Assembly (NCBI GenBank): GCA_009602735.1
Contig: WELA01002708.1
Span: 248,001-300,558, forward strand
Origin: Mesotaenium endlicherianum
Lineage: Eukaryota
Direction: 5' to 3'
Length of the DNA: 52,558 nt
A model generated the notes under the pieces. It saw nothing but the letters and a program-made list of their open reading frames with translations, had not been told where the DNA came from and did not search any database. This document shows, in pieces, positions 1 to 52,558 of this stretch. The translations under genes and the position numbers were made by a program. Within the stretch, counting starts at the first letter, position 1. The number at the start of each line of letters is the position of its first letter.

Positions 1-126
1 CTCCTCCTGAAGCCTCTTCCCTCTTTGGATCAGTCGTACAACCAGTAGTATAAACCCAATTAAAAAAACAGCAACAATAAAAGTGACTACTGCTTGAAGA
101 AGGATTTCGGGATTCTCTTTGGACAT
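1..126 (-). CDS. N-terminal fragment of a probable membrane-anchored sensor histidine kinase (runs off the window edge)
   Basis: Not in the ORF track. ATG at 126 reads MSKENPEILLQAVVTFIVAVFLIGFILLVVRLIQRGKRLQEE with no stop: one TM helix followed by a charged, coiled-coil-like start. It overlaps the end of the upstream membrane-protein gene. The kinase call is inferred from context (NarL regulator nearby); no catalytic domain is visible. Confidence 0.55.
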   Translation of the reverse strand, partial: MSKENPEILLQAVVTFIVAVFLIGFILLVVRLIQRGKRLQEE

Positions 127-746
127 AAGCAAGCGATTATCAGGAGTAGATAGTAAAGACTGTTTATATTGAGTAATAAGGTATGCATATTCCTTACAAT
201 TTCCTTTGAGAAATTGCTCAGACTGTTAAGGACGACAACAACTGAAAGAGATCCGGTATAAAAGAAAAGAATCGCAACAGTAACCCAGAAAACAAAATCT
301 TTCGTTAGCGGCTGCAATTCGTCCTTCTCATTTTGAAGGAAATTTTTAACCTTCCACAAACCCACAAAGATCAGCCAAACAGCAGACAGGGCATAGGAAT
401 AGGTGTGAAAAGCTTTATATCCCGTAATAAAAAAAATGTCAGTGATACATATGCCCGCAACGAAAAAGCCGGAAAACAGAATTGACTTTCTTTGTAGACC
501 TGGTTCAGACGTCACGTAAAAAAAAGAAGTATACAGCGCTAATTCAACTATTGAAAGGCAATTGATGAATAAAAGATTATTCCAACTATGCCAGACATAA
601 TAGGTGCCGACGGCTTCTACAAAGAAAGTAAAACACAACAGCATTGAGATTATTACGCGCTCAATCCCTCTACGTTGGAAAGTAGTGTAAACAGCAATAA
701 TCATTGCAGCTAGTAGGATCCACAGATCAGGGTTAATGGAATGCAT
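87..746 (-). CDS. Multi-pass (about 6-7 TM) membrane protein, putative sensor/receptor partner of the kinase
   Basis: Alternating hydrophobic segments, including FWVTVAILFFYTGS. ATG at 746 is preferred over the TTG at 773. Confidence 0.7.
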   Translation of the reverse strand: MHSINPDLWILLAAMIIAVYTTFQRRGIERVIISMLLCFTFFVEAVGTYYVWHSWNNLLFINCLSIVELALYTSFFYVTSEPGLQRKSILFSGFFVAGICITDIFFITGYKAFHTYSYALSAVWLIFVGLWKVKNFLQNEKDELQPLTKDFVFWVTVAILFFYTGSLSVVVVLNSLSNFSKEIVRNMHTLLLNINSLYYLLLIIACLCPKRIPKSFFKQ

Positions 747-797
747 AAAAAGGCCCCGGTTTTGCCGGGGCAAAATTACTCAATTTTAGGGCGGAAA

Positions 798-1301
798 CTA
801 GATAACTTTAATCCCCTTTTCGTCCTCTAAGATGGTCAGTCCAACTCTTTCCATTTCCAGCCCGAAAGGGATGCCTTTCGTACCAAGAGGATCGTTTCCG
901 CCACAAAAGGGAGGACAGGCTGTCCCGTAATTGAATGCCAGAATTTCGGCACCACCTTTATGAGGCACATAGAGGTTTTTATGAAAAAGACCATTTTCAG
1001 TCTTTTTCTCTTTTGTAGCTACCAGAACCACAGTTTGCCTTCCCCGCAGCTCAATATCCCCTTCGAAATCCTCCGGGTAAACACCATAGTAGACCTTAAT
1101 GCCATCCGCCCCGTGCTCGGACGCTAAACGAAGAAACTGTGTGATTTCTTCAATACCGAACCAGGTGCTTAAAGAATCAGGCTTCCCCAAAAATTGGGTG
1201 TTGGCTACCCATCTTTCTTTTTTGTAACGGCTGATAAGTTGGTCAACATGTTTGGTTCCGACCAACCGCCCGTTTTTCTGAAGAACTTGTGCTGTTGTCA
1301 T
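798..1301 (-). CDS. Hypothetical protein with a CPPxC motif
   Basis: 167-aa ORF containing DSLSTWF, GIKVYYGVY, GRQTVVLV and NYGTACPPFC; co-oriented with the membrane-protein and kinase genes. Confidence 0.75.
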   Translation of the reverse strand: MTTAQVLQKNGRLVGTKHVDQLISRYKKERWVANTQFLGKPDSLSTWFGIEEITQFLRLASEHGADGIKVYYGVYPEDFEGDIELRGRQTVVLVATKEKKTENGLFHKNLYVPHKGGAEILAFNYGTACPPFCGGNDPLGTKGIPFGLEMERVGLTILEDEKGIKVI

Positions 1302-1498
1302 TGGAATTAGTTTAGGTGAATAATACCACCAAACTATCCGACGTCATTGTAATAATACAGTTTCAATAATTTATAAAACAATTAATTACACATGTGTTAT
1401 ATATATAATATAATGTATGCCAAGAATTTCCGATTTTCGTGACAAATATTACCCTGTCATTGGAATAAAAAAACAATGCTTCCAGGGATAATAAAATA

Positions 1499-1514
1499 CC
1501 CCCATAAATGGGGG
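1499..1514. promoter_or_regulatory. GC-rich palindrome, candidate operator
   Basis: CCCCCAT-AA-ATGGGGG perfect inverted repeat in an AT-rich intergenic region upstream of the 167-aa gene. It could instead act as a terminator hairpin for the response regulator gene. Confidence 0.35.
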
Positions 1515-1546
1515 CGCAAATAAAAAATAATCGGGGAGGTTAGATC

Positions 1547-2200
1547 TCAATGATAGAATGCGATCATTCCGTTCAGGACTCCGTATAATACCAAAACGGG
1601 ACGGCTGTTAAGGTCAAGCTTTTGAAACAGGCTGTCCCGGTAATTTTCTACCGTTTTGAAACTAACCCCCATTTTCTCAGCTATCTCTTTATAGCTCAAG
1701 TCGGTACTGGCAAGTTGAATAAATTCAACTTCTTTCTTTGTTAAAATACTCTTGCCGTAAAATCCTGTCTTTTTATTAGAATGCTCTCGAAATTGGAAAT
1801 ACTCCTTTTTAACAAGGTCGCCAAGGTAAAAACCATATTTATGCACCGACACGATTGCTTTCTGTATAACGGAAGGATCAGATGACTTATTAATATACCC
1901 GCAGGCACCGTTTACAATCATATTGATGATCATATCCTCTTCGCCGTAAAAAGAGAATACGATAATTTTAATATCCGGATATGACAACAACAATTTCTCC
2001 ATGGTTTGTTGACCGTTCATTACCGGCATTGAAATATCTAAAAGGACAATTTCCGGTATACAGGTACCAGATATTTTTTTTAAAAGTTCTGCTCCGTTAC
2101 TTGCTTCCATTACAATCTGAATTTCATCAGTCGATTCAATCAGCATAGCAATACCCCTTCTGGTTACCGGATGATCATCTACTAAGGCAATCTTAATCAT
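1547..2200 (-). CDS. NarL/FixJ-family response regulator (REC + LuxR HTH)
   Basis: IALVDDH, LLDISMPVMNG, GYINK receiver motifs; LTKKEVEF...KEIAEKMGVSFKTVENYRDSLFQKL HTH. Confidence 0.95.
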   Translation of the reverse strand: MIKIALVDDHPVTRRGIAMLIESTDEIQIVMEASNGAELLKKISGTCIPEIVLLDISMPVMNGQQTMEKLLLSYPDIKIIVFSFYGEEDMIINMIVNGACGYINKSSDPSVIQKAIVSVHKYGFYLGDLVKKEYFQFREHSNKKTGFYGKSILTKKEVEFIQLASTDLSYKEIAEKMGVSFKTVENYRDSLFQKLDLNSRPVLVLYGVLNGMIAFYH

Positions 2201-2562
2201 TGAGCAGCATTGGTTTCACTAAACTAAAATTAAGGCTTTTTTATCTTGTTTTATAGGTCTTTAAAAACGAAGCCTGACTATAAATCTTAATTAAATAACG
2301 AGCGCTTTCGGTCGCCACCTTACAACTCAATAATTACAGAGAAAGTTGTAAACGAGCCGGCTTTTATCTGGGGTGATATTTGATTCCATAAATCATACAT
2401 TATCATTGATAAATAATGCCATCCAGATGGGTTGCTATTTGCAAACAAATTTGAACACGGCACCCATCGATCAAATCAAAAAAGAGTAAATCCAAATTTA
2501 TCTACGAAACTTAGAGCGGAAACCGAAATGTGTAAAAAAATCCTGTTTCACCCACTCCAAAT

Positions 2563-2578
2563 AGGGGGTTTTCCCCCT
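2563..2578. promoter_or_regulatory. GC-rich palindrome upstream of the six-gene operon, candidate operator
   Basis: AGGGGG-TTTT-CCCCCT perfect inverted repeat in the divergent intergenic region 2201-2867. Confidence 0.4.
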
Positions 2579-2867
2579 TGTATCAGTCAAAATTTGATTG
2601 TATTGTTGTATGGCATCAATCATTGCGAAAGAAAGTATGCAACAGATTGACTTCTAATACAAAGTGTAGTACGCTTAAACTAATTTCTAACCATTAGATC
2701 ATCGTTTATCGTGCCACTTTGTTCGGCGCTTTTTGTTTTTTGTCTCCATATCAAATTCTACCCAATGAATAATTCTAAAATAAAAAACTGGCTTCCCGGT
2801 GTTTCTGCTCTCATTTGAAGGGAAGCTTATCGTTCCAATCAAAAACCACAAACATAAAATTCTATTT

Positions 2868-4544
2868 ATGAAATCTCTGCCAACACTAACACCACAACAA
2901 GCTGGTGAGTTACTCGCATTTCAACGTGCTTCGAAACAAAGTGCAACTACTTACCTCAACCCTTCAGATCCCACACATCGAAAATTCATTGAAAGTATGC
3001 TCAATGCTGCCGGCAGAACACCGGCCAATTACCCATACCTCTATAAAGCACTGAACACGGGAGATTCATATAAAGGAGCCCCCGGCGTGGACAATGTACG
3101 CATGGTAGATGCAGGGAAAACTGCTGCCGGAAAAGCTACTGCAACCGTTTGGTCACGATCATCCAACGATAGCCTGATCAAAGGGGGTAATTTAATGGTA
3201 TTCGACAGTGATACCGGTGCACTACTGGCGCAGGGAGAGAATACAGCGGTGAAAAGAGGCTTTCTCGCTTGTCCTGCCAGGAGCGCTACCGCTGCACCGG
3301 CCGGAAAAAACCTTTCTCTTCTGTACATGGGGCACACAACAGATGCCAACGGGTCTACCCGTTTTTACAGTTATACCAATAAAGTTGCGGTAGCGCAGGA
3401 TGGCATCAAAGCTAATATTGCTATGCCTGTGATCCAGCATACAGGCAATGTAAACATTTGGATTGCAGTGGGCAGAGTAGCAGGTTCTCCATTTCCATCC
3501 AATACTGACTATATCTTTATAGAACCTTCCGCCAATGAAAATAATCCATATCTCATTGTTCCTTTTAAAGGTAATGTGGCGCTGAGCGGGCTTATTGACT
3601 TGCCCAGCCTTACCATTGCAGATCTCAGCACCAGTATTTTTGTAAACAATGGGCATGGCTCTACTGTCGAAATCACCAGAGCTACCCAATACACCACAGA
3701 TGCAAAGATGATTGGTGCTTTTTCAGTGGGTACTCCTGCCAATGTTTTGCAGTGGGAATTTCCCTATGATCAAAAGGGTTACCAACAAACAAACTCAATT
3801 GTATACAACTCTACTTCGCTGGGCAACGAAATTGATAGTTATTTCTATTTCGCATTTAATGGCATCCCATTAAAAGGCGGCGCTACTGCACCTCCATTTT
3901 TTGTCTGCAGTAAAAACACACCCGAAGACCCATCTATCAATTGCACGCAGATACCGAACCTGTATTTCTGGTGGCATTGCCTGGCCAAAGGCACATTAGT
4001 AACGCTGGAAGATGGTAGTAAAAAACCAATTGAAGCCATCAATGAAACCTTCAGGGTAAAAACCGGTACTAACGGAAGTAGTTTCGCAGTATGCGCTACC
4101 GCATTAGGGCGACATAGTTCCGATCCGGCAGCAGGCACCCGCAAAGAGATATTCCGGCTCACCACCGCTAATGGTAAAAGCATCACTGCTACCGAGAACC
4201 ACATGGTCTTTATGACGGTGGATAAGTGCAGAAGTATCAGCCATCTTGTTGCGGGTGACAAAGTAATGACCGATGAAGGCATGTCTACGGTAAAAAGCAT
4301 TGAAGCGATTGCTTACAACGATATGTTTTATGCCCTGGCACTGGGCAATGTAAAAGAACAAGCTGAAAAAAGTTTTCCGCACAATATGGCAAACTATTAT
4401 GCCAATGGAATCCTTTGCGGTGATCAGCTGGCAATGCGCCATCATTGCAATGAAGCGCACCATGATCTTGAATACATGCTGCCGCGCATCAAACAGGAAC
4501 TGCATACTGATTATGCATCCGCATTACATCACAAGCGCTTTTAA
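2868..4544 (+). CDS. Hint (Hedgehog/intein) domain protein; unknown N-terminal domain, Hint at about 3978-4424, short C-terminal tail
   Basis: CLAKGTLVTLEDGSKKPIE (block A), ITATENH (block B TxxH), NYYANGILCGD (block G-like, no His-Asn). ATG at 2868 is preferred over the GTG at 2799. Confidence 0.85.
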   Translation: MKSLPTLTPQQAGELLAFQRASKQSATTYLNPSDPTHRKFIESMLNAAGRTPANYPYLYKALNTGDSYKGAPGVDNVRMVDAGKTAAGKATATVWSRSSNDSLIKGGNLMVFDSDTGALLAQGENTAVKRGFLACPARSATAAPAGKNLSLLYMGHTTDANGSTRFYSYTNKVAVAQDGIKANIAMPVIQHTGNVNIWIAVGRVAGSPFPSNTDYIFIEPSANENNPYLIVPFKGNVALSGLIDLPSLTIADLSTSIFVNNGHGSTVEITRATQYTTDAKMIGAFSVGTPANVLQWEFPYDQKGYQQTNSIVYNSTSLGNEIDSYFYFAFNGIPLKGGATAPPFFVCSKNTPEDPSINCTQIPNLYFWWHCLAKGTLVTLEDGSKKPIEAINETFRVKTGTNGSSFAVCATALGRHSSDPAAGTRKEIFRLTTANGKSITATENHMVFMTVDKCRSISHLVAGDKVMTDEGMSTVKSIEAIAYNDMFYALALGNVKEQAEKSFPHNMANYYANGILCGDQLAMRHHCNEAHHDLEYMLPRIKQELHTDYASALHHKRF

Positions 4545-4554
4545 TACCCTACTC

Positions 4555-7500
4555 ATGGCCAACAGTCTTATCAAGAACCTGTTTTATGCCAGCCCCTATT
4601 CCGTTCCACCTCCCGGCGTAGGTACTACTGGTGTAACATTACAGACAGATCCGGCGCAATCGCCCACGCCTGCCGGCGTTACCAACCCCGTGCTGGTGAT
4701 CCGCTTGCGAATGGCGTCAAGCCCGGTGGTTATTGGCATATCTGCTACATCCGGTCCCGGTACAAGTGTAAAGACAGCTATCTATCAGCCGTCTTTTCCT
4801 TTATCCGCCACCGAGTCTTATATGATCGATATCATCTGGGTGCCGTCGGGCACACCGCCTGAAAATATCGACTGGAACAGTGCCATCGCATCTGCACCCG
4901 TAACAGCAGCCGAAGTGATGGTAGATAGCGCCGCTTTCAATGGCACTACGCTTGATGCAACGGTAACCTATGGTGCAAGCAGTGTTGCAGTAGGCGCACA
5001 GGTAAATGTATTCGCCCTATCAGGCGGTGTATATGTGAATATTGGCAGCGCGCAAACTCAGGGTAACAGGTTATCTGTACCTGTTACCACCACCGGGTTT
5101 ACTGCGCCATTCTCTTTCAATGCACAAGCCATTATTCCCACCAGCAATTCGGGAGGCGGTGCTTTTGCACCGCCTTTCAGCATGGGGCCTCCTACCGTGA
5201 TCAGCAATTACACCAGCGTACCACAAGCGGCTAAAACAATTGCTGCAGCTGTTTACAATGGCAAAAGCCTTTCTCTTTCCTGGAACCTCGATACCGTTGC
5301 CGGTTGCGTGAACCCCGATTCCAGCCTCATACAGGTACTTGCCAGCAACCAGGTTGTTGCCAGTTTTAAAGGAGGCCCTGTTTCTGCCAATATTCCGCTG
5401 GATATTTATGGCCAGTCAAACATTACCGTTCAGTTATCTACTGTAGCCAACAATATTGGCAGTACACCTTTGTCCTTCAGCCTGATCACGCAGGCGCCAA
5501 CGGTAACTAATGTTGTTGCTGATAAAACAGCGGGAAAAGTAACGGCAAATATTACAACGACCCCCACAGGTCTTTCCGCACAGGCTTACCTGATGGATGG
5601 AGATATAGTACTTGCCGGTCCTGTTGCACCCACTAGCGGCGTAGTGAGTTTTAGTTATAGTACATCAAAGTACAATGTAGAAGGAATGGTTGGGCTAAGC
5701 GTTGTTGCCAGCAGTGTATCTGCCGATGGAACAGTAACAGGCCCTGCAAGTAAGCCCGCCATTTTACTGGCCACCGCACCTATACTGCAATCCGCCCTCC
5801 TGCGCATCGATCCCGCAAACAACGCACAATGGAGAGCGGATATTGCCTGGAACCGCCTGCCTGATAGCGCTGCCAATGTTACTGCTTATACAGTTTCTGT
5901 TTTACAGGAAACGACTGTTATAGCTACGCAAACCATTTCCGGCACTACTGCCACACTTACGTTTGCCAAAACAGCAATCGACACCACCAAAACACAAACC
6001 ATACAACTCTTTGCTACCGGAATTACCGGCGGTAATAGCCCTGCACAAACTTTGTATGCGCTGTTTGCACCGCCATTGCTGGCTTCATTGGTTACAACAA
6101 AGGGACAAATCGGTATTACCTGGACCGTACCGGCCACGCTTCCGGCAGCCAATACATTGCCGGTAAGCTATCGCTCGATCATTGCATCCGGCGCTGCTAC
6201 TATTTATCGTGGAAACGAAACAACTGCTACACGCAGTGCCATTCAGCTTGCCGCCCTTTCTATTCCGGATACCGGCAACCTGGTGGCAATGGTAAATATT
6301 TCACTTGGACCGGTTACACTTCAGTGTGATCCGTCTATGGCTGCCACCTGTAGCGCCAGTCCGTTATTGACAGCACCCATTATCAACGCAACTACTGCTG
6401 CAGCCACTACCAATATAGCTACACTGAACTGGACCGCTGTTACAGGCGCCAATGCTATTGCCTATAATATCAATTTTACAAAAGGCAATCCGCAAACCAA
6501 TATTCCAACAAACGCTTTTGCATTAACAACAGCGCTTACGCCTGGAGCATTGCTCGGTTATACTGTAAGGGCAACCGGAACTTCAAACGGTGTTCCGGTT
6601 ACAGGGCCTCCTTCTAATGAAGCATGGGTGCCAACGAATATGGCCAATGTTTCCACAGTCCGCTTCACTGGTAGCAATACAACTGTGGAGTGGGAGCAGG
6701 TGCCAGATGCTGTATGCTACTGTATATCGGTATACGACAATGCAACGCCTGCCAACCAAGTGTATACCAATACCACCAGTGCCACCAGCGATTCGTTCAC
6801 TATTACGGCTGCCTCGGGGAAAGAATACACGGCCTATGTACAACCCATCATGAAAAATGGAACAGGTCTTGCCGGAACATCACTTAAACTATTCGCGCCA
6901 GCCTTATTCCTGAGCCAGCAGCCTGCTTCCGCCGCCTATCCATACATTTATCCGGCGCAAAGCATGTCGGTACTCGGTTCTGCAACCACAGGCCCTACGG
7001 CACAGGCCATTGTATTGTATTTACCCGAACTGGGTGCTGCATCCGGAGCACTGGGTACCACACCGATTGAAGTAGCGCCTTTCAAGATTGAACCTTCAGG
7101 AAATACTGCCTTACCCTATAAGCTAACCATTGCAGCAGATCCATTGGCCTGGACATTCAATACCACGGCTATCCGTGCCGCTCTGCAACAGGCCTATGTC
7201 AATTTCCTGAAGAATATTGAAACGCCTCCTGGGGGCACACTTGCCGGCGCCACGCCGTTTGGTATTTCACTCGTACAGTTGGCCATCGCCTGTTCATTAC
7301 CACAGACTTTTGCAGAACAACTCTATTACAATTTCGGATTCTCTACAGTTTCCACTGTGGGGTCGGGTTATGTAGACCTCAGGCCGGGCATGGTGTTGCG
7401 GGTAGCTGCAAGCGACTACATTGGCATTGCGCAAAGCGGACTGCCTTCCTGGATCAACGGTTATGCGGGCGCTACCATTCTCGATTTTGAAATAGGCAGC

Positions 7501-8139
7501 TATCTGTCGGGCACTAACTGGCGTACAGGGTTCGATGCATTTTTAAATACACTTACTTCGCAGGGCTCTCTTACCGTTTCATCACCGGCTGCCTCTACGG
7601 GTTCCGTTCAGGCCGGCCTTGCCGGGGCGGTTGACTTGTATTATCCGCAATTCATTCAACCTTTCTATCGCCTGTATTTCCCATCTGCCATCAGTAGTCC
7701 ATGGGGCAATGGATCAAATCTCACAGGATCGAATTTTACATTAGTAGCAGCGGGTAAATACAGCAGTTTGCAAAGCACAACAGTTGATCCGTCCAATAAC
7801 CCTACAGCGTATTTCCGCGGCAGAGCTATTGTAGAAGTGATGATCAAAGTATTGGTCAACGGAAGCGAAAGACTTGTACCCATCGGTACCAGCCTGGGCA
7901 ACCTGCTGGAGCAATTAGGCTTACGACCAGCATCTACATCACCGATATTGAAGCAACTTCGCGTTTATCGTTCCATCGTACCGGCAATTACCAGTACAAC
8001 TACTGCAACAGCATTGGGACCTCAACTGGAATTGTGTGTTGACTGGAATGGTTTGGCAGTATATGGAACAGGTAATGGGTTGAATGCCATGTCGGTTCCA
8101 TTAATGCCTGGCGACCAGGTTATCACAAATAAATATTAA
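4555..8139 (+). CDS. Large Thr/Ala/Ser-rich protein with FN3/Ig-like repeats and a C-terminal ThiS-like beta-grasp domain
   Basis: Recurring FN3-like W/Y patterns (LSLSWN, ADIAWN, IGITWT, ATLNWT...YTVRATG, TVEWE...YTAYVQP). C-terminus reads MIKVLVNGSERLVPIGTSLGNLLEQLG...LMPGDQVI. ATG at 4555 lies 10 nt after the upstream stop. Confidence 0.7.
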   Translation: MANSLIKNLFYASPYSVPPPGVGTTGVTLQTDPAQSPTPAGVTNPVLVIRLRMASSPVVIGISATSGPGTSVKTAIYQPSFPLSATESYMIDIIWVPSGTPPENIDWNSAIASAPVTAAEVMVDSAAFNGTTLDATVTYGASSVAVGAQVNVFALSGGVYVNIGSAQTQGNRLSVPVTTTGFTAPFSFNAQAIIPTSNSGGGAFAPPFSMGPPTVISNYTSVPQAAKTIAAAVYNGKSLSLSWNLDTVAGCVNPDSSLIQVLASNQVVASFKGGPVSANIPLDIYGQSNITVQLSTVANNIGSTPLSFSLITQAPTVTNVVADKTAGKVTANITTTPTGLSAQAYLMDGDIVLAGPVAPTSGVVSFSYSTSKYNVEGMVGLSVVASSVSADGTVTGPASKPAILLATAPILQSALLRIDPANNAQWRADIAWNRLPDSAANVTAYTVSVLQETTVIATQTISGTTATLTFAKTAIDTTKTQTIQLFATGITGGNSPAQTLYALFAPPLLASLVTTKGQIGITWTVPATLPAANTLPVSYRSIIASGAATIYRGNETTATRSAIQLAALSIPDTGNLVAMVNISLGPVTLQCDPSMAATCSASPLLTAPIINATTAAATTNIATLNWTAVTGANAIAYNINFTKGNPQTNIPTNAFALTTALTPGALLGYTVRATGTSNGVPVTGPPSNEAWVPTNMANVSTVRFTGSNTTVEWEQVPDAVCYCISVYDNATPANQVYTNTTSATSDSFTITAASGKEYTAYVQPIMKNGTGLAGTSLKLFAPALFLSQQPASAAYPYIYPAQSMSVLGSATTGPTAQAIVLYLPELGAASGALGTTPIEVAPFKIEPSGNTALPYKLTIAADPLAWTFNTTAIRAALQQAYVNFLKNIETPPGGTLAGATPFGISLVQLAIACSLPQTFAEQLYYNFGFSTVSTVGSGYVDLRPGMVLRVAASDYIGIAQSGLPSWINGYAGATILDFEIGSYLSGTNWRTGFDAFLNTLTSQGSLTVSSPAASTGSVQAGLAGAVDLYYPQFIQPFYRLYFPSAISSPWGNGSNLTGSNFTLVAAGKYSSLQSTTVDPSNNPTAYFRGRAIVEVMIKVLVNGSERLVPIGTSLGNLLEQLGLRPASTSPILKQLRVYRSIVPAITSTTTATALGPQLELCVDWNGLAVYGTGNGLNAMSVPLMPGDQVITNKY

Positions 8140-8146
8140 CCCATTC

Positions 8147-11100
8147 ATGAGCGCTGTTCCGGTATTCAACCAGGTTAACTCTTCCGTATATGTGTTGTCA
8201 ACACTCGCAGATACCGGACTGGTCAATTATTGGGCAGGATACTTTGCATATCCACCTGGTAGCCTGGGCACCAGCGCCAGTACAAGTACAGTGTGGCAGA
8301 ACATCGGTGGCTTTTATTTATTCCTAGATCAAATACCTTCCGACTGGACAAAGTTCGCAGCAGATTTAACGGCACTCCGTCCAAATCTGGGTCCGCCTGA
8401 TATCGTTCGTTGTGTGTGGATCAGCAATGCAGGTCAGTCTTATTTGCAATGGCAGATCACTGTAGCTTTTGCAAAAGCTACCGGAACGGGTGTCAACATC
8501 AGTTGGCAATTGATGCGATCCGTAGCTTTTAACATCGGCGCTTACCAATTATCGCTGACAGGATTGAGTGCACTCACTTATATCACCGATGAGAACGGAG
8601 GCGGTATCGGCTTTCCTGGCGGGGTGTTCAATGGCCCGGAAGGGGGCTATACTTTTCCAACAGCACAGCTGTCATTCAGCGGAACAGCACTTGGTGCATT
8701 CAGCAGCAGTATGACTATTGCAGCGCCTTCCAGCCAGGACCAGTGTGATCTGTGGAAAGCACTCAACATTGGTTTGCAATATGCAGCGGCACCTACGCCT
8801 TCTGATGATGAACCAGTTCCTCCTGTTAATGGAGATGATCCCGACCCGGCAGCTATGGCCTATGCAACTGCAACAAAAATATTGTTCATGCCTGTGTTCG
8901 CAAGGCAAACAGCAACCCTTAACCTCGGCATCCTGTTCGATCCATTGCTGCCACTGGTGGCTTCCCGCACTTCATTCAGTTTATTTCCTGCGGGAACAAC
9001 GGCTTCACCTGTACAGGAGAGTTTCCTGAGAACCACCCGCGGATACACTATTCAGTTAACGCCACTCAAAGCGAATGGGGTACTCCCCGATGCACGTTTT
9101 GTATTCGGCTATTGCCCGGTACAGGAAAGCCTGTCAGAAGAAGGATATCGTTATCATTTAAGTCCCGATGGTGCATTCCAGGCAACCATCCTCACTCCTT
9201 CGCAAAAAAAGAGTAAGCGCAGCACAACTACACCCCTGCCCAATCAATTATTATTGGGTTTGTCCGGATTGGAATACGCAAGCCTCGATGGCGCCAGTTA
9301 CATGATCATATTCCAGGGAAACAAACCGGCATTCATTCCTTATGTTCCGCCATCGCAATCACAGGCACCCGATATATCTAAAGCACTGACAGGAGCGGCA
9401 ACTACTTCACACCTCACTGTTATGTCGCTCAACAACCAGGTGGTTAACCCTGTATATTATGCGCAACCGCGCGAAGCGCCGCTCTTTTCCGGTATCGATC
9501 ATCGTACCGACAATATCCTTGATTTCAATCCCATGCCTGCTTTTACCTTTCCTTATAATGTGCAACAGCAGCCAGTTGTATTTCCCGTAGGCATTTACAA
9601 AGGACTCAGCAGTGATGAGAATGCACTTGCACGTGAAATGGAAAATGCAAGCCTGGCCCCCTACCGTAATTATTTTATCAGTAAACAATATGGTGTAACA
9701 GCCCATGCCGCCAACGCGGAAAACTTCCCCGTACCCAAACGACGTTTACGCAGCGTGAATGATCCGCTGGGTGTGACGCCACAAGGACTCGTAGCTGAAC
9801 TGACGCCCGACTATAAAAATTTCGATGGTCTCATCATGGGTAATATGCCCGGCACTAATTATCCCAAAGTAGACTTCACAGCTGTAGAAGGCATGTTCAA
9901 GCAAGCTTTGCAGAACAATCAATTGTTTTTTGTAGCAACCAACGCAGGCGTGCTTATGAGTGGCACTTCGGTACGGTACCAGCTGACAGAAAAAGACAAA
10001 CCCTTTCTGCTGGCGATGGGGGTAACGCAGGCTGTTATTGATGCCGTATACCTGGCTGTAAGCAGGGCCACACAGCCGTTTGATACGGAGGAGTTATTTG
10101 TAAACTGTATCCGTACTGCTGCGGGTAATGATCTCGGTTCTTTTCTCAAAGTAGCCGGCATACTCAAAGTGGAAATGGATGGATGGACTTTCCAGTTGTC
10201 GCCGCGCACCTGGCGTACCGATGCGGAGAGTCCAACACTCCTGGTTGCCAAATTCTGCAACCGCTCACTGAGAGACCTGGCCAATGATACCAGTAGCTGG
10301 TATTGGCCCGAAGTAGCTACACCTCAGAATGGAACGCTGACTCAAACACAAACAGTATTATTAAATATTTGTAAGGCGGCCGCTGCACCCGATGCAGCCA
10401 AACCCCTGCGCATTTTTTACGATACGGTGCTCAACGACAAAAACTGGAACGGCTTCTTGTTTCTGAATGCTCCGGTGGATATTTCAGAGATGCCCGATGA
10501 CCTGAAATTCTTAACAGCAGGTATTGACCTTACCAAATTCTGTGCACATCATATCGGTTTCTCACAAACGCCCTTCAATGTGCTGAATGGTGTTCCCCAG
10601 TTGCAACAGACGGCGGCATTCGGACTGATCAATTACGAAGACCCCATGGATCTCTACGCGGAACAGAGCATTCCATTTGGTTTTAAAACAACAAGGCTGC
10701 GGGTGCGTTTTGCCAATGCGGCCCTCGTAGATTTCTCGGCCGAAGTAGAACTCATGCTTAACAGCCTGTTAGGATCTTCATTAACCAAGCAAATAGCAGC
10801 ACGCGGAAATAACCTGATCATTGAAGGCTCTTACCAGCGTGTGGGCGGCGCACCCTGCTATGCATTTGCACTGAATGGGGAAAATATTTTCAACGCCAAC
10901 GATACGGTGCTTACAGACATCGAAGTATTATCGGTACAGGTGGTTAATGGTGGAATTACCAATTCTGTAAACGTGCTCACCAATTTTATATTGATGGGGA
11001 ATTTCAGGTTCCTGCGTATAGAAGCATTCGATCTGTTCTCTTTTGGTCCGGGCGAAGATACCGACGACAGGTTCCTGCGATACAATGGACTTGGTATTAA

Positions 11101-11851
11101 CATGCAATTCTCACTGGCTACACCGAAACAACAAATCTTTACGGTAAAAGAATCCAATACTGCATTCGACATGGTGGCCAGTCATCAACGGACATCCTCA
11201 CTGATGAATAATTTCCCATTAGCCATCAGCGGATTGGTTGCCAGCCCCAATCTTGCAGCGGAAGGCGAAAAGCCAAGTGGACAAACACCGGAAGACATGG
11301 GTTATACTTCTGTTGCAGCGCCACTGGAGCAAACACCGATGGTGCCTGGCTGGTATGGGCTGGTACTGACGCTGGACCTGGGAACATTCGGCGCATTGAC
11401 TGGTAGTGTAAGCTTTAAAATTTCTATCCTCGCCGCCTGGAGGAAAGGTGATTCGCAAACGAATGTACCAGTTTATCTGGGGTTGAAATTACCAGGTATA
11501 CCGGTGCTGGGCGGAAGTTTTCCTTTACAGGGCGTGTTGAAGATCGGTTTCCGGAATTTTCAATTCGAAACTTATACTACCGCACAAAACGAGCTCGGGT
11601 ACCTGTTACGGCTTCGGCGTTTTTCATTATCTGTGCTGGTATGGAGTTTCCCTCCCGGCAATAACAACATCATTTTATTCGGACAGCCGCGAAACCCGAA
11701 AGGTTCATTGGGTTGGTATGCAGCGTACAGTGATGACAAAGACGATACACAGGCAAAGACAGATCCATTATTATTAGAAAATACAACGCCACTACCGGAT
11801 CATGTGCAGCGGCGTTTAAAATCGGGCAGGCGTACGCCACCCATCGGGTAA
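8147..11851 (+). CDS. Large hypothetical protein (1234 aa) with a beta-strand-rich C-terminal part
   Basis: Long ORF starting 7 nt after the upstream stop; no recognisable catalytic motif or signal peptide. Confidence 0.8.
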   Translation: MSAVPVFNQVNSSVYVLSTLADTGLVNYWAGYFAYPPGSLGTSASTSTVWQNIGGFYLFLDQIPSDWTKFAADLTALRPNLGPPDIVRCVWISNAGQSYLQWQITVAFAKATGTGVNISWQLMRSVAFNIGAYQLSLTGLSALTYITDENGGGIGFPGGVFNGPEGGYTFPTAQLSFSGTALGAFSSSMTIAAPSSQDQCDLWKALNIGLQYAAAPTPSDDEPVPPVNGDDPDPAAMAYATATKILFMPVFARQTATLNLGILFDPLLPLVASRTSFSLFPAGTTASPVQESFLRTTRGYTIQLTPLKANGVLPDARFVFGYCPVQESLSEEGYRYHLSPDGAFQATILTPSQKKSKRSTTTPLPNQLLLGLSGLEYASLDGASYMIIFQGNKPAFIPYVPPSQSQAPDISKALTGAATTSHLTVMSLNNQVVNPVYYAQPREAPLFSGIDHRTDNILDFNPMPAFTFPYNVQQQPVVFPVGIYKGLSSDENALAREMENASLAPYRNYFISKQYGVTAHAANAENFPVPKRRLRSVNDPLGVTPQGLVAELTPDYKNFDGLIMGNMPGTNYPKVDFTAVEGMFKQALQNNQLFFVATNAGVLMSGTSVRYQLTEKDKPFLLAMGVTQAVIDAVYLAVSRATQPFDTEELFVNCIRTAAGNDLGSFLKVAGILKVEMDGWTFQLSPRTWRTDAESPTLLVAKFCNRSLRDLANDTSSWYWPEVATPQNGTLTQTQTVLLNICKAAAAPDAAKPLRIFYDTVLNDKNWNGFLFLNAPVDISEMPDDLKFLTAGIDLTKFCAHHIGFSQTPFNVLNGVPQLQQTAAFGLINYEDPMDLYAEQSIPFGFKTTRLRVRFANAALVDFSAEVELMLNSLLGSSLTKQIAARGNNLIIEGSYQRVGGAPCYAFALNGENIFNANDTVLTDIEVLSVQVVNGGITNSVNVLTNFILMGNFRFLRIEAFDLFSFGPGEDTDDRFLRYNGLGINMQFSLATPKQQIFTVKESNTAFDMVASHQRTSSLMNNFPLAISGLVASPNLAAEGEKPSGQTPEDMGYTSVAAPLEQTPMVPGWYGLVLTLDLGTFGALTGSVSFKISILAAWRKGDSQTNVPVYLGLKLPGIPVLGGSFPLQGVLKIGFRNFQFETYTTAQNELGYLLRLRRFSLSVLVWSFPPGNNNIILFGQPRNPKGSLGWYAAYSDDKDDTQAKTDPLLLENTTPLPDHVQRRLKSGRRTPPIG

Positions 11852-11867
11852 TATAAAAGCATACAAT

Positions 11868-13253
11868 ATGGCAACAGGTGTTGTAAAAGTAACCGTAGTA
11901 GACGTTGGACAGGGGCAATGTACGTTCGTGGAAATTTATAACACGGACAGCACCCCTAAACTCATTCATGCACTTCTTTTCGATTGTGGAAGTGATAAAA
12001 AAAGCGATGAAACTTCAACCAACCTCCAATATATTGCTACCAAGGTAGCAGGTATGGATACACCTGCCTTTGATACCATTTTTTTCTCCCATAGTGATAA
12101 AGACCACATTAGCCTCACCTATGATCTCCTGCAGGAATTCCCTTCTTCGAAAAAACCAACCGTAAAACAGGTTTGGTATGGAGGCGCCCGCAGCAGGTAT
12201 ACCAAATACGATTTCAACATCCTGGATTACCTTGAAGAAGAAGGATATTGCACAAAATCCAATCTCAAAACAACAGGAAGTAATTACACCGGATACGACA
12301 CAACTTCTAAAAGTTTCACTCAATATCTCTGGAGAAGCGCCGATAATTCGGTTGCAGTATATGCAATCGTTTCTAATGTATTGTCGGATGATCCTGACTG
12401 GGACGAAAATGACCTGGATGTAGAAGGAAAAACCGCAGAAGCATTGAACCGGGTATCCATGGTCTGCTGGCTTTCTTATGCAGGTGCTTCTTATGTAATC
12501 TGTGGTGATGCTACTAATAAAACGATGGGGGCCATAAACACTCGGTTTACTGCCGGCACTACCGTATTTAATAAAAATAACATGACAACACTGCCCCACC
12601 ACGGAAGCCGGGCCACGGGGTTTGCAGTGAAATCATCAGAAGTTGCAAGCAGTACAGCCAAACAGGTGGTAAGCGATTTTGCAGGACTTCTTAAGTCGAA
12701 GACCCTGACAATAAGTTCTTTTGAAAAACACCGGCACCCTTCCCTGGAGTTGATGAATGCATTTCCGCCTACCATTACTACTCCTTTTGTAAGAGATCCC
12801 AGGCTTAAGGAAACAAATGCCCACAGACTGATAGGCAATGTCGATATCGCATTAACACAGCCCAAAGGATGGAGTCTCCTGAAAACATATTACTCTTTCG
12901 ATACTACTTCCTGTATGTTCAGCACCAGGTATTCCCAGTTAATGACATGGTTTTCCTACAACCTGGGAGCTTCGTCAGTGGCCGTAGCAAAAGGTCCCAC
13001 ATCATCATCAGTAGCTATCAATGCATTTGCCTGCTGGCAGTATGAAACACAAACAAATGGGAACTTCCTCTTAGGTGGTTATGCCAATCTTGCATTGCCA
13101 CTTGTGCTGTTTACAGCAGGAACCACATCTATGGTTGCATCACAACCCAATCCCGCCATCGCATCCGTCCGGGTAAAAGATCAATCGAAAAAAGTACGGC
13201 AGCCTGCTCATACGCAATCGCAATTTTATGATCAGTTAAAACAGTTTCGTTGA
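11868..13253 (+). CDS. ComEC/Rec2-type metallo-beta-lactamase-fold hydrolase, paralog 1
   Basis: DVGQG, LLFDCGS, SHSDKDH, CGDA, PHHGS and HRHP motifs; no membrane competence domain. Confidence 0.85.
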   Translation: MATGVVKVTVVDVGQGQCTFVEIYNTDSTPKLIHALLFDCGSDKKSDETSTNLQYIATKVAGMDTPAFDTIFFSHSDKDHISLTYDLLQEFPSSKKPTVKQVWYGGARSRYTKYDFNILDYLEEEGYCTKSNLKTTGSNYTGYDTTSKSFTQYLWRSADNSVAVYAIVSNVLSDDPDWDENDLDVEGKTAEALNRVSMVCWLSYAGASYVICGDATNKTMGAINTRFTAGTTVFNKNNMTTLPHHGSRATGFAVKSSEVASSTAKQVVSDFAGLLKSKTLTISSFEKHRHPSLELMNAFPPTITTPFVRDPRLKETNAHRLIGNVDIALTQPKGWSLLKTYYSFDTTSCMFSTRYSQLMTWFSYNLGASSVAVAKGPTSSSVAINAFACWQYETQTNGNFLLGGYANLALPLVLFTAGTTSMVASQPNPAIASVRVKDQSKKVRQPAHTQSQFYDQLKQFR

Positions 13254-13311
13254 AAAAAGATTCGTTCATACATGCAAGACAATATATAACCAATTTAAAC
13301 CAACAGGGTAT

Positions 13312-14739
13312 ATGGCAACAGGCATTGTAGTAATAAGCGTATTAGATGTAGGACAGGGACAATGTACGTTTGTAGAGATCTATAATACGGCGAGCACCCC
13401 TAAAATCATTCATACGCTTCTTTTCGATTGCGGAAGTGATAAACAAAGTAGTGAAACGCAAACAAACCTCCAATATATTGCTACCAAGGTAGCAAGTATG
13501 GATACCCCTGCCTTTGACACTATTTTTTTCTCCCATAGCGATAAAGACCATATCAGCCTCACCTATGACCTCTTGCAGAAATTCCCTTCTTCAAAAAAAC
13601 CAACTGTAAAACAGGTTTGGTACGGAGGAGCCCGCGAAAAGTACACCAAGTCTGGCTTTAATATTCTGAATTACCTTGAAACGAAAGGATATTGCACATC
13701 TTCCAATATCAAAACAACAGGAAGCAATTACACCGGCTACAATACAACTTCTAAAAGTTTCACAGAATATCTCTGGAAAAGCACTGATAATTCGGTTAAG
13801 GTATATGCGATCGCTTCCAACGTATTGTCAGATGATCCTGATTGGGATGATAATGACTTGAGTGTAGAAGGGAAAACAGCAGAGGCACTGAACCGCGTAT
13901 CCATGGTCTGCTGGCTTTCCTATGCAGGCTCTTCTTATGTGATCTGCGGCGATGCCACCAATAAAACAATGGGTGCCATAAATAATCTGTTTACCGGTGG
14001 CACCCCCGTATTTAATCAAAATCTGATGACAACATTGCCCCACCACGGTAGCCGGGCCACAGGGTTTGCAGTCAGCTCATCAGCAACAGCAAGCCTTACA
14101 GCTATATTAGTAGTAAGCTCATTCTCTGCTCTGTTAAAATCTAAAACAATAACTGTCAGCGCCTACCAAAAGCACCGGCATCCATCATTGCAGTTAATGA
14201 GTTATTTTATCCCTACTATAACTACCCCAATCATAAAAGACCCCCGATTAAAAGAAAAAAACTCGCATCGGATTACGGCTTATCTCGACATCAATGTGGG
14301 AACGGGCACAGGCATGTTCCTCGTCAGAAATCTACCTTATTCATTTGAAACATTAATCAATACTTTAACAACGCGGTATTTCGACGGATTTCCCACATTC
14401 TCTTATAACATTGGTCTCTTTACTACAGCTAAGCCATCTCAGGGACTGGTAACCTCAACTACCGTAATCAATGGTTTTGCATGCTGGCAGTTTGAAACAC
14501 AAACAAATGGGGACTTTCTTTTAGGGGGTTATGCCAATCTTGCATTACCACTTGTGCTGTTTACAACAGGAGCCACATCTTCGGTCGCATCGAAATCCGG
14601 TACGACCGACTTGTTGGAAGCAATTACAGTAACAAATCCGCCCATCGCAACTGTTAGGATAAAAGACCAACCACAAAAAATATGGCAACCTTCACAAAGG
14701 CTATCGCAATTCCATAACCATTTAACACAGTTTCGTTGA
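13312..14739 (+). CDS. ComEC/Rec2-type metallo-beta-lactamase-fold hydrolase, paralog 2
   Basis: Same motifs as paralog 1, with long shared nucleotide tracts (e.g. aacctccaatatattgctaccaaggtagca in both), indicating tandem duplication. Confidence 0.85.
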   Translation: MATGIVVISVLDVGQGQCTFVEIYNTASTPKIIHTLLFDCGSDKQSSETQTNLQYIATKVASMDTPAFDTIFFSHSDKDHISLTYDLLQKFPSSKKPTVKQVWYGGAREKYTKSGFNILNYLETKGYCTSSNIKTTGSNYTGYNTTSKSFTEYLWKSTDNSVKVYAIASNVLSDDPDWDDNDLSVEGKTAEALNRVSMVCWLSYAGSSYVICGDATNKTMGAINNLFTGGTPVFNQNLMTTLPHHGSRATGFAVSSSATASLTAILVVSSFSALLKSKTITVSAYQKHRHPSLQLMSYFIPTITTPIIKDPRLKEKNSHRITAYLDINVGTGTGMFLVRNLPYSFETLINTLTTRYFDGFPTFSYNIGLFTTAKPSQGLVTSTTVINGFACWQFETQTNGDFLLGGYANLALPLVLFTTGATSSVASKSGTTDLLEAITVTNPPIATVRIKDQPQKIWQPSQRLSQFHNHLTQFR

Positions 14740-14752
14740 AAACGGCTAAATC

Positions 14753-17700
14753 ATGAGTTCAGCAAATGTATATACAGCGCTCAATAGTTATATTCAAAAC
14801 AACTCTATTGATTTATGGGCTGCAGCCAACGGCTCGCCCGACCTGGCAGGCATGCTGCCGGTATTGGGGCTATTCAACATCAACGCGGCTTATACACTTA
14901 CATTTGTTGTCTTAACGCAAAGTCCCAGTGGTGCAAGCGTTCGCCTCACGGGAAGCGGTTCTTTCAATGGTGCAAACCCATATACGGCAAATGCAACCCT
15001 GCAATATATACAGGAGGGAAATGTTTTTTCATTGGAACTGGCCATCACTACAGACTGGATTATTTCCAATTTCTTTTCTTCATTGCCCGATACGCTGATG
15101 CAGGTGCCAACGATTCAGCAAGGTATTTTATGGTATCCTTCTGTACTGAATGGCATGACAATACGAACGGCTGTTTTCTCAGGAAAAACAGGGGAAACTA
15201 AATTAACGCTCACCGGTTTCTTATTACAGCCTAATAATCCGAATCTTTTAAACAGGACCCCGATGGTCGGACCCTGGCCGCTTCGTTTATCAGGGTCAGT
15301 AGAAATGCCCACCAGTACCCGCAGTTATCCATTGATCAACCTCGATGCAAGGGGAAATGATACCATTATCAACGTTGCAAAAGAGCAAGGGATCAGCGGT
15401 CCGGATGCTATGGGCCTCTCTAATCCCGGTCTTACACTACTGGTACAACCACTGAAACCACAGCAGCCTAACAGGATCGCTTTTTCAACCATCGAGTTAT
15501 TTGCCGATTTTGCCCTGGGTGAGATCAAAGGCCGTATTGCCACCCTGGTTCTTTCGAATGATGACGTGTGGAATTTTACTGTCCGCTTCAAGAAAAACGT
15601 ATTTACATTGAGACAGGGCCTTGCGCAGCTTACCCGCATTTTTGGCGTGGAACTGCCCATCCCTATGAACTTCCCCGTACTCACTGATTTTTATGTTGGG
15701 GAAATCGATATGGATCTTCAGAATACAGGTTCTAATGCAATCCCTTCCTTCTCTTTGTTGAATCTGGCTGTTACCATACGCTCAGAAAAAACATGGGACC
15801 CTCCTATTCCTTTTGTTACGATTGACAAAGTTGGCACACGATGGGTATGGGGGTGGTCGATGGTGAACGGGGAGGGCGGGCCAGAAAAAAGATACACACT
15901 CACCGGTTCTGTATTTGGCACCATCAATTTCGGCGGCAGTAACGGGCAAACAGAATTATTGCCTGCTCCACCTCCGCCGGACGATGCACCGGATGACGGT
16001 AGCCAGGCAGTTGCTGTAAACGGCAACCCGGTATCGCTCAATGTAAACATGTCGTTGCCCAATTTTATCATCTCCGGCTCTCTTGCAGATGGTAGTTATA
16101 TCCCCATCGGCAAAGCATTGAATTTTTTCTTTAAGAATGATGGGCCTCCTACCGGACCACAAACAATGAATGTTACTCGGTTAAGGTTCTCCGCAGATCC
16201 CATCGGCCAGAATTATTTTGCAGAAGCCGCCATACTTTTTGGTGACCCGGTAAACCCAGACCCGCAACAGGGATGGGAGATCGATCTCTATGTCATTACC
16301 ATTATTCTCAATCAGCTCGAATTCAATATTGCCGTGAATGATGGTAAAGTATCGGGCGGGATCAGCGGCACTTTTTTCCTGGACCAGGGTGACCCCAGCG
16401 ACTACAAAATGCCGCGGATCATGATCAGCGCGGAATATCCGCCGCAACAGCCCGATGCACCGGAAGGATGGACACTCAGCGGTCATCTATACCCCGGCAC
16501 ATCCATCAGCGTTACAAAACTGGTTTATAAATTTATTTATGGCGGAGGTACAACCCATCCACCCCGCTGGGTTCCGGATATTCTCATCGACCGCCTTGAT
16601 GTTGTTTTCACCACTGGTTCCAAAACACCAACCAGAGAAGTAAAAGCATCTTACACTTTCGGCGGCACCATTTCCGTTCGCTGGGAGCCCAATATTTTCA
16701 ATACCCCGCTAAAGATCAACGCTTCAGCCAGCATTGACCTGGCAAAACCTGCTACAACAGATACACCCAGCGGCAAGCTAACAGGTACTTTCAGTGTCAA
16801 CAAGATCCAGCTCACTGCAAGTCTTACTTTCGGTGTTCCGGAACCTACTTATCTTTTCAAAGTACAGTTCGACCAGCTTTGGCTGCAGGCCACCACATCG
16901 TGGCGGGGCGAACAGAACAACCGCCACCAGGTTGTTTCATTGCAGTTAGGCGGTGTTACACTGGGTGATATACTGGAATACCTGGTGAACCTTGCTGCAC
17001 CTACCATTGGCTTCAAGCTCGATTCGCCCTGGGATGTATTAAAGAAAGTGGACCTCTCCCGTTTTGTGCTGACCATTGATCCGAAAGAAAATATCGTTGA
17101 ATTTGTATTCAATGCCAATGTTGACCTGGTGATTGCACAACTCGATTCAATTGGTGTGCGGTACAGTAAAAAAAGCGGCGACGGGAAAGTAGACCTGATC
17201 CTCACCGGCAGTTTCCTCGGACAGCAATACACCAACGATAAGCCATTAAGCTGGGATGTGGTCAATGATCCGCCTCCCGCTGTTCCTGGGAAAGGACCAA
17301 GCCTGGTCAACCTTCGTTACCTGGGTCTGGGCCAGAGGGTAACATTCAGCGGTATTACCCCCAGTACCGTTGCGGATAGTATTAAGAAGCTGAAGCAGGA
17401 CATGAAGAAGCCGCCGGACGATGGTAATCCATTGCCCAGCACTATGTTGTATGCTGCCAATAGCCAATGGCTGATCGGACTGGATATACAACTGATGGAG
17501 ACTCTTGATCTCGCGATCATCTTCAACGACCCCAAACTATATGGCTTATCCATTGCATTGAGCGGTGAACGTGCCGGACCATTGGCCGGCCTGCGTTTTG
17601 AAATACTCTATAAAAAGATCACCGATGAAATAGGCATGTACCGCATTGAGTTCCAGGTACCCGATATGTTCCGCACCATCCAGTTGGGCGCGGTTTCTAT

Positions 17701-20700
17701 CACACTGGGCATCATCGTAATTGAAATTTATACCAACGGTAATTTCAAAGTAGACCTTGGCTTCCCGTATAACCGCAACTTCGACCGTTCCTTCAGTTTG
17801 CAGGCTACCATCTTTATTGGCCGTGGTGGTTTTTACCTCGGCGTATTGAATGGCGATACTTCCACGCAGGTACCACGTATTTCCAACGGTAATTTCTCAC
17901 CTGTTATAGAACTGGGCATCGGCATCTCAGCAGGTGTGGGAAGAGAGATACGCGCCGGCATTCTTGCAGGCGGCGCTTTTGTAGAGCTGCAGGTCATATT
18001 CCAGGGCGTGCTCGCCTGGTTCAATCCCAACAGCAGCGGCGCTGCTCCCGCCAAATTTTTCAAATGCCAGGGCGTGGCCGCCATTCATGGAAAAATATAT
18101 GGCTCGGTAGATTTTGTAGTGGTCAAAGTATCCATTACCCTCGAAGCCTATGCACAGGTGAGCATTATCTATGAATGTTATCAACCTATGCTCATTGAAC
18201 TGGAAGTGGATGTAAGCGCCGAAGCATCGATCAAAATATTATTCGTCAGAATTTATTTTTCATTTGGCGTACACCTAAGCCTCGATTTCACCGTTGGCTC
18301 CGCCGAACCCACGCCCTGGATACTCAGCAACAACAGCAGTGGCGGCAGGTCCTCTGCTGCACTGGCAACTACCAGCCATCACCTGCTGAACCCCAGGCGT
18401 CCTGTTGCGTTGAGAACCAACAAGCACCGGCGTTTGCAAGTGCTTCGTGAAGCGCATGTAATGACCATGGGGTTGCAGGGTACGGCTGCTTTGCAGGAAT
18501 ACAACCTGGTATGGCATCCCACCAATAAAGTTTTCCCTGACTCACCACGCAATGCACACCTTACCTTATTGCCGGTATTCACCATTAATAGTGTACCGGT
18601 TAACTGGGATGGAACAACACCGGTAAACAGCAACCCCAATTACCGAAGCGCTTTTGTTCTTTTTGCAGACACCGGCATGTCCACCTCAGCCGTAACAGCG
18701 GCTGACTGCGCCATACGCAGTGCGGCCCACAGCGCCATGACGGTAAGCGATACCGATACCAGTTTGCTCGCTGCCGATATCCTCACACAAGGCTTGCTTT
18801 TATATGCCATCCAGGCATTCCCGCGCGACCCTGCAGAAGGCAACAATATTACGGCCTGGCAGATCACGTCCTTACTGGATCAGCTCAATATGCCCGATAC
18901 CATGTCGGGCGGACTATCTATCGACAACCTTAAAACATTCTTCACAACCAATATCAATCTCTGGATCAGTGGCGATATTACACCCCGTCCTGATGACAAA
19001 TCTGCCATGGTATTGCCACTCCCTCCATTTGTGGGATGGACATCTCCGCAGGGTGGCACGATTGATTTCAGCACTAAGAATAAGATCGGTCCTTGGTATG
19101 AATGGGGTATCTCACAATTACTGGGTAGTTATTTCCCGGTAGGTGGAGACAACAGTAAGAAGCCGGCGCAGGACGATCCCTCCACTTACGAATCCTTCAC
19201 CAGTTTCATGTTCCGCGACTTTTGCCTCATCCTTATGCAGAACGGTATTAAGGAGATGCAGAAGCAGATGAATAATACCACGGTTACCGTAACGACTGTG
19301 AGCAGTGTAGTGCAAAACCTGGAACAAGTAGCAAAGACACTGCCCAATGCCAGCGTGCCATACAGGATCTGTTCGGGAGACACAGTTGAAAGCGTAGCGG
19401 AAAGCCTGGGTGCAACGGTTGAAGAGCTTACATTCCTGAACGATCACCTGCAAAGCGACCTTGAAACATTACCCGTTGGCACACCCCTTACCATTAAGCT
19501 GGGCGTTCCGCCCGAAGTATTGGCTATGGACAACGCCGGTATTTCGTTTGCCGTGACTCAATGTACATTAGGCACACTGGTTCACCAGGCCGCTCAAAAC
19601 GATACCCTGCAAAATATTGCCAGCCTCTTCAATGTAGCAAGCGTTGCCACTTTACTCGCCTACCAGGATAAAGCCTACCCCGTACTTTCTTCCGGTCCCA
19701 ATATCCTGGCCCCTGGAAACAGTTTCGATCTGCCTCAGCAAACATTTGTCAATGCACCTGCCGATTTTGTTCAGCTGCGTGTCGCAGGTGTTTTCTTTGC
19801 ACGTTACCTTGATGCATCCATATTGAAAGACACGGCTCTTCCTGATATGGCCAACTGGTATGTGCAGGCCATTGCCGAGGTGAACCAGGACCTGTTGAAA
19901 CAATTGTTCCCCGAGCAAAAGATCCCTTCGGTCATTGAATTACCACCGGGTCAGGTTTTATCGGTACCGAATGCCTATCAGAATGCCTACAATATACTCG
20001 CTAATCGTAACAATTATACCACTGTTGCAGGCGATACACTTTATCGCATCGGGCTGGCGCTCGTATTCCAGCAGGATTTCGGAACTACTACCCCACCAGG
20101 TATTACACAGTGGCCTACATTCCGGGCAGGCGTTACATCCACCGGCACACAAAGCTGGTCTATCCCCGCATGGCAAGGAATGATCATTGAATCCGGAACA
20201 AACATTGAATCGCTGGTACGCCGGTTGATTGTAAACGCAAGCTGGATAAGCATTATACCGGTGCAACCTTCAAAAGGCACATGGTCATACGACTGGGATA
20301 AAGTGGCCGTATGGTTATCGACAGCAAAAATCATTGCACCGCTCGCCAGCATCACCGTACCCAATGCAACAGTAGTTTCAACCACCCCGCTCAGCTTCAG
20401 CATACTTTCGACAAAATATGGACTTACTGTTACCGACGCAGCCACGCGTCTTAAAAAATTAAACGGTCTCTATGCCAGTGGCACCGTGCTGAAAGTGAAA
20501 TTATTACCGGCGCAGGATATCACCGTTCTGGTGAATGCAGTACTGCAAGGCGATAGTTTTACATCCATCGTGAACCAGTCCTCACGAATGTTGCTCTCAG
20601 GATTACGTCTGCCATCACTGACAACGGATGGAGGCGGACATACGGTGCCTGATCCTGCCCATCCTTCTCCACTGTATGATCTTACTGGTCAGCAGTTCAA

Positions 20701-27500: not shown

Positions 27501-28766
27501 ATGAAGATTCTCATCAGCCAGGTTAAAATTACCGACCCACTCTCCCCCTTTAACGGTTCCGTAAAAGACATATTAATTGACAGTCATCACATCGCAAAAA
27601 TCGCAGATAAAATCAGCGAGAAAGCAGATATCCAACTACATGAAAAAGACTTGCAGGTTTCTCCGGGTTGGGTAGACCCTTTCGTTCATTTTTGTGATCC
27701 CGGATACGAATTCAAAGAAACATTGGATACCGGAGCTGCTGCCGCTGCGGCTGGCGGCTTTACCAGGGTTTTTACCCTGCCCGATACACAGCCGGTAACC
27801 GATAATAAAGCGCAGGTTGAATACATCGCACAACGCGCTGTTTCACTGCCCGTCATCATTCACCCAATGGGTACCGTTACCAAGAAAAAAGAAGGCAAAG
27901 AATTAGCAGAGATGTACGATATGCGCAACAGCGGGGCTATCGCTTTTTCAGACGGACTGGAGCCGGTACAATCAGCCGGACTGTTCCTGAAAGCGCTGCA
28001 ATATGTAAAAGCATTCGACGGTGTACTGGTACAAATTCCCATTGATAAAAGCATTGGTGCAGGCGGACTCATGAACGAGGGCATCATCTCTACCCGGTTA
28101 GGCCTGCCTGGCTTGCCCGCCATAGCAGAAGAACTGATGATCCGCAGAGACCTTGAACTGCTGCGCTATACGCAATCGAAACTGCATATCACAGCTGTGA
28201 GCACGCAGAAAAGCCTGGAACTGATCAAAGCCGCTAAGCAAGATGGTTTGCAGGTAACTTGCAGTGTTACACCTTACCACCTCTTCTTCTCCGACGAAGA
28301 CATGCAGCGTTACGATACCAATCTCAAACTGAATCCGCCACTCAGAAGCAAGGCCGATGTACTCGCCTTGCGCAAAGCAGTATTGGACGGCACTGTGGAC
28401 TGCCTTGCTTCACATCACCTGCCACAGGATTGGGATCATAAGACCTGCGAATTTGAATACGCACTGCCCGGTATGCTGGGCCTGCAAACACTGTTTGCTG
28501 TAGTCAATGAAGTACTGCCTGAATTAACAGATGCAAGACTGGTTCAACTGCTGGGTTCCAATGCCCGCGCCATCTTCGCGCTCCCCCCTGTTACCATTGC
28601 CGAAGGAGCCGAGGCTGAATTGAGCCTGTTCAGTAAAAAAGAAAACACCCTGCTTACCAAAGCAACCATCAGGAGTAAATCGGCCAACACGCCCTTCCTT
28701 GACAAGCCGTTGAAAGGAAAAGTTTTCGGAATTATCCATAAAGGAAAACTATCTTTAAACAACTAA
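27501..28766 (+). CDS. pyrC: Dihydroorotase-like protein (class I fold), probably catalytically degenerate (PyrC'-like)
   Basis: AAAAGGFT, PDTQPVTD, AFSDG and KLNPPLRS motifs are present, but several metal/catalytic residues are substituted. ATG at 27501; the longer ORF call runs over the tRNA. Confidence 0.8.
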   Translation: MKILISQVKITDPLSPFNGSVKDILIDSHHIAKIADKISEKADIQLHEKDLQVSPGWVDPFVHFCDPGYEFKETLDTGAAAAAAGGFTRVFTLPDTQPVTDNKAQVEYIAQRAVSLPVIIHPMGTVTKKKEGKELAEMYDMRNSGAIAFSDGLEPVQSAGLFLKALQYVKAFDGVLVQIPIDKSIGAGGLMNEGIISTRLGLPGLPAIAEELMIRRDLELLRYTQSKLHITAVSTQKSLELIKAAKQDGLQVTCSVTPYHLFFSDEDMQRYDTNLKLNPPLRSKADVLALRKAVLDGTVDCLASHHLPQDWDHKTCEFEYALPGMLGLQTLFAVVNEVLPELTDARLVQLLGSNARAIFALPPVTIAEGAEAELSLFSKKENTLLTKATIRSKSANTPFLDKPLKGKVFGIIHKGKLSLNN

Positions 28767-28788
28767 AACCAAACCTAAACAGCATATC

Positions 28789-29301
28789 ATGGAAAACAAA
28801 ATCACTCCACCCTGGCTGAAGGGCTTGCTCATCAGTCTTATATTGATCGTGATCGGACTGATCATCTATTTCGCCGGACAAGCACAGAATAAATCCCTCG
28901 GATGGATACAGTTCTGCATCATGATAGCTGCTATTATCTGGGCATGTACCAATTATGCCAAGCAGATGCAGGGCAATGTAACTTTTGGCAATGTGTTCGC
29001 ACACGGTTTTAAAGTAACGGCCGCTATTGCTGCCATCACCGCTGTATATGTTTTCCTGGCTTTCAAATTCATTTATCCTGAAATGATCGACGCTTCTATA
29101 GAAGAAGCACGAAAGAACATGGAAGCAAAAGGCAATATGTCCGATGACCAAATCAAACAGGGACTGGATATGATGAGGAAATTTTTCATGCCTTTTGCCA
29201 TCGGCGGCATGCTGATCATGAGCGCTATATTGGGCGCCATAGCATCGCTGATCGGCGCCGCAGTTGCTAAAAAGAATCCCAACCCAACTTTAGAGCAGTA
29301 A
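28789..29301 (+). CDS. DUF4199-like four-TM membrane protein
   Basis: Four hydrophobic helices, TFGNVFAHGFK and a C-terminal KKNP; typical position before a GT2 gene in Bacteroidota. Confidence 0.7.
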   Translation: MENKITPPWLKGLLISLILIVIGLIIYFAGQAQNKSLGWIQFCIMIAAIIWACTNYAKQMQGNVTFGNVFAHGFKVTAAIAAITAVYVFLAFKFIYPEMIDASIEEARKNMEAKGNMSDDQIKQGLDMMRKFFMPFAIGGMLIMSAILGAIASLIGAAVAKKNPNPTLEQ

Positions 29302-29307
29302 GCATAT

Positions 29308-30246
29308 ATGGATGTATCGATCGTAGTTCCCCTGTTCAATGAAGATGAATCGCTGCCCGAACTGTGCAGCTGGATTGAATCTGTTGCCACCACCCACCAG
29401 CTCAGCTATGAAGTGATACTGGTAGACGACGGAAGTACCGATGACAGTTGGAAAGTGATCGAAGAGATCCATCAACGCAATAACCGTTTCAGGGGCATCA
29501 AATTCCAACGGAACTATGGTAAATCAGCTGCGTTAAACGAAGGCTTTAAAGCAGCCCAAGGCGATGTAGTCATTACCATGGATGCCGATATGCAGGACTC
29601 GCCCGACGAGATTCCCGAACTGCGCAGGATGATCGTTGAAGAAGGTTATGATATGGTGAGCGGTTGGAAAAAGAAGCGATACGATAATACTTTTACCAAA
29701 AACATTCCTTCCAAAATATACAATGCTGCGGCACGGAAAAGTTCCGGCATCATGCTGCACGATTTTAACTGTGGTCTCAAATCATACAAACGCAAAGTGG
29801 TTAAAAGCATTGAAGTGTTTGGGGAGATGCACCGCTACATTCCTATCCTGGCCAAATGGGCAGGCTTTCGTAAGATCGGTGAGAAAGTGGTGGAACACCG
29901 CCCCCGCAAATACGGCGTAACCAAATTTGGCTGGAACCGTTTTGTAAACGGGTTCCTCGACCTGGCCACCATCATGTTCCTGGGTAAGTTCGGCAAGCGC
30001 CCCATGCAATTCTTCGGACTGCTGGGAACAGTGTTCTTCCTGATCGGTTTTATTGCCAGTATATACCTGGTGATTGCCAAATTTACCGTTGCCGATTTTG
30101 CATTGACCAACAGGCCCAGTTTTTACATCGCACTCACCACCATGATCATTGGTATGCAACTTTTCCTTACTGGTTTCATAGCAGAGTTGGTTGCCCGCAA
30201 TGCCAGTGAAAGGAATGCATACCTGGTCGAAAAGAAATTGGACTGA
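29308..30246 (+). CDS. Glycosyltransferase family 2 (ArnC/GtrB-like, polyprenol-phosphate type)
   Basis: SIVVPLFNE, VDDGSTD, RNYGKSAAL, TMDADMQD, DFNCGLK, GEMHRYIP and two C-terminal TM helices. Confidence 0.92.
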   Translation: MDVSIVVPLFNEDESLPELCSWIESVATTHQLSYEVILVDDGSTDDSWKVIEEIHQRNNRFRGIKFQRNYGKSAALNEGFKAAQGDVVITMDADMQDSPDEIPELRRMIVEEGYDMVSGWKKKRYDNTFTKNIPSKIYNAAARKSSGIMLHDFNCGLKSYKRKVVKSIEVFGEMHRYIPILAKWAGFRKIGEKVVEHRPRKYGVTKFGWNRFVNGFLDLATIMFLGKFGKRPMQFFGLLGTVFFLIGFIASIYLVIAKFTVADFALTNRPSFYIALTTMIIGMQLFLTGFIAELVARNASERNAYLVEKKLD

Positions 30247-30271
30247 CCGCTCTTTTGTTGATATTTGGATC

Positions 30272-31399
30272 ATGAAGAAAAAGCTGATCATCATAGGTCC
30301 CGCCTGGCCGCTGCGCGGCGGCGGTTTGGCAACTTTCAATGAAAGGTTGGCACTGGAATATATCAGGCAGGGATTTGATACTACCATCTATACTTTTTCA
30401 TTACAATACCCCAATTTTTTATTCCCCGGGAGTTCGCAATACACTGATGAACCTGCGCCTGAAAGCATACCTATTAAAGTACGCATCAATTCCATCAACC
30501 CCTTCAACTGGTGGAAAGTTGGCAGGGAATTGAAAGCATTGGCACCCGATTACATTGTAGTACGCTACTGGATTCCATTCATGGGCCCCTGTTTTGGTAC
30601 CATCCTGCGAATAGTAAAAACGAATAAGCTTACCCGGATCATCTGCATCGCAGATAATATCATACCGCATGAAAAACGTCCCGGCGACAAACTTTTCACA
30701 CAATATTTTATACAACCGGTGCACGGGTTCATCACCATGAGCAAACAGGTGCAACAGGATCTGCAACAGTTCACCAACAAACCATCGCAACTGGTACCGC
30801 ATCCACTGTACGATAATTTCGGTACGGCCATACCAAAAGATGTTGCAAGAGGCAAGTTGAAACTACCGGCAAATGATCAAATCATTTTATTCTTCGGCTT
30901 CATCCGTAAATACAAGGGACTCGACCTGTTACTGGAAGCGATGAATGACGAACGCATACGCAAAGCAGGAATCAAATTGCTCGTTACCGGTGAGTTCTAT
31001 GAAAACCGCGAACCTTACGACCAACTGATAGAACGGTTACAGATCGCCCCGCAACTGTTGTTACATACGGGGTTCATACCCAACCACGAAGTGGCTTATT
31101 ATGTCAGCGCCGCTGATTTCATTATCCAGCCTTACCGCGATGCAACCCAAAGCGGCGTAACGCCGTTGGCCTATCATTTCGAAAAGCCCATGCTGGTTAC
31201 CAATGTTGGCGGATTGCCCGACCTGGTGCCGGATGGTAAAGTGGGAGTGGTTGTTGAACCGAATGCTGCAGCCATTGCCACCGGTATCTTGCAACTGTAT
31301 GAATTAGGTGAAAATTATTTTTTGCCGCATCTTCGCAATGAAAAACAGCGGTATAGCTGGACAAGGCTCACCGAAACCATTACAACCCTAGTTCCATGA
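30272..31399 (+). CDS. Glycosyltransferase family 4
   Basis: LFFGFIRKYKGLDLL, PYRDATQSGV, TNVGGLPD; ATG at 30272. Confidence 0.9.
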   Translation: MKKKLIIIGPAWPLRGGGLATFNERLALEYIRQGFDTTIYTFSLQYPNFLFPGSSQYTDEPAPESIPIKVRINSINPFNWWKVGRELKALAPDYIVVRYWIPFMGPCFGTILRIVKTNKLTRIICIADNIIPHEKRPGDKLFTQYFIQPVHGFITMSKQVQQDLQQFTNKPSQLVPHPLYDNFGTAIPKDVARGKLKLPANDQIILFFGFIRKYKGLDLLLEAMNDERIRKAGIKLLVTGEFYENREPYDQLIERLQIAPQLLLHTGFIPNHEVAYYVSAADFIIQPYRDATQSGVTPLAYHFEKPMLVTNVGGLPDLVPDGKVGVVVEPNAAAIATGILQLYELGENYFLPHLRNEKQRYSWTRLTETITTLVP

Positions 31400-31971
31400 A
31401 CGGAAAAATAAAAGAGCTCATTGCAGCATCCATTGAAGTGAAGCGCCAGGTGCTGGAAGATGCAGCTCTCCAACAAACCATACAGCAGGTAATTGATATA
31501 GTGACCACCACCTTCCAAAAAGGCAATAAAGTATTGTTTTGTGGCAATGGTGGCAGTGCTGCCGATGCCCAACACCTGGCTGCCGAATTTTCCGGCAGGT
31601 TTTATAAAGACCGTAAAGCGCTTCCTTCCGAAGCACTGCACTGCAACACTTCTTACATAACAGCCGTTGCTAATGATTACAGCTACGATGTGATCTATTC
31701 AAGACTGGTAGACGGGATGTGTGTAGCCGGTGATGTATTGATCGGACTGAGCACATCGGGTAATTCGGGTAATATCCTCAAAGCTTTTGAAACAGCAAAA
31801 GAAAAAGGAGTGATCACGATTGGCATGACAGGCGCAAGCGGAGGAAAAATGAAAGCCATCAGCGATTACCTTATCAACGTACCTTCCACCGATACACCGC
31901 GCATACAGGAATCGCATATACTGATCGGACATATTATTTGCCAATTGGTAGAAGCTAATATTTTCGGATAA
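31396..31971 (+). CDS. gmhA: Phosphoheptose isomerase (SIS domain)
   Basis: CGNGGSAADAQHLAAEF, ANDYSY, STSGNS, RIQESHILIGH. Confidence 0.95.
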   Translation: MNGKIKELIAASIEVKRQVLEDAALQQTIQQVIDIVTTTFQKGNKVLFCGNGGSAADAQHLAAEFSGRFYKDRKALPSEALHCNTSYITAVANDYSYDVIYSRLVDGMCVAGDVLIGLSTSGNSGNILKAFETAKEKGVITIGMTGASGGKMKAISDYLINVPSTDTPRIQESHILIGHIICQLVEANIFG

Positions 31972-31973
31972 TC

Positions 31974-32522
31974 ATGCTGCCACTCAAAGAGATCGATCAT
32001 AACTGGACCCTCTTCCTCGACCGCGACGGAGTGATCAACCACGAAAAGGATAATGACTATATCCTCAACTGGAGTGAATTTGTATTCTATCCCGAAAGCC
32101 TCGAAGCGCTTCCCTTGCTGGCCAGGCATTTTCGCAGAATCATATTAGTTACTAACCAGAAAGGTATTGGAAAAGGCTTGATGAGCGAAGCCGATCTTAC
32201 CAACATCCACAGGCACATGCTGGATGAAATTGAAACCAGGGGCGGGCGCATCGATCGCATCTATTTTTGCTCCGACCTCAACAACCTTTCCCCCAACCGG
32301 AAACCCCAGCCAGGTATGGCTTTCAAGGCACAAAAAGACGCTCCAGCAATCGTATTCAGCAAGAGCATCATGGTCGGCAATCGTTTAAGTGATATGCAGT
32401 TCGGGCGCAACGCAGGCATGCACACGGTTTTCCTCGCCACCACGCATCCTGAAGTACCCTACCCCGATCCGCTGATCGACCTGCGGGTGGACACCTTGTT
32501 GGAATTTGCCCGCCTGCTCTAA
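31974..32522 (+). CDS. gmhB: HAD-IIIA phosphatase, heptose-1,7-bisphosphate phosphatase-like
   Basis: LFLDRDGVIN, VTNQKGIG, RKPQPGM, MVGNRLSD; directly after gmhA. Confidence 0.8.
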   Translation: MLPLKEIDHNWTLFLDRDGVINHEKDNDYILNWSEFVFYPESLEALPLLARHFRRIILVTNQKGIGKGLMSEADLTNIHRHMLDEIETRGGRIDRIYFCSDLNNLSPNRKPQPGMAFKAQKDAPAIVFSKSIMVGNRLSDMQFGRNAGMHTVFLATTHPEVPYPDPLIDLRVDTLLEFARLL

Positions 32523-32568
32523 CAAAATCTTTACATAAGATTCCTGATATTTGTTCATATCATTCGTT

Positions 32569-33450
32569 ATGAAAAGAACAGGTTTTGTTTGCCTGCTGCT
32601 GTTGACAACATCTTTACTCAATGCACAAAAATCTACCAATGAATATGTGCAAAAAATACAGGGCATTGAAACGGTTATCAAACCTTATGCTACGGCCATT
32701 ATGGAGTCGGAAGAAATGCCGGACCGGTTCAGGGCAGACAGTTTCTTTACACGCGGACTGGTGCAGGCTTTGCGTGTTCCGTATTCTTTTTCTTACCCCT
32801 TCGATTCACTGACCACCATTTCAAAATTATACGCGCCTGACAGCAGTTTTCGCATCTTTACCTGGCAGGTGATGAAAGATTACACGTATTACCGCCAGAA
32901 AGGTGTGATACAAATACATACAACAGATGGTTCGCTGAAGATATTCCCTCTGTTTGATTTTTCTGAATTCACCGAAGCGCCGGTGGACTCTGTACGCAGC
33001 AACCGCAACTGGATCGGCGCTATTTATTACAGCATCATCCTCAAAGAATACAACCACAAAAAATATTATACACTGATGGGTTATGACGAGAACGATGCAC
33101 GCACCACCAAAAAATGGGTTGAAGTACTAACGTTTGCTACCGATGGTAGTCCGCAATTCGGCGGCCGTTATTTCAGCTATCCCAACGATGCGCTGAAACC
33201 GCCACAGCCCGCTTACCGTTTCTGCCTGGAATTCAAAAAAGGCGCCAACGCCAAACTCAATTACGACCGCGACCTGGACCTCATTATATTCTCACATCTT
33301 ACCAGTGAGACTGGTGAGACTGCACAGAAACATACACTGGTGCCGGAAGGAAGCTATGAAGGCTTTCAATGGATTTCCGGCAAATGGGTGTACAAACGGG
33401 TGGTTGCAGAAGTAGATCCCAGTTCCAAGGTTAATCCGCCGCGACAATGA
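32569..33450 (+). CDS. Secreted hypothetical protein
   Basis: Sec-type signal peptide MKRTGFVCLLLLTTSLLNAQ; FRIFTWQ, WIGAIYY and GSYEGF segments. Confidence 0.75.
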   Translation: MKRTGFVCLLLLTTSLLNAQKSTNEYVQKIQGIETVIKPYATAIMESEEMPDRFRADSFFTRGLVQALRVPYSFSYPFDSLTTISKLYAPDSSFRIFTWQVMKDYTYYRQKGVIQIHTTDGSLKIFPLFDFSEFTEAPVDSVRSNRNWIGAIYYSIILKEYNHKKYYTLMGYDENDARTTKKWVEVLTFATDGSPQFGGRYFSYPNDALKPPQPAYRFCLEFKKGANAKLNYDRDLDLIIFSHLTSETGETAQKHTLVPEGSYEGFQWISGKWVYKRVVAEVDPSSKVNPPRQ

Positions 33451-33518
33451 GTTGAGAGTTGTTAGATGTTAGTTGTTAGAAATATGAAAGATAATCTACC
33501 AACTGACAACTAATCTAA
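33450..33518. repeat. Heptamer tandem repeats with an imperfect inverted copy between convergent genes (possible bidirectional terminator)
   Basis: ttgttag/atgttag/ttgttag (33459-33479) mirrored by ctaccaa/ctgacaa/cta (33496-33512). Confidence 0.5.
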
Positions 33519-35294
33519 TTTGAGTACAGCCAAAAACGCTTCCTGCGGCACTTCTACGTTACCGATCTGTCGCATGCGTTTCTTTCCTTCTTTTTGTTTT
33601 TCCAGGAGTTTCCGCTTACGGCTGATATCACCACCATAACATTTGGCGGTAACGTCTTTGCGCATAGCGCTGATATTTTCGCGCGCAATGATCTTGGCGC
33701 CGATGGCAGCCTGGATGGCTATCTGGAACTGTTGCCTGGGTAGCAACTCTTTTAATTTTTCGCAAAGCTTCCTGCCGAAATCCTGCGCACGGCTGCGGTG
33801 GATAAGGGCGCTGAGGGCATCCACTTTATCATTGTTGAGGAGGATATCCATTTTTACGATATCTGCTTCGCGCCAGTCGATCGGTGTATAATCGAAAGAA
33901 GCATAGCCCCGTGTAGAACTTTTCAATTTATCATAGAAATCAAATACGATCTCAGTAAGCGGCATTTCAAAGATCAGCTCAACACGTGTGGGTGTGAGAT
34001 AACTTTGATTGATGAGTATGCCCCGTTTACCCAGGCAAAGCGTCATGATGTTGCCGATGTACTCCGGCAAAGTGATGATCTGTGCCTTGATAAAAGGCTC
34101 TTCAATCCTGTCTATCTTAACAGGGTCGGGCATTTCGGCCGGGTTATTGACAATGATCTTCTCCCCTCTTGTAGTATAAGCGTGGAAGCTAACGTTGGGT
34201 ACGGTGGTAATAACCGTTTGGTTAAACTCCCGCTCCAGCCGCTCCTGTATGATTTCCATGTGCAGGAGACCCAGGAAGCCGCAACGGAAACCAAAGCCCA
34301 GCGCCTGGGAAGTTTCCAGTTCGAAAGTAAGTGAGGCATCATTCAACTGCAGCTTGTCCATACAATCACGCAGTTCTTCGAATTCATCTGTATTCACCGG
34401 GAAGATACCGGCAAATACCATGGGCTTCACTTCTTCGAAACCATGGATCATTTCACCGGGATTGTTGGCAAGGGTAATGGTATCACCCACTTTCACCTCT
34501 TTAGCGTTCTTGATGCCGGTGATGATGTATCCTACATCTCCTGCAGCGACTTCATTTTTGGGCGTCATGCTGAGTTTGAGCACCCCTACTTCATCTGCAA
34601 AATAATCGTTACCGGTAGATATGAAACGTATCTTATCGCCTTTGCGGATCACCCCGTTGAGGATGCGGTAATATACAATAATACCCCTGAAACTATTGAA
34701 CACGCTATCGAATATCAGGGCCTGCAAAGGAGCGTCTACATTGCCTTCAGGAGCAGGTATACGCTCAACAATAGCCTGTAAAATTTCTTCGATACCAATA
34801 CCCGATTTGCCGCTGGCCAGCAGGATGTCTTCCTGCTTACAACCAATGAGGTCCACGATCTGGTCGGTCACTTCAGGTATCTTGGCACCATCCATATCGA
34901 TCTTATTGATAACCGGGATGATCTCAAGGTCATTGTCAATTGCCAGGTATAAGTTACTGATTGTCTGAGCCTGTATGCCCTGTGAAGCATCCACCAGCAA
35001 GAGGGCTCCTTCACAGGCGGCCAGTGCGCGGCTCACTTCATAACTGAAATCCACGTGGCCGGGTGTATCGATCAGGTTCAGTACATATTGTTCGCCCTTA
35101 TACGAGTAGTTGATCTGTATCGCATGACTTTTAATAGTAATACCTTTCTCCCGCTCAAGGTCCATATCGTCCAGCACCTGGTCCATCATCTCCCGCTCGC
35201 CAATGGTTTTGGTATGTTCCAATAACCTGTCAGCCAGCGTACTCTTACCATGGTCGATATGCGCAATGATGCAAAAATTCCTGATCTTCTTCAT
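33510..35294 (-). CDS. lepA: Translation elongation factor 4
   Basis: [64 protein letters not shown] at 35294. Confidence 0.98.
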
Positions 35295-35301
35295 AGAGCA
35301 G

Positions 35302-35309
35302 CAAAGATA
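35302..35309 (-). promoter_or_regulatory. Bacteroidota -7 promoter element for lepA
   Basis: TATCTTTG on the minus strand, just upstream of the ATG. Confidence 0.6.
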
Positions 35310-35315
35310 ATTGAT

Positions 35316-35394
35316 CAATTCGGCAATTCGGCAATTCGACAATTGACGCATATTTTCATTGTCGAATTGCCGAATTAACTAATTGGCAAATTGT
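35316..35394. repeat. Octamer-based palindromic intergenic repeat (REP-like), copy 1
   Basis: caattcgg x2, caattcga, caattgac; 19-bp perfect inverted repeat 35325-35343 / 35358-35376; followed by aattggcaaattgt. Confidence 0.75.
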
Positions 35395-36162
35395 CTAATT
35401 GTTTTTCAGTGCATTGATAATAGCCACAAATTCGTCGGCAATAAGAGAAGCGCCACCTACCAGTCCGCCGTCAACATCAGGCTGACCAAAAATTTCGCCT
35501 GCATTGGCTGCCTTCACGCTCCCACCGTAAAGAATGGTGATTTCATTGGCTGTTGCAGCACCATATTTGGCAGTGAGTTGTTCGCGGATGAAAGCGTGCA
35601 TTTCCTGCGCCTGTGCACTGGTGGCCGTTTTGCCGGTACCGATGGCCCAGATGGGTTCATAAGCGATCACTACCTGTTTCAGTTGTTCGGCACTGAGGTG
35701 GTATAAAGATTCTTCGAGTTGTTTGGCAACAAAAGCATTCTGTGTATTAGCTTCGCGAATGCTCAATGGCTCGCCGCAGCAGAAGATGGGATGTATGTTG
35801 TATTCCAGGCAGATATTGATCTTTTCTGCAAGGAACTGGTTGCTTTCCTGAAAATATTCACGGCGCTCGGAATGTCCCAGCACCACATAAGATATGCCCA
35901 GCGACTGCAGCATTTCAACCGATACCTCACCGGTATAGGCACCGCTTTTTTTGCTGTAGCAGTTCTGTGCTGCAATAAATACATTTTGTTTACCGGCCAG
36001 TTGTTGCTGGGCCATGGGTAGGTATGGGAAGGGAACGGCAAATATGGCCAGTTGGTTAGCGCCTAATGTATGAGGCTTGGATTGAATATCTTTCAGTAAT
36101 TGTTCTCCCTGTGAAAGGGTCAGGTTCATTTTCCAATTGGCGGCGGCTATTTGCTTTCTCAT
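35395..36162 (-). CDS. tpiA: Triosephosphate isomerase
   Basis: AANWKMN, GAYTGEVS, GHSERR, AYEPIWAIGTG, YGGSV, LVGGASL; ATG at 36162. Confidence 0.98.
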   Translation of the reverse strand: MRKQIAAANWKMNLTLSQGEQLLKDIQSKPHTLGANQLAIFAVPFPYLPMAQQQLAGKQNVFIAAQNCYSKKSGAYTGEVSVEMLQSLGISYVVLGHSERREYFQESNQFLAEKINICLEYNIHPIFCCGEPLSIREANTQNAFVAKQLEESLYHLSAEQLKQVVIAYEPIWAIGTGKTATSAQAQEMHAFIREQLTAKYGAATANEITILYGGSVKAANAGEIFGQPDVDGGLVGGASLIADEFVAIINALKNN

Positions 36163-36176
36163 GTTAGGGGTTTCCT

Positions 36177-37343
36177 TTATTTTGAATGATGCGCAAAGAT
36201 AAAGGCCAGCACTGAAGCTTCCGCCTCCGAAACTGTTTGCTGCTTCATTTTTTTCCAATTACCGATGTCTTCCAGGGCTTTATCGAGTTCATAAACAGCT
36301 CCTTCCGTTCCCCAACTGAAATCTTTGATCCTTTTGGGCAGCAGTCCGTTCCCAAATACATTACAGCTCACCCCTATTACCGACCCGGTATTGATCGCTG
36401 CATTGATAGCCACGCGGGAATAATCGCCCATAAATACACCGCATTTTTGTGCAGCAGGTATAAAGGCTCCGCTCTGCTCGTCCCATACCTGTACTATTCC
36501 GGCCGTATTCTTTACGTTACTATTGGTAGCCCCCGCCCCGAAATTGCACCACTCACCCACTACCGAGTCACCTAAATAACCATCGTGCGCTTTGTTGGAA
36601 TAGCCCATGAGTATGCTGTTCTTGATCTCGCCACCACCCAGGCACCAGGGGCCAATGGTGGTAGCGCCATAAATGCGGCTGTTCATTTTCACAGCGGCCC
36701 CTTCACCCAATGCAAAAGGTCCGCGTATGGCTGAACCTTCCATTAGAGTGGCATTCTTACCTATATAAACCGGTCCGGTAGCTGCATTGATGATGCAATG
36801 TTCAACCACCGCTCCTTCTTCAATAAAAATCGCTTCCGATTGACTAACACGATTGGTTTCCGGAATAGGCTGCGAATTACGGCCTTCAACCAGCAGGTCG
36901 AAATCCTGCCGCAGCAAAAAATCATTGTATTGCGTCAGGTGCCAGGGATGTTGTATCCTCCTGGCCTGTGCATACTTATGCACTTCTTTAAAATAATGCA
37001 AGCTGTTAGCAGGATTAAACGACTCAAAAGCTATTTGCGCTTTCCCTGCAATCAACCCCTGTTCATCTGCCAGGCATACGCCTTCTTCAATGTCTGACAA
37101 AGCACTTAACAGCTCAGCAGAAGGCAATGCCGTAGCATCGATCCATAAATGCGTTTCTGCAGCCGGACTTTCATATAACTGTTGCAGGTAGCCGGTTGTG
37201 TGCACATACACAGGCTCGCGTGTCCACAAGGACCATCGTTCACGAATGGTCACAATACCCATGCGCAATCCGGCAATAGCGCGGGTTTGGGTAAGCGGGT
37301 AGAAATGAGCCCTTACAGCATTATCGAACAGAATGATGGCCAT
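36177..37343 (-). CDS. GlmU-related putative sugar nucleotidyltransferase / left-handed beta-helix protein
   Basis: YPLTQTR...LRMGIVTIRERW, hexapeptide repeats, SNKAHDGYLGDSVVGEWCNFGAG; ATG at 37343. Confidence 0.8.
   Translation of the reverse strand: MAIILFDNAVRAHFYPLTQTRAIAGLRMGIVTIRERWSLWTREPVYVHTTGYLQQLYESPAAETHLWIDATALPSAELLSALSDIEEGVCLADEQGLIAGKAQIAFESFNPANSLHYFKEVHKYAQARRIQHPWHLTQYNDFLLRQDFDLLVEGRNSQPIPETNRVSQSEAIFIEEGAVVEHCIINAATGPVYIGKNATLMEGSAIRGPFALGEGAAVKMNSRIYGATTIGPWCLGGGEIKNSILMGYSNKAHDGYLGDSVVGEWCNFGAGATNSNVKNTAGIVQVWDEQSGAFIPAAQKCGVFMGDYSRVAINAAINTGSVIGVSCNVFGNGLLPKRIKDFSWGTEGAVYELDKALEDIGNWKKMKQQTVSEAEASVLAFIFAHHSK
36194..36201 (-). promoter_or_regulatory. Bacteroidota -7 promoter element for tpiA (inside the upstream gene)
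   Basis: TATCTTTG on the minus strand about 30 nt upstream of the tpiA ATG. Confidence 0.5.
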
Positions 37344-37347
37344 GCAA

Positions 37348-37755
37348 TCAGTTAACCGGAGGTATATGACAGGGTTTGCCTTTCTGAGGCCCACCACCAT
37401 CTTCTGCACGCTTGCAAACCGGCGGTAGTTTTTTGTACGCTTCAGGTTCCGCTTTCTCTGCATCAGCATCAAAGCCTGCATTATTCAGCGCTGCTTTGAT
37501 GGCACCTGTGGTAGTTCTGTCGGGTAAAAACTGAACACGTATTTCACCCTGCAATAAATTTATTTTCCACTGCAAAATACCATTGTCGGTATTGTCCTTT
37601 TCCAGCAACAGGTATCTGTCTAACCGCTCTTTACATTCCCAACAACGCAGGTTCGCCGATTTGATGGTTACCCATTCCGGTTTGGGTTGCTGTGCCCTTA
37701 AACAAAGGGAACTTCCCAAAATGAATACTACTAAAAAATAAATTGTTCTTTTCAT
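37348..37755 (-). CDS. Secreted heavy-metal-associated (HMA-like) domain protein
   Basis: Signal peptide, CWEC metal motif, IKAALNNAGFDA, YKKLPPVCK. Confidence 0.75.
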   Translation of the reverse strand: MKRTIYFLVVFILGSSLCLRAQQPKPEWVTIKSANLRCWECKERLDRYLLLEKDNTDNGILQWKINLLQGEIRVQFLPDRTTTGAIKAALNNAGFDADAEKAEPEAYKKLPPVCKRAEDGGGPQKGKPCHIPPVN

Positions 37756-37772
37756 AAAGCTTTATACATTGC

Positions 37773-38408
37773 TCAATGGACTCCTTTCCAATTCGCCGGA
37801 TCATTTCTCCATTCCAGCAATACAGGCTCCAGTGATGAAGCTACCTGTCCTTTTTCAATGGCCAGTTCAATCAGATTGCTGTAATTGGTGAGCGACCGGA
37901 ATGGCACACCCGCCGTTTCAAAAGCTGTGTCCGCTATCGAAAAACCATAATTGAAAATAGAAACCATGCCCACCACTTCCACACCGGCGCCGCGCAATAC
38001 ATCAACCACCTGCAAGCTGCTCTTACCGGTAGAAATGAGGTCTTCTATGACCAGCACTTTTTGTCCGGCTGTATAAGCCCCTTCTATCTGGTTGCCTAAT
38101 CCATGTTCCTTGGGTTTGGGACGCACATATATATAAGGCAATTTCAGTTGATCAGCAGCCATGGCTCCCCAGGGGATGCCGGCAGTAGCTACACCGGCCA
38201 ATACTTCCGCTTCCGGGAATTTCTCAAAAATCACATTGCACAGCTCACTTTTAATAAAATCACGCACAAAGGGAAATGATAATACTTTACGGTTGTCGCA
38301 GTAAATAGGGCTCTTCCAGCCACTGGCCCAGGTAAATGGGGCATCGGGACTTAACTTCACTGCTCCAACCTGCAAGAGTTTCTCGGCTACGGCTTTTTCA
38401 TTGGTCAT
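37773..38408 (-). CDS. pyrE: Orotate phosphoribosyltransferase
   Basis: FTWASGWKSPIYCDNR, VLVIEDLISTGKS PRPP-binding loop. Confidence 0.97.
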   Translation of the reverse strand: MTNEKAVAEKLLQVGAVKLSPDAPFTWASGWKSPIYCDNRKVLSFPFVRDFIKSELCNVIFEKFPEAEVLAGVATAGIPWGAMAADQLKLPYIYVRPKPKEHGLGNQIEGAYTAGQKVLVIEDLISTGKSSLQVVDVLRGAGVEVVGMVSIFNYGFSIADTAFETAGVPFRSLTNYSNLIELAIEKGQVASSLEPVLLEWRNDPANWKGVH

Positions 38409-38441
38409 GCTGCGAAAATACGTAAAACAAGTTGGTAGTTG

Positions 38442-39437
38442 TTACCTCAGTATCCCTTCGATCAGCGCGAGCTCTTCTGAACTGAACTGGTAATTTTTGA
38501 TGCATTGCAATGAATCCGTTACTTGCTCCGGTTTACTGGCGCCTATCAATACCGAAGTAATGCGGGGATCCTTCAGCACCCATGCCAGCGCCATTTGCGC
38601 GAGCGACTGTCCACGCTGCTCTGCCAATACATTCAATCGTTTCACTTTATCCAGCTTCTCCGGTGTTACCTGGTCTTCTTCCATGGCACCATTCCCCCTG
38701 TGCGATGCAGCCCGTGAATCTGTTGGCACACCTTTCAGGTATTTATTGGTAAGCATGCCTTGTGCAAGCGGGGAGAAAGGTATACAACCCACTCCTTCAC
38801 GTTCCAATACATCGAGCAAACCATTTTCTACCCAACGCTCAAACATCGAGTATTTGGGTTGATGAATAAGACAAGGCGTACCCAGCTCCCGAAGGATGGC
38901 AATGGCTTTGGCTGCTTCTGCCGGCTGATAGCTGGAGATACCTACATACAAAGCTTTACCCTGGCGAACAATGAGATCGAGTGTAGACATGGTCTCTTCC
39001 AAGGGTGTATGCGGATCGGGACGATGGTGGTAATAAATATCTACATAATCAAGTCCCATTCTTTTCAGGCTCTGGTCAAGACTGGCCACCAGGTATTTCC
39101 GGGAGCCCCAGTCGCCATAAGGCCCTTCCCACATCTTCCATCCTGCTTTGGTGGAGATGATGAGCTCGTCGCGGTAAGGCAGGAAATCCGCTTTGAAAAG
39201 CTGTCCGAAATTTTTCTCTGCCGATCCGGGAGGCGGGCCATAATTATTGGCCAGATCGAAATGCGTAATGCCGTGGTCGAACGCTGTGCGCAAGATATCA
39301 CGCGCTTTATCCATTGAATCGATATCACCGAAATTATGCCACAGGCCCAGCGAAACGGCCGGCAGCATGAGACCGCTGTTGCCGCATCGGCGGTATTCCA
39401 TCTGTTCATAACGATTGGAGCTTGCTGTATAAGACAT
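38442..39437 (-). CDS. mgrA: Aldo/keto reductase, L-glyceraldehyde 3-phosphate reductase (YghZ/MgrA) type
   Basis: SLGLWHNFG, FDLANNYGPPPGSAE, ISTKAG, YHHRPD, FSPLAQGMLT. Confidence 0.88.
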   Translation of the reverse strand: MSYTASSNRYEQMEYRRCGNSGLMLPAVSLGLWHNFGDIDSMDKARDILRTAFDHGITHFDLANNYGPPPGSAEKNFGQLFKADFLPYRDELIISTKAGWKMWEGPYGDWGSRKYLVASLDQSLKRMGLDYVDIYYHHRPDPHTPLEETMSTLDLIVRQGKALYVGISSYQPAEAAKAIAILRELGTPCLIHQPKYSMFERWVENGLLDVLEREGVGCIPFSPLAQGMLTNKYLKGVPTDSRAASHRGNGAMEEDQVTPEKLDKVKRLNVLAEQRGQSLAQMALAWVLKDPRITSVLIGASKPEQVTDSLQCIKNYQFSSEELALIEGILR

Positions 39438-39527
39438 GGTTATTGAGAATTGATGAATGATAAATAAGGCTAAAAATACGTGACAGGATAAAACTAATCG
39501 TAACTTTTCAAAAATCTTTTCCCTGTA

Positions 39528-41378
39528 TTGAATCGCAAAACCGCAAGCCTGGTTTTAGCCATTGCTTTGGTCAACGGCATTTCGGCCCAGCAACCCGCAG
39601 GCAGCGATTCCTCCATTGCTCATGCCAAAAAAATATTGTTGCAAACCCGGATGCGGAAAGATACCCTTGGTTCGCTTATCCCATTGCGAGACCTGGGAAT
39701 AGCTTTTTATCTTGCCAAGCAGTACGACTCTGCCACCCTGTACTTTAAAGAGGGATTGAACCTGGCCATTTCCCGGCGCCAATACTATTTGGAATTGCAT
39801 GATTTCAGGCCAATCCTGAACAACAATTTTTTCCTGCTGGGTAATTATACCGCCGCCATGGAGATTTCGGTAGATGGACTGGCCAGGGCCGAAGCCCTCA
39901 ACAACCCTGAACGGATAGCGCATTTCAAAGGAGTGATCGGTTATATTCTAATGAAGCAGGGTAAGCTGGTAGCCGCCAAACAATATTTTATCGATTTCCT
40001 GAAGCTCGCCACCGGGCTGCACAATAAATTGCTGGAAGCAAAAGGACTCTTTTACCTGGCCGACCTGTCGATCCTGGAAAAAAACTATGCCAATGCCATC
40101 TCTTATATCCATAAAGCCATGGCTGTTTTCGATGATCCTAAAACAGTGCTTAGCATCAATAAAAATGAGCAACTGGCTTATGCGAACAACAAACTGGCCG
40201 AAGTTTATGCGCAGATGAACGACCTGCCGCATTCCCTGCAATACAGCCTTACTGCCATCCGCATCAGTGAACAAAACATTCAATGGATCAACCGTTATGA
40301 CATGGCACGTTATTATGTGAACGGAGGTACTACCTATAACCGGCTGAAGCAGTACCAGCAAGCGCTCTCATTGCTGAGGAAGGGATTGTCCATTTCCAAA
40401 GAACCCATGTACATGGAATGTATACAGGATGCCGATGAGCAATTGTCCATTGCTTTTGCCTCATTGCGCAATTACGACAGCGCTTATGCCTACCATCTTC
40501 GTTTTACACAGGTGAGGGACAACATCATGGCCGAAAACAACCAGCGCGTACTGCTGGAAAAAGAGACCCGTTACAAGATGGAAACCCAGCAGCGGTTGCA
40601 AGACGCCGCACTGAACCGGCAAAAGCTATGGAAAGACCTCAGTATTTGCATCGCTTGCGCCAGTATCCTGATCGCGTGGTTGCTCTACAAATGGTATAGC
40701 CTGCGGCAAAGGAATCATTTCCAGGCTGCATTGAACATGCAACAGCAGGAAAGCCTGCGCGCTACCATTTCAGCGGCCGACAGGGAAAGAAAAAGAATTG
40801 CCGATGACCTGCATGATACACTGGGTTCGCTCTTATCGGCTACCAAACTCAAGCTGTCGGCCATAGAAGAAACAGGCACCATGCCCGGGCAGGAAAAAGA
40901 AGGCCTGAAAGAAGTACTTGCATTGCTGGATGAAGCCATGCAGGAAATGAAAAACATTGCTTATAATATCATGCCGGCTACCTTATCGCGACTGGGCGTG
41001 ATCGCTGCATTGCAGAGCCTGTTTAACAGGATCAGTCATCAATCGGTTATACACATCAATTACACTACATACGGATTCACAGAACGGCTGCATGAGACAG
41101 TAGAGCTGGGTATTTATCAGGTGGTGTTGGAAGCCATGAACAATATTGTAAAGCATGCACATGCCAGGAACGCAACAGTGCAATTGGTTCGTTATGAGCG
41201 CCATATCAATATTACCATTGAAGACGATGGCCGTGGCTTTGATGCGCTGCGTGAAAATACGGTGGGAAACGGACTCAACAATATGCAGTCGCGCACCAAA
41301 AATATGCGCGGAACCATTGACATCGACAGCCAGCCTGGCATGGGAACCACCATCATCATTGAAATTCCATACACCTGA
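39528..41378 (+). CDS. TPR-repeat sensor histidine kinase (HisKA_3 type)
   Basis: Signal peptide, TPR-like helices, a TM helix, ERKRIADDLHD H-box, EAMNNIVKHA, EDDGRGF, GNGLNNM, GTTI. Confidence 0.92.
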   Translation: MNRKTASLVLAIALVNGISAQQPAGSDSSIAHAKKILLQTRMRKDTLGSLIPLRDLGIAFYLAKQYDSATLYFKEGLNLAISRRQYYLELHDFRPILNNNFFLLGNYTAAMEISVDGLARAEALNNPERIAHFKGVIGYILMKQGKLVAAKQYFIDFLKLATGLHNKLLEAKGLFYLADLSILEKNYANAISYIHKAMAVFDDPKTVLSINKNEQLAYANNKLAEVYAQMNDLPHSLQYSLTAIRISEQNIQWINRYDMARYYVNGGTTYNRLKQYQQALSLLRKGLSISKEPMYMECIQDADEQLSIAFASLRNYDSAYAYHLRFTQVRDNIMAENNQRVLLEKETRYKMETQQRLQDAALNRQKLWKDLSICIACASILIAWLLYKWYSLRQRNHFQAALNMQQQESLRATISAADRERKRIADDLHDTLGSLLSATKLKLSAIEETGTMPGQEKEGLKEVLALLDEAMQEMKNIAYNIMPATLSRLGVIAALQSLFNRISHQSVIHINYTTYGFTERLHETVELGIYQVVLEAMNNIVKHAHARNATVQLVRYERHINITIEDDGRGFDALRENTVGNGLNNMQSRTKNMRGTIDIDSQPGMGTTIIIEIPYT

Positions 41379-41441
41379 TACCGGGTTGCTACCGGAATAT
41401 TGGTATTGTGAAACAGCGGCGCAGCCTTTAGATTTACGTAT

Positions 41442-42104
41442 ATGAAAGCAGTGGCATCGAAAAGGATACAACTATTGATTGCCGACGATCACCGGGTACT
41501 ACTCGACGGTTTGGTTTCATTACTTAGAACAGAACCCAATTTCGAGATCGCTGCAACAGCGGAAAACGGCGAGCAGGTAATTGATTGGCTCAACAAAACG
41601 GAAGTGGACGTATGCCTGATCGATATCAGCATGCCCAGGCCGGATGGCATGGAGTTGACACGATGGATACAACAACACAAGCCACAAATAAAGATCCTCA
41701 TTCTCACCACGCACGACGAAGAAGAGATCATTGCCGAAATGGTACAGGCAGGCATAGCCGGATATCTGTTAAAAAGCTGCACCCGGCACGAGTTGGTAGA
41801 AGGTATCAACCGTGTTATGAGCGGACAGTTTTTCTTTAGCGAAGCAGTCAGCAACCGCATCATCGATAGCTATAAAGAACAAAAAAAGGAAACCGCAGAA
41901 GAGCCCGTAACATTTACAGAGCGCGAAAAAGAGATCGTACAACTTTTGGCGAAAGAATATACCAATGAAAAAATAGCCCAAACCCTACACATCAGTTACA
42001 GAACGGTGGAAACCCATCGCAAGAACATGATGCTGAAAACCAAAGCACGCAACCTGGCGGGCTTATTGCGTTTCGCTTCCAATCAGGGCCTGATCAGGCT
42101 ATGA
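41442..42104 (+). CDS. NarL/FixJ-family response regulator
   Basis: IADDH, IDISMP, GYLLK; FTEREKEI...ISYRTVETHRKNMM HTH. Confidence 0.95.
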   Translation: MKAVASKRIQLLIADDHRVLLDGLVSLLRTEPNFEIAATAENGEQVIDWLNKTEVDVCLIDISMPRPDGMELTRWIQQHKPQIKILILTTHDEEEIIAEMVQAGIAGYLLKSCTRHELVEGINRVMSGQFFFSEAVSNRIIDSYKEQKKETAEEPVTFTEREKEIVQLLAKEYTNEKIAQTLHISYRTVETHRKNMMLKTKARNLAGLLRFASNQGLIRL

Positions 42105-42209
42105 ATCATCCGAACCGTTTGTTTAAAAGTGAAAAGCCAGTGCATGCACCTGTTATCTGTGTTGGGTACAACATAAACAGGAAATGCAACTGGCTTACGT
42201 ATCCTCCCC

Positions 42210-42974
42210 TCAGAAGATCCGTTTCAATGAAATGTTGTGGGAACAGGTACTCGTTGTTCCATTACCCGTTACAGTGCCTGTGATAGAACTTGCATCACTA
42301 CTGATGGTAAGAGAACCAGACTCACCTCCCATGCTCATCTGGACCTGATTGCCACTAACAGTTCCTGTACCTCCTCCATGCTCGCCAGTAGTGGCAAGGT
42401 ATGTTCCCATAGCTGAACTGCCGGCTGTCCATACATTCACAACAGCATTCACACATTTTCCTCCATTGCTGCTTACCGGTGAGGCTGAACCCTGGTATAC
42501 CCTCACTGGATTCGAAGATGTTTCTTTTGCAATGGCTGCATATACCGGCCCCTGGTGGCTGGGGAAATACACAGAATCTATCGAAGGATTGCTGCCGGTA
42601 GCAGTCACAGAGAACCATATTTTCGCCCCGCTGGTGCCGGTAAACAATGCTTTGGAAAGCGCCTGACCACTTTGCCAGTTACCCAATGAAGCGGCGGGTA
42701 AACTATCAGAAGCACTGGCCGGATCAGTCCATTGATAAACCACATAAGGTTTAGCAGCCTGCAGGTTAACCACAAAATAACCGCTTGAGCCCGTCAGCGT
42801 ACCTTTATAAATACCACCACTCTGGTTATCATAGGCCGCCTGGGCAGTGGTTCCGGAAGTATTATTTCCCGATCCTGGCGAATTGCTGCCGGATGATTTG
42901 CTGCAGCTATTGCCAGTCAACAATAAAGCCGAAACAGCGGCAATGAGAGCACAAAAACTGATAAGCTGTTTCAT
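42210..42974 (-). CDS. Ser/Gly-rich putative lipoprotein
   Basis: MKQLISFCALIAAVSALLLTGNS-C-SKSSGS lipoprotein-like signal followed by a beta-rich body; ATG at 42974. Confidence 0.7.
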   Translation of the reverse strand: MKQLISFCALIAAVSALLLTGNSCSKSSGSNSPGSGNNTSGTTAQAAYDNQSGGIYKGTLTGSSGYFVVNLQAAKPYVVYQWTDPASASDSLPAASLGNWQSGQALSKALFTGTSGAKIWFSVTATGSNPSIDSVYFPSHQGPVYAAIAKETSSNPVRVYQGSASPVSSNGGKCVNAVVNVWTAGSSAMGTYLATTGEHGGGTGTVSGNQVQMSMGGESGSLTISSDASSITGTVTGNGTTSTCSHNISLKRIF

Positions 42975-43138
42975 AGGTATTTGTTTGTATCGATGAATGA
43001 ATCTTGATAGTAAAAATAACCGGCAAAAGGCTGAGCAGGAATACCATGACCACGGTATTTTCATCTACCAATAAGTTGGTATGAACCAGTTGTTAAAACA
43101 AGTTGGCCGTTTAAGCCGGCCCTATTTATTTTTGGGGA

Positions 43139-43552
43139 ATGGAACCGATAAAAATCATAGCGGGCGGCGGGTTGGTCTTTAATGAGGCAGGTGCCTTACT
43201 CATGATCTTCAGGCGTGGCAAATGGGATCTTCCCAAAGGCAAGCTCGACGAAGGAGAAACGATTGAAGACTGCGCGCTGAGAGAAGTGAAAGAAGAAACC
43301 GGCCTCGCAGAAGTAATACGTGAAGAGCTCATATCCATTGGTTATCATCATTATTTCGATCTCCATTTAAACAACAACGTCATCAAAGAAACCCATTGGT
43401 TCCGTATGCATGCTGCCGGCAACCAGCCATTGACACCGCAAACGGAAGAAGACATTACAGATATCCGTTGGGTGCAAGGCGCCGAATTGGAAGCCTGCTT
43501 GAACGATAGTTATCCTAATATCGTAGAGGTAATAAAAAAGGTATTCTATTAG
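43139..43552 (+). CDS. NUDIX hydrolase
   Basis: WDLPKGKLDEGETIEDCALREVKEETG Nudix box. Confidence 0.93.
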   Translation: MEPIKIIAGGGLVFNEAGALLMIFRRGKWDLPKGKLDEGETIEDCALREVKEETGLAEVIREELISIGYHHYFDLHLNNNVIKETHWFRMHAAGNQPLTPQTEEDITDIRWVQGAELEACLNDSYPNIVEVIKKVFY

Positions 43553-43571
43553 TCCTCATCAACCCTAATAC

Positions 43572-43611
43572 TTTCATTATCTCTTTGTCGAATTGTCTCA
43601 TTGCCCCATTG
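43572..43611. repeat. Degenerate half-copy of the octamer intergenic repeat
   Basis: tttcattatctctttgtcgaattgtctcattgccccattg, with 8-bp periodicity and the same ttgtcgaattg core as copies 1 and 2. Confidence 0.45.
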
Positions 43612-43615
43612 AAAC

Positions 43616-43623
43616 TATCTTTG
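43616..43623 (+). promoter_or_regulatory. Bacteroidota -7 promoter element for purK
   Basis: TATCTTTG, 17 nt before the ATG. Confidence 0.6.
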
Positions 43624-43640
43624 CCCCCTAATCAAACTGT

Positions 43641-44759
43641 ATGAAAGTAGGTATTCTCGGCGGTGGCCAGTTGGGCAGGATGTTATTACAGGCTTCGGCC
43701 AATTATGTGGTGGAGACATCGGTACTGGATAAAGAAAGCGATTGCCCGGCAGCGCATTTATGCCATCATTTTGTACAGGGCGATATTACTGATTTTGACA
43801 CCGTATATCGTTTTGGAAAAGGCCTGGATGCCATCACCATAGAAATCGAATCCGTTAATGTGGATGCGCTTGAGAAATTAGAAGCCGAAGGCGTACCTGT
43901 ATATCCCAGGCCTTCGGCAATCCGTACCATCAAAAACAAGATCACACAAAAAGCTTTCTACCGTCAGCACGATATACCTACTTCGGAATTCATTATCACG
44001 GAAGCCAGGAAGGAATTGCAGGAACACCTTTCTTTCCTGCCGGCTGTTCACAAAACCGGAGAAGGCGGCTATGACGGCAAAGGAGTGCAAGTGCTGAAAG
44101 AGCTCAAAGACATTGACCTGGGCTTCGATGTACCCGCCGTGTTAGAAAAAATGGTTCCCATTCACAAAGAGATCGCTGTAATTGTAGCCATGAGCAACCA
44201 GGGCGAAGTAACCCTCTACCCTCCTGCTGAAATGATCTTCGATCCCGTGCTGAACCTGCTGGATTACCAGTTGAGTCCGGCTATTCTTCCCGAACAGGTA
44301 CTGTGGAAAGCAGAAGCTATTGCACTGAAAGTGGTAAAACACCTGAACAGTCCCGGATTGTTTGCCATTGAATTGTTTGTTGATAAAAACCAGGAAGTGC
44401 TCGTGAATGAAACGGCGCCCCGTGTCCACAACAGCGGCCATCATACTATCGAAGCCAATTATAGCAGCCAATACGATATGTTGTGGCGAATCATACTCAA
44501 TTACCCGCTGGGCAATACCGATCCCATTCTGCCTTCAGCCATTGTGAACCTGCTGGGCGCTGAAGGTTACACCGGAAAAGCCAAATATGAAAACCTCGAA
44601 GATGTATTGAAGACCGACAATGTGTTTGTTCATCTCTATGGTAAAACAGAAACCAAACCCGGTCGCAAAATGGGACATGTAACCATCATCAGTAAAGACT
44701 ACCAGGACCTGGCTTACCAGGCCAATAAGATCAAGCACCTTTTGAAGGTGATAGCCTGA
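43641..44759 (+). CDS. purK: N5-carboxyaminoimidazole ribonucleotide synthase
   Basis: GILGGGQLGRM, GGYDGKG, NETAPRVHNSGH, HLYGK...GRKMGHVT. Confidence 0.97.
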   Translation: MKVGILGGGQLGRMLLQASANYVVETSVLDKESDCPAAHLCHHFVQGDITDFDTVYRFGKGLDAITIEIESVNVDALEKLEAEGVPVYPRPSAIRTIKNKITQKAFYRQHDIPTSEFIITEARKELQEHLSFLPAVHKTGEGGYDGKGVQVLKELKDIDLGFDVPAVLEKMVPIHKEIAVIVAMSNQGEVTLYPPAEMIFDPVLNLLDYQLSPAILPEQVLWKAEAIALKVVKHLNSPGLFAIELFVDKNQEVLVNETAPRVHNSGHHTIEANYSSQYDMLWRIILNYPLGNTDPILPSAIVNLLGAEGYTGKAKYENLEDVLKTDNVFVHLYGKTETKPGRKMGHVTIISKDYQDLAYQANKIKHLLKVIA

Positions 44760-45789
44760 CCGCCCTTTTCACTACCTGCTGCACACTGTCGATCACCGGT
44801 ATAATCGGAGGAAGCGGTGGCGGCGGCAACAGTTTGGGTTGACGAACGGCTTTCCTCACTGCCAGCGGATGCTGGAAGCCGATACCAATCAGGCTTTTCA
44901 ACTGCAACCCGGGTGAATTTTTATTGGCTCCGAATAACCGCACATTATCGTCGTAGATCATGTCTAAGTTATAAGTGGCGGTGAACGCTTTATTGATGCG
45001 GAAAGAAAACATATTCGTCATGAAAAAATCCACATTCTGCGGCTGATCGGCATAATTCGAAAACAGGTCGAGCCTCCCTTTATAACCCACGTTTTTACCA
45101 ATCGATGTCATGTAATTGATGGTGGCAAATGCACCGATCTGGTTGATGCTGTGCGATCCGGGCGGTACGCCATAGAGTCCTTTTCTGGCCAGTGAATCGT
45201 GTGCAATGATGGTCATACGCGATGTAAGCGGAGAAAGGAAAAGCGAGAATTTATCACTGGGTTTGTAATCCATACCCAACGACAATATGATATAAGCCGG
45301 CGACAGAAAAGAAGATGCCAGCGTTGGCACGTTATTGCTGTAACTGAACCCGTCGAAAAACTGTGACCGGAAATTGAACAAGGTAGACACATATACTTTT
45401 CCCACGCTGTCTATCTTATAACCATACTTACTCAGGAAATCGATGCGGTCGTCGTTCTTGCGGCCACTCAGACTGGTGGTCTGCACATAACCCAAGTTTA
45501 CATCCAGGTTATTATCCCAGGTGTACCGCTTCTTTTTATGATAGAAAAAATAGTTGAAATAACCACTTGCCGCGAGAGAGAAATTGTCGCCACCGGCCGA
45601 CCAGTTGCTCAATGATCCTTGAGAAATGTTAAAACTTAACAGCCCACCTCTTTTCCAGTCCCATTTGGTGGTATCTGCCTCTTTTCTGATCGTCCTGGCG
45701 GTTTCGGCCTTTATCTTGTTCAATACATCCTGTGCCTGTCCAAATTGAATACCAATGGCCATTATAGCCAACAGAATACATTTATTCAT
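44731..45789 (-). CDS. DUF3078-like putative outer-membrane beta-barrel protein
   Basis: Signal peptide, SNWSAGG, WDNNLD, RKNDDRID, FRSQF, FLSPAY. Confidence 0.75.
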   Translation of the reverse strand: MNKCILLAIMAIGIQFGQAQDVLNKIKAETARTIRKEADTTKWDWKRGGLLSFNISQGSLSNWSAGGDNFSLAASGYFNYFFYHKKKRYTWDNNLDVNLGYVQTTSLSGRKNDDRIDFLSKYGYKIDSVGKVYVSTLFNFRSQFFDGFSYSNNVPTLASSFLSPAYIILSLGMDYKPSDKFSLFLSPLTSRMTIIAHDSLARKGLYGVPPGSHSINQIGAFATINYMTSIGKNVGYKGRLDLFSNYADQPQNVDFFMTNMFSFRINKAFTATYNLDMIYDDNVRLFGANKNSPGLQLKSLIGIGFQHPLAVRKAVRQPKLLPPPPLPPIIPVIDSVQQVVKRAVRLSPSKGA

Positions 45790-45883
45790 CGATTGTATAC
45801 GCTGATTTATGCGTAAAAATAAGGAATGACACCATTCATCAAATCGGGTGCTGACAAACTGGCATAAACAAGCGAATTTTACG

Positions 45884-45891
45884 TAGTTTTG
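45884..45891 (+). promoter_or_regulatory. Bacteroidota -7 promoter element for the miaB operon
   Basis: TAGTTTTG, 20 nt before the ATG. Confidence 0.55.
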
Positions 45892-45911
45892 CCCTCTAAA
45901 TTTTCAAACGC

Positions 45912-47348
45912 ATGGAAATGCTGGCTATAGCTGGAAAAGAACATGATGAAAGTCGACAGGGTGAAACCTTGAAGCCTTTTGAAAACGACCCCAATCAATA
46001 CCGGAAACGTTTCTATATAGAAAGTTATGGCTGTGCCATGAATTTTGCCGACAGTGAAGTGGTAGCTTCCATATTGAACCAGGAAGGCTTCGGCGCAACC
46101 CGGCTGGCAGAAGAGGCCGACCTGATACTGGTGAATACCTGTTCTATCAGGGAAAAAGCGGAACAAACCGTTCGCAAACGCCTGCATGAATTCAGGAAAC
46201 TCAAGGAAAAGCGCAAGGGCATGCTCATTGGCGTGCTGGGTTGTATGGCCGAGCGTTTGAAATCGCAATTACTGGAAGAAGAAAAACTGGTAGACATCGT
46301 AGTGGGTCCTGATGCTTATCGAAGTCTCCCCTTTCTGATCTCCGAAGCGGAAACCGGACAGAAAGCAGTGAATGTGTTGCTGAGCCGTGAAGAGACTTAT
46401 GCCGATATCTCCCCTATCCGTATCGACAGCAATGGCATCAACGCTTTTGTATCGATCATGCGGGGATGTAACAATATGTGCAGCTTCTGTGTAGTACCAT
46501 TTACACGTGGCAGGGAGCGCAGCCGCGATGCCGTTTCTATTGTGGCCGAGTCGCAGGATCTGTTCAACAAAGGCTATAAAGAGATCACGCTGCTCGGACA
46601 GAACGTAGACAGCTATTACTGGATCGATGAAGCAAAAGATGAGACCATAACATTTGCCAGGCTGCTCGAAAAAGTGGCTTTGATTAGTCCCGATCTGCGT
46701 GTACGTTTCAGCACTTCACATCCGAAAGATATCACCGACGAAGTATTATACACCATTGCAAAATATGAGAACATCTGCAATTATATCCATCTGCCCGTAC
46801 AGAGCGGCAGCACGAGGATGTTGCAGTTGATGAACCGTACTTATACACGCGAATGGTATAAAGCCAAAGTGGATCGTATCCGCGAGATCATCCCCGATTG
46901 TGGTATCAGTTCCGATATCATTGCCGGTTTCTGTACCGAAACGGAAGAAGATCACCAGGACACCCTAAGCATTATGGAGTACGGCCGGTTCGATATGAGC
47001 TATATGTACTTCTACAGCGAGAGACCCGGTACATTGGCTGCCAGGCGTTATACAGACGATATTCCAGAAACAGTGAAGAAAAGAAGGCTACAGGAAATCG
47101 TAGACCTCCAGGGAATTTTATCACACCAAAGCAACCAGCTCGACCTCGGCAAAACATTTAAAGTATTGATCGAAGGCAATAGCAAGAAAAGCGATGCGCA
47201 ATGGTATGGAAGGAACAGTCAGAATAAAGTGATCGTATTCCCTAAAGGCAACCATCCTTACAAACCCGCTGATTACGTGATGGTGAAAGTGGTGGATTGC
47301 ACCAAGGCAACTTTGGTGGGAGAAATCGTTGATAATTTGGCAATTTGA
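45912..47348 (+). CDS. miaB: tRNA-2-methylthio-N6-dimethylallyladenosine synthase
   Basis: [22 protein letters not shown], radical-[11 protein letters not shown] motif, C-terminal TRAM domain. Confidence 0.97.
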
Positions 47349-47413
47349 TAATTCGACAATTCGATAATTTTTGCACTACGTTTCATTGACGAATTGTCGA
47401 ATTGGCAAATTGT
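47341..47413. repeat. Octamer-based palindromic intergenic repeat (REP-like), copy 2
   Basis: 14-bp perfect inverted repeat aattcgacaattcg (47350-47363) / cgaattgtcgaatt (47390-47403), ending in aattggcaaattgt as in copy 1. Confidence 0.7.
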
Positions 47414-47427
47414 ATAATTAAAAAAAT

Positions 47428-48714
47428 ATGGATTTACAGAGCATAAAGAACAGATTCGGTATCATTGGCAACTCCCCAGCCCTCAACTACGCCCTGAATA
47501 CAGCGGCGCAGGTAGCGGCTACCGATCTCACCGTGTTGATCGTAGGTGAAAGCGGCGTGGGTAAAGAAGTATTTTCACAGATCATACACGCATTATCTGC
47601 CCGCAAACACAACCCGTTCATAGCGGTGAACTGTGGTGCTATACCGGAGGGCACCATCGACTCGGAATTGTTTGGTCACGAGAAAGGCGCTTTCACGGGA
47701 GCGGTAGACAGCCGGAAAGGATATTTTGAGACCGTTAACGGGGGCACTATTTTCCTGGACGAGATCGGAGAAATGCCATTGGGCACGCAGGCCAGGCTGT
47801 TACGCGTATTGGAAACCGGCGAATTCATTCGTGTGGGATCATCTAAAGTACAGAAAACCGATGTGCGCGTTATTGCAGCTACCAACAGGGAATTATTGGA
47901 GTTCACACAAAAAGGAAGATTCAGGGAAGACCTCTATTATCGTTTGAGCACTGTACCCATCAGGGTGCCTGCATTGCGCGACAGGAAAGAAGACATTCCT
48001 TTACTCTTCAGAAAATTCGTGGTAGACTTTTCAGAAAAATACAAGACCGCACCAGTACAGCTCGACGACGATGCGAAAAACCTGTTAATTAACCATCCCT
48101 GGCAGGGCAATGTGCGTGAATTGAAGAATATTGCAGAGCAGATATCTGTACTCAGTACATCACCCATTATTACGGCAGTCGAATTGAGCAGGTTCCTGCC
48201 CAACCAGGATAAATTCAACCGGATGCCGGTGCTTGCCGGACATGCTGCATCAACCGGTGATTTCGCCAATGAAAGAGAGATCCTGTACAAACTATTTTTC
48301 GACATGAAGAAAGATGTTACGGAGCTGAAGAAAATGTTCCTTGAAATATTGCAGAACCCTTCACTGGCAGGCGCCGCTGCTAATTTCACCCGGGATTCAC
48401 TTATCCAGGAATACCACAACAATGGTGAGGCTCAATCCATCATCACTCCTCCTTCAATTGCTTCGCCGGCCAGTCCCGCTGCAACAACTTACTACCCATC
48501 AACACATGGATCACAGCCTGTACTACTGCACGATGAGAGTATTCATCAGCACGAAGAGGTAGAGGAATCGCTGAATATCATGGACAAGGAAAAAGAACTG
48601 ATCGTGAAAGCGCTGAAGAAACACAAGGGAAAGAGAAGGGACGCCTCGCTCGACCTGGGTATCAGCGAAAGAACGCTTTACAGGAAACTGAAAGAATATG
48701 ACATTGATGAATAG
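47428..48714 (+). CDS. Sigma-54-dependent AAA+ activator with Fis-type HTH and no N-terminal sensor domain
   Basis: GESGVGKE, SELFGHEKGAFTGA, FLDEIGE, FREDLYYRL, WQGNVREL, LGISERTLYRKL. Confidence 0.93.
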   Translation: MDLQSIKNRFGIIGNSPALNYALNTAAQVAATDLTVLIVGESGVGKEVFSQIIHALSARKHNPFIAVNCGAIPEGTIDSELFGHEKGAFTGAVDSRKGYFETVNGGTIFLDEIGEMPLGTQARLLRVLETGEFIRVGSSKVQKTDVRVIAATNRELLEFTQKGRFREDLYYRLSTVPIRVPALRDRKEDIPLLFRKFVVDFSEKYKTAPVQLDDDAKNLLINHPWQGNVRELKNIAEQISVLSTSPIITAVELSRFLPNQDKFNRMPVLAGHAASTGDFANEREILYKLFFDMKKDVTELKKMFLEILQNPSLAGAAANFTRDSLIQEYHNNGEAQSIITPPSIASPASPAATTYYPSTHGSQPVLLHDESIHQHEEVEESLNIMDKEKELIVKALKKHKGKRRDASLDLGISERTLYRKLKEYDIDE

Positions 48715-49216
48715 TATTAAAAGTCGAATTGTTGTCTGCCTCTTATTATTGTTTTTGATGAGTGGATGCGGGGTGTATTCTTTTAAGGATGCTACCATTC
48801 CGGCCAATGTCAAAACCATCAAGATTGGCTTCATTGAAAACAAGGCACGTTATGTAAACCCGCAGGTAAGCCAGAAACTGACCGATAAGCTGCAGCAAAA
48901 GATCGTTGGAAGCACCAAACTCACCCGTACCAACAGCGACGATGCACATTATGTGCTCAACGGACAGATCACCAATTATGATCCTTCGCAGACCGTTGGT
49001 GTGAGCGCACAACAGCCTACGACCAACCGGTTGACCGTTACTGTTCACATGACATTGAGGAAGACACTGGAGAATACAACCGAAGAATTCGATGTAAGCA
49101 GAAGTTTCGACTATTCGGCCAACCTTACTTTGCAGCAGGCCGAAAGCGGATTGCTCGACGAGATCGTTCGCAGTATTACCGATGATATTTTTAACCGCAT
49201 TTTCTCCAACTGGTAA
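48707..49216 (+). CDS. lptE: LPS assembly lipoprotein LptE family
   Basis: Lipobox LMSGC, then GVYSF; C-terminal DIFNRIFSNW; typical gene neighbourhood. Confidence 0.8.
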   Translation: MNSIKSRIVVCLLLLFLMSGCGVYSFKDATIPANVKTIKIGFIENKARYVNPQVSQKLTDKLQQKIVGSTKLTRTNSDDAHYVLNGQITNYDPSQTVGVSAQQPTTNRLTVTVHMTLRKTLENTTEEFDVSRSFDYSANLTLQQAESGLLDEIVRSITDDIFNRIFSNW

Positions 49217-49237
49217 TCAAATTGTATTTTTAGTACT

Positions 49238-49960
49238 ATGAATGCTTCCCTGGAAAAGACCTTATTGCACCTGACCGGTAAAACCAACTTCAGTGAAGTA
49301 AGCGTAGCGCAACTGGAAGGGCTCGTTGCTGCCCATCCGTATTTCGCACCGGCGCAATTACTGCTGGCTGCCAAATTAAAAAATACACAACACCCCCAGG
49401 CGCTTGCCCAAAGCACTAAAACAGCTTTATACTTTACCAATCCATTTTGGCTGCAGCTCCAGTTGAGCAAAGATGCCCATGACGAACAAGTAACCAGTGT
49501 GGCGCCGGTGACCGCCAAGATATCTTCCCTGTTATCCGATCAGTTGGCGAGTTTTAAAAAGCCGCTGGAAGCAGATGCCAAACTCGATATAGAAGCAAAG
49601 CAGGAAAAATTGTATACCATTGATTATTTTGCTTCGCAAGGCATTAAAATCGATTTGGATGCGATTCCGCAGGACAAGCTGGTTTCCCAGATGCGTAAGT
49701 TTACTGACTGGCTCAAGCAAATGAAGCCCGCCGATACCAATATAGACCTGGGCGTATCGTCTAAACAGGAAAAAGACGTGATACAAAGCGCTGAGAGCTC
49801 TAACGAGCAACGCGAAGTGGTTACCGAAAGTATGGCAGAAGTGCTGGGAAAGCAGGGACAAACAGACAAAGCCATCCAACTCTATATTAAATTAAGTTTC
49901 TTAAATCCTGAAAAAACCGCTTATTTTGCGGCCAGGATACAACAATTAAAAGGTATATAA
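49238..49960 (+). CDS. Conserved hypothetical protein with a C-terminal TPR-like motif
   Basis: HPYF near the N-terminus; VVTESMAEVL.KQG...KAIQLY.KL...PEK..YFAARI at the C-terminus. Confidence 0.75.
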   Translation: MNASLEKTLLHLTGKTNFSEVSVAQLEGLVAAHPYFAPAQLLLAAKLKNTQHPQALAQSTKTALYFTNPFWLQLQLSKDAHDEQVTSVAPVTAKISSLLSDQLASFKKPLEADAKLDIEAKQEKLYTIDYFASQGIKIDLDAIPQDKLVSQMRKFTDWLKQMKPADTNIDLGVSSKQEKDVIQSAESSNEQREVVTESMAEVLGKQGQTDKAIQLYIKLSFLNPEKTAYFAARIQQLKGI

Positions 49961-49961
49961 A

Positions 49962-50318
49962 ATGATCATTCTGTTTTTGATTCTGATTGTAATAGCTTCT
50001 GTGGTGCTTGGTTTCATTGTGTTGGTGCAGAACCCCAAGGGAGGCGGACTTTCCGGCACTGTTGGCGGGTTCAGCAACCAGTTCATGGGTGTAAAGCAAA
50101 CGACCGACGTATTAGAAAAAGGCACCTGGATTTTTTCAGGCATCATTGCCCTGCTGGCGCTTTCTTCTACCCTTTTCCTGAAAGGCGGTACATCAGGTGG
50201 TGTTGATACTTCCATCATTCAGAAAGTGAATACTAGTACCAGCGCTCCTGCAGCACCGGCCAATACTGTTCCGGCTAATGCTGCTTCTGCGAAGCCTGCT
50301 GATTCTGCTAAAAAATAA
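49962..50318 (+). CDS. secG: Preprotein translocase subunit SecG
   Basis: VLVQNPKGGGLS, LEKGTW, two TM helices. Confidence 0.93.
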   Translation: MIILFLILIVIASVVLGFIVLVQNPKGGGLSGTVGGFSNQFMGVKQTTDVLEKGTWIFSGIIALLALSSTLFLKGGTSGGVDTSIIQKVNTSTSAPAAPANTVPANAASAKPADSAKK

Positions 50319-50344
50319 ATAATAGCTGATAAAAGATATTCCAG

Positions 50345-50375
50345 ACCCTGCCTGTGTATTCAGACAGGGTTTTTT
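50345..50375 (+). terminator. Rho-independent terminator after secG
   Basis: ACCCTGcCTG-tgtatt-CAGaCAGGGT followed by TTTTT. Confidence 0.75.
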
Positions 50376-50401
50376 AATTAATTTAAACACCGGAAGAGGG
50401 C

Positions 50402-51448
50402 ATGGTTATGAAAAAGATCCTTTTGATATTATTGCTTTTGTTCATTGTTACAGCAGGTATTTTTTCCTGGCAAAGCCTCACATCAGGCACCGGCTTTGAA
50501 GAAAAGAGCCGCTACCTGGTAGTGGAAGAAGGCAGGAATACACAAAAAGATGTGATACAAACGCTGCAGCAGGAGCACCTGGTCAAGCACCCGGGCACTT
50601 TTTCATTGCTGGCAACAACATGGGGTATATGGAATAAACTGAAGCCCGGCAAATATGAAATAAAAAAGGGTGATAACCTGTTCAGCATCGCACGCATGCT
50701 GAGAAACAACCGGCAGGCATCCATCAAACTGGTCATCAATAAACTGAGGGTGAAAGAAGACCTGGCACACCTGGTTGGTAAAAACTTCAATACAGATTCT
50801 GTTGCAGTAATGAATTTTCTGCAGTCGAACGACTCGCTCAAGCCTTTTGGAGTAGATACGAATACCGTATTTACCCTTATATTGCCCGATACGTATTCTT
50901 TTTATTGGAACACTTCTTTCAATAAAATATTGCGCAAGCTTGCCGATACCAGGAACGCTTTCTGGAGCCGCAATGACCGTATGCAAAAAGCCCGGCAACT
51001 TTCTTTCACCCCTGAAGAAGCATATACCCTGGCTTCCATTGTAGAAGAAGAAACCAATTTTGAATCCGACAAATCCAAGATCGCCGGTGTGTACATCAAC
51101 CGGCTGGGAAAAGATATGCCCTTGCAGGCATGCCCCACGATCAAATATGCCATGAAGGATTTTACACTCACCCGCATCTATGAAAAATACCTGGGCAATC
51201 CATCTCCTTATAATACGTACCGGAAGAAAGGATTGCCCCCCGGTCCGATCTGTACCCCATCGCCTAAAACCATCGACATTGTATTGAATGCACCGCGTAC
51301 AGATTATCTTTATTTTGTTGCCAAAAGTGATTTCAGCGGTTATCATCATTTCAGCAGCACGTATGAAGAGCATATGCAGTACGCCAGAGAATACCAGAAA
51401 GCATTGGATGCCTATATGGCCAAAAAACAAAACTCGCCTGAGCATTGA
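50402..51448 (+). CDS. mltG: Endolytic transglycosylase MltG (YceG family)
   Basis: N-terminal TM helix, LASIVEEET, IAGVYINRL, MPLQACPT, SPYNTY...GLPPGPI, YLYFVA. Confidence 0.95.
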   Translation: MVMKKILLILLLLFIVTAGIFSWQSLTSGTGFEEKSRYLVVEEGRNTQKDVIQTLQQEHLVKHPGTFSLLATTWGIWNKLKPGKYEIKKGDNLFSIARMLRNNRQASIKLVINKLRVKEDLAHLVGKNFNTDSVAVMNFLQSNDSLKPFGVDTNTVFTLILPDTYSFYWNTSFNKILRKLADTRNAFWSRNDRMQKARQLSFTPEEAYTLASIVEEETNFESDKSKIAGVYINRLGKDMPLQACPTIKYAMKDFTLTRIYEKYLGNPSPYNTYRKKGLPPGPICTPSPKTIDIVLNAPRTDYLYFVAKSDFSGYHHFSSTYEEHMQYAREYQKALDAYMAKKQNSPEH

Positions 51449-52386
51449 CAAAAATTGAACGACACATTGTTAACCTCGCTCCCATTGCCTGGCTCATCAA
51501 CAAGAGCAAGGCAATGGTCATTCCCGGGTTCCGGGGCCTTCCGTTATACGATGTGGTGCGTTTTTTCTTCCGGCAGATCAATAAAGTAGGCTTGAACGAA
51601 AGGGCCGCCGCCATTTCATTCAACTTTATCATGGCCATGCCGGCAGCACTCCTGTTTTTGTTTGCACTGGTGCCTTATTTCCCGGCTTCGGCCAGTTTTG
51701 AAATGGAAATACTCAAATTATTCAAAGACATTTCTCCCGACTCTGCCACTTATCGTTTCATCAAAGACATATTGGACGGACTGCTGGAAAAACACGTAGG
51801 CGTATTTTCTTTCGGTTTCATATTGCTTATCTTTTACGCTTCCAATGCCATCATCGGCATCATACGTACGTTCGACCGGTCGATACAGGAGCAGAAAGGT
51901 TTTTTCCTGTACCAGCGCTGGCGCGCTATCCGGCTCACCGGTATTCTTGTATTGCTGGTCATTGCTTCTGCATTGGTATTGATAGGACAGGAACAGCTCG
52001 CCGGCCTTCTTAAAAACCTCTTCCACATGCGCAGGAGGGCCAGGCTACCCTGGTGGAACGGGATCCGCTGGTTCATCATTACTGGCTTGCTCTTCTATTG
52101 CGTGGCGATGATCTATAAGTTCGCCCCCTCGGTAAAAAAGAGATGGCATTTGGTATCGCCTGGCTCTCTACTGGCCACCGCATTGATACTGGTTACCACC
52201 ATCGCATTTTCCTCGTGGGTAAGCCTGTTCGCGAGCTCCAATTACAACCGCGTTTACGGCTCCATTGGCACCGTGCTCATCCTGATGTTGCTGATTTACC
52301 TCAACTCATTGATCCTGCTCATTGGATTTGAATTAAATGTCAGTATTACCTACCTTACCCGTAAGGCCGAGGAAAGAAATACATGA
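51445..52386 (+). CDS. YihY/virulence factor BrkB family membrane protein
   Basis: RAAAISFNF, PGSLLAT, YNRVYGSIG...LLIGFELN; TTG start overlapping the mltG stop. Confidence 0.9.
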   Translation: MTKIERHIVNLAPIAWLINKSKAMVIPGFRGLPLYDVVRFFFRQINKVGLNERAAAISFNFIMAMPAALLFLFALVPYFPASASFEMEILKLFKDISPDSATYRFIKDILDGLLEKHVGVFSFGFILLIFYASNAIIGIIRTFDRSIQEQKGFFLYQRWRAIRLTGILVLLVIASALVLIGQEQLAGLLKNLFHMRRRARLPWWNGIRWFIITGLLFYCVAMIYKFAPSVKKRWHLVSPGSLLATALILVTTIAFSSWVSLFASSNYNRVYGSIGTVLILMLLIYLNSLILLIGFELNVSITYLTRKAEERNT

Positions 52387-52558
52387 AAAATACATGACAG
52401 TTGCAATATGATGCAGCCTTAGTCCCTTAAGAATAATTTTCCTGATTTTTTATGGATTCGGTACAACTCCTATACAAAAGGGAGGCCGTCTCAATACAAT
52501 AATTGAGGCGGCTTTTCATTTTGAGAGGAGAGCGGGCATTTAAAGCTGGGATTAGATT

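Follow-up and report, generated by a model that had tools for sequence, protein, structure and literature searches.

What does a Hint domain do when it ends in Gly-Asp instead of the His-Asn of inteins, and when only a short polar tail follows it before the stop codon? The question is raised by g1, a gene in a stretch of 52,558 nucleotides of contig WELA01002708.1 (assembly GCA_009602735.1, Mesotaenium endlicherianum), here called the window. The parts of g1 that matter for the answer are the following, with coordinates counted from the first letter of the window:

2868..4544, + strand: g1, a 558-aa Hint domain protein made up of an N-terminal domain, a Hint domain and a tail (open reading frame and its translation)
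2868..3977, + strand: N-terminal part of g1, residues 1-370 (AlphaFold2 model)
3975..3980, + strand: predicted scissile junction His370/Cys371 (Cys in 25/25 sequences; first residue in 145/145)
3978..4424, + strand: Hint domain, residues 371-519 (VIA, Foldseek, TIGR01445)
4113..4115, + strand: His416 at position 46 of the Hint domain, a second conserved His (24/25 sequences)
4191..4202, + strand: block B, T442-E-N-H445 (His in 25/25)
4422..4424, + strand: Asp519, the last Hint residue (25/25; the structural alignments with inteins stop there)
4425..4541, + strand: polar tail of 39 residues, three helices, with the conserved pattern LPR...H-x-D-Y-x-S-A (AlphaFold2 model, alignment)

The most likely start codon, to judge from the sequence, is the ATG at 2868, chosen because the homologues align from MKSLPTL; with this start, the N-terminal part comprises exactly 370 residues. 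Codons 3975-3980 encode the H/C pair inside FWWH/CLAKGT, codons 4401-4427 encode ANGILCGDQ, and the stop codon occupies 4542-4544. The codons agree with a previous sequence-only reading of this DNA, which had pointed to the first Cys of the Hint domain (codon 3978), the TENH motif, the ANGILCGD end and a tail of about 40 residues. A sequence search over the range of 306-977 aa yielded 49 homologues; in 47 of them, the match spans 95% or more of the query, and the remaining two, at 77% and 92%, seem to be truncated records; none of the 49 is a Hint-less homologue or a protein consisting of the N-domain only. The product of g1 is a bacterial protein that belongs to a little-studied bacterial family. 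It has no signal-like N-terminus and, over its whole length, no hydrophobic 19-mer with a Kyte-Doolittle mean above 1.8; PADLOC, PHROGs and a phage collection contain no match to it.

In the AlphaFold2 model of g1 (pLDDT 91.3, pTM 0.88), residues 371-519 directly show the Hint fold that had been proposed from the sequence. The VIA alignment of the model with Hedgehog (1at0) has a Z score of 17.6 and an rmsd of 1.9 A over 129 residues, and nearly identical scores were obtained for the gp41-1 intein (6riz, 17.6), BIL2 (6tmm, 17.5) and the BIL of C. thermocellum (2lwy, 17.4). Judged by their titles, the matches ranked 1-30 by VIA are all Hint-fold proteins, namely, inteins, intein-type homing endonucleases, BIL, Vint and Hedgehog; in the Foldseek search, the best match was again BIL2 (6y75, E 1.6e-8, TMt 0.72). 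With the NCBIfam profile TIGR01445 (intein_Nterm) at 32.7 bits (cut-off 24.5), Pfam Hint (PF01079) at E 2.8e-5, and the fold match at Z 17.6, the Hint assignment is far beyond chance, although the Pfam score of 24.2 bits falls under the gathering score of 29.7. The sequence-only reading had recommended a comparison of the Hint-type profiles. Among 27 family members, 25 match Pfam Hint at E<=1 (best 1.5e-7) and six match Hint_2 (PF13403) weakly (best E 0.0039), whereas PT-HINT is absent from the families matched. The role of a pretoxin-HINT domain was rejected for this absence and because there is no toxin domain after the Hint domain. A profile built from 25 Hint-plus-tail sequences matched the Mtu RecA intein (E 2.5e-5) and the Cth BIL (E 8.6e-5), with the similarity to Hedgehog being marginal (E 0.08-0.23). 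In the model, the N-domain has three short helices and, after them, two beta-sandwiches of the Ig-like type (approximately residues 71-177 and 179-368); its fold matches are weak (filamin Ig domains, VIA Z 6.1), and searches of Pfam, PHROGs and the ESM Atlas gave no usable match.

To describe the conservation of the Hint domain and tail, we used 25 sequences, g1 of the window and those of 24 other loci, from six phyla plus one archaeon (Bacteroidota, Acidobacteriota, Chloroflexota, Alpha- and Gammaproteobacteria, Actinomycetota, and one Halobacteriota MAG). Six residues are invariant in all 25: Cys371, Thr376, His445, Asp519, Asp548 and Ser551. Position 442 is Thr in 18 sequences, Ser in five and Ile in two, both of the latter being fused copies (L002 and L004). 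The position of the penultimate intein His (518) is occupied by Gly in 23 sequences and Ala in two, and that of the block F Asp, as placed by eye, by Asn (11), Gly (7), Ala (4), Ser (2) and Asp (1). The residue after Asp519 (+1) is Gln or His in nine sequences each, Lys or Phe in three each and Val in one, so that none of the 25 has Cys, Ser or Thr at this position. The VIA alignments extend to g1 residue 519 exactly where the intein chains finish, with 6riz, 2lwy, 4o1r, 2imz, 1am2, 2cw8, 1dq3 and 7cfv all ending opposite this residue; in the modelled structure, Asp519 occupies the position of the terminal Asn of inteins. The tail is modelled as three helices (520-531, 534-540 and 543-555; pLDDT 89-96), and among its counted columns, only His546 (20/25), Asp548 (25/25), Tyr549 (22/25) and Ser551 (25/25) are conserved. 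The tail had been described from the sequence as His-rich, and in the window it is, with seven His among 39 residues; this richness is specific to the window g1.

The wider Hint family comprises 787 representative clusters at E<=1e-10, and the residue statistics were derived from the best 150 of these. In all 145 full matches, Cys is the first residue, and of the 152 aligned rows for the best 150, 99% have the block B His and 97% the terminal Asp. A g1-like N-domain was found in 118 of the 150 best representatives and was undetectable in the remaining 32. The residue preceding the Cys is His in 78, Gly in 39, Ser in 25 and another residue in three of the 145 matches, and junctions of the types xxNS/C and xxYG/C are present among the 150; the aromatic YFWWH end noted previously holds for the g1 subfamily and not for the family at large.

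In the window, g1 heads an island of six genes, which is conserved across phyla (at least six) but rare. The other genes and the border of the island are the following:

4555..8139, + strand: g2, 1194 aa, about nine FN3/Ig-like domains and an alpha/beta C-terminal region (AlphaFold2 model, FN3 matches)
8147..11851, + strand: g3, 1234 aa, without recognised domain (profile and PDB sequence searches)
11868..13253, + strand: g4, 461 aa, a ComEC-type metallo-beta-lactamase-fold protein (PADLOC, motifs)
13312..14739, + strand: g5, 475 aa, a paralogue of g4, 72% identical (PADLOC, motifs)
14753..26671, + strand: g6, 3972 aa, with LysM as the only recognised domain (residues 1537-1582; Pfam LysM E 1e-10)
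27338..27412, - strand: tRNA-Pro(GGG), which borders the island (ARAGORN)

Altogether, these genes amount to about 7,900 codons, which are almost wholly unannotated. The g2 model (pLDDT 81) has FN3 matches at Z of about 10 in the VIA search, which FN3 domains filled, and also in Foldseek, and the profile of its C-terminal region reached ThiS at no better than E 0.44; a beta-grasp fold for this region would be conjecture. For g3, searches of Pfam, NCBIfam, PADLOC, PHROGs and PDB sequences came back empty; the ESM Atlas offered unnamed clusters and a lead at 0.78 to DUF6603 that found no confirmation in Pfam at E<=5. For g2 and g6, likewise, PDB sequence searches, PADLOC and PHROGs produced nothing. 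The g4 protein matches the PADLOC models LmuA (E 3e-12) and RTasMBL (2.2e-9) and contains the motifs HSDKDH and PHHGS. Across the loci, g2 follows g1 in 22 of 27 and g3 lies downstream of g1 in 19 of 27, with no conserved gene upstream of g1. The link of g1 to the island is not obligatory, given that one genome (G009) has g1 whereas g3 was not found there with the query used. In nine of the 43 clusters of g2 homologues, g1 is fused in frame to the N-terminus of g2; all nine fusions keep xWH/C, the block B His and GxxxGD, and in the seven where the tail could be located, it is kept between the Hint domain and the linker. The genomic context of g1 appears to be new.

Taken together, the fold, the conserved residues and the junction suggest that the Hint domain at the end of g1 is autoprocessing, and we predict, with a probability of about 0.7, that thioester-mediated self-cleavage at His370/Cys371 frees the 370-residue Ig-like N-terminal part; residues 1-370 are, then, the predicted released fragment. 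Cys371, aided by Thr442 and His445, would attack the carbonyl of His370 in an N-S acyl shift; the thioester would then be resolved, and the N-domain would depart with His370 as its C-terminus. The Hint domain and tail would remain one unit and act with g2, as suggested by the fusion of g1 to the N-terminus of g2 via a flexible linker in some genomes. To our knowledge, Hint domains form the thioester without a need for equivalents of Asp519, His416, Asp548 or Ser551, so that these residues point to a second chemical step of some kind; His416 is a candidate general base. For the fate of the thioester, plain hydrolysis, that is, a maturation cut, is the single most likely outcome, which we put forward tentatively and for which parsimony is the only ground of preference; transfer to a partner nucleophile comes second and is a possibility of lower standing. 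Literature searches found no biochemical or experimental study of any member of this Hint family, and a complex prediction with the N-domain, Hint domain and tail as three chains, made without alignments, scored 0.00, which is uninformative either way.

If the Hint-tail unit held a nucleophile that attacked the thioester, the N-domain would be ligated covalently through His370 to an acceptor that could be a Lys or hydroxyl on a partner (g2, g3 or g6) or a small molecule, by analogy with cholesterol in Hedgehog and lysine in Tetrahymena BIL2. Such a transfer, which we consider possible, would make sense of an invariance that exceeds what the acyl shift needs (Asp519, Asp548 and Ser551 in 25/25, His416 in 24/25). 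It is also consistent with the extra adduct-activating Asp or His that Hog-type Hint domains are said to have (PMC7765530), with the three-helix tail, given that the Hedgehog extension is described as a helix-loop-helix essential for transfer (PMC7242414), and with the chemistry of the best Foldseek match, BIL2, which is described as making an ATP-free isopeptide bond from Lys to a C-terminus (PMC8616854). The g1-g2 fusions in nine of 43 clusters further argue that the two proteins meet. However, no invariant Lys was seen in the N-domain in the alignment of homologues, which leaves self-polymerisation unsupported; the polar tail lacks lipid-binding character; and one genome has g1 without a detectable g3. 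The more specific proposal that the Hint-tail unit is a single-turnover, ATP-independent ligase that attaches His370 of the two-Ig-domain N-fragment to a nucleophile on g2 or on one of the other giant proteins that the island encodes, in a covalently branched megadalton assembly, is best treated as speculative. A different second step would follow if the domain cut at both of its ends, as BILs do: Asp519 would cyclise to an anhydride, the Asp519-Gln520 bond would break, and the amino group thereby released, on the tail or, in the fused forms, on a tail-linker-g2 segment, might react with the thioester, which would link N-domain and tail. The loss of His-Asn had been taken to preclude C-terminal cleavage, a conclusion that is overstated because an invariant Asp occupies the Asn position, and Asp, Gln or Glu at the end of inteins are described as cyclising in step 3 (PMC4031507); the same source describes splicing of type A BILs via aminolysis without a +1 nucleophile, and type B BILs are reported to cleave their own C-terminus by an atypical reaction (PMC7765530). 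Nevertheless, we regard cleavage at both ends as unlikely: the assisting penultimate His is replaced by Gly or Ala in 25/25 sequences, the tail is modelled with confidence (pLDDT 89-96) and kept in 7/7 locatable fusions, so that it resembles a component of the Hint unit more than an extein, and, in contrast to an inserted element, the Hint domain occurs in all family members.

The main reading, self-cleavage at His370/Cys371, has also to be set against the absence of any cleavage. The Hint domain could have lost its catalytic activity or have a structural role only, such as the docking of g2, and g1 indeed lacks several features of benefit to inteins, namely, the penultimate His and the block F Asp, with Thr442 replaced by Ile in 2/25 sequences and the Pfam Hint match lying under the gathering score. 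This appears quite improbable, considering that the nucleophilic Cys and the block B His are found in 25/25 sequences across phyla, and, in the best 150 of the wider family, Cys comes first in 145/145 full matches and the block B His in 99% of the rows. The retention of these residues while the N-domain diverges to the point of being undetectable in 32/150 is what one would expect if selection acts on catalytic residues. The presence of a canonical mobile intein, spliced out of a host protein, would account for the match to TIGR01445 and for the presence of intein structures among the best fold matches. We assign to it only a negligible probability: the His-Asn end is lacking, +1 Cys, Ser or Thr occurs in 0/25 sequences and +1 Ser in 7/127 of the wider set, g1 contains no homing endonuclease, the Hint domain sits at the end of the protein with just 39 residues following, and there is no Hint-less allele among the 49 homologues. 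On this point, the sequence-only reading, which favoured a Hint module over a splicing intein, is corroborated.

Among known proteins, those closest to g1 are bacterial proteins with a C-terminal Hint-like domain from Myxococcus, Stigmatella, Photorhabdus, Reinekea, Serratia and Yersinia intermedia presented by Bürglin (2008, BMC Genomics 9:127, Additional files 16-17), where the passages on these proteins give no function or experiment and credit Dassa and Pietrokovski with having noticed them earlier. In a comparison of motifs by eye, with no computed alignment, between g1 and this set (Additional file 16), the proteins of the set, of about 530-660 aa, share with g1 the C-terminal location of the Hint domain, with Cys1, the motif A C-x-x-x-G-T and the motif B His. 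Their Hint domains end in G-x-[LA]-[VI]-G-D (6/6), compared with NGILCGD in g1, and their tails read LP...W..D-[FY]-x-N (5/6), compared with LPR...H-x-DY-x-SA. Their junction types xxNS/C and xxYG/C recur among the 150 representatives of the wider family. By its sequence, g1 would belong with these proteins, carrying the same signature of a C-terminal Hint domain with the end G-x-x-x-G-D and a short LP...D-[YF] tail. As presented in that source, the proteins of the set differ from g1 in having other N-terminal regions, some with signal peptides, and Ser or Gly at position -1, whereas g1 has His at -1, no signal peptide and a place in the g1-g6 island. The N-terminal regions of the set contain two conserved Cys; g1 has Cys347 and Cys359, but these lie only 12-24 residues ahead of the junction.

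With Hedgehog and Hog proteins, g1 shares, at the level of architecture only, the succession of N-domain, Hint domain and helical C-terminal extension at the protein end, the resemblance that had been noticed from the sequence; both Hedgehog and g1 lack the terminal Asn and a +1 nucleophile. The adduct-activating Asp of Hedgehog is, we presume, Hint residue 46, the position of the conserved His416 in g1, with the register at His416 uncertain by about two residues, given that positions 9-78 of the g1-family profile align to 9-76 of the Hedgehog chain. The Hedgehog junction is G/C-F, unlike H/C-L in g1, and g1 has no secretion signal. The SRR of Hedgehog is described as a membrane-active region of about 60-100 residues (PMC7242414), in contrast to the 39 polar residues of the g1 tail. 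A lipid or sterol adduct on the released domain, as previously suggested, is unsupported, and was rejected here, in view of the polar tail and the lack of a signal peptide and of a hydrophobic 19-mer; a sterol link in g1 is implausible.

BIL2, from the BUBL1 locus of Tetrahymena (6y75, 6tmm), is, like g1, an autoprocessing Hint domain and not a mobile intein, and its thioester is described as being used to make an isopeptide bond (PMC8616854). It lies between two ubiquitin-like domains and ends in Asn (the crystal is of the N143A variant), unlike g1, with its Gly-Asp-plus-tail end and its Hint domain placed after Ig-like domains. Type A BILs (2lwy) and PT-HINT share with g1 the Hint fold, occurrence in non-conserved bacterial proteins and the lack of a +1 nucleophile; type A BILs are described as keeping the C-terminal His-Asn (PMC4031507), where g1 has Gly-Asp. 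Type B BILs (Hint_2), as characterised in PMC4031507 and PMC7765530, show no resemblance to block G of inteins and cleave rather than splice. Inteins with C-terminal Asp or Gln resemble g1 in having Asp at the position of the terminal Asn, and Asp cyclisation is presented as an accepted route to C-terminal cleavage (PMC4031507); unlike g1, these are true inteins with a +1 nucleophile, located in conserved host proteins.

The bacterial Hint family with the Gly-Asp-plus-tail end is large (787 representative clusters) and has been visible in alignments since 2008. The layout of g1 is that of Hedgehog, with a cargo, a Hint domain and a C-terminal helper region; given this shared overall layout, the family could reveal what directs a Hint thioester to water or to a particular nucleophile, and from where the Hog layout arose. 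If the ligase reading is true, g1 would be the equivalent in bacteria of cholesteroylation by Hedgehog and of ubiquitin dispensing by BUBL, and the Hog architecture might have in it a prokaryotic relative. Protein engineering could also make use of a compact module that cleaves or ligates itself and has an unusual terminal Asp. The island, with its giant proteins of the FN3-array and LysM types and its two metallo-beta-lactamase-fold hydrolases of the ComEC type, offers few handles to experiment, among them the Hint domain.

RNA libraries of three studies supply contigs over much of g1-g6, one of them (record 3 of X15, 4356-5990) spanning the g1/g2 junction; as evidence of expression of these genes, this coverage is weak because the upstream intergenic bin is covered too and DNA carry-over is possible. 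Downstream of g6, synteny with a genome of the same genus breaks at window position 27315, close to the tRNA-Pro(GGG) gene, and the same-genus contig ends 4.35 kb past this tRNA.

The open reading frame containing g1 spans 2799-4544 (+) of the window. The start of g1 is most likely the ATG at 2868, since the alignment with 26 homologues begins at this Met, and the predicted product then has 558 residues. The sequence-only reading had described an intact Cys1 in WWH/CLAKGT, an intact block B, a Hint end in GD without His-Asn, and a tail of roughly 40 residues, all of which were recovered by translation:

3978 (+): codon of Cys371, at the predicted cleavage junction FWWH/CLAKGT
4191-4202 (+): block B motif TENH
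4422-4424 (+): codon of Asp519, last residue of the Hint end ANGILCGD
39-residue tail (+) with 7 His, followed by the stop codon at 4542-4544

The tail does contain these 7 His, but the emphasis placed on its His-richness is unsupported. Two cysteines, Cys347 and Cys359 (window 3906-3944), precede the predicted cleavage site by 24 and 12 residues; in an alignment of 27 g1 sequences, Cys359 is kept throughout and Cys347 almost throughout, and the pair may be disulfide-bonded or metal-binding.

At the profile level, the predicted Hint domain of g1 gives a modest but real signal. The protein exceeds the cut-off of NCBIfam TIGR01445 (intein N-terminal splicing region), with 32.7 bits where 24.5 are required, and Pfam Hint (PF01079) matches with an E-value of 2.8e-5, yet under its gathering score (24.2 vs 29.7 bits). 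The 27 family members yielded Pfam matches to Hint (25), Intein_splicing (22), Vint (19), Hom_end_hint (14) and Hint_2 (6), and none to PT-HINT.

The Hint fold is clear from the predicted structure. An AlphaFold2 model of g1 built from 27 sequences has a mean pLDDT of 91.3 and a pTM of 0.88, and its residues 371-519 superimpose on the Hedgehog autoprocessing domain 1at0 with Z 17.6 (rmsd 1.9 A over 129 residues), on the gp41-1 intein with Z 17.6, on Tetrahymena BIL2 with Z 17.5 and on the C. thermocellum BIL (bacterial intein-like domain) with Z 17.4. The 30 top-ranked entries of the structure search are all Hint-fold proteins, judged by their titles, and Foldseek concurs. In at least eight intein alignments, the model range stops at residue 519 and the intein chain at its last residue; because both end there, Asp519 occupies the place of the intein terminal Asn and Gly518 that of the penultimate His. 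The domain indeed lacks His-Asn, but the sequence-only reading missed that Asp519 stands in for the Asn at the equivalent position. The preceding 370 residues are modeled as three short helices and then two Ig-like beta-sandwiches whose fold matches are weak (filamin, Z 6.1), and the tail as three helices (520-531, 534-540 and 543-555; pLDDT 89-96).

A word-indexed protein collection holds 49 g1 homologues, 47 of which cover at least 95% of the query; the fullest annotation among them is "Hint domain-containing protein". A pattern scan, with one genome per species, identified 27 g1 loci in Bacteroidota, Acidobacteriota, Chloroflexota, Alpha- and Gammaproteobacteria, Actinomycetota and one Halobacteriota MAG. 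The Hint and tail regions of 24 of these loci were aligned with the window sequence; L003, L013 and L026 were left out as their tblastn matches did not lie in a single frame. Ten residues are identical in all 25 sequences (Cys371, Gly375, Thr376, Gly383, Val397, Thr411, His445, Asp519, Asp548 and Ser551), and His416 is kept in 24. Position 442 is Thr in 18, Ser in 5 and Ile in 2, position 518 is Gly in 23 and Ala in 2, and the residue following the Hint domain (+1) varies (Q9, H9, K3, F3, V1).

Searching a profile of this alignment against 1.84 billion representative proteins gave 5256 matches at E<=1e-3, 787 at E<=1e-10 and 75 at E<=1e-30. Almost all of the best 150 are proteins of 530-630 aa with the module at the extreme C-terminus, and a g1-like N-terminal domain is recognisable in 118 of them. 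Among these best 150 representatives, Cys is the first Hint residue in all 145 full matches, and the block B His, terminal Asp and tail Asp are present in 99%, 97% and 93%, respectively, of 152 aligned rows. The residue preceding the domain (-1) is His in 78, Gly in 39, Ser in 25 and another in 3, and the +1 position varies, with Ser accounting for 7 of 127. These counts indicate that Hint and tail form the conserved core, that the N-terminal domain diverges more quickly, and that the WWH end is a subfamily trait.

The most relevant precedent is Bürglin 2008 (PMC2362128), which credits Dassa and Pietrokovski with earlier notice of these bacterial Hint proteins. In its Additional file 16, six aligned proteins (from Stigmatella, Myxococcus, Photorhabdus, Reinekea, Serratia and Yersinia intermedia) all have a Hint end of the form G-x-[LA]-[VI]-G-D, and five have a tail with LP...W..D-[FY]-x-N; compared by eye, this signature is that of g1. 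Two conserved cysteines upstream of the Hint domain occur in that family as well, but much farther from the junction than in g1. The g1 module is part of a bacterial Hint family that was already noticed yet is uncharacterised: our literature search found no experimental work on it.

A mobile intein is ruled out by the lack of His-Asn, of a +1 nucleophile and of an endonuclease in g1; only 39 residues follow the domain, and no Hint-less homologue was found among the 49, which also argues against it. A pretoxin Hint is ruled out because no toxin domain lies downstream. The sequence-only reading was thus right in outline that this is an autoprocessing module rather than a splicing intein.

From the fold, conserved residues and architecture of g1, which are observed directly, we infer its chemistry. 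The Hint domain would perform an N-S acyl shift at His370-Cys371 and release the N-terminal domain (probability about 0.7-0.75); that it has no activity at all is highly improbable. In known Hint domains, the equivalents of Asp519, His416, Asp548 and Ser551 are not needed for thioester formation, and it is mainly the invariance of these residues that leads us to suspect a second chemical step. Hydrolysis of the thioester is a tentative choice, at somewhat less than even odds. Transfer to a partner or small-molecule nucleophile seems somewhat less likely, and has precedents: according to a review, an extra Asp or His in Hedgehog-type (Hog) Hint domains activates cholesterol (PMC7765530), and BIL2 is described as making a Lys-to-C-terminus isopeptide without ATP (PMC8616854). 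The lipid coupling of the N-terminal domain envisaged earlier finds no support, there being no hydrophobic 19-mer in g1. C-terminal cleavage driven by Asp519, or BIL-like joining, is still less probable. According to Mills et al. 2014 (PMC4031507), inteins ending in Asp, Gln or Glu cyclise that residue, type A BILs retain His-Asn and can splice by aminolysis, and type B BILs, with no block G similarity, only cleave.

Downstream of g1 lie five genes that, together with it, make up a module conserved across at least six phyla and almost wholly unannotated:

4555-8139: g2, 1194 aa, about nine predicted FN3/Ig-like domains and an alpha/beta C-terminal region
8147-11851: g3, 1234 aa, no recognisable domain
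11868-13253 and 13312-14739: g4 and g5, tandem ComEC-type MBL-fold paralogues, 72% identical
14753-26671: g6, 3972 residues, LysM the sole recognised domain

In the 27 loci, searched with flanks of 10 kb and including three short contigs, g1 is followed by g2 in 22, g3 in 19, g4/g5 in 12 and g6 in 6; no upstream gene is conserved across loci. A LuxR/GerE-type response regulator (1547-2200, -) lies divergently upstream of g1 in the window and is not kept beside it elsewhere. The link of g1 to a conserved, horizontally spread island of giant, almost unannotated proteins appears to be new. The HSDKDH and PHHGS motifs of g4 and g5 are intact, and among defence-library models they best match LmuA (E 3e-12) and the DRT-associated MBL. 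Several of the related loci have a single copy. Neither an ATPase nor a transporter or signal peptide is apparent in g2-g6 (4555-26671), and g1-g6 contain no hydrophobic 19-mer of signal-peptide or membrane-helix type, except one borderline segment in g3. RNA-library contigs from three studies span much of g1-g6, which is weak evidence of transcription.

Nine of 43 g2 homologue clusters are in-frame fusions in which a g1 copy precedes g2 and a low-complexity linker follows the g1 tail (L002:4317-9866, L010:6328-11688 and L004:10001-15178; proteins P0060, P0064, P0067, P0068, P0070, P0071, P0083, P0084 and P0089; 1725-1786 aa). All nine retain xWH/C, the block B His and GxxxGD, and it is mainly the existence of these fusions that makes us suspect an involvement of g2. 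In L002, L004 and L010, a second, stand-alone g1 paralogue directly precedes the fusion, and in the fused copies of L002 and L004, Ile replaces the block B Thr. The g2 C-terminus (window 7800-8139, residues about 1080-1194) carries V-x-V-N-G...P-L-x-P-G-D-Q-V, recalling the ThiS/MoaD beta-grasp; its profile matches ThiS 1f0z with an E-value of only 0.44, a lead and no more.

Few genomes carry the island. Among 150 other genomes of the same family, a single one yielded g1, and none was detected in the same-genus genome; at E<=1e-15, the Hint and tail profile has a match in just one of 400 further genomes from the phylum. A Chitinophaga genome (G009; L005:10001-11665) encodes an intact orthologue of g1 (59% tblastn identity, catalytic residues kept) that adjoins a TonB-dependent receptor-like gene; the 10 kb around this orthologue contain no g2, and the query used for g3 gave no match in the genome. 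In the window, the end of the island is followed by a tRNA gene:

27338-27412 (-): tRNA-Pro(GGG), 667 bases past the end of g6

Gene order shared with G130, a genome of the same genus, extends over pyrC, DUF4199 and glycosyltransferases from window 31704 down to 27315 and ends at this tRNA; the 4.35 kb of G130 beyond it match neither the window nor the 18 kb upstream of the window. As the ORF entry 27360-28766 shares bases with the tRNA, pyrC probably begins later than this entry implies.

No g1 relative was found in a phage collection. Distant relatives reside on large plasmids or chromids of Pseudoalteromonas, Azospirillum and Tistrella. The one on Pseudoalteromonas xiamenensis plasmid NZ_CP072135.1 (L034:15097-24341; 26% identity over 47% of g1) belongs to another gene cluster, alongside a 1230-aa PKD-domain protein, an internalin-like protein, a GEVED-domain protein and hypotheticals, so the wider family may pair with various surface-type repeat proteins.

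Follow-up and report, generated by a model that had tools for sequence, protein, structure and literature searches.

Genes and features of the locus

The window, i.e. the whole stretch of 52,558 nucleotides that was analysed, harbours a gene of giant size together with a set of partner genes. The features are listed below, with the evidence for each assignment in brackets.

87-2200, reverse strand: divergent regulatory genes for a membrane protein, a 167-aa protein and a NarL/LuxR response regulator (position inside the island)
2868-4544, forward strand: Hint-domain protein with a C-terminal Hint domain, optional (domain scan)
4555-8139, forward strand: protein A, FN3-like repeats and a conserved core of ~410 aa (homologue comparison)
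8147-11851, forward strand: protein B, 1234 aa, a core partner belonging to no known family (locus comparison)
11868-13253, forward strand: slot enzyme 1, a putative ComEC-type metallo-beta-lactamase-fold (MBL) phosphodiesterase (motifs, domain match)
13312-14739, forward strand: slot enzyme 2, a tandem paralogue ~70 % identical to slot enzyme 1 (sequence comparison)
14753-26671, forward strand: giant protein, 3972 aa (open reading frame and colinearity with homologues)
14753-17299, forward strand: predicted beta-meander repeats (aa 1-849), units of ~145 aa with strands and a short amphipathic helix (model, internal repeat)
17300-18337, forward strand: predicted barrel-like curled sheet (aa 850-1195), the most conserved part of the giant (structure comparison)
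18338-18517, forward strand: basic, poorly conserved linker (aa 1196-1255) (sequence, homologue comparison)
18518-19342, forward strand: conserved domain of 275 aa (aa 1255-1530) (homologue conservation)
19355-20902, forward strand: LysM array 1, ~6 repeats with inserts (Pfam, profile comparison)
20915-22792, forward strand: conserved middle region of ~630 aa (aa 2055-2680) (homologue conservation)
22799-24304, forward strand: LysM array 2, ~10 degenerate repeats (profile comparison)
24305-26668, forward strand: C-terminal module, predicted nested Ig/FN3-like sandwiches with helical inserts (structure model)
27337-27358, strand not assigned: 22-bp repeat matching the 3' end of tRNA-Pro (the other copy lies ~1.5 kb before the first position of the window)
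27338-27412, reverse strand: tRNA-Pro(ggg), likely integration site (position of the tRNA prediction)

The 3972-aa open reading frame at 14753-26671 had been proposed in a sequence-only reading of this DNA. It is a genuine gene, the order of its parts being kept in at least 120 homologues, and the peptides quoted in that reading are present in its translation. A homology search with aa 650-1200 of the giant as query yielded 366 relatives from 1913 candidates; at least 120 of these relatives were listed. The closest listed homologue, with the source label Hydrobacter penzbergensis, shows 99 % identity, and 113 of 120 listed homologues have lengths of 3700-4130 aa in a search that admitted 2184-6951 aa. 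Each 200-aa segment of the giant matches 74-77 of the 77 most distant listed homologues in the same order, from which it follows that the entire architecture is conserved. It is kept across Bacteroidota, Proteobacteria, Acidobacteriota, Chloroflexota and Gemmatimonadota. With a beta-region profile, 3146 cluster representatives were matched at E 0.001 (best 150 inspected); at the stricter limit of E 1e-30 the number of protein clusters was 1366 (best 150 inspected, fragments included).

The basic linker that had been noticed behind the beta region is indeed present (aa 1196-1255); in 260 homologues it has a median length of 69 aa with 15 % R+K. The two LysM arrays were likewise recognized correctly and at the right positions, as was found with Pfam and HHalign. 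With PF01476 the protein reaches 41.8 bits (cut-off 20.9, E 1e-10), one repeat being clear, and a single-repeat LysM HMM detects two repeats only. Each of the 16 candidate repeats, chosen by eye, matches another LysM repeat profile of the giant family (HHalign 70-98 %), whereas none of 9 control segments exceeds 1 %. The arrays are short or absent while the scaffold is retained in Nostoc, in Lysinibacillus and in 5 of 223 full-length homologues; this comparison of homologues shows them to be removable inserts. They are predicted to bind peptidoglycan or chitin, most repeats being degenerate.

The model of the C-terminal module is compact (pLDDT 91.5, pTM 0.83), and a fold search with it returned no specific structural relative (best Z 7.5). 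Sequence searches of the PDB with the giant and with alignment A2 gave no match. In Tistrella and at 5 of the 93 loci a natural gene break lies near aa 2540-2546. A crude screen found a signal-like N-terminus in none of 46 giants, and no membrane anchor was seen, the highest hydropathy over 19 aa being 1.79, at aa 972. Pfam and NCBIfam scans gave no match to RHS/YD, SpvB or TcA domains, and revealed no NTPase or helicase domain in the giant, A, B or the Hint protein.

Operon, partner genes and exchangeable enzyme

The giant gene closes an operon in the order optional Hint gene, FN3 protein A, protein B, enzyme slot and giant, with gaps of 7-58 bases from A onward and the slot gene directly adjoining both B and the giant. 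The sequence-only reading had missed this operon with its exchangeable enzyme gene. The comparison covered 93 loci, 13 from genomes and 80 from metagenomes, near-duplicates included. Protein B is encoded in 78 of them and A in 51 (counts partly limited by flank length), and the Hint gene in 10 of the 27 loci that extend upstream of A. Distances among B sequences correlate with those among giants (Spearman 0.80, 63 sequences). A promoter scan of 2150-2950 returned no site.

Protein A ranges from 409 to 1459 aa with a variable FN3 stalk; fn3 was matched in all six homologues scanned and gave no match in the copy of this window. In some distant versions of the locus, small two-domain proteins replace A. 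Lysinibacillus harbours only B and a giant beginning at the barrel-like region, and in locus G022 the C-terminal part of B is fused to that region. Both arrangements suggest a core of B and that part of the giant which starts at aa 850, LysM not included. Homology of the B C-terminus to the giant repeats was considered and rejected (HHalign at most 5.7 %). The accessory domains, i.e. LysM, FN3, LamG and Ig, are of extracellular type.

The LysM repeats and Ig/FN3-like C-terminal module, and the label 'putative hemagglutinin' that B relatives received in automatic annotation, would suit an ordinary large adhesin with incidental neighbours. The operon already largely refutes this, which makes the adhesin hardly tenable: the architecture is fixed across phyla, the operon with its enzyme slot is fixed as well, no export signal is present and the N-terminal third is a predicted continuous meander instead of Ig domains.

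The content of the slot differs between loci. A ComEC-type MBL is present in 60 of the 93, a DNase-I-fold EEP enzyme in 25 and a PtuB-like HNH pair in one; the slot is cut off in five and empty in two (2 of 88 informative loci), and empty also in Lysinibacillus. MBL and EEP do not occur together in any of the 93 loci, while 11 carry tandem copies by the profiles used. The metal-binding motifs HxDxDH, GD and HH of the MBLs (H75 D77 D79 H80, G213 D214, H244 H245) are invariant in 39 of 39 aligned sequences, and the catalytic motifs of the EEP enzymes are intact also. The best PDB matches of the slot MBLs are weak ones to ComEC, the MBL domain of which has nuclease activity (PMC8579336, in part). 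The slot enzymes are predicted nucleases of three unrelated folds.

A tree of the giant required 6 slot changes against a minimum of 3; it was built by a quick search on the conserved region with 83 rows (window and loci, without cut-off loci and identical rows) and SH-aLRT support only. Its starred branches force at least two changes for MBL and at least three for EEP. Slot swaps are few and clade-linked; the tips of classical toxins are more polymorphic. A separate slot gene is lacking in Burkholderia sp., Azospirillum, Mycetohabitans and locus G219, which have an unrelated domain of ~550 aa fused to the N-terminus of the giant. Motifs seen in it by eye we take to be GT-B glycosyltransferase-like; they are degenerate in Mycetohabitans. 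The fused domain has no Pfam match, and two such domains had no match in the PDB. An enzyme-like domain at this end suggests that cargo is placed at the start of the sheet. Longer MBL fusions were absent from 7993 candidates, which is weak evidence.

The crude screen for signal-like N-termini (190 ORFs in all, B and giant included) was negative for 64 MBL, 23 EEP and 57 B ORFs. This leaves export without an explanation, and a producing cell would have to be shielded against the enzyme it makes. Among 617 flanking ORFs of at least 70 aa no conserved immunity, lysis or secretion gene was found, nor an export route linked to the operon; the only recurring feature was a collagen-like cluster, at 3 loci. 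Scanning of 94 flanking ORFs, out of 107 selected, revealed mostly housekeeping functions, and lysis-type genes were seen only beside L057 and G022. A complex displayed on the producer's own wall or biofilm matrix, its enzyme breaking down extracellular DNA or phosphoesters as nutrients or to remodel the matrix, would require no immunity gene. Extracellular-type domains would fit such display, as would the lipoprotein-like N-terminus, seen by eye, of the slot MBL in the distant relative G035. We nevertheless rate it as improbable, since none of 87 main-locus slot enzymes looks secreted and display would call for far less than a scaffold of 4000 aa, a partner of 1200 aa and an amphipathic, barrel-like turn.

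The slot enzymes, and in PADLOC only these, resemble effectors of anti-phage systems. The MBLs match the LmuA profile of Lamassu (E 2e-12) and those of RT-associated (DRT) MBLs, and the HNH protein matches Septu PtuB (E 2e-31). An intracellular system in which a suicide nuclease is kept inactive on the scaffold until infection would agree with this, with the lack of signal peptides and with the patchy, mobile distribution; moreover, an autoinhibited MBL DNase acts in defence (10.1101/2025.09.03.673762, in part). The same DNase shows how a producer could manage without an immunity gene. However, the sensor and motor partners of Lamassu, DRT and Septu are absent from the operon: the giant, A, B and the Hint protein have neither PADLOC matches nor NTPase or helicase domains. 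The scanned flanking genes, as mentioned, are mostly housekeeping, and ~16 LysM repeats with FN3/LamG arms suit the cell exterior. The anti-phage explanation has, in our estimate, a small chance of being right, and the outside-type domains favour action on another cell.

The 22-bp repeats bound an island of ~29 kb comprising the operon and two-component genes; among its listed ORFs no integrase was recognized by eye. Within the genus the giant was found in 1 of 36 further genomes, and within the phylum in 5 of 401 (this genome and one weak match counted). It was also found on 9 plasmids, including those of monoderm hosts, and two Acidobacteriota copies are nested among Bacteroidota copies in the giant tree. 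This distribution shows, at the level of sequence comparison, an operon that is mobile and patchily distributed in many bacterial phyla. Viral contigs gave 0 of 71 pattern matches, no phage record was found and PHROGs had no match for the giant.

The beta region and its relatives

The sequence-only reading described ~1190 residues of amphipathic beta structure and considered a TamB/AsmA/VPS13-like groove or a DUF6603 relationship, to be judged by structure prediction and fold search. AlphaFold2, run on aa 1-1200 with an alignment of 67 sequences, agrees on the amphipathic region (mean pLDDT 87, pTM 0.56): nearly all of the model is antiparallel strand, ending at aa 1181, with a short helix recurring roughly each 145 aa. 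A continuous amphipathic sheet was thus predicted and not discrete Ig domains; by the model, aa 1-1190 would form a single meander sheet with one hydrophobic face. Two repeat blocks match each other (HHalign 94.7 %). Of six blocks examined for strand periodicity in the single sequence, two exceed the shuffles, aa 601-800 (z 3.9) and aa 1001-1200 (z 5.4); the other four have z 0.7-1.4. When hydropathy was averaged over the family, the two faces were at least 1.5 KD units apart in 35 of 46 model strands, as counted by hand, with the more hydrophobic face chosen afterwards and no shuffle control. The last three strands are extreme, with an aliphatic face of +3.3 to +3.4 and a polar face of -1.4 to -1.9.

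In the model the last 335 residues of the region curl about one turn, resembling a porin barrel. In VIA, aa 850-1184 match maltoporin loosely over nearly the whole porin (Z 13.2, rmsd 6.2, 248 aligned) and OmpT, also loosely (Z 13.1, rmsd 8.2, 225 aligned), and aa 385-788 match wider barrels (Z 8.4-10.8). In Foldseek, the 1-1200 model returned generic beta-rich rows only, with TM at most 0.14 in the PDB, and no informative row in the viral set. Unlike outer-membrane porins, to which its curl is barrel-like at rmsd 6-8, the giant has no signal peptide. In our reading the model is one sheet that curls more tightly as it approaches its end; a similarity in curl is no proof of function.

A partial match to the lipid-wrapping belt of ApoB100 was found as well (Z 10.3, rmsd 25.4, 318 aligned). 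No RBG chain occurs among the top 50 VIA rows; these are all taken up by aa 850-1184, and the missing RBG chains therefore exclude nothing. Neither the protein, nor 14 of its fragments, nor 43 homologous beta regions gave a Pfam match to AsmA, TamB or Chorein profiles.

These results bear on a lipid-conducting groove, in which the hydrophobic face inside would carry lipid, the slot enzyme trim phospholipid head groups and LysM anchor the machine on the wall, so that membrane lipid is stripped or moved. MBL and EEP families include lipid head-group enzymes such as sphingomyelinases and phosphorylcholine esterases. The aliphatic face along most strands, extreme in the last three, and the ApoB100 match point the same way. 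The predicted long amphipathic meander, with strand repeats crossed by a short helix, resembles the description of AsmA-like/RBG proteins (TamB, YhdP, VPS13), of which the AsmA-like ones are anchored in the inner membrane and periplasmic (PMC10345924, in part). The giant, in contrast, has no anchor or signal peptide, occurs in monoderms, gives no AsmA/TamB/Chorein match and combines LysM arrays with a neighbouring nuclease-type gene, while the slot can hold an HNH pair. A TamB-type envelope lipid bridge between membranes, as first supposed, therefore fits poorly, and we consider the groove unlikely, though still to be reckoned with. The exchangeable enzyme gene in the operon points to protein cargo. 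A complex prediction for aa 1-520 of the giant and the second MBL, made without use of alignments, scored 0.00 and counts neither way.

The DUF6603 proposal survives as a remote relationship, while the PF20248 scan itself gave no score in the protein, in 14 fragments or in the genome (threshold 27 bits). Sub-threshold scores of 13-15 bits were obtained in 2 of 43 homologues, both at the same end stretch of the barrel-like region. HMMs of the N-terminal repeats of the giant match 3 of 10 fetched DUF6603 proteins, namely L031 (E 8.5e-10 and 2.3e-18, colinear from the N-terminus), L038 (E 1.6e-8) and L032. The end of the barrel-like region aligns weakly with the end of the DUF6603 alignment (HHalign 37 %, P 3.5e-4, 50 columns), and the region occupies the position of the DUF6603 domain in the protein. 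An Atlas cluster with 23 % DUF6603 members at 0.87 is a lead only. On four weak lines of comparison, the giant is a probable remote relative of DUF6603 proteins, not a member. Both share homologous N-terminal beta repeats, and 3 of 10 fetched DUF6603 loci likewise have varied enzymes upstream (MBL, EndoU, subtilase). The DUF6603 proteins differ in being shorter (1100-2250 aa in the 13 ORFs found) and, in the 5 fully scanned, devoid of LysM, and their downstream genes do not match the later segments of the giant. No papers on DUF6603, PF20248 or IPR046538 were found in the literature search.

A possible enzyme-delivering particle

Next to the giant gene lies a gene for a predicted nuclease of one of three unrelated types, which suggests that the cluster likely builds a wall-binding, enzyme-delivering particle. 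In the explanation we favour, and to which we give nearly but not fully even weight, the giant is a scaffold that together with A and B likely forms a released particle delivering an exchangeable, probably toxic enzyme. A, B and the giant would assemble, with the enzyme carried where the sheet begins, at its N-terminus; the target would be picked by the LysM and FN3 arms; the barrel-like turn may insert into or open onto the target membrane, letting the enzyme pass; and the particle might be released by lysis or through some unlinked pathway. An unchanging scaffold whose sugar-binding arrays can be lost, an enzyme that is exchanged and a horizontal mode of spread make up the pattern of a conflict system, and for this reason the released particle is favoured. 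Against it are the lack of an immunity gene and of an export signal, the low number of swaps, the loci with empty slots, the restriction of HNH to one locus and the occurrence of lipid head-group enzymes within the MBL and EEP folds; the matches of slot enzymes to anti-phage effector profiles and the lack of a library match for the fused domain count against it also.

Toxin particles of the umbrella type appear to be the best functional analogue. In Streptomyces these have a giant degenerate-repeat scaffold, carbohydrate-binding arms and an exchangeable toxin (PMC11062931, in part). The proposed particle would similarly be a multi-protein assembly with a giant scaffold and an exchangeable enzyme. 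Umbrella loci are actinobacterial and have the toxin inside a large protein, whereas here it is usually a separate gene, many phyla are involved and no shared domains were detected.

Tc (ABC) toxins and Rhs cages combine a spiralling beta sheet with exchangeable enzyme cargo and lack a Sec signal. An Rhs shell was the first Foldseek row for the 1-1200 model, with a TM of only 0.12; the giant differs in having no RHS/YD, SpvB or TcA domain and in cargo that would be N-terminal or separate, not C-terminal. Polymorphic toxin systems also join a constant part to exchangeable enzymes of unrelated folds, as do the MBL, EEP, HNH and fused domain here. In those the enzyme is a C-terminal tip, whereas in the present operon it is a separate or N-terminal unit, and an adjacent immunity gene was not found.

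The available text of PMC3482391 and of 10.1101/2025.01.14.632903 contains no description of the operon, and none was found in the openly accessible literature searched; large comparative-genomics supplements could list the operon. The cluster is widespread and, within that scope, undescribed. What is new are its parts and the operon; the function is inferred. As judged from sequence and model comparisons, protein B, the barrel-like region and the middle and C-terminal modules match no characterised family.

A bolder version of the particle is rather doubtful to us: a new delivery machine in which one chain of ~4000 residues would unite LysM targeting, a beta-meander cargo rail and a barrel-like pore, and with A and B transfer an interchangeable enzyme, nuclease or glycosyltransferase-like, into cells of bacteria or fungi, the DUF6603 operons being a wider branch. 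If enzymes are delivered, the cluster would represent a widespread route unrelated to T6SS, eCIS, Tc and umbrella particles, with a natural position for cargo exchange. If lipid is moved instead, it would be an RBG-like conduit outside the diderm envelope. Either outcome would provide the first testable function for DUF6603.

Hint protein and basic motifs of the operon

In the clade of the window the C-terminus of the MBL enzymes consists of a Pro/Ala-rich tail followed by a conserved basic, RLxQF-like motif, which is missing from the EEP enzymes. Arg-rich stretches similar to this terminal motif were also found in protein B and in the linker of the giant LysM protein:

window 13100-13253 and 14600-14739, MBLs
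window 11750-11851, protein B
window 18338-18517, linker of the giant

These motifs are a possible docking or cleavage signal. The Hint domain of the protein encoded at window 2868-4544 has Cys as its first residue and ends in ANGILCGD, followed by a tail of ~50 amino acids, an arrangement like that of Hedgehog/Vint-type Hints. The N-terminal part of this protein matched no family.

Variant loci and distant relatives

Features of individual loci outside the window:

L120, 389-15968, locus on plasmid pBRH02 of the fungal endosymbiont Mycetohabitans rhizoxinica
L124:10177-10872, L126:9441-11022, L120:389-1147 and L133:17946-18671, one family of internally repeated proteins, 230-270 aa long
L123:7053-11030 and 25398-27758, locus on a Nostoc plasmid
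L135:2120-3337, N-acetylmuramoyl-L-alanine amidase and small membrane protein downstream of a B-giant fusion (distant relative G022)
L132:9891-11339, slot MBL with a lipoprotein-like N-terminus, judged by eye (distant relative G035)

On pBRH02 the giant is divided immediately ahead of the barrel-like region. The internal-repeat proteins, encoded upstream of B in fused-cargo loci, have no Pfam match, and one member looks secreted. In the Nostoc locus there is a LamG domain in protein A, both LysM arrays are missing from the giant, and a LamG protein is encoded downstream. The G022 genes, a single occurrence, are possibly a lysis pair; an M23 peptidase is encoded upstream of A in another locus (L057). 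The N-terminus of the G035 MBL contrasts with the 64 MBLs screened in the main loci. DUF6603 genes (L029-L038) belong to separate operons of large unknown genes, preceded by an MBL, EndoU, subtilase or DUF6402 gene; one locus (L031) also harbours tail-collar and endosialidase-chaperone genes.

Flank and regulatory genes of the island

window 27360-33450, to the right of the tRNA, genes for dihydroorotase, glycosyltransferases, GmhA and GmhB
window 798-1301, minus strand, protein of 167 aa, CPPxC motif close to the C-terminus
window 798-1301 (minus strand), 87-773 and the genes immediately left of the window, regulatory group

The genes of the right-hand block are ordinary housekeeping genes. 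The gene of the 167-aa protein has as its neighbours in the island a gene for a membrane protein, one that is histidine-kinase-like and two for response regulators. This group resembles the peptide-signalling cassettes of Bacteroidota and may control the operon. A response regulator also adjoins the giant in two other loci (L007 and L008).
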